Source: Iphione sp. A-MEVVRFRX5 (Eukaryota). From it: 64,000 nt of DNA. Positions 1-64,000 of the stretch are shown here, piece by piece; the stretch's first letter is position 1, and each line of letters begins with the position of its first letter. Location of the stretch: contig OZ320317.1 of assembly GCA_976226885.1 (NCBI GenBank), forward strand, positions 80,352,001 through 80,416,000. Direction: 5' to 3'. The position numbers and the translations under genes were made by a program. The notes under the pieces are model-generated. The model saw only the letters and a program-made list of their open reading frames with translations. It was not told the origin of the DNA and searched no databases.

Positions 1-3000
1 AATTTCTTATGTGAAGCAATCTTCAATTGCTTTGCCCAAACTACCAAGACTCTCTGTTCCTGGTGACAGCCATCAAAAAGATGATAATAATTATTTTTCC
101 TACTTCCCCTTTTTTCCAAATGAATTGGACTAAATAGGCTTGGGGTGAAAAGTTTGCAGGATCTGTTGTACTCCCTCAACATCTGATTTACAGACCAAAT
201 GGTTTTATTCAACTCACCCTGTATGTATTGAGAATGGGACTGTGATCTGTAACGCTGAAAATGTATACCTACAATGGGACATAGCACAATAACGGAAATG
301 TGAACGGTGACACATTGGTGAATAATTGTACATGTATTTTATTACCTGTTCAGGGTTTTTACAGACCCAACTAACAGATTGCAAGCTTACACGCTTCCGA
401 AGTCGGGGAATTACTTGGGTTTGACCGATGCTAATTTGTGATCAGGACTGTCTTACCCTGGACACAGTGCTTAATGGTCGTCCAGGGAGCCTTGCCTCCA
501 TCTAAAGGGATTGTTAGAGTCCGTGTGCCGCTACGTGAGAAGCTGCTCACTAATAGCCACTGACTGGTACTGGCCTCTGGGCTAATCAAGGCACACGATA
601 AGAAGCTCTAGTTTACACTTTTCCCTGTCAGGGCACACTTTACGCCGACCAACACTGAGCAATATCTTTCCTATGCAGAGGTAGCGGTTGAAAGCCAGGA
701 GGAGGCCTGTTCGCGTGGATGAAGTAACTCTACGGTTGACATGTTTGATAAGCAGCTCGTACGGATTGAGCAGCTCTTGTCAACTTCGATATGTGCTCAG
801 GCAGACACTAGATATGGGAGGATAACGCACGGCAGATGGTGAACAGGGGTAGGGGAGGGGCCCTACTGGCTCCAGTCCCCGCTCGTCGCTGCGATAAAGT
901 GAGACTAATTGGGGGCAAAGCCTCTATGGTGACGGTTTAATTACATACCTCCCGGTTCTATCGGCTAATATTGGCGCTCTGATGTATGTAACTGAGGCAT
1001 GCTAATTCCACGTTACTCTATGAAGCCTTAGCAGAAAAGTGCGAAACCAACCATGCAGCAACCCGTCCTTGACAGGATTCCCCATTAAATTAAGTCTCCT
1101 CCTGGAAATGCTGCACATATGCTGGAAGGTGGGTTTTCAAGTCGGCTCACACTAACCAGATACTCCATACCTGAACGGTCTTCATAACCGAATGCCCATA
1201 GATGTAAAAATGATATTTGTAGCAAACGATATTTGTACCACTTAGTACCCTGTTTCCGGGCAATTCCGCATCCGAACATGAAAACTTGATATTGATCTAG
1301 ACAGAGTGGATCTATTACTCCATATGCGAACAATAGAGACAACACGGGGGGTCATTGAGCTCAAGGGATAAGAAAGGGAGGGGGTCGATGTGGACATCCT
1401 TTTGATTCAGCAGGCATTAGGGTTACTAAGCCATGACTTCCTAACCATAGAGACAACACAGTGCATCATGCAGATAAGGGAGGGAGTTTGTTTGATATTG
1501 TAGGTGTTAGGGCAACTCGACGGATACAAACAACACTTTACTATTCCCACACCCAAACGACCCTCATTTACGGACGATATTAACCGAAACCGACCACCGT
1601 TCAGTAAGCTGGCTGACTATACACGTATTCAGGCTTTTAAATGGGTGGCCTTTGTGTACCTACCTATCCTACCAAACTTGGCTGAATGAGGGTCTTTTCA
1701 TATACATGTACAGGTATTCAGTACGATAGAAAAAAGTGACCTGCGGGGCTCATGTTGTTATCTGCTGGTGATTGAAATCAACCTCAGATAGGTGGGCTTT
1801 TCATGTATACTTATCCACACTTTCGGATGTATGGCTGTGACATGTGGGAAAAGCCAGACATAAGGTATACCCTAGCTACCACCCTTGTGTCCAGACATAC
1901 TGCATATGGATGCGCCACCGTGCCACTCGTCGACCAGCAACCGCTTTAGCAACAGCAATGCATAAACACAAGCAGAGGTACATGGCAGCTCGTTTCAAAA
2001 TCCATTTTTTCTTGGTTAGAATCACCAAGAGGAGGCGATCGAGGAACTGGGGCCACCTTTGGAGTAAAAGAGAGACGGACAGACCAGACCATCACCCGAT
2101 CTGCAAAACACACCCATATGCAGGACCATACAACCCATGTACATTGGGATAGTCACACTTCATCACACTGGTGCGGTCTTCTCGATGTCCATAGCCCTGC
2201 ATGCGGATCCAGATAACTCACGTACATGGACATACCCCCCCCATAATGATCCTTATCCTTCACTTGCACGCGAATGGCACAGGCACGCACTTATAATCGT
2301 TATTAATCACTGAGACTTTAAGACTTTTATTGAGCAAACATGATCCCCATCACCCGGTACTTTTCTATGATTAGTAAATAGTCCCTGAAATCACATTGTC
2401 TATCGATGCTTTCTCTTAAAAGGCGAAAAGGGGAGAAGGGTCAATTTTAATCAATTATATGGAAATTTCCAATTACATGGCTAGTTCCACTGTTGTTTAA
2501 ATTCTCTGCAACCAGAACCAGGTGTCACTTTTAGCACTATTTAACGCCTGGCAGAGAAAGGACTGTAGCTGGCCCTCATTTTCAAAACCATATCTTCGTG
2601 AGTCACTGACCGAGGTGATTCCGCCTCATGTGACACTACCGGGATGAAGCCTTTCAAGTCAAGGGTATTTTCTCGCAAAGGAAACGTTAGCCAAGTTCGT
2701 TTTCCAACACGCTCTTATAGGTTTTGACAGATCGTGAGGGGAGTGGAGGGGAGGTCCAAATGGGAGCAATATTTGTGATGGTAATTTTGGTGTTGAGTAT
2801 CGTACTGATAGGAGGTCAAGGAACCGCTATCCCTTGATGTAAATCCTGTAAAATAAAAGTGATTTTGAAGCTTTGCAATTTTTTTAACAAAATATTTCCT
2901 TATCATGTGAGCATCTCCGCTTTAGGCTTGCAGAAGAAGCCCCCTGACTTCACTTTTTACCTCCCATACATTGTCCCTACACCACTATAAGCTAAAGCAG

Positions 3001-6000
3001 GGACAACCTGCTGCATCTTACACAGCATGTATATATGTATAAGGAGATGCCAATGACCGTGTGGTTACTTACCTTTTGATTGACCTAGGGTCATTTTGTG
3101 GAGCTTATCAGAGGCGGCTGTGCCAGCGGGCTAGTCCCATTTACATCCGACCAGCCAAATAGAACGCTGTGTGGGACATTGCTAGCGGAGGTCAACGGGC
3201 GTTAATCAAGAGAGATATATGGAGGAGGACCTTAGGGACAGTGGCTATGGAGTGCTTATCAACGCAATCCTTTCCGATGGCTCCATCTGGTGCCGGGAAG
3301 ATCAAGTTGCAAGGCTTAGCTCAATATCATTATCACGTCTTTCCTCTAGTCCACTGGATCAGAAATAAATTAGGTCTGAGATTCAAGTATAAACATGATA
3401 CATCTCTAACCTCCCTAGATGAATAGTATAGAAATTCGAGGAGCTGTGGGAAGGCCAGTTCACGATCAGTCAGTCACCTCTGTCGTTGAAACCGCCGAGG
3501 CATCCTAGTTTATTCACGCTGTCAATCGATTCAGGAATAGCAACACCTTCTTTCTGCGGGGGTGGTACTTCCACAGCCGAGTGACATCGTTCATTAAAGC
3601 TTAATTGACGCCCTCTTTGACTGAGCTTCGGTTGACCTGGTCAACCGGACAATTCATTAGACCCGAGTGCTCGGCGGGCGCCCTGAATGCCTCTTCTGTT
3701 TTCAGATATCTCGTATCCATCACCCAATACACTAGAGAATGGGTTTGCGGTCCGCCATTTTGAGTAGGTGTGCCATCTGGTCCTTTCCAACGAGGTTTGT
3801 GTGGAGCCCGTGGAGTCCTTTAAGGTGGCTTCCTGTCATTCGGAAGCTCATCCCAGTGCGGCCGCTACAAGAGGTTCTCCAAGCAAATGAACGTAACTTA
3901 ATAGAATAACGATTCCTTTTTCATCACATTGCACATATTATTTAAGTCGGTGTTTAAATCGTATAGATATTCATTTAATTATTGAATACAAAACTGTACG
4001 TATGATGAACTTCACCTGAAGTACAAATTCAATGCATTTTGTTGCACATTTTCTACATTTCACATATGGAGGAACGGTACATGGTTACGAATGAAACAGA
4101 AATTAAAGTATACAATTAGGAATTAAATTACTGTGTTAACAAATTAACACAGTATTGTGTGAACAAATTTTATCTTACGATCGAATATAGTTTATAAATA
4201 ACCACGTGGCTAAGCAAGTGCTGCGGTCTGAGGATACGTTGATAAAAGTAATAATTAATTTATGTATATTTTCTACAGAGGTGTATTGGAATAACAATAC
4301 CATTCGCCAATGCGTAGAACCTAACTAGAACCCTGGTGGACTCTTTTTTTTATATATATAAAAAAAATGTTACCCTTGATAGACAGTTTTCAATTTTTCA
4401 GCTTTATTCACAAACCAGCTATAGCTTTTGAAAACAAAGCTACCAAACTTACTAACGGCATTCTCGCAGAAACGTTTTATTTTAACTGTTTGTTAAACAG
4501 AGTTACAACCTGCTTCGACGTGGGTGTTAAGGAACGTTAATTGTGGGAGTGAGAAAGCGACAGATGGGCATATAATTATGTGTCCAGAAAGAAAGGGCTC
4601 ACGTTCTGCTAATTTGGAATGTATTATGGATGGTGTTAAGGTTGAATGAATGAAGTAAAAGTATCTTCAAGCCTGGACGGTGCCTTCATCATTATATGCG
4701 ATGTTTTGCCGGCATCTTTCCTTTGAGTTTTGAGCTACGCCATGCGCACTTGTATACAATAGTGAAAAATATAGCTTACGGCCGGTTTTCATATGTTCAC
4801 TGTATTGCGTTTCAATGTATGATTGTTGTTTTGTGTTGTGATTCACTCTTGCCAACATGCTCTATTTTCGAGCAGTGCTTAATAATTCCATGCAATACAA
4901 TGAACCCCTGATGCATGAGTAGCATATGACAAAAATGGTCAGGAACATGCCATAAAATGTTTGAACCAATGTTAAATATGTAAAAATGTACCTAATTTGC
5001 ATATGCCTGCACAGGGCGTTTACCTTGAAAAAATTCACCGCAAATTTGTTTTTACTCCTCAGATTTGCTGCATATTAGACATTTTTTCACTGCAAATCAG
5101 ATATTTACCAAAAACGGGGTTTTTATCCTTCAAATTAGCTGAAAATAGAAAATGCATGCAAAGAAAATCAGCACACTGCAAACAACTGCACATCCACGCG
5201 TCCATTCATGTATGCTTTCCAGTCACTGAACACAGAATGAACATTCATGCACATGCCTGGAAACAGGTCCCAAGATGTGATACATGCCAAAATTAATGAG
5301 CTTTAGTTGCATTCAAGTCATGAGCTTGATGTAGTGGTTGTTCTGCTGCAGGATAGTGACACTTTTGAAATAAAAGTGTTTCATCATCAATATGAAACTT
5401 TCCTGTGCCTATTAGGTCCAAGCAGGCATCTCAAGTAGTTGATCTTGCCTAGCCGAAGGTCTCTGGAGTTGCCTTTTCTGGATGCAAACAAAAACTAGTC
5501 TGACTAAGTAATAATGCGTTGAAATATACTGTACATTTTCAAATTGAATACCGGAAGTTGAGGCTTTTCCTTTTTAGGTAAGTACAAATATCCACATGGG
5601 TTTAGTGTCACACAGCCAAATTATATATATATGTCGAATAAGGCATTTATTTGAATATTGTTTAGATACCAAGACAACATAGCGTTTCGACATGGCAACA
5701 GTTATCCGTATCCATGACGTATCTTCGTGAAGGAACATATTGTACTAACCGTTATTCCACTCTGATTTTTCTTTTTGTCATTAAAGAAGCCTAAATTGTG
5801 GGCCTTACCCCCAATTTGAGTGTCCCTTGTCTGTATCTGAATATATATATATATATATATTCAAGGAAAGCATAAGATTCACATGACACTGCATTATCAA
5901 TGAAAAAGGACGATTTAGAGATATTTCACATTTCGTACGTAACTTTTTATCACACAATACCAAGATCTGTTTGCATCGTCCCCGGAAAATATGGCATCCT

Positions 6001-6858
6001 GAGAGCAGAATTACATTCTACTTTTCACACAGGTGGAACACACTCCGAGCAAGGTGCTGACTTAACGACTTGTACTCATCCGGATATTTATTTCCTGAAT
6101 GACATGTTGGCCCGGGTTTATTGGAGATTGTGTCCGGAATCATCGACCGACCGGAAATTAAACGTAGTTTTGAACCCCGTACCCATAGTCTGTGGAGCAT
6201 GTATAGCCAAGCGGTTGATTTTTATGACTTGTCACATTAATATGCACTTCTTTGCATGAAGGAATAAGCCCCGTACTATTTGCTGCTCCTATACCTATTG
6301 TTCTCCCCCAGTCTCACGTTCCCTAATTACTGTTCCTTATCACAAACCTAACTCCTTCTTATCCTCTCGGTCACCATCCTTCCCCTTCCTCTTCCGTTTC
6401 CTCCCTTCCCCTTCGCTTCACCTGGACGTTTGATGTTCTGGGTTGCCAAGTTACAAGGTTACTGTTTGGACGAGGTGGAGATACTGAAGGTAAAAGGTCA
6501 TAGGTCACATTGATAATGTATTGGTCTGTTTTTTGTACAGTAGGGAAATGAAAAGAAAAGGACTGAAAACAACACGAAGTCCTCTAAGACAAAACTGTGA
6601 TTAAACAAGAAGCTCACATCCTCCAGGCATGCAGACAGCTGATAAGGCAGCGATATGGAACAAGCAAGGCAAGCATGGCAATGCTAAAAGGTCATTGCGG
6701 ACTAGAGCGATACAAAGGCTGAAGAATCGAGGAAACGTTTTCATCCTCCTCCATAAGAAATGTTAATATGACCACCCTTTTATATGTCTCCTAATGAAAT
6801 GTGAAGAGATGACAAAGTACATCCACTGAGGCATCAGGTATTCATTGCTGAACTCACT

Positions 6859-7135
6859 AAGTGAAAGCCGCACTGGTCGGTGAACTCTCCAGGTGAAAGC
6901 CATCCTGGTTTTTGAACTCCCTGAATGAAGCTATACTGGTTTGTGAACTTTCTAAGTAAAGGTCATACTGGTTGATGAACTCCCTGAATGAAAGCCATAC
7001 TGGATGGTAAACTCCTTGAGTGCAATGCATACTGGTTGGTAAACCCCCATGAGTGAAAGCCATATTGGTTGGTGATCTCCCTGAGTGAAAGGCATATATG
7101 TTGGTAACTCCCAAAGTGAAAGCCATACGTGTTGC
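6859..7135. repeat. Degenerate ~32-bp minisatellite, ~9 copies (consensus approx. GAGTGAAAGCCATACTGGTTGGTGAACTCCCT)
   Basis: Units read directly, e.g. aagtgaaagccgcactggtcggtgaactctcc / aggtgaaagccatcctggtttttgaactccct / gaatgaaagccatactggatggtaaactcctt. ORF 6857..7162(-) is a translation of this repeat. Confidence 0.9.
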
Positions 7136-7484
7136 GGGATTTTCAGGCAGTGCTATGGTCAAAAAGAATTAAGTCCATCATGGACATTGCCGCAGACTGC
7201 CAGGTAGTTACCCTCGTCGTTCATCATTTAACTGGGTTCACATTTGTTGGATGGAACTCACACAGCTGAAGAGCGTGTTTATAGATGTTGAGTAATGGAG
7301 GCTTATCTGCTTTCTGATGAGTTGGCTAAAAGGAAGACACGAAGCTCGATCACTAAACTAAAGTATTTGCAGCATGTCAGTCAGCTCTAGATAAATCGAT
7401 TTTCCTTACATAATCACTTGGGACTGAGAAAGACCACAAACTTTATTTAATAAATTTTTCCAGGAAGGGCCACACAGTCTGTAT

Positions 7485-7798
7485 TGTTGGAGCCACCGTG
7501 TGGCTGCGGTGCCGCGGCACACGAGGGGTGCTGCGGCACAAGTGGATCAGACTAGTAGGGTGCTGCGGTACGCCCCCGTGCGGCACTCGTAGGGGTGCTG
7601 CGGAGCTAGGAGGGGTCCGGTACCCGGATGCTGAGGAGACTGGGGATGGGTATATAAGGGAGTTGGCCCTCCGGGCAGTTCAGACTACTGTTGGTGCTCA
7701 TTGTTGGTGCTTACTTGTTGATGCTCGTTATTGCTCTTACTGAATAAACCTCATTACCTTAACTGGAGTCATGTCTTACTTGCGGAGCGGACGCTACA
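7485..7798 (+). repeat. 5' LTR (314 bp)
   Basis: TGTTGGAGCC...GACGCTACA. It matches 17122-17435 with 9 substitutions and no indels (305/314, 97.1%) by manual alignment. TATATAA at 7651-7657, AATAAA at 7743-7748. Confidence 0.98.
7651..7657 (+). promoter_or_regulatory. LTR TATA box (U3)
   Basis: gggTATATAAggg lies ~90 bp upstream of the LTR AATAAA, the usual U3-R layout. The position of the transcription start is inferred. Confidence 0.75.
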
Positions 7799-7799
7799 T

Positions 7800-7817
7800 T
7801 GGTGGCAGCGGTGGGAT
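7800..7817 (+). other. Primer-binding site complementary to the tRNA-Leu 3' end
   Basis: TGGTGGCAGCGGTGGGAT starts 1 nt after the LTR end. It is the reverse complement of ...AUCCCACCGCUGCCA-CCA, the 3' end of metazoan tRNA-Leu (AAG/UAG type). Confidence 0.92.
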
Positions 7818-8292
7818 AGAGGAATCGCCCACGGGTGCACCGCAACCGCGAGGACGGGGGACGCGCCCTGTTCCCCGGGGGGGACATGTGGGACGTACCA
7901 TCCCCCACGAGTGGTCCCCCACGAGGGGAGACTCCAGCACTGAGGATGAGGAAGTGCAGCTCAGGGCGCATCGTGTGCCGTGGGGCCGCGGCACCCCACC
8001 GTGCCGCAGCACCCCACCGCGCCGCACCACCCCGCCGTGCCGCAGCACCCCGTTGCACCGCAGCGGCACAGTGCTGTCGGACGAAGACCACTCGTCGAGC
8101 CGCAGCAGCAGTGAGGATTCTTCTATCCCCAGCGGGGCCGGCTCACCACGCGGGGGGGGCTGCGACGACGCCACGCCCGGGGCCCCCACCGGAGTAGGAG
8201 GACAGGCGGGTGGGACGGCAAGCCCCAGCGACCCTGCTACGCCAGTCTCCCCACCACCCGAAGTCCCACCAGCTGGCTCTTCCCCGCACAAC

Positions 8293-9167
8293 ATGAGCCC
8301 TGCTGGGAACGGGCAAGGAAATGCCGCGCAGTTGATGCGGGGCCTGATGGACGAGATCCAGTCTGCTCTCCGGCCTGCCCCCCCGATACCCCCTGCACGC
8401 CGGTTTCATGTCAAACCGGAAACCTTTAATGGGGGAGTTCCGCTCGCAGAATATTTGCATCACTTCTCACTGGTGGCCCGGGCTAACCGATGGGACGAAG
8501 CGGAACAGGTGCTGCAGCTCAGCGTGTGCCTCAGGGGCTCGGCACAATCCGGCCTTCGCTCGGCCAACGTGGATGTTATGAACATTATGAACAGGAATTG
8601 AAACAACGTCGCCAGAGGAAAGACGAGGACGTTCAGAAACTGGCCGAGGAGGTTGAGAGGTTGGTACGGCAGGCCTATCCAGAGGCAGAGGGCTCCTGGT
8701 TGGATCGAATGTGCAAGGATGCCTTCGTCTCGGCCCTCCGCGAAGAACGTTGCCGGAGATGGGTTGTGCAAGCTAAGGCCCGGTCCTTCCAGGCAGCCAT
8801 CTCGGAGGCGCTTTTGGCTGAGTCGTATCACCGTGCTGAGAAGGAGCGCAGCCCGGGGGCTGGGACAACGCGCATCCATGCGGCACAGGCCGAATCTCAG
8901 GAGGTAGCTGCGGCTAGCCATGACCCCAAGACAACGACCGGATTGGAGCGCATTGAGCAGCTCCTGTCCAAGCTACTGGAACAGCCCGCAACAACCTCTC
9001 CCCCCATTCGGTGAGGGGGCAAGCGCACGAACAACGAAGGATACTTTTACTGCAAGGAGCCCGGGCACTTCAAGCGGGACTGCCCGGTGCGGAAGGCAGC
9101 CGAGAGCACCGCCGACGTTGCCCCGACACAGCCGGAAAACGAGAAGCCGCCCGCCCCGGCTCAGTAG
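8293..9167 (+). pseudogene. gag: Gypsy gag, disrupted
   Basis: Capsid-like motifs KPETFNG..PLAEYLHHF..VARANRW..LQL..CLRG, then ELKQRRQ..EDVQKLAEEVERLVRQAYP in another frame (deletion/frameshift near 8550). In-frame TGA at 9012-9014. Zinc knuckle YFYCKEPGHFKRDC at 9042-9083 has its first Cys changed to Tyr. Natural stop TAG at 9165-9167. The start codon is uncertain; the frame is open upstream to 7771. Confidence 0.9.
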
Positions 9168-12100
9168 GGCGGGCGGCGTCCGATTCCATACCACCCGGCC
9201 TGGGACCCCCCTTGGAGGCGATGGTCGCTGCCGTTGAGGGGGAGCCAGGAAGGATACTGCAGGGAAGGAGGCGGACGGGGTGCTGGGGAGTATTGCTGGA
9301 GGGAATGGTCGGCGGACAGATGGTGGATTGGCTGGTGGACACAGGAGCCTCCGCTGCCCTCCTCTCAGCGCAGACATACCGAGAACTACGGGGAGTGCCA
9401 TTGGACCCGGCGGGGGCGTGAGTCTTTGGAGTGGATGGCAGCGCCCTACAAGTGTTAGGGCTGGTGGATTGCAAAGTTCAGTTCGCAGGGGTCACCCTGC
9501 AGGTGGTAGCCATTGTGGTAGAGATGGGGATACCGGGCCTGCTTGGCTTGGACTGGCTGGATCGGTGGGCGGCAACAGTGGATACGAGGAAGGCCATGGT
9601 CACTGTTTGGCCCGACAACCACGAACGGGTGGCAACCCTGCGAGCCAGCGGCAGTCAGGAGATTCCTGCGGGAGGGGTAGGCTGGGTTCAGGCGAAGGCG
9701 TGTCAAGGAAAGGTCGACTCTTTGGAAGGGTTGGCGGAGCCCGACGCCAGGTTCGAGTCGCGCTCAGGGTTACGAGTGGCTCGCGCGCTGGTGCGACCCC
9801 AGGAGGGGAGGGTGTGGGTCCCAGTGTGGAACCCTGGCTCCCAGGTGACACGAGTCTTCGAGGGAACCCAACTAGCCGAGCTCCGTCAAGTAGCAGCGGT
9901 GCTGGGGCCACCCGGAGCTCCCCAGGAACAGGTGGAAACGGAGCAAGAACAAGCTGTGGAGTACTTGCTAGGACAACTACTGGTGGAGACCACCGACCCG
10001 GAGAGACAGCAGATAGCGGCCATGCTACAGAGCCATCGCGAGGTCTTCCAGACAGCCAGTGGGCCCCTCGGCCGTACCCCAGAGGTCCGACACCGCATCG
10101 ACACCCAGGGTCACCCACCCATCCGACAACGAGCAAGGCGTCTTCCCCCACACAAGAGGGAGGCAGTTCACGCGGAGGTGGAAAAGATGGTGCAGAAGGG
10201 GGTGCTGGAGCCCTCCACAAGCCCATGGGCATCTCCGTTGGTGCTCGTACAAAAGAAAGACGGGGGGCTACGGTTCTGCATTGACTATCGCAAACTCAAC
10301 GCTATCACCAAGAAGGACGCCTTCCCCCTCCCCTGGATAGACGACACCCTCGATGCCCTGCAGGGTAGTCAGTACTTTTCGGCGATCGACCTGGCCAGCG
10401 GTTACTGGCAGGTAGAGATGGAGCCGGCGGATGCAGAGAAGACGGCAGTGTCCACCCCGAACGGCCTTTACCAGTTCCAGGTGATGCCGTTCGGCCTCTG
10501 CAACGTGCCCTCCACCTTCGAGCGGCTTATGGAGTCCGTACTGCGGGGCCTCGTGGGCACCGAGTGCTTGGTGTACCTCGGCGATGTGATCGTCCTGGGC
10601 CGCTCGGTGGAGGAGATGTGCACCCGACTCAGTACGGTGTTCCAGAGGTTGACTGAGGCAGGACTCCGTGTCAAAGCGTCCAAGTGTCAGCTGTTCCAGC
10701 GAGAGGTAGCATACCTGGGCCATCGAGTCTTGGCGGAAGGGGTAGGGGTCGACCCAGAGAAGATCAGGGCCGTAGCAGGATGGCCCCTCCCCCGGTGTGC
10801 GGCGGAACTTCGAAGCTTTTTAGGACATTGTTCGTACTACCGCAGCTTTGTAGAAGGGTTTGCTACCCTGGCGGCACCCCTGCATGCCTTGGCTGGAGCG
10901 GAGCGGGAGTTTGAGTGGTCCCCGGCATGCCAAGAAGCCTTCGAACAACTGAAAGCCCGGCTGTCCACTACCCCCGTCCTGGGTTACCTGACACCCCAGG
11001 GGCAATTGCTCTTAGACACCGATGCTTCCGACACCGGCATCGGTGCGGTGTTGTCCCAAGTGCAGGATGGGCGCGAGCGGGTGTTAGCCTATGCCAGCCG
11101 CACACTTACCCGTCCCAAACGGAACTACTGCGTCACTAGGAAGGAACTCTTGGCGGTGGTATTCGCCCTCCGGAAGTTTAGATGCTACGTAGGAGGCCGG
11201 GCCATAGATATCCGCACCGACCACGATTCCTTGTGCTGGCTGTGCAACTTCCATGAGCCACAGGGACAGCTGGCCAGGTGGTTGGAGGAGGTCTTCTGTC
11301 ATGACCTCCGGATCACACACCGGCCGGGAAGACGCCATGGTAACGCAGATGGACTATCACGGCAAGAGTGCAAACAGTGCGGCCGGCGAGACCCGGGGTC
11401 CGAGAGTGCGGCGGCCGTGGGCATCGCCAGAGTGGAGGGTGGCCCGGATGTGTGCCAGATGCAGAGGGCGGAACCGGCAACAGGCGAACTCATCCAAGCG
11501 CTGGAGGAGGGGGGGCCCCTCCCCGGAATGCGGGCTGGATTGACCTGGGAAGAAAGACAACTCAGAGCGGAAGGCCCGAGACTCGAGCTCCGATCGGGAG
11601 CATTGGTGCGCCTTTGGGAGCAGGAAGACAGGCAGAGGCTCCCTCAGACCTATGTCCCCCGGACCATACGGAAGAGCCTCTGGCAGGAGACCCACGCCGG
11701 CCCGGTGGGTGGCCATCTGGGTCCGGAGAAAACTGGAGCGGCGCTGCGCCGGCGCTGGTTTTGGCCCGGGATGTCGCGCGACATTGCACGCTGGTCCCAG
11801 TGCTGTCAGGCATGCCAGCAGAGAAAGGGTCTGGGGAGACGCCATCGGGCCCACCTGCAGGGACGCCCCGTGTCGGAGCCGTGGGAGGTGCTGGCGGCAG
11901 ACATCCTGGGGCCACTTGGGATAGAGAAGTCCCGGACCACCCCCTACCACCCCCAGAGCGATGGGGTGGTCGAGCGATTTAATCGCACATTGGGGAACAT
12001 GCTGGGCACACTGGCTGAGGAGCGCCGGAAAGACTGGGACCAAGCCCTGCCGTTTGTGATGGCCGCCTACCGGGCCACCCCTCACAATGCCACGGGAGAA

Positions 12101-12736
12101 TCACCGAACCAGACATTGTTACACCGGGAGGTGACGCTGCCAGTGGAGCTGCGCTATGGCGGCCCGGCTCCACCCCTGGTGGACCGTGGGGAATATGCGA
12201 GCCGGATAGCAGAAGAGGTCCGCCGGGCGCATGAGAAGGTAGCGGAGAAGCTGAGTCGCGTGGCGGCGCAACAGAAGGACTGGTACAACCGAGGGGTGCG
12301 ACACCAACGGTACGCCGAAGGCGATCGGGTCTGGCTCTTCACCCTGGCCCGTAAGAAGGGAATCTCCCCGAAGTTACAGAGCTGGTGGGAGGGACCTTGG
12401 AACGTGGAGAAGGCGCTGTCCGAGGTAGTATACCGAGTCAGTCGTGGGCATCGGCACAGAGTAGTTCATGCCGATCGCCTGAAGACCGCCCATCTCGACC
12501 CCCAGGTTACGTGCGGCGTCCAGGAGGCCGCAGCGGCACAAGACAGGATGCAGCGGCCCCCTGAGGAAGCCGCGGGGCCGCACGGTTATGCCACACCGTC
12601 AGGGGGCACCGCAGCCGCATCTCAGCATATAAATGGCAGTGCGCCGGGCCCCGCCTCGCCACTCGTAGAACCGCACGCTTCGGCCGGCCGTCTCCAGGCG
12701 GCACCAGGGGAGCCGCAGGAAGTTGCACCCGAGTGA
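9134..12736 (+). pseudogene. pol: Gypsy pol (aspartic protease, RT, RNase H, integrase), disrupted; in the -1 frame relative to gag
   Basis: Protease WLVDTGAS; in-frame TGA at 9419-9421; RT motifs DYRKLN, DLASGYWQV, MPFGL, with YLGD at 10574-10585 instead of YxDD; RNase H LDTDAS and TDH; integrase H-H-C-C zinc domain, DILGPL, YHPQSDGVVERFNRTL and a C-terminal GPW module. Putative slippery G_GAA_AAC at 9134-9140. Confidence 0.95.
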
Positions 12737-13468
12737 CACCACGCGATCCACAGCGTCGTGATCAATGCAGCACGTGTCGAACGCCGACAGAGCGCATCAA
12801 ATTCCCCCGAGCAGAGGATAACGACCCGAGGCCGCGGCGACAGAGAAGAATCCGTTGCCGCTCGACGACTTACTTCGACGAGGGATTCGCTGCGGCAGCA
12901 CGAGGTGAGGAACCTACCATTGGTAGCGGCACACATGGGCGATAATCGGGGTGGCGGGAGAAAGCCGCGCTGGGTGAGTGGCGAAGGGCGCGATGCACCC
13001 TTATTTTTCGATGAGATGTGCGGTAAACCTGTCGCCGCTGCGGAGGGAACTACCTGGAACCGTTACTCTCATGGGTACCTTTCTTCCGCAGCTCGACTGG
13101 CGTGCCACGCGGGGGTGGACTGCAGCCGCACCATCCCGCTCAGATGTAGTGGCCGCAGACTCGCACGTCCCAGTGAAGTTGCCTCCCTTCTGCCGGCCTG
13201 CGGCAGCCCAGCGGACAGCCCGCCGCGGCAGGGGCCTCAAGGTACCGCAGCGGCACCACCCGGTGACAATCAGCAGCAGGAGGACTACCGCAACGCCGCA
13301 GTCAGTGATCCACGTGAGGAGACTCGCAGTGCCGCAGCGGCGGACTCTACCCCGCCGAAGCCAGCCCAGACCTGCAGTGCCGCTGCAGCCCTCGCGGGCC
13401 CTGCACCGAGCGGCTGTGCGCCACCTGTGAACTGTGCCCCGCCAGTGCCGTACCGCCGCACCGACGCT

Positions 13469-16400
13469 ATGGCTGATATGCCAGAAGACGCCCCCCCACC
13501 AGACGCTGAGGGCGATGACTCGGAGTCCTCTGGCGAGGAAGAACCTGGTGTTCCGGAGGAGCGCCGCCACCCCTGCTCCCGCTGTGCGGCAACGTTCGCA
13601 CAGCCATCCAACCTGCGCTGCCACCTGAAGGATGTGCACGCGCCCGAGGGGTTGGGATGGTTGTGCCCTGACCCCGAGTGCGACCAGCAAGCCTTCCAAC
13701 GGCGCACCGACTGCAAGCGGCACCTGAATGGGGTCCATGAGCCCAATGATTGGGCTCTGACGGTGGACCTCCAGTACCTGCGGTTCTGGGGCCTCAACCC
13801 CACTTACGGGGAACCCCGCCTCTGCCCGGCCAACAAGGAGGAGATGCTTCAGCGAGCTCGGGCCCGAGAGAAGAAGAGCCGGGAGAAAGAAATACGAAGG
13901 GCCGCGGGTCGACCCCCGGCGCACAGAGGGGCCTCCAAGCGAAGTGGAAAAAGGAAGGAACGCTCCACGACGCCAGGGGAGGGTGGCGGCGACCGAGCGG
14001 AGGGACCTTCAGTGGCCGCCTCAGGAGCTGCAGCCCATCGGCAGCAGGGGCCCGGTGCTAGCTCGTCGGCCGAGCAGCCGGAGGACCGGGCAGAGCCACC
14101 GCCAGTACAGCTTTCGACATCGACTGGTACGACAACTCCGTCGGGACCACGAGCAATTGGGGGAACTCAGAAGGTACGACGCCAACGGGGAGCGCCCACC
14201 CGACAGCGGAGAGACCCCCTCCCCAGCTCGTCGGAAGAGAGTGCCCTGCCGTCCGCCCGGGCGCCTGGAGTGGTATCTCGGACGGTGTCTTCGGGCCCCT
14301 TAGGTGGAGCGGGGACCAGGACCGGGGATACCGACCGGAGTGGGAGCAGCTGCGCTGGACCCCCCCCGCCGCCCGCTACTACAGGAGCGCCGAACCCGGA
14401 TGGGGAAGGACCACCGCATTCCCCCCGGGCCGAGGGCACCGCCACCGCTCTAGAGAGATGAGGGGCGGGCCGCTCGGCAGACGCCCCGTGCCGAGGACCG
14501 CGTACCCCACCGGGCCCCCCACCCAGTAGCAGCTCGGGTCGGAACTCCTCCACGGATGAGGCACATCGCTTGGTGAAGAGACGTGCGGCCGGCGTCCCCC
14601 GCGAGGAGGGGCCGGACCATCGTACTCCCGGGCCTCCGTCATCGACTGCGCTCGATCTTCCGCCGGACAACGAAAAGGGGGGGTCCCCTGTCTCCAGCCG
14701 GACGCCGGATCGCGGCACAGGAACCCCCGACGGAGCGGGTGACGACAGTACCCCTTCCACGGCAGGGCCCTCACCCCAGGAAGCCCCAGGCCAATGCACC
14801 GGTTCAACTGAGGCCGCGACGGGGGATAGCCAGGGCAGTGGAGGGTCGGGACCCCCACCCCGCCTGGATCAGAGGTTGGCCACCCGCACATACGAGAGAC
14901 TACACCGCCCCCCCACCCAAGAAAAAGGAGGAAGGGACGCCCCCCCACCACGGCCAGAGGTGGCCACACCCGACAGCATCGACCTGCCTGCCGGGGCGTC
15001 GCACTATAAGGGACGTAGGCTGTTCTTGGACTCGGCCAGTCAAACGTCGGCTGAGGAGCACCCCCCACAACTGCGGGTGACCTTGCCCCGGGCCGCGACC
15101 ATAGAGCCGGGGGGCGAAGGACCGTCCGGACTTCCTGGTGCGGCAGGAACTCGTCAGGTGGGAATCCGAGCAACCTTCCGGGCCTCCCCCGCTGCCCGCC
15201 TGTCGGGCTGTCGCCCCCGTGTCGCCTCCCTAGTATGGGCAGGGGTGCCCCCGACCGTCGTGGAGAGCCCAGGCCAGGGACCCCGTTCGGGGCGCCCTCG
15301 TGGGAGGAGGAAGAACGTCGACTAGATGAACGCCTGGGTGTCGGATGGGAGCGGCCGGAGGAGGGAGAAGTGGTGGACCTTGTGACACCGCCCGGATCCA
15401 TCACACCGTCTCCTGCTAAGAAACCGAGACTAGGGGAGCCCGCAGAAGCTGACCCGGCCGGAGAGCCCCCGACCACAGACCCGACCGAGACCTCCCCAAA
15501 GACGACACACAGGCCCACGAGCGAGGGGTATGCCCCCGAGAACGACGGTGAAGAGGAGCAGGAGCTAGCGACCCTCTTTGAGAAAGAATCATCAGAAGAG
15601 GAGCCGGAGCCCCCCCCCGGACGGTACTGCTCCGTGCCCGCAAGGCCCGCCAGTGCAGGACGCTGATTCCCGGGAGCCCCAGCCCACCATACCAACGACG
15701 CGAGGGGTGTTGGGGCATACTACCCCTCCAGGAGTGCCCGTGGGAGCCGGCGACGTAGATGCTGCAGGGACTACGGCAGGATGGTTGGGAGGTTCACCAC
15801 AGCAGGAGGAGGTTCCGACTCCTGGTACGCAGAGAGAGGCGGAGACGGAAGGGGGCCCGGTTGGCGGCGTGACGATCAAAACAACTACCGCAGAGGGGGC
15901 CAGGTCAGCCACCGGTCCAACGGCCAGTCCAGCCGTAAGCCCGACCATCGAGAAGGCACCAGCCGGGAGTCAACAAAAAGGCCTGACCGCCTCTAAACAG
16001 AAGAGTGCGGAGGTGACAGCGAGCCCGGAGCGGCCTCAGAGGCCCAGGGGGCCGACGGAGGGGGTACGTCGGGCCCCTCCGCTCCACCTTCAGCTGATGA
16101 TGCCGCCCTCACGGGGGGGAGGAGGCCGGCCCGCGGGGCTGGCCCGGAGCCAGGGTGCACCCCCGCCACAGGGAATAGCTCGGCCAGAAGGACCCCTGGA
16201 GAAACAAGACAGGGCCGTCGAACCCTCGACGGCTGGGGAGACCACAAGGGGCCGTGGACAGGGGGCCCCTTCCACGCCCACCCAGGGAACTCCAGGAGAC
16301 GAGGGAAGGGCGAGCCCCCGTGGGATAGCCCCAGTCAGGCCTTGGGAGGACCCGGCAGTGACAGCGCCGCCCGGAGGGCCCCCGCGCGGCCCGACACCTG

Positions 16401-16939
16401 GTCCTGGCCATGGAGTACGCCCTCCCCCGGGCCCCTCCCTTGTGCTGGGGCCACCGGCACTCCCGGCGGGAAGAAGGTGGGGGACGCGGCCAGACTCCCC
16501 TGCAGGCCCGCCCGCACCTCCCAGCGTACCCTGGTCAGCCCGGCCAACCCCTGGGATGGGAGTACCCCTGCAGGATGTGTCGGGCTCGTCAGGAGCAGAG
16601 GAAGAGGTCCCGGCCGCCGTGTACGTCTGGGCTGCATCCCAGCTGGTGTCACCAGAATCCACCCTACCGCCCGGGTGGATGGTCATCTCCAACACATCGG
16701 CCTTGGATGTACAAGTACTCACCGCCGGGCAAGTGAAAGTCGCCCTCCGACAAACCATCACCTTCCGGCGGCTTGGGGTGCCGGTCCCAGGCAGCGAGTT
16801 GGCTACATGGTACACCAACTACGGGACTGTACTGACGCGGGGCCGCCCAGTGCGACTCCTGGCCACGTGGCGGGAAGAGCCCACCGCCGGGGGCAACGTT
16901 GAAGTCTGTATCCGAGATTCATGGACAGTTCACCTGTGA
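13469..16939 (+). pseudogene. Accessory ORF3 of the Gypsy element: two N-terminal C2H2 zinc fingers, long Pro/Gly/Arg-rich linker and an unrecognised C-terminal domain (~1150 aa if reconstructed)
   Basis: ATG at 13469 in GCT-ATG-G context. CSRC..F....NL..HLKDVH and CPDPEC..AF....D..RHLNGVH at 13574-13738. Track ORFs 12758-14461, 14570-15325 and 15578-16939 share one frame, broken by TGA at 14459-14461 and an apparent frameshifted bridge (ORF 15235-15666; C9 run at 15610-15618). The reconstruction into one ORF is inference. Confidence 0.7.
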
Positions 16940-17108
16940 TTCCGGGAGACGAGTATAGCTGACGATTGGACTGTCCCTGGACGCGTGATATTATGAGGAA
17001 TGTGCTACTGGACTTGGACGTCAAACCGCCCTAGGACATGAGTGTGTTGAACAGTTACTAGTTCCAGTTACAGTTGGGAAGCGAGTTGCTTGAGGACAAG
17101 CAACCTCT

Positions 17109-17121
17109 AAGGGGAGGGCAA
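17109..17121 (+). other. Polypurine tract
   Basis: AAGGGGAGGGCAA immediately abuts the 3' LTR TG at 17122. Confidence 0.9.
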
Positions 17122-17435
17122 TGTTGGAGCCACCGTGTGGCTGCAGCGCCGCGGCACACGAGGGGTGCTGCAGCACAAGTGGATCGGACTAGAAGGGTGC
17201 TGCGGCACGCCCCCGTGCGGCACTCGTAGGGGTGCTGCGGAGCTAGGAGGGGTCCGGTACCCGGATGCTGAGGAGACTGGGGATGGGTATATAAGGGAGT
17301 TGGCCCTCCGGGCAGTTGAGACTACTGTTGGTGCTCATTGTTGGTGCTTACTTGTTGATGCTCGTTATTGCTCTTACTGAATAAACCTCATTACCTTAAC
17401 TGGAGTCATGTCTTACTTGTGGAGTGGACGCTACA
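17122..17435 (+). repeat. 3' LTR (314 bp)
   Basis: Direct repeat of 7485-7798. AATAAA at 17380-17385. Followed by the TSD GTAT. Confidence 0.98.
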
Positions 17436-18199
17436 GTATTAAGAGAAGACGTGGAGACAGTGTGTGTATAACCGGCCGGACAAGGTTAGCTTGACTTGCA
17501 GAGCTAAACGAGCCCGCAAGGTGAGTTCAGTGTAGCAAGTCTAGCGAACTGAGGTCAGTTATAAACACACTGTCTACATGTATGCTTTTTATTATTATGC
17601 CTATGCTGATGAAGAAAAGAATTATAAATAAACAGATGTTTACCTTTTTTGCGTGCATTCTCTTGAAGTCTCTGTTCTTTAGACAGCCATCTTGGATTCT
17701 TACATTAGCTTACCACGAAATTTGATCTTTTTCTCACTTACTAGGAAATACTAACGTGGGGAAAAGGTGTGTTTTATTTAAGAAGAAAATTTGACATTGC
17801 AATGGGAAACAACAACTTTGCTTTAGAGAATTAACTATTTTCTTCGACTTTTTGCATTGGACCATTATGCAAATCAGAATTATGTCTGAAGAAATAATGT
17901 TGTGAGTTTACTGAAGCTATGTGCGCAATACGAAGGTAGTGTGCTTTGTTGTAAAACGTTAAAGATTTATGTTTATGTTGATAGAACAGTTCTCAATCTT
18001 GTTGCCCGTGATAAAACCGTCAAGGACTTTCTTCTTCAGATGTATGACTGCAACATGTTTTTCGTTCTTATTTACAGTGAGAGAAGCCTGCAAAAGTAAA
18101 TATCGGCACTTCACATTGCCCTACAGCATTGAATATGCTAGGAAGATGGACGCAGCGTCTTTTAGTTACACGAACCGTTTCTGTCTGAGAAGACGGAAT

Positions 18200-18253
<54 letters not shown>
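18200..18253. repeat. (ATC)18 microsatellite
   Basis: Perfect run read directly. It explains the poly-I, poly-D and poly-M ORF artefacts in the track. Confidence 0.98.
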
Positions 18254-18395
18254 GTCCATGAAGTTCCTGAGATTGAAGTTTGGCATGTCCTGTAAGTACA
18301 GAAGGTGACATCGAAATAAGTGGATGTTTGCATTTTTCTTGGTACTCTGTACAGATGAATGTGAGTGCACGGTTGGTGAAGAAAATACAGTGGGG

Positions 18396-19635
18396 TTACC
18401 TGCATATCAGCAAGCTGGGCTTGGAGATAGTGCATGTTGGAACATCCTTTTTAGGTGTTGTAGCCATTGAACTCTCTGGGATTGCTACTGCTGTACAGGG
18501 TTGGGTGTCATCCGCTAAAATTTTAAACATTTCCTTCTGTTGTTGATAACTAGTGACGGCACAGTTTGACAGACTGGATACTAACTTATGGCTGGATAAT
18601 TGGGCTACGACTAACGGGTCAATGTTTGCGTGAAGAAGAGAAGTGCAGGAACTCTTCCTATTCATTTTGGGGCCTTCCAAACCACCTTCCTCAGCCTTTG
18701 TGCACATTATTTTCCCAATTTCGTTGGCGCCGATAGGCAGCCAACACTACCATATTGTCCTTTCCAGCTTCCTCTTATGAGTTATGGTAAGGCAGAAAGG
18801 TGCCTCTGGACATATCTCTGAAGGAAGATGTTTTTCATACTCACCGAGTACAAAAATCGGACATCTTTCCAGATGGCTTCCATTCTTCCACAGCTTCGGA
18901 TTAAACACGCTTTCGTGGCTGTCATCACCCTGCCTTGTTTTTGTAATCGATTCATTAAATTCTACATATGTTTGGCCTTCTGAGTCGTTCTTCAGGGTGA
19001 TGTCCCTCCGATTCAGCTGGCAACTCTCTTGGCGGCCACGGAAGCCTAAACGTCTTATTTAAAATGTACCACAATGCATTTCAGAGTCCTCAAGGGGTTT
19101 CAGATGTTAACATATTCCTTTTCCAAAGAATGTTTTCCTCTTCTGGGGTCAGGGAGTCAGCCTGGGAAAAAAATTATTTCGTAAGAAAACGGTACGCATT
19201 TGATAAGATGGGATGGGTTTTGCCCGGTACAGCTGATAATTTGTTTACATTTTGCCGAAAGCGCGTTCAGTCGGATGAATGAACAAACTTGTACAACACA
19301 TACCGTGTTAGGTTTGTTTCCTAGGCCTTGTGCTTTTAACTGCTTCCTTCTTGATTCAAACACTTTTCGGCATGTAGCAAAGGCTGAATCAGTCATTAGG
19401 CATACCCCATAGGTCTTTTTTCGAAATGTCTCTTAACACTGCCAAACATCAATGTGAGAGATGTCAGTTTGTACTCTGCTCCATCATTGCCCTTTGCATG
19501 GAGAAGAAAGCGACCCAAGTAAAAATCCAAATCTTTGGGTGGGATGCTGCATTCTCAGAAATACTGGTTTAATTTCATTATGTCTCTGCGTAATTTCTTG
19601 ACTGTTTCTGGGTTGCAGTTTAGTTCTATGAAGCA
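18396..19635 (-). pseudogene. Crypton-type (DUF3504-like) tyrosine recombinase relic with a 142-bp intron (19303-19162)
   Basis: Manual minus-strand translation. Exon A: CFIELNCNPETVKKLRRDIMKLNQYF*ECSIPPKDLDFYLGRFLLHAKGNDGAEYKLTSLTLMFGSVKRHFEK/TYGVCLMTDSAFATCRKVFESRRKQLKAQGLGNKPNT. Then a phase-0 GTATGT...TTTTTTCCCAG intron. Exon B: ADSLTPEEENILWKRNML..., LGFRGRQE.., YVEFNESITKTRQG, ERCPI, QLSSHK, QQKEM. Stops at 19555-57, 19090-92, 19081-83 and 18747-49; the HxxR motif is damaged and the catalytic Tyr reads Cys. Confidence 0.85.
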
Positions 19636-19978
19636 ACTGTGTTTACTAAATAAACCACTAGAGGCATAGCAGTAAGTGGTCAGTACAGCGGTCACATTGT
19701 GGTCAGTACAGGGTAATGTACTGAACAGCTATACCCAGTTGGTAATTCTTCTCTATATCAGCATAGGCATGTAATAAATAGCTATAATTTCAAGAAGGGT
19801 CACACCCTTGAGTAGCAGTTTATTTACAGCATTACCGGGTCCCCTTGTTAGTGCAGATAGAACTAGGGTCTTTCTGTACATGAACGTGAGCTAAGCTACC
19901 ACATGTTAAGAGAAAGTAAGCTTTATTCTGTAATCAGTGCCCAAAGAGGCAAGTGACCTTTTGTAAATTCAGGTTGTT

Positions 19979-20402
19979 GTAGATCTGGATGGGACCAAGT
20001 CTCTACAGTAGGTCTAGATGGACAGGGTCTCTACTATAGGTTTCTATGGAACATGTCTCTCCGGTAGGTCCAGATGAAACCAGGTCTCTCCTTTATATCC
20101 AGATAATACCAGGTTTCTCCTGCAGGTGCACATGGGACCAGGTCTCTTCATGTATATCTAGATGAGATCAGGTCTTCGCAAATAGGTCCAGATGGAACTA
20201 GGTCTCTCCTGTAGGTCTGAATGGGACCAGGTCTCTACTGTATGTCTAAATGAGACCAGGTGTCTTCATGTATGTCCAGGGAGGCCAGGTCTCTCATGTA
20301 GGTCCAGAAGAAAGATCTCTTCCATAGATCTTCATGGAATCTCGTCACTCATGTAAGTCTGAATGGGACCATGTCTCTTCAGGTAAGTACAAGTTGGACC
20401 AG
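19979..20402. repeat. Degenerate 29-bp minisatellite, ~14 copies (consensus approx. GTAGGTCCAGATGGGACCAGGTCTCTCCT)
   Basis: Units read directly, e.g. gtaggtccagatgaaaccaggtctctcct and gtaggtctgaatgggaccaggtctctact. Confidence 0.92.
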
Positions 20403-21249
20403 TGGGTCACAAGGTCTAATGATGTCAGTTAATGCTGTAAGGTCCGAGTAGAGTCACTGCTCACTTACGCACATCGTGGTGAGGCCAGGTAGGATAGGGT
20501 AAGGGTCGAGGGTAAGATATAATCATACAGTCAACATGTATTTGGCAAATCATTAGCTTCTAACGTGTTTCTGTACTTCGACCATTCACTTATTTTCTCT
20601 GGCGACACTGGCTGTGTGAGAGTACATTCAGTAGTGTCGGATCCTTTCCTAACCTGCTATCAAACTTCCAATCATCCCCGCTGAGCTACAAAAGAACTCC
20701 AGTAGATGTAGCAAAATTTGAAATAAAAAGTACTGATGCACCCGAGTGTAACTTGTGGAGGTGTTAAACTTGGGGATACAGGGAGTTGGTCGATACATTT
20801 AGATAGAAATCAAAAGGGACATATGAGTGGTCCTTGTTTAATAAGGTTTAGTGGAGAATTGTTTCAGATAATAAATGGCACAAGCCTGTCATGGATCCTG
20901 ATACCTCCGAAAAAAAAACTGTATCTGAAAAAAGTGTAGCGCTTTGGTCTCAACCCAGAATATTGGGCTTTCAATACTTAAAGAACTGTACTTTGCTAAG
21001 TTACGAAACCTTGGGTCTCAGGTCAGAATTTTTCAAACTCAAGATGCAAAAATGCAAGGCTCATGGCAATCTGCAGATATTCCTACTTGAACTGGAAGAA
21101 TTCCAACTTGAACAGTAAAAAGGCAGTCCAAAGGTGGTAATTGTTGCTAAAGTTAGCTGATTGATTATGTCACATGGCCATTTCGGAATGAGGAGGTTGA
21201 TGAGTCTGAACGGGCAAACCAAACACCAACATCGGAGGAAGATTCGACG

Positions 21250-22515
21250 ATGTCTGACACTGATACTGTAAGCACTGACGGGGATGACAGTCAGAAGCCG
21301 AAGGAGGCCCCACCGGACGACAAGGCCTCTGGTAAGTCAGATGATGTCGTAGTTTCACTACCGTCAATCGCTGAGGAGTTACGGGAGTTGAAGAAGTTCA
21401 TTAATGAAGAAATCTGTGGCCTCCGTGTTGCGCTAGAGCGGCTTAAGTCGGACATGTCAGATGTAAACAAACGTGTCACGGCGACTGACACGGTGGTAAC
21501 TGGCTGCAAGTCGAGGTTAACACAGCTAGATGCAAGGCTAGTATTAGCTGAACGCTACTGCGACCGATTGGATGACGATCTATCACGAGTGGAGATCTAC
21601 GATAGATCTAGAAAGCTCATGGTGGAGGGTGTACCTAACAAGGATAATATAAATCCGACGAAGTTCGCGGAGGATGTGGTGCACATAGCCACCGGGCTTG
21701 ACAGGCGAGTGATATCGGACATTATCTGTCTCGAAGACAAGGGAGTGACGAAGAATATGGGAGTATTGTTTGAATCAAGCGAACACCATGATGAAGCACT
21801 AAATAAGAAATCCAACTTAGCGCAAATGAAGGGATGCGGAAAGGTTTACTTCAAGGAAGACATTCCAGAAAGGGCTGTAGCGACACGCCGGAAGTTGACG
21901 AAGGTGGCATCGGCGGCCCGCCGTGAAGGATGTCGGGTATCAGTGAGAGGGCTGGATGTTATTATAGATGGCGAATCGTATGGATACAGCGACATCTCAA
22001 GACTACCGAAACATCTGGATCCGGGAAAGAATTCCCAGAAATTAGTGGGAGGCACCTACTGCGTGTCTAATGATGCAACTAATTTCTCAACCTTCGAAAA
22101 ATCGCCAATCTCGTTCAGAGGGAGACTTTACGAGAGCCTAGAGGTGGCGCTACAGGCAGAAAAGGCGCGATTCTGTGCGGACAAGAAGGCAGAAAGAGAA
22201 ATCAGAAGTGCAAGAAATTCTATAGCTGCACGAACAATTGGAAGCAAGATCCAGACATCGAAAACATGGGATGATCGACTAAAGGTAACGCTAAGTGAGC
22301 TGGTAATGAGCAAGTATGAGCTCAATCCATTAGCAAAAGCAGCGCTATTAAATACCAAGTCGAGTAAAATACTATTCTGCGACTGGGACAATAAGCTAGG
22401 GAATGGAGATGGTCCGAGGATGCCGAACAAGAAATGTCTAGCAAAGGCTAATGGGTGCAACTTGCTAGGGAATATATTGATGGAAGTGAGGAGTCAGCTG
22501 CAGGCGAACGCATAA
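21250..22515 (+). CDS. LINE ORF1p (coiled coil, RRM, CTD) fused to a C-terminal NADAR/YbiA-like domain, 421 aa
   Basis: aa ~38-117 heptad coiled coil. RSRKLMVEGVPN...VYFKEDIP..RRKL...IIDGESY matches the L1-type ORF1 RRM/CTD pattern. aa ~270-418 (nt ~22057-22503): FSTFEKSPISFRGRLYESLEVALQAEK...EIR...W...LLNT...DNKLGNG...GCNLLGNILMEVRSQL aligns by eye with E. coli YbiA FSNF..PI..DG..WPTSEHYFQAQK...GKNRLGYLLMELREQL. Confidence 0.9.
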   Translation: MSDTDTVSTDGDDSQKPKEAPPDDKASGKSDDVVVSLPSIAEELRELKKFINEEICGLRVALERLKSDMSDVNKRVTATDTVVTGCKSRLTQLDARLVLAERYCDRLDDDLSRVEIYDRSRKLMVEGVPNKDNINPTKFAEDVVHIATGLDRRVISDIICLEDKGVTKNMGVLFESSEHHDEALNKKSNLAQMKGCGKVYFKEDIPERAVATRRKLTKVASAARREGCRVSVRGLDVIIDGESYGYSDISRLPKHLDPGKNSQKLVGGTYCVSNDATNFSTFEKSPISFRGRLYESLEVALQAEKARFCADKKAEREIRSARNSIAARTIGSKIQTSKTWDDRLKVTLSELVMSKYELNPLAKAALLNTKSSKILFCDWDNKLGNGDGPRMPNKKCLAKANGCNLLGNILMEVRSQLQANA

Positions 22516-22748
22516 ATCATATAACTGCATCCTGTTATCGTGGAGTCTCAATTACAGCTATGGTACTGGCTGTTGATGAGACTTATGAATTTATTTACGT
22601 AACAGCGTGATTACTAGTCCGTCTGCAATGAAGTTCAATTCAGACAAATGTAGCCTTTTTCTATGTGTAGTATATTGAGTATATGTTGTTATTTCAATAT
22701 TCAGAGTTGGTGCTATGACAGAACAAGCACCGTGATAGGAGGAAGCGC

Positions 22749-23420
22749 GTGCGGGTGCTTATCATTGCCGACTACAGAACTGCTAGAGCAGTTACCAGAC
22801 TAGCATGTGGCAACCTACCTCGGATGACCCTACATACGGTGCTAGTAAGGAGGGCATCTTACAGGAGGCTGGCTCGGAAGCGGATGTTCGTGGACACATC
22901 CTCTTATGGGCTCGTCATCATCTGTATCGGGCTTCATGACATCATCAAGAAAGAGACGGGGAACTGGTGCCTGAGAACTGGATGGCGTCGTTCGTATCCA
23001 CACAGGCTGCATTACTACATGCAGTATTTGCGTAGTGTGGTATGCTCGGCCGCGATCCCAAGAGCGAACATACCGAGGCTTGTGTTCGCATCGGTTGCTG
23101 GCGCCGACTTCGCCCGTATGATGCCGGACCTAGAGGATGATGGTGAGCAAGCGCTGCTGGATAGACAGGTGGCGATCCACAATGCGATGGCTGAAGACTC
23201 ATGCAAATCGTATGGTCTGACCCCACTGTATTTGGACCACCCTGTCAACTCAATCGTCAATGGCAGGGTAAGGTACAACTGGGAGTATCTAGAATCCAAT
23301 GGTAGGACACCTACTCAATTAACAATCAGTGACTGGTCCTTCACGCTGCGTGAGTTCATTAAGCAGTATGTCCGCAAGTTTCATCCTGCGCTTCAGTGGC
23401 GTGATGATAATGAGGACTGA
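22749..23420 (+). CDS. SGNH/GDSL-fold (esterase-like) protein with degenerate catalytic motifs, ~223 aa
   Basis: Block I VLIIADY (GDS expected), block III VIICIGLHDI (GxND expected), block V YLESNGRTPT..W (DGxHP expected). No in-frame ATG: the nearest ATG (22715) is out of frame, and the frame opens after TGA at 22716-18. Confidence 0.7.
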   Translation: MRVLIIADYRTARAVTRLACGNLPRMTLHTVLVRRASYRRLARKRMFVDTSSYGLVIICIGLHDIIKKETGNWCLRTGWRRSYPHRLHYYMQYLRSVVCSAAIPRANIPRLVFASVAGADFARMMPDLEDDGEQALLDRQVAIHNAMAEDSCKSYGLTPLYLDHPVNSIVNGRVRYNWEYLESNGRTPTQLTISDWSFTLREFIKQYVRKFHPALQWRDDNED

Positions 23421-23806
23421 GATGGTTGAGACACTGCAGCAATTGAGCTTTAGCCTAGTGTCATTATTTACTACACTGCACTATTGCATTATCACTGTTG
23501 ATGATGTGCTGTTTCTTTTTCACTCGAGTTTGTTTGCGGTGTATGGTATACCCTATGATGTCTCTCTATTATATTCTTGTGCAGCATGACTTTTTGCGTA
23601 AGAGTATGGGTGGTTTTCTGAACCATTTCCCTACTAGTCATCTAGGGACAGAGTGTGAGGAAAATAGTAAATATCCAAGTTAAAGTGTAGAGTTCCACTG
23701 GAGAGTTACCTGTGATTGTATTAACCTACATAGACAATTTTCACTTCTTTCTTCTGTCGGTGGATTTATTTACCATTGTGTTGTCCTTATACCATCATGA
23801 CGATGT

Positions 23807-23840
23807 AAAAAAAAAAAATAAAAAAAAAAAAAAAAAAAAA
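23807..23840 (+). repeat. Internal poly(A) tract (34 nt, one T), followed by a 23-bp tandem duplication
   Basis: A-run read directly. GTACATCTTGTTACATGTAGACA occurs at 23848-23870 and 23873-23895. Confidence 0.95.
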
Positions 23841-24271
23841 TTAAGTAGTACATCTTGTTACATGTAGACATCGTACATCTTGTTACATGTAGACACCTTG
23901 CGTTCCGGTATCGTATCTATCTGCATCTAATTCAGGATCTATTACATAACTGTGATAGTACAAGAGTCCTTGGGTATCCTAGCCATAAGAAGATAATAAT
24001 CCTTTTCTTGGCAGGTACCATTGCCTAAGTGATTACATACCTGTGTTATCCTAGGAATTAGCCATGTACTCGAGTAGTCTAGCTGATAAATATACTGATG
24101 GTTAATATATATATTTGGAGTGTTCAGAAGATTAATTGTCCAGCCGCTGAGGCTGAGCAACGGATGAAAGTAATAGTGAAGTAGGTTGAACTAATGTGTG
24201 CATACGGCTGTTGTCTGTGTGTTGCCTGGTGTGGTGTGACTTGTACTGGGAGAGTGCCGTTGTGTGGAATA

Positions 24272-27049
24272 ATGAAAGGGATAAAGGTAGTACATTACAA
24301 CATTAGGAGTATTTCGAAGAAAGTGTCACAGTTGTCATTACTACTTAAGGAAGATGATGTTCATGTATGTTGTGTGACAGAAACTTGGTTGTCAGAGTCC
24401 TTCAGTGATGGTGAAATTGCTATTCCAGGGTATAAATGTGTTAGGAGGGATAGAACAGGAAGAGGACAGAAGGGTGGGGGCATATTAATTTATTTTAAGG
24501 AGGATTTTGAGGTGCTTGAGGAAATAAAATATGACGAGCAGGGGGGCCTCTGTGAAAGCTTAGGTATACGACTGAAGGCAGGCAAGAGAAGGCCTCTACT
24601 AGTTATGGCCATCTACAGACCGCCTTCTGACAGAGTCTCCAATAACATGAAAAGTATTGAGGCTATAGTTGAGCTTGTGGGGAACAAAAACAGGGAGGAT
24701 AGGGTTATTTTAGGGGATTTTAATTACGACTATGGGGGTAGTGAAAGAGGAGGTCAGGGCCTTACACAGATTTTCTCGGGAGCAGGATATGTACAGCTAG
24801 TCACAGGGACAACTATGATAGGAGGGTGCAGATGCATTGACCATGTATGGACCAATCTTGTAGGCCATCTAGGGGGATGGAAAGGATTATGGGGACTGAG
24901 TGACCACCTTCCAGTGGGCGTGATCGTTAAAAAGGGCGTAAGGAGTAGGGTGGTCAAGGAGCTGACCGTACGAAAATGGGGTGGGGCTGACATAGGATCG
25001 ATCATGAACAAGTTAGATGAGACATCTGAATGGATGAAGAGGGACCATATTGAGGAATGGCGTACATTTGAGAGAGTTATAAGCACTGAGCTGGACCTTC
25101 AATGTCCACCAGTTACTATGAGAAAGAAAATGCGCAGGGATGGCTTCGAGCTTAGTAGGGGGGCAAAAGAGATAGCAGCGGATCGGAAATATTTCTTAAA
25201 TGAATGGAAGAAAAATAAGAGGGAGGATTGCTTACACATCTTCAAATTCCTAAACAAGCTGTTAGCGCAAATAGTCAAAGCAGAAGAAAAGGACTATTGG
25301 TATAGGAAACTTCAGGGGGCTGGGAATGACGGTAGGAAAGTGTGGGGCGTTGTCAATGCGTGCATGGGCAGGGTGCAGGATAAAGCGGGCATACCTAAAA
25401 TGCACGATAATGAGGGTAACTTACTGAATCCAGCGGAGGTATTTAATGATCAGTTTGTAACAGAGGTGGAAAAAATAGCTCAACCAGTGGCACTACAGCC
25501 GAGTGGGAGGACAACCAAAGACAAGTTTGAACTGGAACCTCCAACGGTAGAGGAAGTCAGACAACTGGTAAATGGCATTAATATCCATAAATCCTCGGGC
25601 ATCCCTAGTATACCATCCAGGATCTTAAAAACTGTGCTTCAACTCAGATGTGACTTCCTAGGTTGGGTTTTCAGGCAGATTTACCTCACGGGGCACTATC
25701 CACCAGAATGGAAAATAGCGAGGGTATGTCCCGTCTACAAGAAAGGTGAGCGTACGTGTCCCGGGAACTACAGACCAGTTAGCATACTCCCGGTACCGGG
25801 TAAATTATGCGAATGTTGGTTTTGCAGTAAACTGACTCGGGTGCTGGAAGATAGGGGAGTGATCTCAATCAATCAGCATGGGTTTAGGAGGGATCATGGA
25901 ACGGATACTGCCCTTGGCAGTCTTACGTGCACGGCTCTAGAAAAATTGAACCAGAACGTCTATATGGCCCTAATCATGCTAGACATGAAAAAGGCGTTCG
26001 ATCTTGTCAGTAGGGATGCCATCCATCAGCAGCTAAGACTGGCAGGAGCGGGGGACAATCTGCTGCGCCTGGTGAAGGATTACCTGAGCGATAGGTGGCA
26101 GTATGTTGAATGTGAAGGTACAAGATCTGAGGTAAGACAGGTGAAGCTAGGAGTTCCCCAGGGGTCGGTATTTAGACCCCTGGGGTTCTCATTGGTGGTA
26201 AATACCATTGAGGATGTGCTCCCTGATGGGGTTTCTGCGGTGTTATACGCCGATGATGTAACACTCATGGTGTCTGCCCCCGACTTGTTGCGATTACGTG
26301 GCAAAAGTCAGCAGGCGCTGCGTTGTGTAGAGGGTTGGTGTGACAGTCAAGGCCTGATACTTAGTCCGGATAAATGCAGTCATATGGTGTTAGGCAAAGG
26401 TAAGGGACTAGACTTGGACCTTAAACTGAGGGACTCGAAGTTAAAATCTGTGGAGGAAGTGAACTTGCTGGGGTTTAATCTAGATCCGAAGATGACCTTC
26501 AAGAAGGCTATAAAGGCTGCGCTGAGGAAAATGTGGGGGATGTCGATAAAGCTAGGTAGGGTCAAGAGGCGACTACCATTCAAGGCAAGAGTTATGGCCT
26601 TCCGCTGCCTGGTGCTTACCCACTTGCTGTACATAGCAGGGTTCTTGTTTGGTGCTGCGGGGTCAGATATAATAAGAATTCAGGTAATGCTGAACAAATG
26701 CATCAGAGTGGCAGTTATGGTGGACCGTCGTCAGAGTGCAGTAAACCTGCAACGGAGGCTAGGGATTCCTAGAGTGAGAAGCTTAGTAAGGACGAAAGGT
26801 CTGGCACTAGTGCATAAGTTGATGCAACTTAAACTACTACCATCGGGCAAAAAGACAAGAACAAGGGCTGGCAGGAAACGAGCTGGTAGGTTAGATAAGC
26901 CAAAGTCAAGTAGGTACAAGGTCTCCATCAGGCATGATGGACTAGCCCTATGGAACAAGTTGCCTGACGATCTTAAAACTTGTAAGAAACTGACGACAGC
27001 GACTCTAGAGAACTTCCTTGTGGAGCTGGAGAGGGAAGCGACTGATTAG
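24272..27049 (+). CDS. LINE ORF2p: apurinic-like endonuclease plus reverse transcriptase (925 aa from ATG 24272), CR1/L2 group
   Basis: APE motifs HYNIRS, VTETWL, RRDR..GGG, YRPP, LGDFN, IDH, SDH. RT motifs WK.A.V.PVYKKG, NYRPVSIL, QHGFR, DMKKAFD, GVPQGS, YADD. C-terminal WNKLP and no L1-type CCHC. No internal stop. Confidence 0.96.
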   Translation: MKGIKVVHYNIRSISKKVSQLSLLLKEDDVHVCCVTETWLSESFSDGEIAIPGYKCVRRDRTGRGQKGGGILIYFKEDFEVLEEIKYDEQGGLCESLGIRLKAGKRRPLLVMAIYRPPSDRVSNNMKSIEAIVELVGNKNREDRVILGDFNYDYGGSERGGQGLTQIFSGAGYVQLVTGTTMIGGCRCIDHVWTNLVGHLGGWKGLWGLSDHLPVGVIVKKGVRSRVVKELTVRKWGGADIGSIMNKLDETSEWMKRDHIEEWRTFERVISTELDLQCPPVTMRKKMRRDGFELSRGAKEIAADRKYFLNEWKKNKREDCLHIFKFLNKLLAQIVKAEEKDYWYRKLQGAGNDGRKVWGVVNACMGRVQDKAGIPKMHDNEGNLLNPAEVFNDQFVTEVEKIAQPVALQPSGRTTKDKFELEPPTVEEVRQLVNGINIHKSSGIPSIPSRILKTVLQLRCDFLGWVFRQIYLTGHYPPEWKIARVCPVYKKGERTCPGNYRPVSILPVPGKLCECWFCSKLTRVLEDRGVISINQHGFRRDHGTDTALGSLTCTALEKLNQNVYMALIMLDMKKAFDLVSRDAIHQQLRLAGAGDNLLRLVKDYLSDRWQYVECEGTRSEVRQVKLGVPQGSVFRPLGFSLVVNTIEDVLPDGVSAVLYADDVTLMVSAPDLLRLRGKSQQALRCVEGWCDSQGLILSPDKCSHMVLGKGKGLDLDLKLRDSKLKSVEEVNLLGFNLDPKMTFKKAIKAALRKMWGMSIKLGRVKRRLPFKARVMAFRCLVLTHLLYIAGFLFGAAGSDIIRIQVMLNKCIRVAVMVDRRQSAVNLQRRLGIPRVRSLVRTKGLALVHKLMQLKLLPSGKKTRTRAGRKRAGRLDKPKSSRYKVSIRHDGLALWNKLPDDLKTCKKLTTATLENFLVELEREATD

Positions 27050-30000
27050 GACCTAGGAAAAGTGTGAATGAAGGCCTATAAGGTGTCAGTCTGGTATGGA
27101 AACACTCCGGTGGCTGCCACAGTGGGTTTCCGATCATGGTCTCATTGCTAAACTGTGCATGTGACGTGAGGAGGTATGGAAGTGTGCATGACTAACTACA
27201 AGTGGTGGGGACCACTATAAATGAATTGCAAGTATGTATATCTGAGAATGGTGCTAAAGGTATGAGGCATTAGCACGTGAACCCGACAATAACATATCGA
27301 GGCAAATGTACAGTCTCGCTCAGTAGACTTGTATAGTCATGTGTCTGTGATGCTGTCTTAATGTAAGGTGGACACTGGCACACTTGTGTTCTACTGTGTG
27401 TACATGACGCAGAGACGGTCATAGAGTTCAATCCACAGTTGTTTGTTAACCAAACCGACTACAAGGGAAGTAGTACTTTGCTGGCTTGCGAGAAGTGTAC
27501 CTACTGTGTGTCACAAAAGGCTGTTTTATCGTAGCATGCTGATCTGAGCTTACAAAAATTCAGATCTGGGCAGAAAGCAAGTCGTATTACACCAAGTGAC
27601 TCTGCGAAACAATGTATATCAACTACTTACTCATTGTGAACAAAAACTCTGGTACCAGAACTATTCCGTGGGTGTGCCGAACTGACCCTGCACAACTTTA
27701 CGCTCTGGCAGGAAGAACAACACATAACATCAAGAAACTATCTGATATATGTTTATTCAATTTTTGACATATGTTTATTCACTGTTTACATTATCTGAAG
27801 AAGAGCTTTGTAAGACTTACAGAGAATTCAGAAATAAACGTCATCAATTCAATTCAATCCTTGGAGCCAGACTTTGTATATAAGAACTCACTTCCTGAAT
27901 AAAAGGTTAGTCTCTCACTGCACTTAAGACAGACAACACTGAACTCAGATCTCATGTGGACATATTTTATTTCGTGAGCCATCATTCATCTGAGTTAAGA
28001 GACACATTACAATAGGCATGATATATGATTTGATGTGTGCATGTGGAGGTTTAGTGTATATCATTCATTACATGAAGAATTAATTAATTATGGATTAAAG
28101 AGAAGCAGTGTTTATGATAGAGACATTTACCGCCTTCTAGATGAAGCTTATAGTATACAAGATTATGTTTTATCCTGTACTACCTCGCCCATCGTGGAAA
28201 TTCGATGGTGTTTCCCGCTGTTGTAAAGCTGCCTTGAGGCACTGCAAGGTTAAGCCAGCTGAATGATAAAACTAGCTTGATACTAATTAGCCCGAGAATT
28301 CTGCATAAAACACGTGATTATTTATACTTAATCTCATTTTTCAAATTACACTGTCAGTTGAAGGACGTGTCTTTCTGATTACTGACAAGTGTTTCTCATT
28401 ATACTACGAGTAAAATATTCGTTTGATGTCTGGGAGAGATTAGTTCCTTTCCTGCAAAACAACTTTCAAACTACTTTCAGTTCAGCATAACCATCCAAAT
28501 GGTAATCTGAATGGAGGCATCATGGCTTTCATGAAGGCAGCGTTTAGTGGAATAATTGTAGCATTTTCTTCTTTGCATAGAACCACAAAAAATAGTACCA
28601 TTATTTGCGGTTCTATAGCAATAGCCTACCAGCTGTCCTTCGATTTAGCCATTAATTAGGAATATCGAAAGACAAAAAGAAAGACAAGAAATATCAACGT
28701 CCGCGTTCTTTAGTCCATTAAGTCCCGGTGGAAATGTTATCCACGTGCAATTACATCCACCCATTCCACTCGCCGGTTTGACCGAAACCGGAGTGACATG
28801 GTTGTTAAGGGGGGCCAATTCAACCGGGGGGCTACTAATGCTTTATTTGCAGTGCATGCTGAGGTACCTCTCTACCTATTACTACCTAATATGTACCATT
28901 TTGCCTGGCTAGCTAACTTCTTAAATGAATGCATACCCTGACATATTGCTGCCTCCCGCCGTATGTGATCAATTTGCCTTGGTATTTTGCTACTAAAGAT
29001 CATCCTATGCAATGGCTTTTAATATTAATCATCACAAAGGTCAATTAGTTACTTTGAATACCTTGTGACAACATCATTGTCAAAAAACATTAAAATATAA
29101 TGCTCACTTTTACGTTGTATGACATATATGATATATAGTAAACGTTGCCACTAGAGACAACCGTTTGACTAGTTTACTTTTTCATTATGACCTAACGTAC
29201 CTCTTCCTCGTCACTACGTGGCGAACCTAAGTAGTGAGAACGAAGATCCGCACGTGAGGAGCCATTGGTGAAATTCTTACTTTTTCAGGCCGACAGGCTG
29301 GATCATTTATACCATACAACATAAATTACATGACGGCCAGATAGACAATAATTCAATCAGGGTCTACATATCTTTAACCATGCTAAGGAACTCACATGTC
29401 TTAATATGGACGGGATATTGCGTCGCGCTGTATAAAAACACCAGGTCCGAATAGCTCTTTCCATATACGGAAACCTGAATAGCAATCCATGTTTGTACAC
29501 TTGGAATAAGCTCAGAACACAGTTCTCATTAAATGACACACAATAATATTTACATGTAGCTTATACGTGCTTGTCTATCTGAAAATCGCTGCTTCCCAAA
29601 TGTGGTCATTTCCTTCAGTGGAACGCCAAACATTTGTGGTCCCATGTGCTCTGCTGTCCTGTTGTGGCCTGTTCGGATTGTCGTTTTATGAGTTTCCCTT
29701 CAAAGACGCAGGATATTATTCCGAACAAATGTGACGTTCCACGCTACATGTACTACAGCTAATTCCTTACGTCCATGCATTCACCTGTCAATTTGTAATT
29801 AAGTATCAGCATATAACGTTACCAATACAGATGATGCCTATCCTGAACTATTCTCATCTCCGTCCCTACATATACTATTGCAGCCTTATGATCCCTTCCT
29901 ACCTATTTACCTAGAATGCATTTAAGAATTTCTACCCAGGTAAGTGCTGCTCTGAGCGGTGGTCAGTGGTAGCTGATTACACATGTCGGCAGGCTGGCCT

Positions 30001-32359
30001 GTGGGACGTAAAATCAGCTCTTATCTGCCAGGTAATGATCGGGGATGCCGGCTAGGTGGGAGCGTCAGCGCGCTGGGCGGGCGAGGGTCGCAACACCGGA
30101 GAGGTGTGGCATCTAAGAGGTGTCTACCCGGTTTCCATGTCCGTATCCTGGTGCAGGATGGTGATTAACAAGGCAATCACCCTTCCTCTTCCGCCCAGCC
30201 ACCCATCTAATCGCTAATCTACACCAACAGAAGAAAGTTGGGATACTCCCGTCAGCACCGTGTAGTTGGCCTGCACGCCCACCTTCCTGTCTACCCACCC
30301 ACCCACCCACACCACCCATCCACCTTCCTGTCCGTCGCCAAGCTCTCCGAGAAAGAAAACCACTCTGATGAAACCTTCGTAATGCGTAAGTCCTGTATTA
30401 GCATCAACACAGGCGCAATCCTTTAATTAATCAACATATACGTACAGCCATCATATCTTCTACTAACTGATAAAAAAAACTGCTTACATGTGTATGATTT
30501 CCCCCAAGGAAATTAAATGCTCCTTATTCCAGATAAAGAAACATAGCACCCCTCCTGATTTAGTAATACGATAAATGTAATTGTCCAGTCTAATACAGTT
30601 CAAAACATCTCGTTTTGTTCTCTTGGGCGATCAAATAGATATGTTGTATATTTCTTCTTCAACTATGAGACGTCTTGACAAACTTCACGCCCATTTCTTT
30701 TGCATTCAGGTAGGCGATTCCCAACCTATTATTGAATTCAGATTTGTTGTGGGTGTAACATGAACCGACTATTTAATGCAATTATCAAATTTCGTATGGC
30801 TCTTTTGGTTTCAGAGGGCTACCCACCGGAATCAGGTTTGACGCAGCCTCCCCCTCATTAGGCAATTAAACGAAAGGGAAAATCATTATGACTAATGAGC
30901 GTGAAACAGCTTTTCTTATCCCACCACAGCCCACAGCCTTTCCGTTGACATTTTGCTCATGTGGTATCGTCCCTGTAGCTTCTCCATAATATTTATGCAG
31001 CAGTTAATACTTAGCAGTACGAAAGGTCAGTGTCTTTCCTCCAGGAAGACACATACGTGTTATCTGTGTGTAAAGCATTGTTTCCTTTTAATGCAGTGTT
31101 TTCCTTTCAGTATAATACTAGACTCGAAATTGACTCTCAGTTTACTCTTTCTGCATCCAGCAATATTTTCCCTTGATCAGTCGCTAAGGTATTGACTGCG
31201 AATGACTGATAGTTACATGTATCTTGGCCTCCCGAGTTGTGATCACTGCTCAAATAAAGAACAAGGCATCGTCCTATACACCCTTTCTTTTTTCGCAAGG
31301 CATAGCTTTTACATCGCTCTAACAATTGCATCACTTGAATTAGGTCACCTTCAATCAACACGCTGACTGCTAGTCAAGGGATGATCACCTAAGGGAGTGT
31401 CTCCCTGATACCTGCCAACTGTTTGATGATTGAAATTTGATAGTTGCACTGGTCAAGGCATAAACAATTCCTTCACGGTGAAAATGTCGGGTTTTTATGT
31501 GAAGTTGGTAAACAAAGGTAAAAATGGCACAGTTTGTCTCGGTCGCGCTTTAAAAACCAAACCAGTACGTTTTTAAAATAAACTCTGGTCAGTTAGGTGG
31601 AAACATGAGACCTTTGTATGAAAGTTGATATCAGGTATTTTATTTCATAATTTATATAAACTCAAGAAAATGTTGTGAATGTTGCCGTAAAAAACAGCAT
31701 GGTGCCCCCTTGCAACTGTACAAACACTGCTATGGGGTGTTATCTCTCCATGAATACGACCTACACACCACAGATCTTCATCCTAGCTTTCGGGCTTTTG
31801 AACGTGTTTCTGGTTCTGGGAATCCCCCCCCCCCTCACCGGTCAGATTCGTGCGTTGTTCACCTGCCATCTTATCATTTTTGTGTCTATGTCAAACTTGG
31901 CTCACGACGCCCATTTGTTATTTTTTATTGTTGATATTACAGAAGTTGTATGCACATGTTAATACTAGGGTTCCATGCTGGGTGATATGCCACCAAATAA
32001 GGGCCAGTAAGGTCTCTGAGTACATATCCCTCACACGATAGGAATATCCACTACCAAAATAAGGTCAGTAAAGTCTGTGGTACAACAAAAGACACCTGGA
32101 CTGTTAATTCTACTAACAGTTGTCTATTGGTCCAAAACATTCTATGTAGTTCTGGTTGGACAGTAAGTATACAGTTGATTTTATGGTGGGATCTGATTGG
32201 TTACACATGGATTGGTCATCTGACAGCTATCTTACTATGGATAATATAGGCCGTGTGTGGCTAATAAACAGACTTGAAACCAGCACTGGTTGTGGAAGTT
32301 ACCGAGTTACTTTATTGAACCCACGTGCAAATGAGCTGATCACTGAACGTGAAAGTAAC

Positions 32360-32475
32360 GGGTAGCGCGGACGTAACTTTTACAAAATTGCGACATTTGT
32401 CAAAATTTTAAGCCATCGGATTGGTTGATTCGCGTCATGACGTAATAATTCGTAAAAGTTACGTCTGCGCTAACC
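32360..32475. mobile_element. Small inverted-repeat (MITE-like) element, 116 bp
   Basis: Left arm gggtagcgcggacgtaacttttac (32360-32383) and right arm gtaaaagttacgtctgcgctaacc (32452-32475) are reverse complements at 22/24 positions. No TSD identified. Confidence 0.6.
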
Positions 32476-35400
32476 ATTTCTTTAGTGGCTGGCGATCTGT
32501 CCATTACGGCACTAACGGTGTACATGGACGCTGTCTGGATTTACCAAAAAGGTAGACAGACCAAATCCTACAAATATATTCCACCTCTGGCCCAAGGATC
32601 CAAAAGATTTTTTTTTTAAACACGAAAAACTCACCTCATTTAATAAATATAGAAATATCCCTCTAACAAATTTGGCTTCACATTCAGGATCCCTTTTCAC
32701 ATAAAGTAGGTAGGGGCTCATGACAGGTAAAATGTCGTCAAGCGCATGCTTTTTTTATCATAAGGAGATATCTGAAATTTTCTTTGGCCTCTCCAGTAAG
32801 GCTTTTTACGCAGGACTTCGGGATAGGAAATCACCACTGAATTGGAAAGCTTTTACGAGATGAGCAGATCCTTTTAAGTATTGTCTGTATTTATTCTGAC
32901 ACGATTATTTTCAACGTAAATCCATAAAATCCAAGAATGGTTCTCTCCTAAGCTCTTTTTACAGAGTCATAAGACATTAATTGGACAAAAAGTCCCATAA
33001 TGCAACGTCATAAGACATTGTGATCTGCATTCAAGCCAGTGGTCTTTATGGGAAGACTATTCTAGGGTTTTTCTACTTTACCCTGTAATCATTACCAACG
33101 ATAGCCCTTCGTCATACTCCCTTCACCTTGATTCCTATAAAGAACGTGCTCGGTAACAATTTATACCTGTTTTCTGTGAAAAGTCCTCCCACATATTTCG
33201 GAGTCAAACTCTACCAACAATGTTCTAGTTGGCTGATCCGTCGAGACGGAAAGCCCAAGTACTTTATCATTTCGGAGAAATCTCAATATATTTTCAGTTG
33301 AACAGGTCTGATAGCTTTTAAATGTCATGGATGTTTTGAGGCCACCCTTTCAATCAGTTGACTCAATCAGTTAATCATACTGCTATTCAATATAAGCAGA
33401 CAGATGTGTCATGAGAGAAAATATCACGTCATATCAAAAATAAATAACCTGTTCTTTTCGGCGTATTATCTTGCAATCAATCATCATGGAGACGATACAG
33501 CAAAATAGAAGAATCTTTATAGCCAATGGCCTGTCTGACGCAAGAACTATAATGATACCAGGAAAAGGTATGGATATGATTAACAAATATACGTTTTCAT
33601 CCATGTTTACCCAGAGCAGATCTTCAGTTCTACTGTCGTCGTTAGATATATCCATCGACATTATCAAAAACGAAACAATTCGTAAAACGGGATTAAAGCT
33701 TTAGCCCTTTTCAGAGAGTGACCTCGCCACCTGCGAACTAACGCATAGGGGAACCTTTACCTCCTGGGTGTTCTAGCCTATTAAATGTCAAATGCTCTAA
33801 AACGTATCGATGAATAGTCGAATGTTGAATGATTGCTCCTCTTCTTGGTTGATACCCTGCCTCCATCTGCGTCCACAGAGGACTAGCTTCACCCCGGAAT
33901 ACCATGTATGATGATGATAAGGTCCTTGAGAGGGGGAAAATGCCTTGAAATGGGGAGCAGGATTCAATCTCCCCCGATAACCTTTAGCAAAATACAATAT
34001 GGCTGTAACTGCGCTGCCACTGAGAAAATAATGATCCAAGACTCCATCAGAGACCAGACGGATAGGCATTCTGATAAATTATAGATGTGCCCTTAAGCGG
34101 GAACTTCTTTTGTTTTAATAGACGAAATGTTTTTTTCTGAGTGCATAATTGTATAACCTCCTTCAAACACTTAATACGTCAACATTCTTCACCATAAATT
34201 ATTTTTAGATACTCAGGGTTTTTTTATTTTCAAAACTCATTTGATGGTTTGATGGGGAATGGTCGTATAAGAAATCTCAATTGATTATAGCTAACTATGT
34301 CTCCTCAGACAGTTTTACTAATACAATAAGCATTCTTTAGCCCCTCAAAAACACGGAGGTAATATTTTTGTGATATTTAGGGTTAGAATGGTTGAAATAT
34401 GCGTTAGTGGTATGAGTGGTGATATAAGATTTAATGACCAGGGAATGAATTGATGAAAGGTATGCAGTCTTGCAGTACACGTTATACCTGGAAATGCAAA
34501 TCGGATGTCCTAGTGCTTCCAGTATGGACTGGTACAACCTAAAAGGGAAGTGCTGTTATAGCACTGTTTTACAGCAGGTGTGGAGAGGAGCATGGAAAAC
34601 CCCAGCAAGTCCTTTTAAGAGCAGACCAGGAGGAGGTATCTTCATGATCTGTAGTTTCAACTTTACACTAACTTACTGACCATTGGTTAGCTTTGTTTTG
34701 GTTTGGGCGAACATTAACTGTTGTTATTGAAATATTGTTTTACCTAGATGATCCCCGTATTGCTTCTATGCAAACTAGACCTAACATTAAACCAAATATT
34801 GTGTGGTCAATGTGCACGAAGGTTGTTTCAAGCTTGTTCTAGCGTTCCGTTATCTCATAATTATGTTAAAGATTCCATATATTCCTAGCCACTCTTTAAG
34901 ATATAATGTATATGCAACAGTTCTCTTACGCTTCATTTATGTGGAATACGTAGCTTGATAAGCATTTCAGGAAATCAAATATTGCTAAGAAAGTCTGTCT
35001 CGTAGCCAATTGCGTTCTACAATTGTTGCATTATATGATGCGGTAAACCTGTGCGTGCTGTGGACGTCAGAGAAGGGAGTTAATGTTTGATTTCTACATT
35101 TCTTTTCTACACTGCTGTAATTGGGACAATAGTTGGGCGTATTAGTCTCGTGTCGATTTAGAGAAAAAGTGTCACTATACCATTAATATGTATTAGCGGT
35201 AGCTGCATTAGTTCTGGTTTTGTTCCCTTCAGGAGAACTTAGACTATGGTGGTGTCTGTCAAACTGGTTATGTTCTTTTCTTTTCCAACATGATATTATT
35301 CGGGTTATACATCATATACATTTGGTGATATCCTGATGATTTCCTTTTATTCGTATGATTACATCAGTTCAGACTGATTCTTTATTTTGGTGTCTGCTCA

Positions 35401-35642
35401 TTTCTTAGCAAATTGCCATATGGAATAGCAATTGCACAGGGCAAAAGCTGACAATGTTTAGCTGGTCTCTTCTCCCTCTGTTAATATCTGAGGAAAACAT
35501 TTATCTATGCACTTCTTTATCTTCAAACATCATTTCCCCACACCGTAGTGAGTCATTTATGCAGATTATCCCTTATCTTTTCCGGCTGGATTGAACACCT
35601 GCTGCGCTTTTAACATCATTCAAAAAGAGAATAAGAACATAT

Positions 35643-36266
35643 TGTAACACAGTTATGGATATGATGATGATGCTGTATCGGGACATCTCGGCTTGTTCCA
35701 ATGCAATAAACAGAACAAAAAGGGATTTGACATTGTATTAAAAGGGGTCATAACATAATGGTGAGCCTGAAGAGCTAATGAAGTAATACAACGTATGTAC
35801 AGTGTATAGATATATGAATTGTAAGTAAGGCCATTTGCGGAGTAATGTAACAGTACGGAACAAAAATTTTGTTTGTCCTATACAGGAAGTGCTCTTTCGT
35901 GTACTTCACAGTTCTTCACTGTATCAGCAGTAAAAGTAATCAGATCTGTTGAACATTAAAAGTCCACTTGTTTCACATGGTGTCATAGTGTGCCAACAAG
36001 ATAAGGTGTAAAGGATGCTCGAGCATGACCCTGGACACGGGGTTGGTGACATCAAAGAACATAAAAGCTTAATGACTCACTGTGTGTTTGACATCTGACA
36101 AACGACCAAGTCCGGTCGGTCTGGTATATAAGGTTGGAGGTCCGTCGTGACCAGTCGGACTCACCCCGGTTGCTGTTCAGACACTGATTGCTGTAACATT
36201 GATGCTGGCTGAAGAAGAATAAAGGCTGACTTGAACCTGACTCGTGGTGTTTGCATTTGTGCTACA
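35643..36266 (+). mobile_element. Solo LTR (624 bp) of a different LTR family
   Basis: TGTAAC...GCTACA ends. ATAT on both sides (35639-35642 and 36267-36270). TATATAA at 36125-36131 and AATAAA at 36218-36223, 43 nt before the end. Confidence 0.8.
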
Positions 36267-36270
36267 ATAT

Positions 36271-37211
36271 ATTTTTGGAACAAATTCATCAACGGAATCA
36301 GTAAAATGGCGCCTGTATAGATTCTCATATTCGGTTATTATCAAATCAAATTCAATGGAAGCACTGCACTGAAATCTCTTCTGGAGGAGCATCCAGAAAT
36401 TGCGATATCACTTGTGAATTAAAAGTATGATACGATCATCTGCATAATAAATGTTTTCTTCCTCCAAATTTGGAAGCCTTCCAACCGCAATGAACCATTC
36501 TTTAATCAATAGTACTGATTTAAAAAACAATGCTACCAGGCAAAAGGATAATTGTCCAGGCGCTACTCTCACATTGTGCCGTTTAAGATAGTGATCCCAC
36601 ACATCTCATAGTGTCTACCGTTTCTTCCTGTGAACACTAGGAAGGAAGTGCCCAGATCCACGTACATACAACATTAGGTAATGTTAGGGCCACGCTGTTC
36701 TTTATGAGGCCACCCACCCCATAACAACTGCGTCAACCCTGTCGTCCTGCTACTGATGGTCCTGCCTCTACGAAATGTCCCCTAGGTAAAAATCATAATA
36801 AAGTTTTACATGAAATTCACTCGGACATGCCTAATCTCCATTTAAAACAATCGTGTCCTTCTCTGAACCTGACGTGTTTCCTAATCGTTCCAACCCTTCC
36901 CTTGACAGGAGGGATTATAAGATGATTCTCCAATATCTGATAGGTCTAACCTCTTTCCCCTTATGGGAATGGAGAACCCTTAGCCTGTCAGCCATGGAGA
37001 TTCCTAAGCGCCGTCGGTAATTGCATAAGAACGTCCGTCTGTGGTACTGATGCTTTATCTTCAAAGCCCTTTGGGACAGGAATCGCCTGATCTCCTCCCT
37101 TGAGAAGGTGAGAGCAGGGGATCCTCCTTCCTCCTGATGCGGACTTTCTGAGGTCATCCCCAAACCCGGGGTATCTATCGGCGGACAAACTGCACGTCCA
37201 GGCCTAATCAC
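36271..37211 (-). pseudogene. Probable Penelope-like retroelement N-terminal relic
   Basis: Ordered, degenerate matches to PLE ORF motifs: KHQYHRRTFL.NY, WRIIL, DFYLGDIS*, LLQK.F, FDL....ENLYRR. Many stops. Pattern recognition only, no search run. Confidence 0.4.
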
Positions 37212-40200
37212 CCTTGGCCACTGGTGAAGGATCGGCCTAGAGGGAGTCGATCTGGTGTGAGAAGTGAATCGTTACCGAGAGATGCAAAGTAAGGCCACGC
37301 ACGAGGACCTGGATCCTGCTGCAGACGTCAAGGAAAGAGAGACAATAAAGTGTGGGAAAAACCTTTATATGGATAATTACAAATGCCTTGACAACATAAT
37401 GGAGTCAACAGAAGCACATCGATGTAGTCTCTCTCTGTCTCTCTTGTTTAATACAGAGAGGTCTCATTATATTCTTAGTGTAAACGAATAGTATAATGAC
37501 GTCCTCTCTAACAATATGGACTAGATTTCTTTACGCTTTGGATCCTCATAAATAAAGAACGCTATATTTCGTAGGCCGATATTCAATATGTAGCAATGTG
37601 GAAAGTATTGCTTAACATTTTCGTACTCCCACCAGAAGCGCATTTATCTTATACTGACCGTTTCAATATTAGGGACAACAGATTATTCACAAAGAATTAG
37701 TCTGCCTCGTAAAATTTCATTGGCGTTCAGATTTTTTGATGTTATGAACGTGGCCGATTCAGCATAGTACCTCGGCGCAAAAACAAATTCTTGTAGGAGT
37801 TTGTTCAGGATGAGTAGTTGGATATGCAGGTAGATGTGAGTTGCGAATCGAAACAAGACTGAATATTCCAACTAGAAAACTACATGAAATGGAATATTGA
37901 GGTATGCCTAACAGGCATTGATGGACGGCATACCTTCTCTAGGGAAACCTTTCTTTATGTTTGTAAAAAGATGACCATGCCTTCATCATCTATGCAGTAG
38001 CCCTGTTCACTGGGGGTGACGTGTAAGACTCCAAAACTAGAATGCTAGGTGGGGACATAACAGGGGTATTTTAAAGTATGAATGACCGAAGTATTCTCTC
38101 TTCTAAAATGTTCTCGTGAGGAAGTCAACTTTCAGAGAATGATGATAGATAATTGAGACTATAATGTATTCAACATCTTAGGTCATCCTAATTTTGTCAT
38201 TGTGTTGCAACGTGGATATTCTGGCAGGAGACTGGGAGGTTCAGAGATGGTATGAATTTCAAAGGTGTGACCTATCACGTACCGGTATAGATCGGGAGGG
38301 GTGATGCCCGAGACAAATGACTAACTGTCTACTACTTACATAAGAGCAGTGTTGAGAAGCCCAAGCTAACCTGTATATAGTCGGTGTCGAATATCTGTGT
38401 TTCGCGTTGCCCAACCGACCCAGAGTGTTGTTCTAATGGACGATATTGTCTTTTCTTTTCCTGTGAATATTTGCATAAAGAATGATGATAGATACCTATA
38501 TATAACACCCTTCCTTAGGGCCCTGGCTTTCATATGGTACCAGTTTCATCTCAGCAGTAGAAGTGATAGTACTAGGATTGTATCGAGTAAAAAAAAGAAA
38601 CCACCACCTATACCGACCCTCCAGGTTTTCAACATGTTAACCAAAACACAGACATCTTTTGACAGTATCGGTCGTTTATAATACTAGCCCCAATCTTTCA
38701 GGCTCGGGTAGCGGGGTAAATTCATATTCATTGTTTTCAAGTTAGTATCTTCAAACCTTTGTACTTGTGTTGTTAAGTTCTCTATATTTTATTTAATGGT
38801 GGAGAGTGCGCCACTACCGTCACTAGTATGATAATTCGTGACAAACAACTGATTGTTCTTAAGTAGGTAGGATATCTTAGCATCTTCCTCTGATATTTTT
38901 TCTCCCCCCCGTCGTACTCTAAGCTTCTATTCGGATAAGATGATGATAATTCTAAAAGATTAAAAAGCCTATGCTTGATCCGCATCCTTGCATTATCTAT
39001 TAGGGATGATAGAATCTATTCTCGAAGCAAAACAAGATCGCTAGTCATTTTATCTACAACAAGAATGACACTGAAGAGAGGCAATTACACTGTTATCAGC
39101 CGTCACTTCAAACATCGCTAAGCAGGGGATCCCGCCAGAGGACAGCGAGTCTCTGTCTTATTCCGACAGAAAATCATTGAAACTTCAGGTAAAATCCATT
39201 CTCGAGTATCATTCGAGAAAAAAAGGATCCTCCCCTTAAACGGTGACATGGATGGTCTCAACTTCGAAGTTTTAGTCCAGCGATCTTTGCTCGTACCGGA
39301 AATGACAAATTCTTGTGGTAGACAGTTTAGTTTATCCAACCACATGTTCTACCACTCAGCTCCCGGGACTCCAGAGAGCAACGATTGCACACTTGTGCTG
39401 GGACATCCACTTTGATAATGCCAGCTTCTTATGTTACAGAATCGACATAGCCGAAAACGGTGTGAAATCACAAAATCACCTCACAAAACATAACGGCAGT
39501 CTTCTTTACCCGGTCTTTACATGATATTCTATTCTCCGTCGTACAAACCTGAACGCTAAATCTGAAACCAGTATAGCGTCTTCGTCAGAAATCACCACTG
39601 TTTTATTTGTCTTGGACATTAGGAGAATTCCCTTCATCTTATGGTGATAATTGAATTGTACCCGGATCGTTGGAGGCACGGCATTGTGTCATTGGCTACG
39701 TCAGCATTTTTTTAACGCATCATTTACACAGGAAAGGTGAATATTCAGCTTATTCTCACCTCGCGCACCTTGTTGAGGATACATACATTGGTGATTATGA
39801 ATAATGATTGGCAAATGACGGAGAAGATGATTGTTAATGTTCAGCGATAAATATGATCATCATACAGAGCAGTGTAAGTGAGCCGACTTACATTCTCGCA
39901 TTAGGATTTGCTAACTAATTACTGGTAAGCACCCTGTGCTTCTCAACGACCCTGGGGGGAGGGGAGCTATAGTAGGTCTCCATCGACCGTAAATCTTCAG
40001 AAAGAAGAAGCCGAGCTATATATAAAAAGGTCCCATGGACATTGTTCCGCAAGGTTGTAAGATAGATGTCGAATCGACTTTTAAAAACGTTATTAGCCGT
40101 TTCTAACGTCTATGGTGTGAGGGGTCAAAGAGTTGCGATGCTATAGTCAAAGTAGTCAGCATGCTTGTCCTTTTGTTTGTCCATCTGTTTGCTTGTCTGT

Positions 40201-43200
40201 CTGTCTTTTGTCCTCTTTTTCTGCATTGAGTTGTCCTATGAAGTAATGCCGTTCTCATTGCCATGATTCACACTTCCCATAATAATAATAATGTTGATTG
40301 TCTATGTCATCTCTTAATACAGGGCTTTGTGGGCATCGACAAGTGGGGAAAATGTAACACTGAATGTGGGATTATACATAACTTTTGTGAAAAATGCATA
40401 GACATTGTGATGTAATGCTCATTTGTACAAGTAAACTAGTCATGTTTGTGATCATATTTTTGATATAACTGCTGGTGCAATGCAGAAACAGAAATTGTTC
40501 TATTTATCTCTAATACAATTCCTTTATGAAACTGTTGAATTATTTCAAATTAGAGGACAATCTGCATTCAATTGGAAACCGTGCATATTAAAAGAAGCAG
40601 TTTAATCAATCCAGTAGTTTAATAGTTATTATTATATGTGTATTCAAACAAAATTCTTTTAGTGACTCCTATGGTCGCGCTGTCTCAAAGGATCTGGCAA
40701 GTGTGCTATTCATTTGGGGCAGCAGGAAACGAGAGGATAGCTTCTCGAACTTTCATTTATATCGACATTTAGAAGGGACTCCCTCAACAGTATCTAACAT
40801 TTGTCAGATTTTGTCCGGTGGAGAAGCCTTCCTCTAATATTGTTAATACCACTGGGACAATCGCCTGTCGCTGGAGAGAACATGTGCTGATGGCAACTTT
40901 CGAATTAACTCCCTTTCTTCTGTCAGTGAAAACAGCCGCCTGTCGCCCGGTATTGATGCTTCTTCAGAACTGCAAAGAGAGTATGGAGATTTCTCACTGT
41001 AAATATGACTTCAATCATGTGAGGATTATTGTAATATTTTCCAAAGGGACCCATGGAGATTGCATAAAAATAGAGAAAAAAAAGACACCATATTTAACAA
41101 AATCTCATAGAAAATATTTCAAAGGATAAACAAGAAAAAGTTCCCCTTCCGTGTAAGTGAAATGCTGTTCACTGGTTACAGCGCTAAATGGGCGATTCAC
41201 GGAGGTGCGAGAATCGATAAACGAGACAGATCTCCTAAGTATAGTGTCATACGTTAACAATGGCAAGCTGGGAATATGTTCAGTCAGCAAGAACATTTAC
41301 TGGGTAAGCGTCGAAAGGCATTTTGTTAGTGAAACATAGTTTCAAAATGGCCCTGTACAACTTTTAGTTTATATACCTTCAGAAGTCTGTCGATGCAATT
41401 TTGTGGGGACTGAGCGGTAACAGAGCCATATATGTGCGTAATCGATTTGCCTAAATAGAGTTTGAGGAGGAAAAAGGAGGAGGAACGTTATATATATTTC
41501 CATGGTGATAAAAAAAATCGGTTATAGCTTTGAGAATAAAAGTCACCAGAAGTAGGATGTATGTGCAGCCCACGCAGGGAAAGGGTTAATATCTAACGGT
41601 TTGGACGATCGATTTTTTGACCACTAGGTGGTGTGAGGAGTAGCAGGACTTTGGACGTCCGCGCCCCGCCCCGCCCCATCCCAGCCCTGCCGTGGTCGTT
41701 ACCAGCACCGAGACGGCTGGTTCATTGTGACTGGACTGTCATTCGATCACCGGACGAAAGGGACCTAGTGGTGTCCTCGCACCGCTCTATTAAATCACCC
41801 CAGGCTGGCCCGAGTCGTCTGTTACCAACCCCCCTCCCCCCCCCGCTAGGAACAATGTGTTGGCCGGCCAGCTCCCGGATATCCTCCACCCCCCCTGCAT
41901 TCCCATCCCATCCTCTACTAGCATAGCACATAACGCATACCTTCACTCAGGGTCACCTATTAAACAGGTCTTCATGAAGCCATCGCACACAACCCATATT
42001 CACATTCCCCAACGACCCCGTACCATCTAATGTCTGACCCCCCCCCCCTTCCCCCCGAGCCAATCTTCCGTAATAGAAGCGTCCATCACCTGCTGTAGGC
42101 ATCAGCCCCGTCTAAGCCATAAGTTAGTGAACAGGCCACGCACAGATATTAAGAGTAACATTTCTGTGTCTTGCATTTTCTGTAGGTATGTGGTGTCTGT
42201 CTGACTGTCCATTTATCTCTTTTTAGATAATATTATCCACCGATTTTTTTCCTCTACTGTATCTCCCGGCTCATTTCTGGTAACAAAGACTCCGGCTCAG
42301 TGAGGAGGCAGTAGGTAAGACCAAGTTTGGCATCCACCGCACGTTATTTGAAAAACTATTTTGAATTTTGATTCACGTGCATGTATTCAGAGTGATGCCA
42401 GTTCCAATTCCTACAATGCGCCATATGAAAAAGTCTCATTAGATGTCGGCCGAGTGAACATATCACACTATTTCAGCAAGATTACAAAGTGCAGTTTCTA
42501 ATTCAAGATACTGTAATGAGAACTGCAATGAGTATTTTACCAATAGTTGGAGGGAGGCAATTCTTTTAACATAGAGAATGTATGCAGGCATTTGAAGCAT
42601 ACTGTACCAGCTTTTCCCCCATTTCCTTTGAAATTACCATGGAAAGGCCTTAAATGTGGGCACTGTTTATCACACCAATTTCCTGTGCCTTTCCAAAAGC
42701 CTAATGACATAACGTTTTCGATCTTTCTGTGGTCAGGGTTTCAATTTTCTCATTGACATTCTTTGATAGGCTGCTTCGAAATGTATTCAACGAAGCTTAT
42801 TGAATAAAAACTAAATTAACCAGGTTTCTTGGAGGCATCATAGTTGAAGCCATCCGAGCGGAAAAAAACAATAATTTTGATTACACTAAAAAGCCTGTTT
42901 TTTTCAACAGTATTCTATAATTCAATGATGTAGCCAAATTGAGAGTAAACTTGAGCAATTTTAGAGAGAAGCCACTCGTAAATGAATGACCATAAAAATT
43001 TATATGTTACTACCTCAAATAGGGCATCTACAGCTTCTCTCTGGTTGAGGCAGAGGCAGCCTCCGTCACCCTGTTGAAAGGGATGATAAACGTCCAGCGA
43101 GGCCCATGACAATGAAATTATTCTAGTCATTAGTTCTTTAGCATAATCATAATTACAAAGGACAAGAAATTTTCAGAGGGTGATTGTTGTCCTCAGGTTG

Positions 43201-44208
43201 TTTCTTTGAAAGGAAGGCCAGAGCAGGGAGTTGTGAGGAGACGAGTTTGTGCTTCCTGCAGGTTCTCTCTTTTGGATTGTGCTACTATCTCCCTCAGTCT
43301 CTCTGGATTTCATTACAGTTCCGTAAAGTGGGCTAGTAAATGATGGTCACACAGAGGCAGGATTGAGTTTTAAAGTGAATTTTATACTGTTTTAAAAGCA
43401 CCTGCGTATAGTGTCATCACCCATACACAAGAGAATTCCACAAAGTATTACAGAGTAATAAATATTAAGAACAATCTATTCAAGAAATATAACCAGAGAT
43501 AATTACCACCCATCAGGTTTACTCGTTACATTCTAAATATCATGTAAATGAGCCACAAGACTAATGTTATTTCACAAGACTCATGTCTTACACTCGCTGA
43601 ACCCTAATCCTGCTCCGAATAACTCCAAATGTTTCCTTGTACTGAGTTAACTTTCTACAGGTGAACTGAGTAGCCCCAGCTATCCACAGTTCATATGCAT
43701 TTCAGGATTGTCTTCACCTGTTTCGTGTAGTCCTCGTGGATTTCTACACAGTTTCCACTAGTCTCCCCAAGTCCTCTAGAAGAACTTTTTATGGATATAA
43801 GTCTAAAGGTTACATAAGGTTACACCATTCTAACATTAATTGATATTCAGGGTATACACCTTTGGATCGCTTTTATGGTAACTTATACAAACGTATAGCC
43901 GTGTTTGTCCCGTAACACTTCAGTTAATTCTTGTGAAACTGGACTCCAGGTAATTCAGATTCTGTACAGAAAAAATAATCTGTGTCATAACGGTTCTACT
44001 ATCTCCTTAATAGAGGTATAGCTGCACTGAAGGAAATCTACCGAAAGATTCATAAGCTTATTGAAGCTACCCAAAATCAGAAAATGAAAACAAACAAATT
44101 TCCAGTTAGGCACAGTGCTAGACATTTTATAGGAAACATACTACAACAAGCAGCTTTGATGATTATATTTTCCGAAACCTTCAAAGGACTACACTAAATA
44201 CACTAAAT

Positions 44209-44562
44209 GGGTGGGGAGTTAGCTCAGTGGTAGAGCACTGGTCCACTGACTGAGAGGTCGCAGGTTCAATCCTGGGCCTGGGACTCCTGATCACGACCAG
44301 ACAGATTTACTGTAGCCCCAACCCAGAGTGGTCCACAACTCGTAAAAAGGCCGTGGGTGTATAGGATTCTGTCCCCTATGCACAAAAAGACCCCAGAAAC
44401 CTATTCGAAATAAGAGTAGGGGACAACCCCGGGTATTCTGGTCTCTCAACTCTCAACAATAGATGGTAGTATGCTACCCCAGGAGGATATGGAAGATCCC
44501 TGTTGTATGATAGGTGAATATATTCCTGGTAAAAGATACAATGAAATGAAATGAAATGAAAT
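44209..44562 (+). mobile_element. tRNA-derived SINE, MetaSINE-like central domain, (TGAAA)n tail
   Basis: Pol III A box TAGCTCAGTGG and B box GGTTCAATCC. Central gtggtccacaactcgtaaaaaggccgtgg...atgcacaaaaagacccc...aagagtagg resembles the Meta domain. Tail atgaaatgaaatgaaatgaaat. A second copy lies at 47983. Confidence 0.8.
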
Positions 44563-47500
44563 ACAATTCATTATATTGTCCACAGCATCTGAAAAGCATG
44601 CCATACTCTCTAAAGATTTAAGGGTCACACAGCACTGTTTCTAAGGCTCCCTGCCTTTAAGGCCTTTGGTAAATACAGAAACGATAGGTAATAATGACAC
44701 AGGACAAATGTCAAGGGGAAAATAAGAATTTCTGTAAAAAGCCCTGTCACGATAAACATAGTCAACCCATTATAACAAAAGATCATTAATGAATAATAAT
44801 TAAATATGAGGATGATATTACGACTGATAGCTTGCGTCCTATCATAGAGTCTCAGCGTTATCCTGGCTAACTTCGTACCTGTCCTGCAAGCTGGTAAAGT
44901 CTTCTATTGCCTTATATGGAAAGGGCAATGGATTCATGATTACACATTCCCATAGTCGACGGCCTTTTGCGTAGGATAGCATCAAAATGGGCCATAAATT
45001 ATATAATCCTAATCCCCATCTATACAAGCCACTTGCACGTCTCAAATGCAATCATCCATTCTTCCCATGAATGCAAGCCTATAGATTGTCTAATAGATAA
45101 TGTTAGGTTTAGTGGGACTGATGGGAATAGCCACAGCAGTAGATAACCGATACATTTTAACAAGCGACTGTTGGAGCCTTCTACCCACTAGGACAATTGA
45201 ATTATTCTGCTTCAATTGGCTGAGCAGCTGCATCTGTATCAAATTAGTTTGGAAATAAGTGCAACTCGAATTGCTAATACAAGGACTTACTTAAAGTTCT
45301 AAGCCATTCGAAGTTGTTAGAACTGTTCTATAAGTGTTTATGAGGTACTGGTTTCTTTATCCTATCTAAAGGGTTTCACACGCTTAAAAATAGATCGTGT
45401 AGAGGCTCTCTAGGTATGTGACATATTAAAGTAACGAAATAACATGGAAGCATATCAGTCCTAAATTAAAAGACATCGAAGCACGCCTCTCAAGTGTAAT
45501 CAAGGTACTCGTTTGAACCTGAAGGCGACCGCATTCGAGACGTTGTATATTCTTAAAAAATTCCATCACGAGCAACCCCCTCAATCTCCAATACTATGCT
45601 TTTAAATTATTCTGTTCCCGAATGCTTAAGATATAGACTGTCTCTCACGAGCAGCTGTGGCTGAACGGAAATCACCTAGGGGAAATCAAGAAGTGCATTA
45701 GTGTCAAGTGTGTGGCAAATAGCATTTTCTTCGAATAATAAAAATACCTATAAAATGATTTTCTAACTAGATGAAAAGCCGTCAATACTGGATACAGCCG
45801 TAAAAACAAGACAGTTGTAACCTGTTTGTAAGTTACCTGTTTGCAATTATTTGAAAAGCTCCGTTATCAGACTTATTAATATCAAAAACCTGTAATACAT
45901 TCGCCAGATCAGAATGGCGCTGTTATATGGGGTCATCCATTAAATATTCAAAACAGTGAATGTAATAAGCAGTGCTCCCTTGGACTGGTTTCAATCTTTA
46001 CGGGATAATAGCCACGAAGTATAATATTTTAACCAAAAACAGTTTTAAAATGTTGGTTATTGTCGTTTACAAGAACTGGGTTCTGCAACACCAGTAGAAA
46101 TGCAGATTGTTGACATTTCCATGCACCTGTGCCTCCATGTAGCGTGTCCTTGCATTTATGGGGGGGGTAATATAGAGCAGAATGGATTGACAACATCATG
46201 AAATGGAGTGAAGGCACATGGTTGCAGAAGCTGAAGGATCATGGCAGCCCACCTTCTTGACGAAGACGGCTCCCAATGAGCGCATGTGTCAGTGGCAAAT
46301 ACACTGCATGGAGGGTGTTTTAGTGGTTTGGAGGATAAGCAAAGTGCAGATTTTCATGGTACTACACAGACTTAAATCATGCTACATGTACATAGATACC
46401 CAGGTACATCACAATTCTGGCTTTGAGAAAAACATGGTCTTTCCGGGTTTTTTTTTCATGGGCAAAAAAGTACCCGGTGCAGATAGGGGAACTTTGGATT
46501 TAGGGCAATTGTAACAGATGTGACAGATATAAGAAGCAAGGAGCAGTTACGGATAATCATGCCAGCTGATGTGAGACATGTTACACTGGGCGAACATCAG
46601 TTCTGTATATGAAAGACACGTGTCACAGGGCGAATGAACTGCAGTTCCGTTATTCAGACATTATAATGCAAGCACACAGCCTCTGTAGATGGCAGAGAGT
46701 CCTTACCTTCAGCAGACATTGTGTTTATAGATCTCCGTCATACTACCATTAGCCCAACGAAGCTGAACCAAGTGTGTCTACCTGCGATACCGATATCTTC
46801 TAAGAGACCATTATGCAAGTTTCAACCAAGTTCGCACCTAAGCCTTGTAACGCATGATGGCACAAGTATCAATCAAGATCTTTCTGTTCAAACTACTTTA
46901 TAACGATGGTGCTCATTTTGACTTTCCATTGTCTGTGGTCTGTGTAAAAGTGGGCAGTATTGAAGAATGCAATCAGTCTTAACCCAGCAAGCTTAACATT
47001 TATAATGCTATTTCATTTATCTTACACAGCACGATCATAATTCTGACCTTTACCTGTAGATCCGAGATAAATACATTGAAGCCATTGTAATAAAAAATTA
47101 AAATTATGAGGAGCAACACATGCACATGAGGATAATATAACAGCTAATATATAGCTTACGCCCTATGACCCTACAATAGCTTTACTCAGAGTGTAGCACA
47201 GACATTGAGAGCTCCACGTCTATGGGTCGGCGAAGCATGCGTGAGAAAACATCACATTTCTAGATCTGAGTGAGATCTTGCGAGAGAACACCGTGTAACT
47301 GGATCTGCAAAACATTCATGTCATCTATCATCTTAAATACAGTCAATGTTGGAGCAAACAACGGAGGCAACTTTAACCGCGTAGGCTGGAAATGTCCACA
47401 ATCAATCTAGACATTTCTTAGATGGACCAAAAATTATGTCCAAAACCAAAAACAAACGCACATTTTCACAATTGACTTATAGAAACACTCATTGAAAAGA

Positions 47501-47982
47501 CAACAAATGCGACTGTCGGGTATGCCTGGTACGCTGTTCGAGAGGTTCCTTTGGGAAACGAACTGTAATGTACCCTGCTGGTTCAGTAATGTTCATTTGT
47601 AATGTAAATCAGTTGCAATTTAAAGAATAAAAGTACAACATGCGCTGAAAAGTATCAAGATAAAAGACAAATCTAATTATCTGATTGTTTGCAACACACA
47701 CAAACCATATCATTTAGAAAACGCAGAAGAATCTGTCAACCCATATAACATCAGCTTATTCCCTCTGTCATGATGATACATATTAGCTTTGTAATATTAT
47801 AAATTATTTTTTGGTGTGCGATCAGTCACGTCTAGGCATCAGTCTAATGAGTGAAAGTAATGTATTCTGAGCCAATGTATTCGGAAGGTCACCTGTATTC
47901 TTTATATGTATTTTCAAAATCCCGCCATGTCTCACAGTTGCAAACAGAAACTTTTCTGTTTGTGTGTGTTGGATATTTCTCA

Positions 47983-48355
47983 AGGGAGAGTTAGCTTAGT
48001 TGGCTGGAATGCTGACTAGCACTGGTCCACTGATTGAGCTGTCAAAGGTTGAATCCTGGGACAGGGACTCTTGATCATGACTAGACATTTACTGTAGCCT
48101 GAAACCAGAGTGGTCCACAACTTTTAACAAAGGTTGTAGGTGCATAAGATTTTGTACCTATGCACAAAAAGACACAGAAACATGTTCAAAATAAGAGTAC
48201 GGGACAACCCCAGGTATTCTGCTCTCTCAATTCCCAGTAATAGATAGTAGTGTGCTATCCAAGGAGAATATGAAAGCTATCCGAGGGGAATATGAAACAG
48301 CTTAAATGATAGCTTAATATCTAGTTCCTGGTTAAAGATACAATAAAAATGAAAT
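47983..48355 (+). mobile_element. Older copy of the same SINE family
   Basis: Colinear with 44209-44562 (agcactggtccactga, atttactgtagcc, ccagagtggtccacaact, tatgcacaaaaagac, aaataagagta, gggacaacccc, ttcctggt.aaagatacaat). A and B boxes are degraded. Confidence 0.8.
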
Positions 48356-48735
48356 TATATCTGAGCATGTATAATATTTTTCTTATAAGATATTGCATGT
48401 TCTTCACCAGTCAGAGCCTGTTCTCTCTGTATCTGCTTTTATACACTCACAGAGAGATAGGTAAACATTACAACATGATTTCCCACATGTCAGCTTGTGT
48501 GATTCGTCCCTGGTAGTACGACATATCTCCTTATATGATTCTATAACCTTATGTATATTCCATGAGCCTATTTAATCGCTTACTCACTGAAACTGACTTC
48601 AATTAATGCATCACAGACTGTATTTTGGTGGAAGTAGGATACCCAGCTCAATCTATATGTTAGACAACACACTGTACGGGCTAACTGAGAAAGGTCCTAT
48701 TCATTTATTTAATGCACCTGTCACCTTTGACTTAC

Positions 48736-48831
48736 AAAAAGCTATAACCGGTTTGATACTGGTAAAGTAATCTGCATCAGTGGGGTTGATATCTACCCAC
48801 ACGACCATGGAGTATTGAGAAGAATGTAGAT
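48736..48831 (-). CDS. Candidate 96-nt symmetric phase-1 host exon (DLHSSQYSMVVWVDINPTDADYFTSIKPVIAF), product unknown
   Basis: Strong acceptor ttcttcatcagtttctttctAG and donor GTAAGT, with an open frame. No partner exons or homology established. Confidence 0.3.
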
Positions 48832-50425
48832 CTAGAAAGAAACTGATGAAGAATAGAGTGTAAACTAGATACCTATGTATTTTTGGGTTGCTAAGCAATG
48901 AACTTACTTTAATTTTACCGTGCTTTCATCATGAGTTGTTGTAAAGTTTGTGTTGTTTACATTACGCATGGATGAAAGTTCATTAGGAGAACACTAGGAC
49001 CTGCTAAACGAAACTCGGCAATTGGCATCGTCACTTTTTCATTGTCGTTCTTTTAATTGTTCCCTTCATGTGAAAAAGAAAAGATATTCCCATGAATAAA
49101 CTTCAACAGAAAACACACTTAAAAAGCCCCACTAAAAACACTTTCCTGATGAGTCGACTGTCTCACTTACCAGCAGAACAAATTATTAATTATTTTTATT
49201 TACACTGCAATTCACATTCATATTACATGTATTGGGCACACACATACACACATACTAATAAAATTAATTAGAGCTCATGTTACATTTTTATATGGAGGTA
49301 CACAGTCATTGCTGCCACCACTTAAATTGATACAAATTTTATATCAATGTGACAAATGTTATAGAACTTTTAAATTTATCCAAATGTTACGTAAATGATG
49401 TCTGATTGCTAGATGGCTGCAGCGGTCCCTTTTATTCAGTGCACCTGTGCAAAAGAACTTAGAAAGTGTCCAACAGAGTATGGAGCTCCCCACAAATGAT
49501 TTATTTTATTTGTAATGATGTATAACTATAGATAGAAATACATGCACTGAACAACCCCAAGATAATTGTTCAAAAACGTCTTTGTATGCATGCTTTGCAT
49601 ACATTCTGAAATACATGTACTACCAACATCTTTCATCTAACATAAATGAGCTAACATTGTTGATTTATATTGTATCTTCATAAGAAAGATAGAAAACCCT
49701 ATTTCTCACATGTCATATATATATTAAGTACTTATTCCCCACTAAGTGAAATGTAATTAGCATTATATTTTGTACAGTAATTTTGTAATGGCACTGATCC
49801 CTTGTTCAACGATAGGAAATTCAAACGAGATGAGAAGGAAACCCGCACTGTATAGTGGAGAATTAGATAAGAGTGTTCCAACCTACTCCTGTCACAAGCA
49901 GTCCCAGTCTCCTCAGTATAGCAGTTTCACTATACAGTGGAAACCCCCCTTAGGGACACATTTCCGCCAGTGACCTGATCCTAATATGGGTAGTTCAGGG
50001 AAAAGAATATTCTATTTTCTATATATTAAAGGTAACATCTAGGGACACATATCAAGTAGGGACAGTTTGAAAAAAAAATTGTGTCCGCATAGAGGTTTTC
50101 TACTGTACATGGATTCAAATCATCAGTTAAAAAGTTAAAAATTGTATCTACAAAAGTCGCACAAATAAATAATAAACCGATAAGTATATAATGTAATACC
50201 CCAACAAAGGAGATTTTTGGGCTACTCTCAATATATGACACAAAATTCCAAAGTCTATTGTATAAACAATAAAAAATAAGTGATAGTTAAGCTGGCTTCC
50301 CATGTGTACATGTGTTTTTCCATACAGCATGGGTGTCTGGAAAATTGGCCGATTTTCTGCACTTCTCCAGAGAGGTGCTTTTTATGTGTTATGGTTACCG
50401 GTACAGGTATGGGTACACATGGAAA

Positions 50426-50530
50426 GTATGTAGGTATGCATGTATGTATGTATGCATGCATGTATGCATGTTTATAGTTATGTATGTATGTATGTATGTA
50501 TGTATGTATGTATGTATGTATGTATGTATG
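50426..50530. repeat. (TATG)n microsatellite, pure from ~50480
   Basis: Read directly. Confidence 0.95.
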
Positions 50531-50534
50531 GCAG

Positions 50535-50682
50535 TTGAGGCATATCAGTGGGAATTGTGCAGTTTTCATGGAGGTTGAGGCATATTGGTGGAAATTGTTC
50601 ATTTTTTTCATGGTGCTTGAGGCATATCAGTAGAAATTGTGCAGTTTTTCTTGGAGGTCGAGGCATATCAGTGGAAAATGTG
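50535..50682. repeat. ~41-bp tandem repeat, ~3.5 copies
   Basis: ttgaggcatatcagtggaaattgtgcagttttcatggagg-like units start at 50535, 50575, 50617 and 50658. Confidence 0.85.
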
Positions 50683-53600
50683 TGGCTTTATGCAAATTAT
50701 GTGCAAATTATAAAATAATTCCCATCATCTAACATATGTTGTACAGTTCCTTTTAGTGTTTGCCTGAGTAAAATGACCTGTTTGTATACTTCTAGTGTAT
50801 CTGGAGTCCAGGAAAAGGTAAATTTATGGTCCAGGTTGCTTTTCTGTGTCTGGACATCGAGCACGGGGCACGGAACCAAATGGAAATAATTATGTTGACT
50901 CACATACAATGATTCTTTTCCACGCCATGCAGTTCAGACTCTGGAGGTAATTTCCATAAACAAGGATAGCCGGCCTTATCATATGAAAATGAAAACGTGA
51001 ATTCAAGACACTATGTTAATTCGGAATTTAGTCCTTTATCCATATGTCCAACTCTAGGGTACCTGACTACCGGACAGGGAAGCTATGGTGATGAAATGCC
51101 AAGTTGGCAAACTTTGCCAACTACGAGCAACTCATTTGTTCAGGATGTAGCTCTTGTTTTCTTTATCTTGAATGGCCCCCTTGACTCTGTGAGCATTAGG
51201 CAGGACGATACTTGACAGGCATTTCACTAAACCAGGCAGGAGATTTAAAGCCCCTTGGGTGTCATGTATATTCTGTTCTCCCACGTGTTGGTCGGCTTTT
51301 CATCGTCGTCTGAGATGTGACACGCCCGCCGACGTCTGGCTAGGACTACATTTATAGTGAGAAGAGAGCCAGCGTGCTGGACAATACTGCCATAAAACAT
51401 ATCCTACCTCTGGGCTTAGTTCCACGAGGGTGGCGCCTTTTTAAGATGAGCGGTAAGACAGACGTCGGAGCGGGGGGGGGGGGGTGCACCGAGGGCTACT
51501 GTGTATGACAAGAAGGCACCATACGAAGGAAAGGGTGAGCACGAGTGAGTTCGTGGTGCCTGTGGGTGCCTCCTGTGAGATACAACGAGCGAAAGAGGTC
51601 TACTGAATCACCTCGTTAAGATGTGAACAACAAGGAGGGTGGTAGCATAAAACCTCTTTGAGAGATAAACGGAAGAAACGATGGAAGATTTCTGTGAGAT
51701 CTACATGAAGACATTGCTAATGTATAACGCCTGTAACATACAACGAATAAAGAGAGTGTCAGTTTAAAAAATACATGTACCCTTCTTGAAAAGCGCAAAG
51801 AGAACGGATAGTTGTGTTATATGGATATCAAGGGAATAATACAATGTTAGAGGATGGGTTCTGTAAGACGAAAAATATCATAGTCTAAAAAACTGACCTC
51901 AGTAAGATTTAGAGGCAGTGCCAATAGTAAAATATAAGGATCGGCGACAGGTTTATTAGGTAACGTGTGACAGATTAAACGAGCAGAGATGATGGTGCTG
52001 GTGGATGGCCTGCCTCGCTTCACCCGACATTGTAGTCACAGCTCTTGCCATGCCGTGTTGCACATGTTTCTCCACTTCTTTTAGGTCATTAATCATACCG
52101 TTAGTCTCCATAAGGGCACAGAGGAGGCCTCCCAAGGGTCGCCATATTCTGATACTTGGATGAATTTTATATAGAAGCCTTTTTGTATGCATATATTGGA
52201 AGCGAGACTGGTATGCTCTCGGACTACATATACATTCACATTAGTTCCTATCGGTGGAAATGTGGCATGCAATTACGCTAAACTGGCTGCAAATAGCCTG
52301 GCTGTTAAGTTTATCTCATAGTTACCTCACAGACCATGTCGAAATGCAGCAGTATTTCTTTAAAGGCTGTGCATCTCAATGCTGCTTCACCTGGGAGCTT
52401 GTAGCTTTCAGAAAATGTTCTATTTTAAATTCTACTTGAAAATCTGTAATCAACTGTGACCGGTACCATAAGGAACGGCAGTACTGGGAATATGGCTTTT
52501 AAGCTCAATAGCAAGATAGTCATTTTGGAAAGAGCTTTTTGAAAGTTGATTCGTTGAAATATCCTTCTCTAGTAACACATTCTTTCCTTTCAATGGGTCG
52601 TTATTGTATGGAGAATACAATACAGAGAAAATTACGAAGGGCATATCCTAATCTTTCCTCGTTGTCATGGTGAGTCAAGTAACCTTCACAGGGATCGTGT
52701 GACAAATTGATTTCAGTAAGAGGTCATCAAGGACCCAGTAGAGTACTGCACTCGTATAAGCAGTGTGTATCAAACCCAGCCTCCAGCATTTGTATTTCCC
52801 AAATCAGGAAAATCGACCAAAGAGGTTGCCTTATGGAATACAAAACAAGACATGGCCTAATGCAGCGTTCATGTTCCAAGTAAAATGTGGAGATAAAGGG
52901 GCTTTGTAAAGGGGGATCCTTAGTGCCGCAGCATAACCTCTGCTAGAGTCTACATGAACATTTTTTCTTGTGCTCAGAAATAATCACCTTGAAGCGAAGT
53001 TGTAAAGTTGGCCTTTATTGGGAAAGTAAATATTTTGCAGAGATTTAATTAACATCTATGGATACATGTGACTGGTCGCAGGAGTAGCCCTAACTATTAC
53101 TGTAGAAAGAGAAAGTAGCCTTAATATTTCAGGGGAGCTACAAAACGTGCCATGCCTATTTGGGGCCGACGTACCGGGGATCCCGCTAGGGATGGCTTGA
53201 GATGTTTTAAGTGAAGTGACAACATAGCGGCCAGGATCAACCGACATATTTGTGGAAGGACCCCATGCTATGTTTATTCATGGAAACTTCAAAGTGCGAT
53301 CGAATGTTCGCGCAAATAAAATTTTCATACAAAATTATGGAGCAGAGGGGAGTGGGGGTCACCTTTGATCCAAAATATTTTCATCGAAGCCGGACCTTCC
53401 GACAATCTGGGAGTAAATTTTATCTGAAATTTAGTGAAGAATTACTCGCAAAAATTGAGAAATTCCTATCGACACCGCATACGCCTTCAGGATATTGATG
53501 AAGTTTTCTAACCAAAACCTGCCTACTACGCGTCAGAGGGAGGCCTTTCTGATGGAGCAAGCGGTCTGTAGCATGTTCCGTCTCCTTTCCTCTGATCTAT

Positions 53601-54869
53601 TTATTTCGCCCTGCTATATGATCCCCGGAATAATGTAGAGTCTACAGCATTGTGTCTGGGTGATTCAACATTCAGCGCGTCAAAGAGATCGCACCTTTTT
53701 CTACTCGACATTCTTCGCACCCAAAACCAGAGCGACGACCGCTGGCGCCGCAGTAAACCCAAGCGGCAATCACGCGAAGCCATTGCGCCACCACACGTGT
53801 CCGTTTCCTCAATTTCCTTCTGAAATAAATTGTGGTCCACGACCCGGTCATTTCGTGACCACCCGCGGCAACAAAAGCACGATCCCTCCTCGGATTCAAG
53901 GACCTCGAACATGAATGCAAATGGACGGATGGAGCCGCAAAAGGCTGCGGTTTCTGGTAAAGCAACACCAGAGGTAAAGCTTATGGCACCAACTGGAGCC
54001 TGTGAAGCCATGCTGGTGCACGTACATGTATACTAATATTTTATCGACATCGATGCAAGCGCTTAGTTTTGGGGCGGCTGTGGCGGCGTGGGGTTCAAAC
54101 ATTTCAAGTTTACCTTTGGATTTTTGTTACCACACGTACATGTATCTCCAGGGTATACGTTTATACCGGAGCTGTTGCCGTCGTAGTTAATGGCTTGCTC
54201 TTTTTGTACTCTAGAGTTCCATTCAGCTTGAAAGTGGCCTCCGCTTCAAGTACCCTCACATGGCCCGAGAACGAGTCCGCATATTTCCCATTTAATACTC
54301 CCCTGCGTGCATTACACGATAACGAAAGCAAGTAAGCTGAAACAAATTGGCTAAAGGACAGGTTTATACCAACAGGACCTCGTTGCACCTTCTCTTTGTA
54401 CCTCAGAATACAGCTGCACTCAGGCCTGAAGTGTGCTTTCTGTATAAGGTGGTCCCTCTATAGCAGAGATTCCTCAAAATGTTTTCAATTATATGGGATT
54501 TGTTGCTTATCAAGTGTACTGTATTTAAGAAATCGAGAGATTGTTGCATTTGCCATGGTCGGATATACAAGTATTGTCAGATATCAGGTTGGCAGAGACT
54601 GAGGGACCTCTGTACGCGTCGGCACGGAACACCCCATGCCAGGATATTGCAGTGGACTTGTCACATACAGAACAACTTGTTTTCTTTTTTTAAAACTGTC
54701 CCATGCCTGGAAGTCTAGTTACTGAATAATTCTGTCAAAATATGTAATTATTGCATATATGTTGTGTGCCAGCATTGGGATCAAATCCTTTACTGAGGGA
54801 GGGTTCTAAGGGATTAAACTACCGCAAGCTACTTCGTAAAGGACCCCCTAGAACCATCCTACACTTCTC

Positions 54870-55016
54870 AATAACTAGACATAAATGTAGAATTCTGAGT
54901 AGCAAGATTTGATGCGTGATTGAATCGAAATCTTTTGAAAGATGAATCAAGATTCTACAAACACACTGGAGAAACACGTTGGCTTGTGCTAGGCACTCTC
55001 TAAATCGTATGTACAT
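54870..55016 (-). pseudogene. Old LINE reverse transcriptase fragment
   Basis: LIHLSKDFDSITHQILLLRIL resembles the RT motif FLDLSKAFDxVxHxILLxKL. Confidence 0.5.
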
Positions 55017-56244
55017 CTAGCTAACAATTATGTGTCCTTAGATTACTGTTCCTAGACTCTTTCAATTACTTGCATAGATTTGTTGCGTCCGGCTTCTTAC
55101 TCCTGTTATAATTACACTACTACCAAGTCACCCGCTACTGGCAGGTAGCACGCACTACAGCTTTCCATTGGAATCCATAAGTATACATGTAGTCATCCTT
55201 CTATGTGCTGTTCACATGTACACGTCAACCGCAATGAAATATCCGTACCTTGGCAGCCCTTAGGTAGAACATGACAGAACAGAACATGACAGAGGATAAC
55301 TACAGTCATCACACCGTCTCCCTTACTGAGGTAGCTGTTTCAAGATAGGCTCGCTACTAATGTGTGGAATTTCAGCAGAATATCTGATCTGTAATTGAAT
55401 TTCAAGCCAATTGAGAAGGATTCTACGACGTAGTTGAAGACATCACGAGCTCTTTCCTGCCCGTTGAACCTTTTACAGCAGTTTTTATTTCCCCCAAATG
55501 GTCTTATTGCTTCTTATATTAATGGGCATTGTGTTCTCTCTGGGCTGCTTGATAACGCCCACAGGAGACATCACTCCGTCTCCCAGTATATGATGTACAT
55601 GTACATGTATATATGGCGCCGGGGAAATCCGAATGGTCTGTTCATGACAATGCCCAATAAACGCTCTCTATAACGTCCTAATAAGATATAAGCGAGATAT
55701 ACTGCGTCATGTAGGGAATTTTAAGGAGTTATTAGAGCTATTCAAACCCTGCCGGTTCTTAGGTACTAGAATGATGATTTTCGGAGAGATGTGTGTCTGT
55801 GTCCCCGGAAAGTGACAACTTAAAAACCAAGAAACGAGACATACTAATCAGGTACCCTACCAGGCTGTCGAATGCGTGTATTTGTGAGACACAGCAGGCT
55901 CATCGTGTGGTATGAGCACACCTTCTTATGCCTCACCTTGTCGCACGTGAAAAGATCTGTTCTTCGAAACGTGTGGACAAATTCGTCTACAACTCTGCGG
56001 TAGATACCTGTAATGGAGCTATAGATAACAACTGTCCACTATTGTCCTCTATATACCAAAATATGTACTGTTAAAGGGCACATTGGCCTATAAACGTTAC
56101 AGCAAGCAGTGTCTAAAGAACTTACAACTTGACAATCGCATGTTAGTGCAAAGACAAGAATAGATGTGTGTGTTGCACCACTCAAAACAAACTGGTTTGA
56201 TAAAAAAAATGTTGGTTGAATTTAACCAAATGACCCATCGCTGG

Positions 56245-56419
56245 GAGCCTTGGATATTGTCCAATTTCATCAGTCTCTGACTGCTGGTATCACGAAGAAA
56301 TATCCTAGCCACAGACCTTTGCTGAACAATGGTAATCCATCTGTAAATGGGAAATTTCCAAAGGTTTTAGTGGCTTCAGCACTCAAAGAGAAGTGAAGAT
56401 TGGACAATATCCAAGCCTC
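56245..56419. repeat. Inverted repeat (20-bp arms, 19/20), possibly a MITE relic
   Basis: gagccttggatattgtccaa (56245-56264) versus ttggacaatatccaagcctc (56400-56419), with loose complementarity continuing inward. Confidence 0.55.
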
Positions 56420-59400
56420 TTAGTAATAGGTGCATTACATAGGTCAAAGTGTGTCTAAGCAAAGCACTGGTGGTTCTAACAAACTTATGTCTGATATTCG
56501 ACCAATGTTTTTGCAAGAAAAAACAAAAATGCATAATTGAAATAATCAATGTTATTGGTTACTAGATTCCACAAAATTTAGTCAATATATTGGTGATGAC
56601 TAATTTATATCAACCAATAACACTGGTTGAAAACAGGCTCAAGTTAATTCATTTTTGCCATTTGGAGTTGAATACATAACTGAAGGATCTTTATATTAAA
56701 CGAACTATATTGCCTTATAATCTACGATCTGAATACTACTTGGCCCTACTTGCAACGAGGATAATTTCAGAGCAAATGAATAGAGGCATCATGCCTTCTC
56801 CTCATCCCAGCCATAGTAGTTCTAATTTAGCTGTCAAACAAATTAAACCAAGGCCGCTAAGTGTAAGGAGATCCGTCATGTGTAATGCTATTAGAGTTTG
56901 CAACTACTTGCCAAAGTGACTTAAGACTGACTGCTCAAAACGGTAGTTGAAATGTTACTGTATGGGTAAGATGAGGCAGGAAAACCAGAGAGTCCCCATT
57001 TGTGAGCAAATACCAATATTATGGCCTGAAACCAGAAGCTACCAAAGAACCATGAATACTGAATCTACCATTTACGACTTTACCACGCATCACCCGGGCA
57101 ATGTGCAGTAATTCCTTTTATCTCCTACTCAAAATCATATACCATCATTTTCATACCATCGCTGTTTATTTTGTCTCTCTTACACTGTCAAGCTAGTAAC
57201 GTGTTGTGTTGGAGTTAAATTCATTATGGATGTAGATGATGCTCTTTGTATTATTCTCTTGGTAATTAAACTTAAGCTGCATCTGGAGGTGCAAGGACAA
57301 AGTAACCTAACGAACTGCAGAATAAATAAACGTTTCCAAAAAAGAAAACAGATAGCTACATTTTAGAACTGAAGGCTTTTAATTATGTGGATATGTATAG
57401 TTTTGCCAGGAATGAAGTACTTGCAAGGGATGCTGAGAGGAAAATGTTTCGTAAGATTTAATTTTTTTGACAAGCAATTTTTGCCAGTTACAACAAACAA
57501 TGAAACTGAGTCAACAGTAATACTGCTTAAAATAACCAATTTTGGCTCATTCAATAAAATCGAATACATAAACCGCGTATGTGTATTATATTCTCTGCGT
57601 CTGCTACGTGTAGTTAACAGCTTTCTCATTCCTCTACACTTTTAAGTCGATCTTCTCTGATCTGAGTGTTATCATTTCTGGTCACTGTGGCTAAAACCAT
57701 TGCACATGTGCATCCATGCCTTATTCCTTAGAGAGAAGATTGCACTGGTATGAGCTTATATTTATTCTACCACTGAGTAGAAGATCAAAGATTCGCGGAT
57801 CACACAGTATGCGGCTAATTGCTTTGTCTTTATTTAAACTGAAGCTATTTACACGGTTATGTTTTCACTCAGGGCCATTCATATTAATTTAATAAACTGC
57901 TACATATATATGGTAGTTGTTGAAAAAGTGAAATGATGGCGGAAATTTTCCATATCATACTGTAGTCCAGCATTGACCGCTGTGCCTTCGGAGGCACTAA
58001 CATTTTAAGGGACTGTTTCTCGAATAGTATCGTAACTTAATAACCGGGTGACAGAAGCAAAAACACCTTAAAACAGCCCGTTAAAAGTGTGTTGGAAAAG
58101 TTACTGACAGGAGTACAAATGGATGTCTGAGGATTATGTTTACCTACATGAAGAGGAAAAAAGAAAGGAAGAGGAGGAGAAAAAGGAGGTCACCCTGAAA
58201 AAAAGGCAGGAAGATGACAAGACGCCGATGAAATGGAAATTTTGTGTGAAGGAGAAGGCTGGTTCGATTTCTAGTGTCACCTATAGTCAGAGTTACCGTT
58301 CAGATTGAGTTGTAATAGCACCAAGTTGCTCTACAACCGACTTGTCGTAGAACTTGCTACTAATTTATCCCGTACGTGGATGACTGATTTTCATAGACCA
58401 GAACTACACTCGTTATTTCTCATGTGTTGACCTTTAAAGTGGAATCGCCCCCAAGTTTTCTCATGGGAGGAAAGTAGAATGGCGCCTTCATTTCACTTCA
58501 GCGCCGAGGTGTGCTATCTGCCTGCCTGCACGCAGAGGTAGTAGTAGTAGTACATTCCACTCTGCCAGGAAGGAGGACCCCCGGTTGACCCCTGTCACTC
58601 ACTGACACACGCTGGCACCACACACAATCGATTCTCAGTTGCAGGATGGAACTGTTGAAACGTGAATACATATATCCATTAATGTGTGTCTTTTAGTGAA
58701 TGTGTGGAAGGCTGACAGGGTCGAGATAGGGGTCGCGTTCTTCTTCGGGGTTGTGCAGAAACGTTTACTGCGAAACACACCTGCAGTGAAGCCGACAGAC
58801 ATCGTGTTACTTCCAACGTCACTATTGGCGAGACGATCTGGTTGGGTGTTCTATGAGGTTCAATCGCTTGTACATCCAAACGGTTGTAACAACGAGATGT
58901 TCCTCTATAAATTATCATTATATGTAATCGAAATTCCGAGGAAACCGCTAGGCCTGCCCGACCATAACTCATCAGCTGCAGAAGCAGGGGAAGGAACCGG
59001 TGTGGTATGGCATAGCGGAAGTCATCGTTGCAGCAAAGGTCAAGAACCAGCCTCTTGGTAAGCTACACTAATGCCTGCACGTTCTCTTAATTTATTACCT
59101 AAATATCAAACGCTCCACCCTAAGGCGTTCGGTCAATATGAGGGTTCCACACATATTAGCCCAGGAGAATCAGATGGTTTTGAGTCCTTTCAATCACTCA
59201 TCCCCCGCCCCTGAATACTCTTCATGCACGTAAATCCCCTACATGGGGAACCTAAGATAGCCCTCCCCCCCTACCGGGATCTAGGTGCGATGCGCCCAGC
59301 TGCAATCACTGCCGCATAAACCTGGAGGTGTAGTGCTCTATAGCGGCGACAAGCGGTCGTCCAGCATCAATAAAAACCGAGGGAGAAGATCGTAAAGGCG

Positions 59401-59821
59401 AACTGGGTTAGCACCCGGAATAACGCAATAATTCATCACCTTTGACTAATTTGACTTTTTTCTGATTTGCATATTCGTCAGCAAGGGAGAAGAAACAGAG
59501 GGAAGCAGAGGATGGCGTGAATATCTGCGTGGGTAACTTTTGATAGTTGTGTACGTGCCGTATATTTCATTTCGTTTCATAATTCTTTATGAGTCTTTCT
59601 ACATCAACCAATGGTTGTCATTCGGTAGGAACTCAGCCAGGAATAAACAAAGGGCAACAAAACTTGAGACTACAATACATGACAATGTAATCTTCATATC
59701 CAAACTTGACTGAAAAATTCATCTGAGTTGAGCATGATCGCATGTATCTTAGACAAGAAATCGCTTGAGCGACGTTTGGAAATCTCCTATGTAGGCGACT
59801 TCGTATGCTCAATAAAAGTAT

Positions 59822-60040
59822 TGAATCTGAATCTGAAATCTTCACTTTCCTCTTAAAGGCCGCTCGTTCTTCATCCATCACCCAAAGTGGTAGCTTGTTC
59901 CACTCGGAGACTCCTACATACAAATAATCATTACGATACATATTGGATTGGGGCCTTTCACGATCAACGATATGCCTCCCATCAGTTCTTGTTGCAGTCC
60001 TTCGTCTCTCAAGCAAAAATGAATGAAGGAACATAAACAT
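59822..60040 (-). mobile_element. 5'-truncated 3' end of a CR1/L2-type LINE
   Basis: RTATRT...SNMYRNDYLYVGVSEWNKLP...AAFKRKVK matches the ORF2 C-terminal WNxLP region. It is followed by a (TTCAGA)n-type tail at 59822-59840. Confidence 0.6.
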
Positions 60041-63000
60041 ACACGTATACGACTTAGTGTGTTCTGTGGGGACATGTGCTGGTCTTCAGCAGTCTGAGCA
60101 AGGAATTCTTGAATAGGAACATGCCAACTTGGAAGCGTGAACCTTTGGTTTGAAGACTTGTCGGTCGTATTAAAGTTCGGCTGCATGACTGCTCAGCAAC
60201 ATCAGACCGGCCATCCTCATATATCAGAGAATGTTTTCCTTTGCCTCTCCTGATATATCTAACCGATACCCTAACCCAGTAACCTGTCTGTTCTCCCGTA
60301 TGCATATACATGTTCCTTGGTATGTTTCTGACGAGTTGTCGTATCGGCAAGCTCGATCACTGGGCAGTTATCATGTTGCCGATTTGCTGGCAGTGATTCA
60401 TGCTGATAACCTTGGTATTTTCAGTAGGCCTCTTCCACAGATACGTCCGTTCCCATTTCCATTTATAGCCTTTATCTTTTTTAATAAATTGAAATGACCC
60501 TTTGCTCTCTCGCTTCCACATTTCTTTGTCGTCTCATAGTAAAGTTCTTTTGGGCAGTTGGGTGGGTTTTTTTCCGCATGGATTGTAGATTCATATGAAA
60601 ACGTCGGTACGCTTTAAGAACGCCCATAAATGATTGTTACACGGCCATGGATTCACTAATGTAATTCTTATATCACAAGAGAGGCTTCTTTTTTTTGCGT
60701 GTTCTCACAAGCTCCAGCGGCGAACTGTCAGCACAAGTCAGTGTGCTCGAATACCAGCTGCCACACACGATCAGACAAGGAATTTTTTTTAAAAAGCTCC
60801 GGAGGCTCAGTAACGGCATCGCGCGTACGAAGCTCCTGTTAGCAATGATAGGGTATCACAATGTCTGCAGTTGACTATTTAAGCCGGTTTGTTCTGACAT
60901 TTCCCCTCCGCTAACTTTTTTTTGCAGGGATCAGCCATCCTGTGGGTTTCCTTTTTAGCTACTCACTCTATGTGCCTCCTTGTCTCCCTGTCAGTCACTA
61001 TGACAGCATCGTTTCACTTAGCGGATATGAATGTATTTTACACTCTCCATCGACCTGTTATGCTACCTGAATGAAATACATTTGCTCTGCCCCATCTCCT
61101 CCACGTGTCCCGCTTCCCTCCCAATCTGTCTCCTGAACATTTTATTTGCAGAGGCTCCATCATGCCCTCCTACAAACACTTCATGTTTCAGCTGTCAAGT
61201 CAGGCCCTGTTTTCTCTCTATATCATGCATGCATACATGCCCATTCAACACGGGGAATGCTTTGTTTAAAAGCTCATTCGTGTTATTATCAGACTGTACC
61301 CCTTAGACCGTATAAAGTGTTTATTTACAGAGAAATGTGATTACCAAACACTGTGATACATGGCTCCATTGAACGTTTGTTCCCTTTTATTGTGCACATG
61401 AAATTATGGATCATATCAACTCGACAGCACTTGTATATATTCCCACATGTTCGTTATATTGTTCTCTCATTCAACATGAAAAAAAACTCCGTATTCTATG
61501 GAGACAGTCGAATGAAGAATTAAATTTAATTCAACACTAAATTGATTTGTCCTTGAGGATCCAAGTGACACTCGCCCGAATTTACCGTCTGTTTTCGCAT
61601 CACACCAAGCAACCTCGATGTTCTCAACATCCCCGCCCTCCACTCTATACCTTCCTGGAGACAGTCTGTCCGTTTTCAAGGGTAAAACAGACAATTTGGT
61701 CTGAGACAACCCTCGCACGCAGCACAATTAGTAAAACATACAGCAAGCACGAAGCCACCAGCTGCAACCGAGCGGGCCCGATGTGGCTTCCCGTAGCGCT
61801 CACTGCAATTGGCAAAGCAAGTGCTGGCAAATTGGCTGACAAGGCAGCACAGAGGGGTGCGATGGCCGGGGGGAATGGAAGTAGTGGTGCCGAGACTACA
61901 CGCCCGGTGGACGTCATGTACCGCCAAACGTGACACGCCCATTATGTTCACGGTGTATCTCTTAAATACGGTATAGGCCGTCAGTAGGGGAGACAAGGGC
62001 TGATCAAATATAAACCCAACGGGGGGCGGGGTGGCGGGGTGTGGGGTTGAAGGAGTTGACTGCTGGATCTTTATTGATGGAGGGCGAAGCTGACTCCGTA
62101 CCTCCGAGGGATAAACATCAGCGCCGACACGACAGAGCGAATTTAGATGAATGTACATAGTTTTATAGGATTTCGCCCCTAAAGTAGCGTCAGGTAACAG
62201 TTTTCACACGTCCCGTAATTCGGAAACTGCCACTCATCAAAGGATTTCTGTATTTTTCTTTCCTTCCTTATTTTTTGGACTTTACAAAGACAGAAAGTTA
62301 TACTGTATTGGAGGAAGCCAGTCACAAAAGGGAATTTGACTAACAATAATTAATGGATTAATTAATAATCGATTTCCGTCGTACATAGAGGCATGATAAC
62401 CTTTTCCATGGACATTCATCTGGATGGGGAGTACCTCCCGATACATAGTCTAATGAGTTTGACTGAAGAACATTGTACAGGGTACATACTAGCTTAAAAT
62501 TGGTCAAATATACCGTGTTTTAGGTATGGTGTCGGTATGGGAGGTATCGGCAGTAAATTTACGAGAAAATATTGGTGACTGACTGAAAGAAGTGCGGAAA
62601 ACTTGTTTTTGGAGATTATAGTCTCGGTAGTATCATATAATACCACAGAGTGATACTTCAGTATCTCTGTCTAGTTGTACCTAGTTGTATCATGAATGTG
62701 CCACATATACACCTTATTCTGTGATGCAATTTAACCTCACCTCACGACAAAGCTTTGCAAATCCAAAGAGTAGCTGCTATGCTTACAAAATCCCCTCCAT
62801 AATCGACGGAACCCTATATATAAGCATATCTGCTCACAGTCATGTTTCCTCTACTCGCCAGCCAGGAGCACCTTTAATATACCATTCCCCGGTGACTGGC
62901 GTGTCTACCCGCCAAATCTGCTTAGTCTGCGGTTTGCCTGCAGATTACTACCGGAACAATCCGTTAATAGTCTCCATTCTTTCTCGAGGGCTAGCCTCCA

Positions 63001-64000
63001 TGGGACCGTCCACCAGGTGAACTTTGACCTTTGACTCTCGTGAAGGCCAGCTGACCAGTCGAACGGTTGACTTTGTGCAGTATAATACTCATTCAACTGT
63101 AAGTGTCGTACACCAAAAGTAACATGTTGCATATTCTTTTGCTGATGCTTCTCTTTTTGTACATGTATGTTACATTAATCGCCATTAAATTGCCTTTTAT
63201 CTTCGGGAAAGCATTGCTCCATAAGAGATATATGGTGTTCCTACAATCTAACATTAAAGCATAAACTATTTTGTCTTTTCGATTTTAGTATGTCTATTTT
63301 CTCAAATTCAAGCGACTCCATGCCGCTCACATAAATGCTGACAGAGCATGAGATGACATAAATTCATGCCCCAGCGCTTTTCTTATCAAGAGTACAGTGG
63401 CGAGGGGGCTTCGTCTAGTAGGTGTCATTGTATGAAGAAGGTCTGCAAGACATATCATACGTTATTAACCAGTGGGATGCTGGCAGACTAGTACATTTAT
63501 GGTCACAATATGACTAGTTACAGAAACAGCTTAAACCTATGAATGGTCATTCTTAAAACGATGTAGTTATTTGAATCGGCCAAAACTCACAAAACAATTA
63601 GAATGTTCATTAGGAAAGTATGTACTTGTATTTACGTTCACGTGTCTCGGTACAAGACTGAACATGTGCATGCATATGTTCGCCTAACATTCCCTCGACT
63701 CAGATCTCAACATCGCTTTTATCTTTTCTTTTGTTAAACCTCTCTACAGTGAGATAATAATAGAAACACGCGGTATTAAGGTATTAACCTGTAAGCATTT
63801 GCCTGCCTATCCAGTAAACTGTCTAATGTGGAGATGATCTTGAATCACTTGGAGACTGACTGATTTTAGAGTTATTGTCCTAAAATAACGGTATAAACAT
63901 CTTCATTAAAGAGTTTAACCATTCATGCAACAGTGCATTTAGGGTGGTACACATTTATTTTGCAGTCTATGTTTCAATGGAGGACAATTTCATTTTTTAA

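Follow-up and report, generated by a model that had tools for sequence, protein, structure and literature searches.

A decayed Ty3/Gypsy element with a long third gene region

The window, that is, the whole 64-kb stretch of DNA analyzed, holds a full-length, decayed Ty3/Gypsy element at 7485-17435, which is the single copy studied here. Its two LTRs are 97% alike (314 bp each, 9 differences, K2P 0.029) and have TG...CA ends. The element is laid out around its third gene region as follows:

7481-7484 (left) and 17436-17439 (right), no strand: target-site duplication, a 4-bp sequence
7485-7798, + strand: 5' LTR, 314 bp, with TATA at 7651 and AATAAA at 7743; its U3 has 4 GCGGCA (5 GCGGNA) sites
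7744-9165, + strand: gag region, in pieces (a stop and frame changes), with a CCHC knuckle seen by eye near 9050-9090
7800-7817, + strand: primer-binding site, directly after the 5' LTR
8957-12736, + strand: protease and pol, from Pfam (pol frame 9422-12736)
17109-17118, + strand: polypurine tract, before the 3' LTR
17122-17435, + strand: 3' LTR, with 9 differences from the 5' LTR

The primer-binding site at 7800-7817 is presumably of the tRNA-Leu type. Searches of Pfam placed reverse transcriptase (RT), RNase H, the integrase zinc-binding domain, and the integrase C-terminal domain above the cut-off, and the protease and integrase core below it; the gag region (7744-9165) matched no gag family. 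The domain order is PR-RT-RNase H-IN, as in Ty3/Gypsy elements, and the solved retroelement enzyme closest to the RT/RNase H portion is Ty3-G Gag-Pol (E 3e-97; next other enzyme 8e-48). Domain order and closest enzyme thus agree with the preliminary description, which had called the element Gypsy. The nearest Pol relatives have 61 to 66% identity. Lesions are found in gag, pol, and the third gene (ORF3) alike in this copy; in pol, the RT catalytic motif is not intact and a 72-codon gap lies in the integrase core near 11915. No tRNA genes or Rfam families were found in the window. Between the pol stop (12734-12736) and the polypurine tract is a gap of 4.37 kb, as the earlier figure of about 4.4 kb had it.

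The zinc-finger gene ORF3

Within this gap we delineated an ORF3 of approximately 1,150 codons that runs to 16939, with one stop and two changes of frame interrupting it. Its parts are:

13469-13573, + strand: start ATG in good Kozak context and acidic N-terminus; the first 40 aa are without W, F, Y, or L
13574-13639, + strand: C2H2 finger 1, CX2C-X12-HX4H, helix Q(-1) S(2) N(3) C(6)
13664-13738, + strand: C2H2 finger 2, CX4C-X13-HX4H, helix R(-1) T(2) D(3) R(6)
13739-13966, + strand: extension, predicted helix, and basic stretch (WALTV from 13751; basic from 13859, net +13 in 40 aa)
13967-15325, + strand: Pro/Gly/Ser/Thr/Ala-rich low-complexity coding region, with an in-frame stop at 14459-14461
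15292-15603, + strand: segment in a different frame, with SIM-like VVDL at 15370, NLS-like PAKKPRL at 15412-15432, and an acidic-hydrophobic patch at 15508-15649
15602-16597, + strand: second low-complexity region, 332 codons stop-free (0/2000 shuffles)
16598-16939, + strand: C-terminal alpha/beta domain of about 110 aa; codon signal reached by 0/1000 shuffles

The preliminary description had given the ORF as 13469-14461; this interval does appear to be coding, but the true extent is larger, on to 16939. The frame 12737-17109 carries 9 stops, compared with 34 ± 5 (minimum 20) in 600 shuffled frames. Pol-like codon use over the fingers and extension was reached by none of 1000 shuffles, and the codon signal of the out-of-frame segment 15292-15603 by 23 of 1000. 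The PAKKPRL motif that had been assigned to the protein is present, but it lies outside the 13469-14461 ORF, past the stop and in another frame. We expect that this decayed copy probably makes at most an N-terminal piece of ORF3.

The region was confirmed to encode two tandem C2H2 fingers at 13574-13738. A generic finger profile scored 38.6 bits on the real frame (27.3 and 9.5 for the individual fingers), a value that no shuffled version of the 4.4 kb attained in any of six frames (500 dinucleotide shuffles, maximum 9.3). All eight zinc ligands are intact. Finger 1 has the full Cys2-His2 set, X12 spacing, and a Phe/Leu core, and finger 2 is one residue over the standard length, with all ligands and the Phe present and a Cys at the core Leu site. 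The array consists of these two fingers only, joined by a linker of 8 residues that is not TGEKP. Pfam C2H2 families matched below their curated cut-off (zf-C2H2_4 19.8 versus 27 bits), and the language-model neighbors of the finger region were C2H2 clusters (0.91-0.94), with recognition just below threshold; a single-sequence fold model of the finger region was unusable (pLDDT 42). The positions described earlier for the acidic N-terminus, WALTV extension (13751), and basic stretch (13859) were confirmed. The extension had also been called conserved-looking, which was not borne out, as homologue searches returned no relative of it. The hydrophobic residues that activation domains usually contain are missing from the N-terminal acidic patch.

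No membrane or signal segment was found in the three + frames (maximum 19-residue hydropathy 0.89, 0.61, and 0.52 in a simple window). We conclude that ORF3 is not env because no + frame has a membrane helix, which upholds the earlier assessment. For likeness to a fusion glycoprotein there was no Pfam, PDB, or clear fold match, and for KRAB, ZAD, SCAN, and BTB domains we found no Pfam family at E ≤ 0.1 over all ORF3 pieces. Short motifs seen in ORF3 include SIM-like, LxVxL-like, and CtBP-like ones and seven PxVxL-like matches, such motifs being common by chance; these short linear motifs are leads only.

The C-terminal domain matched none of 717 candidates among proteins of 199 to 2000 aa, gave no usable match in the ESM Atlas, and had a best E of 0.93 against PDB sequences. 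PHROGs and NCBIfam each matched none of four proteins, and bacterial and archaeal genomes gave none of 138 candidates. The model of the C-terminal domain (pLDDT 68, pTM 0.57) matches ferredoxin-like and tail-terminator-like folds (best Z 6.9, rmsd 3.1, 86 aligned; Foldseek best E 0.049 in PDB and 0.014 in BFVD). Because these fold matches are at background level, we do not infer a function from them.

Searches with the finger region bear on the possibility that ORF3 is a neutral passenger, derived from a host zinc-finger gene or mRNA that was captured a single time. LTR elements are known to take up host genes, as the available text of one study describes (PMC7264820), and we found no second element with ORF3. 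Against 1.84 billion representatives, the finger region had 1084 matches at E ≤ 0.001, of which the best 150 were all generic multi-finger proteins (149 with at least three fingers by pattern); none of these 150 matched the extension, the C-terminal domain, or pol. Against proteins of 579 to 2000 aa, none of 43 candidates was specific. However, the best 150 matches offered nothing of host type beyond the fingers (at best 4.6 bits over the extension), and the retention of every zinc ligand and the depletion of stops argue against a neutral passenger, as does the lack of any match to the element elsewhere in the 64-kb window. The G+C content of the third-gene region is 66 to 70%, which is the element's own, compared with approximately 40% in the flanks; together with the pol-like codon use in the folded parts, this points to a long residence of ORF3 in the element. 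We regard a passive host capture as improbable.

Predicted control signals, a shared motif, and the end of pol

Just upstream of the finger gene we noted a TATA box, predicted splice donors, a predicted acceptor, and an ATG that had not been described before, together with a cluster of short GC-rich motifs:

12501-13468, no strand: motif cluster, 17 GCGGNA, with exact CCGC-W-GCGG at 12528, 13035, 13245, and 13332; pol frame stop-free over 12737-13468
12628-12634, + strand: candidate internal promoter, TATAWAW, the sole TATAWAW of the 9.3-kb internal region
12905-13091, + strand: predicted intron, with donors after 12904 and 12973, a branch-point-like site, a pyrimidine tract, and an AG ending at 13091

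For TATAWAW in the internal region, 0.03 occurrences are expected and any was present in 10 of 300 shuffles; under synonymous-codon shuffling the TATA at 12628 is less rare (65-294 of 3000). By an ad hoc score, acceptor 13091 ranks first among the 321 YAG sites of the element, and of the donor-like sites in 7660-13092 the best is 12904, followed by 12973. The scores of sites 13091, 12904, and 12973 were reached by 52, 29, and 1 of 1000 shuffles, respectively. The finger frame is open from 12737, with earlier ATGs at 12935 and 13016, and the predicted intron contains five of the seven upstream ATGs (P 0.009). Splicing from a gag donor into acceptor 13091 is also possible, although the candidate donors in gag score poorly, at most 6.8 and 5.7 on the ad hoc scale.

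The hexamer GCGGCA is the top 6-mer in U3 (4 versus 0.18 expected), where it exceeds all 200 best-of-shuffle scores. It is also the top 6-mer in 12737-13468 (8 versus 1.23), where it lies above the 95th percentile of the best-of-shuffle scores and below their maximum, and this enrichment upstream of the gene survives holding the amino-acid sequence fixed. Elsewhere it is not enriched (pol 4 versus 2.5 expected, ORF3 5 versus 2.6). Across the 9,951-bp element there are 32 copies, compared with 6 in 42,800 bp of flank, two regions that differ in G+C. Exact CCGC-W-GCGG palindromes number five in the 64-kb window, all inside the element and none in the flank, and U3 has none. Four of them fall within 12501-13468, compared with 0.05 expected, or 0.3-0.4 under synonymous-codon shuffling (0/3000); the palindrome and GCGGNA patterns were picked after inspection of the data. 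In the 5' leader, GCGGNA is not clearly enriched (4 versus 1.55; 72/1000 shuffles). Separately, we observed a perfect 15-nt complement between U3 and the 5' region (17195 with 8000).

The position of pol relative to this interval raises the main rival to an independent ORF3. The finger region could be a C-terminal extension of Pol, made as part of the polyprotein or by read-through of the stop at 12734-12736, that tethers integrase to chosen DNA or chromatin. A Pol-fused targeting tail is the main rival because the finger frame continues that of pol past a single stop. Precedents of both kinds exist: the chromodomain of chromoviruses tethers integrase to chromatin, and in SIRE1 a stop codon is suppressed to enter an env-like ORF. 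The pol stop is followed by 244 codons without a stop (4/2000 shuffles; the two halves 40 and 164/2000), and the palindromes keep one codon phase on either side of it: all four exact palindromes of 12501-13468, and six of the seven near-exact ones, are in the Ala phase of the pol frame. The Ala-phase palindromes and the stop-free 12737-13468 point to the spacer being translated. The lesions shared by gag, pol, and ORF3 in this copy would also suit a Pol extension, as would the extra Pol-tail domains in other relatives (a CCCH-like finger in 2 of 120).

Set against this, the pol tail measured from the GP motif is 116 aa, compared with a median of 121 in the 75 of 120 relatives with that motif, from which it follows that pol stops where its relatives stop. 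The spacer has no pol-like codon signal (849/1000 shuffles reach it), the RNA downstream of the stop folds weakly (z -1.67, 11/200), none of the Pol tails of 120 relatives matched any frame of 12600-17120 at E ≤ 0.1, and a Pol extension would make the TATA, the splice signals, and the Kozak ATG superfluous. Pfam identified no chromodomain after the integrase. Two related candidates were rejected: a read-through hairpin after the pol stop, given the weak fold, and a true end of pol in another frame near 12830, where a profile of the Arg-rich end motif, present in 51 of 75 relatives' tails, did no better than shuffles (336/500). We consider a Pol extension unlikely, albeit the foremost of the alternatives.

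A candidate self-encoded regulator

Could the fingers recognize the motif? By the zinc-finger recognition code, which we take to predict GCGNAA for the finger pair, the Arg-Asp-Arg of finger 2 would read GCG. The prediction and GCGGCA agree at four of five positions, as would 3% of hexamers and 7% of CpG-containing ones. Finger 1 is a poor match, as its N3 calls for A in the middle and its position 6 is occupied by Cys, and exact GCGNAA is absent from U3 and present once in the spacer. The hexamer is nonetheless within reach of a pair of neighboring C2H2 fingers, as ZFP57 shows (PMC3210328). The earlier suggestion that GC-rich motifs of the LTR are the target of the fingers gains indirect support from the shared top 6-mer, from its enrichment with the amino-acid sequence fixed, and from the fit of finger 2 to GCG. 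A host factor could explain the GC motif equally well.

ORF3 might instead be a true element gene whose fingers bind RNA or protein, with roles in packaging, trafficking, or as a decoy for host silencing, and with the GC motifs serving as host-factor sites or in RNA pairing. The non-canonical linker, the atypical finger 2, and a two-finger reading length of only ~6 bp would suit this, as would the 15-nt complement for 5'-3' RNA pairing and the SIM-like and LxVxL-like motifs, though such motifs are common by chance. Arguing against it are the Arg, Asp, and Arg at three base-contacting positions of finger 2, the +13 basic patch that follows, and the enrichment of the motif exactly at two promoter-like regions. 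We judge RNA or protein binding to be rather unlikely.

Our preferred reading, which we hold at somewhat below an even chance, is that ORF3 encodes a nuclear DNA-binding protein through which the element regulates itself, much as Tas does in foamy viruses or VANC in plants. From the sequence signals, a short internal transcript would begin near the TATA at 12628, be spliced across 12905-13091, and be translated from 13469. The predicted product of ~1,150 aa would combine the two C2H2 fingers and basic patch with long disordered arms (NLS-like, SIM-like, acidic) and a folded C-terminal domain. The fingers may read GCGGNA, with finger 2 taking GCG; candidate sites are concentrated in U3 and near the putative internal promoter, and some of them form inverted pairs. 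By occupying these sites, the protein would switch on both the LTR and the promoter of ORF3 itself, or shield CpG-rich sites from methylation or silencing, and the outcome would be a family-specific positive loop like that of Tas or VANDAL VANC.

The same motif and finger evidence would serve a protein that binds the element's own motifs and represses, as a self-limiting control of copy number. The SIM-like and HP1-binding-like motifs would suit a repressor, and ZFP57, a repressor, binds the same hexamer as TGCCGC with two adjacent C2H2 fingers (PMC3210328). Opposed to this are the absence of KRAB, ZAD, or any other effector domain in Pfam, the acidic and hydrophobic patch at 15508-15649, and the Asp at helix position +3, which argues for binding of unmethylated, active copies, since an Asp rather than a Glu in the helix is reported to favor unmethylated C (PMC6222495). 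Self-repression seems to us very improbable. ZFP57 and the factor proposed here share the C2H2 fold, and we attribute the common hexamer to coincidence or convergence rather than to homology.

The self-encoded regulator has parallels in several systems, described here as far as the available text of each source goes. In foamy viruses, an internal TATA promoter, of the sort predicted here, precedes the regulator Tas/Bel-1, which acts on the internal promoter and U3 (PMC7390438); in contrast, the element here is Ty3/Gypsy, not a spumavirus, lacks env, and has no Tas family match in Pfam. The targets of Tas are little related (PMC7390438), whereas here U3 and the candidate internal promoter share one motif. 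VANDAL VANC pairs an accessory protein with a short motif at high copy in its own element and low copy outside, as here (PMC6719617, PMC13547354), but VANC proteins belong to plant Mutator-like DNA transposons and are MAIN-related, not C2H2. KRAB-, ZAD-, and FiNZ-ZNF repressors are encoded by the host and combine arrays of fingers with an effector domain (bioRxiv 2022.11.29.518450); the gene here lies inside the element and has two fingers, no TGEKP, no KRAB or ZAD, and an Asp at helix +3.

Among retrotransposons, the Vesta and Juno Ty3/Gypsy elements of bdelloid rotifers likewise have, downstream of pol and ahead of the 3' LTR, an additional ORF in sense orientation that is not env, and such ORF3s are reported to be typically separate, spliced units (PMC5408684, PMC5718144, in the portions available). 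Their cargo is a GDSL esterase, a DEDDy exonuclease, or coiled-coil or TM ORFs (same sources), and the words "zinc" and "finger" do not occur in the main text of the rotifer paper; unlike in Vesta and Juno, the predicted product here has two C2H2 fingers, long disordered arms, and a C-terminal domain without a family match. Plant Tat/Ogre/Grande elements (PMC7264820) and planarian Burro (PMC6431247) also have large extra coding capacity, with some products nuclear and a regulatory role proposed. Their extra ORFs are mostly antisense or fused in the polyprotein, Burro has a RING-type motif, and the available text of these papers reports no C2H2 finger in them. Errantiviruses, which are Ty3/Gypsy elements with env, have a third ORF in the same position with a splice acceptor in front (PMC13524379, available text), as is predicted for ORF3; unlike theirs, ORF3 has no signal or membrane segment. 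We found no report of an LTR element with its own C2H2 factor among the papers listed by full-text searches, as far as the text available goes; supplementary or Repbase Reports catalogs could hold one.

C2H2 proteins are known as the host's side in the conflict with retroelements (bioRxiv 2022.11.29.518450, in the part available). The available text of a 2019 review lists only three transposon-encoded anti-silencing mechanisms, all of them plant, and none against piRNA or KRAB-ZFP pathways (PMC6719617). An LTR retrotransposon with a finger protein and a candidate cognate motif offers a testable protein-site pair for self-activation or counter-defense in an animal. Taken in full, namely as an animal Ty3/Gypsy lineage whose own C2H2 factor, translated from a spliced internal transcript, recognizes an unmethylated CpG hexamer in the LTR and internal promoter and so switches the family on or shields it from silencing, the proposal is possible but doubtful. 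Under the Pol-fusion alternative, the fingers would still be a new kind of integrase tail. If the self-encoded regulator is true, a Gypsy element would have gene control of the complex-retrovirus type, with a Tas- or VANC-like autoregulatory loop built from the same fold that hosts use to repress transposons, and its product would be a candidate for an animal anti-silencing factor, of which the 2019 review states that none had been described (PMC6719617).

Structure and decay of the element

The element at 7485–17435 differs in composition from its surroundings (61–70% G+C versus about 40% in the flanks in a composition scan of the window), and the following features delimit it.

Structural features of the element
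LTR pair: 314 bp each, 9 differences of which 7 are transitions, K2P 0.029, TG...CA ends
Target duplication: 4 bp, flanking both LTRs
PBS: after the 5' LTR
PPT: 17109–17118, ahead of the 3' LTR

By all four features tested, the element is a member of Ty3/Gypsy. In a Pfam search its domains come in Gypsy order, with RT, RNase H, and integrase after a protease that scores below cut-off. Of the solved enzymes, that of Ty3 is nearest to the element's Pol (E 3e-97). We compared the best 120 of 6,351 Pol relatives; the nearest ones share 61–66% identity over RT–RNase H, and those that are named, mostly from arachnids, nematodes, fish, and frogs, suggest an animal host. This copy is decayed: gag is fragmented, the RT catalytic motif is disrupted, and 72 codons (near 11915) that four relatives have in the integrase core are missing. 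Several in-frame Pol blocks of 20–83 aa are missing (9540–9715, 11915) by comparison with four relatives, at an LTR divergence of only 2.9%; given these missing blocks, the template may already have been non-autonomous.

Other features of the window
6833–7087 and 19979–20378: degenerate tandem arrays on either side of the element, units about 32 and 29 bp
18071–19058 (-): weak DUF3504 match at 18750–19058 (E 0.0013, below cut-off), possibly a Crypton-derived remnant, adjoining an acidic frame
21157–27049 (+): LINE-like element with three ORFs: ORF1 (452 aa) with a C-terminal NADAR domain (above the Pfam cut-off, E 1.5e-16); a middle ORF (233 aa) with no family match and, by eye only, a likeness to SGNH hydrolases; and an uninterrupted endonuclease-RT ORF (954 aa)
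44234–44348 and 48018–48130: dispersed repeat of ~115 bp, copies 84–86% identical, SINE-like, with a B-box-like word by eye
50411–50552: (TATG)n microsatellite, the source of a spurious minus-strand C2H2 pattern match

ARAGORN and Rfam scans of the whole window returned no match. The NADAR domain within a LINE ORF1 may merit separate attention.

Make-up and possible novelty of the third gene

We found that the gene following the pol stop, ORF3, is real and long resident in the element, with two fingers and no env features. The acidic N-terminus, fingers (13574–13639 and 13664–13738), extension, and basic stretch of the preliminary description were verified in the sequence. The finger frame scored 38.6 bits with a generic profile made from 600 database fingers, a value reached by 0/500 shuffles (maximum 9.3). 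PDB sequence matches of the region were mostly C2H2 proteins (best E 4e-4), its language-model neighbors are C2H2 clusters, and C2H2 families of Pfam match it, yet below cut-off; finger 2 is an atypical C2H2. Because no plus-strand frame after pol has a hydrophobic segment (maximum hydropathy 0.89), ORF3 is not env, in agreement with the preliminary description.

The extent originally given, 13469–14461, was too short, since the coding region continues as far as 16939. The finger frame has nine stops over 4.37 kb versus 34 ± 5 expected. With a codon model trained on the element's own pol, signal lies in three islands: the fingers and extension (0/1000 shuffles), 15292–15603 in a different frame (23/1000), and 16598–16936 (0/1000). 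The low-complexity stretches between them have no pol-like codon signal and are stop-free beyond chance (47/2000, 12/2000, and 0/2000 shuffles). We infer that a single gene, about 1,150 codons long, extends to 16939, with probable lesions at a stop (14459–14461) and at frame changes near 15290 and 15600. The NLS-like PAKKPRL lies outside the shorter ORF, in the frame-shifted segment, where VVDL, which is SIM-like, and a patch of acidic and hydrophobic residues also occur. The last ~110 residues are predicted with moderate confidence (pLDDT 68) to form an alpha/beta domain, whose model had no structure match above background. A neutral capture appears very unlikely.

Searches for ORF3 relatives in several protein, structure-atlas, and genome collections yielded nothing or generic fingers only. 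At least three fingers, by pattern, occur in 149 of the 150 best library matches to the finger region, and the extension (best 4.6 bits), the C-terminal domain, and pol are matched by none of the 150. No Pol relative among the best 120 of 6,351 matched any frame of 12600–17120; one of them has a C2H2 pattern, which from its position we attribute to the zinc-binding region of the integrase itself. Such absence is expected if the family is not yet annotated. Two Pol relatives, P0204 and P0245, have integrase tails of 235–244 aa with a CCCH-like finger at the end (below cut-off in Pfam); the stretch ahead of the finger is macrodomain-like by eye and had no match in a Pfam search.

A Gypsy element with a non-env ORF3 is not a new kind, because earlier cases are published: non-env ORF3s (PMC5408684, PMC5718144), additional ORFs in plants (PMC7264820), giant elements (PMC6431247), and accessory domains (PMC6338049, PMC2774666). 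The element is not an errantivirus, and in the consulted part of PMC13524379 "zinc finger" and "C2H2" occur 0 times. Full-text searches of the openly available literature turned up no Gypsy element described as carrying a C2H2 ORF3, and the novelty of this one is provisional.

Possible routes of ORF3 expression

The finger frame is that of pol with a single stop between, and 244 codons are open ahead of the ATG at 13469 (4/2000 shuffles). ORF3 might thus be read as a targeting tail fused to Pol; however, the pol tail of 116 against a median of 121 (75/120 relatives) is the usual end, the spacer (12737–13468) has no codon signal (849/1000 shuffles reach it), and the RNA fold downstream of the pol stop is weak. 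We consider this fusion unlikely.

Several signals favor a separate, putative ORF3 transcript. A TATAWAW occurs just once between the LTRs, at 12628. By ad hoc scores built on splice-site frequencies, donor-like sites at 12904 and 12973 are the two best in 7660–13092 (29/1000 and 1/1000 shuffles), and an acceptor-like site ending at 13091, with a branch-point-like word nearby by eye, is the best of 321 (52/1000). The longer predicted intron would remove five of seven upstream ATGs (P 0.009), and G occupies both -3 and +4 around the ATG at 13469. The two routes could coexist.

GC-rich motifs and a proposed mode of action

Motif clusters are present in U3 and upstream of ORF3, where the promoter-like and splice-like signals also lie. 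In an unbiased 6-mer scan, GCGGCA/TGCCGC ranked first in U3 (4 versus 0.18 expected) and in 12737–13468 (8 versus 1.23) and seventh in the 5' leader, with no enrichment in pol or ORF3. The broader GCGGNA, picked post hoc like the palindrome CCGC-W-GCGG, occurs 5 times in U3 versus 0.55 and 15 times in the spacer versus 2.74 (0/1000 shuffles each). The leader, with 4 versus 1.55, shows no clear enrichment, and gag, pol, ORF3, and host DNA have it at chance level. A perfect 15-nt complement between U3 (7525–7540/17195–17210) and 8000–8016 could pair the two ends of genomic RNA, which offers a possible explanation for the leader copies.

All five palindromes in the 64 kb lie within the element, four in 12501–13468 and none in U3. 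In the pol frame all four share the Ala-Ala-Ala phase, a hint of coding. Because synonymous shuffling yields only 0.3–0.4 palindromes (0/3000 reach four), there is DNA-level constraint besides coding.

The helix residues of finger 2, R(-1), D(3), and R(6), presumably read GCG by the recognition code, and those of finger 1, Q(-1), N(3), and C(6), we take to suggest NAA. The resulting guess, GCGNAA, agrees with GCGGCA at four of five positions (chance 3–7%); exact GCGNAA, with 0 sites in U3 and 1 in the spacer, shows no enrichment. A role for ORF3 away from DNA, with the motifs read by the host, seems quite unlikely to us. Work on ZFP57 shows that TGCCGC is readable by two adjacent fingers (PMC3210328), and according to a review, Asp replacing Glu favors unmethylated C (PMC6222495).

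We tentatively propose, at somewhat less than even confidence in the whole, that ORF3 would be expressed from its own transcript, and that its product would enter the nucleus, bind GCGGNA sites, and either activate the element or shield it from silencing. ORF3 is not of the host KRAB/ZAD type, and we think it highly improbable that it is a self-repressor of the element. The proposed action would resemble that of foamy-virus Tas (PMC7390438) and VANC (PMC6719617, PMC13547354), although the element belongs to neither group. The pairing of a protein with a motif in one element makes this idea directly testable.
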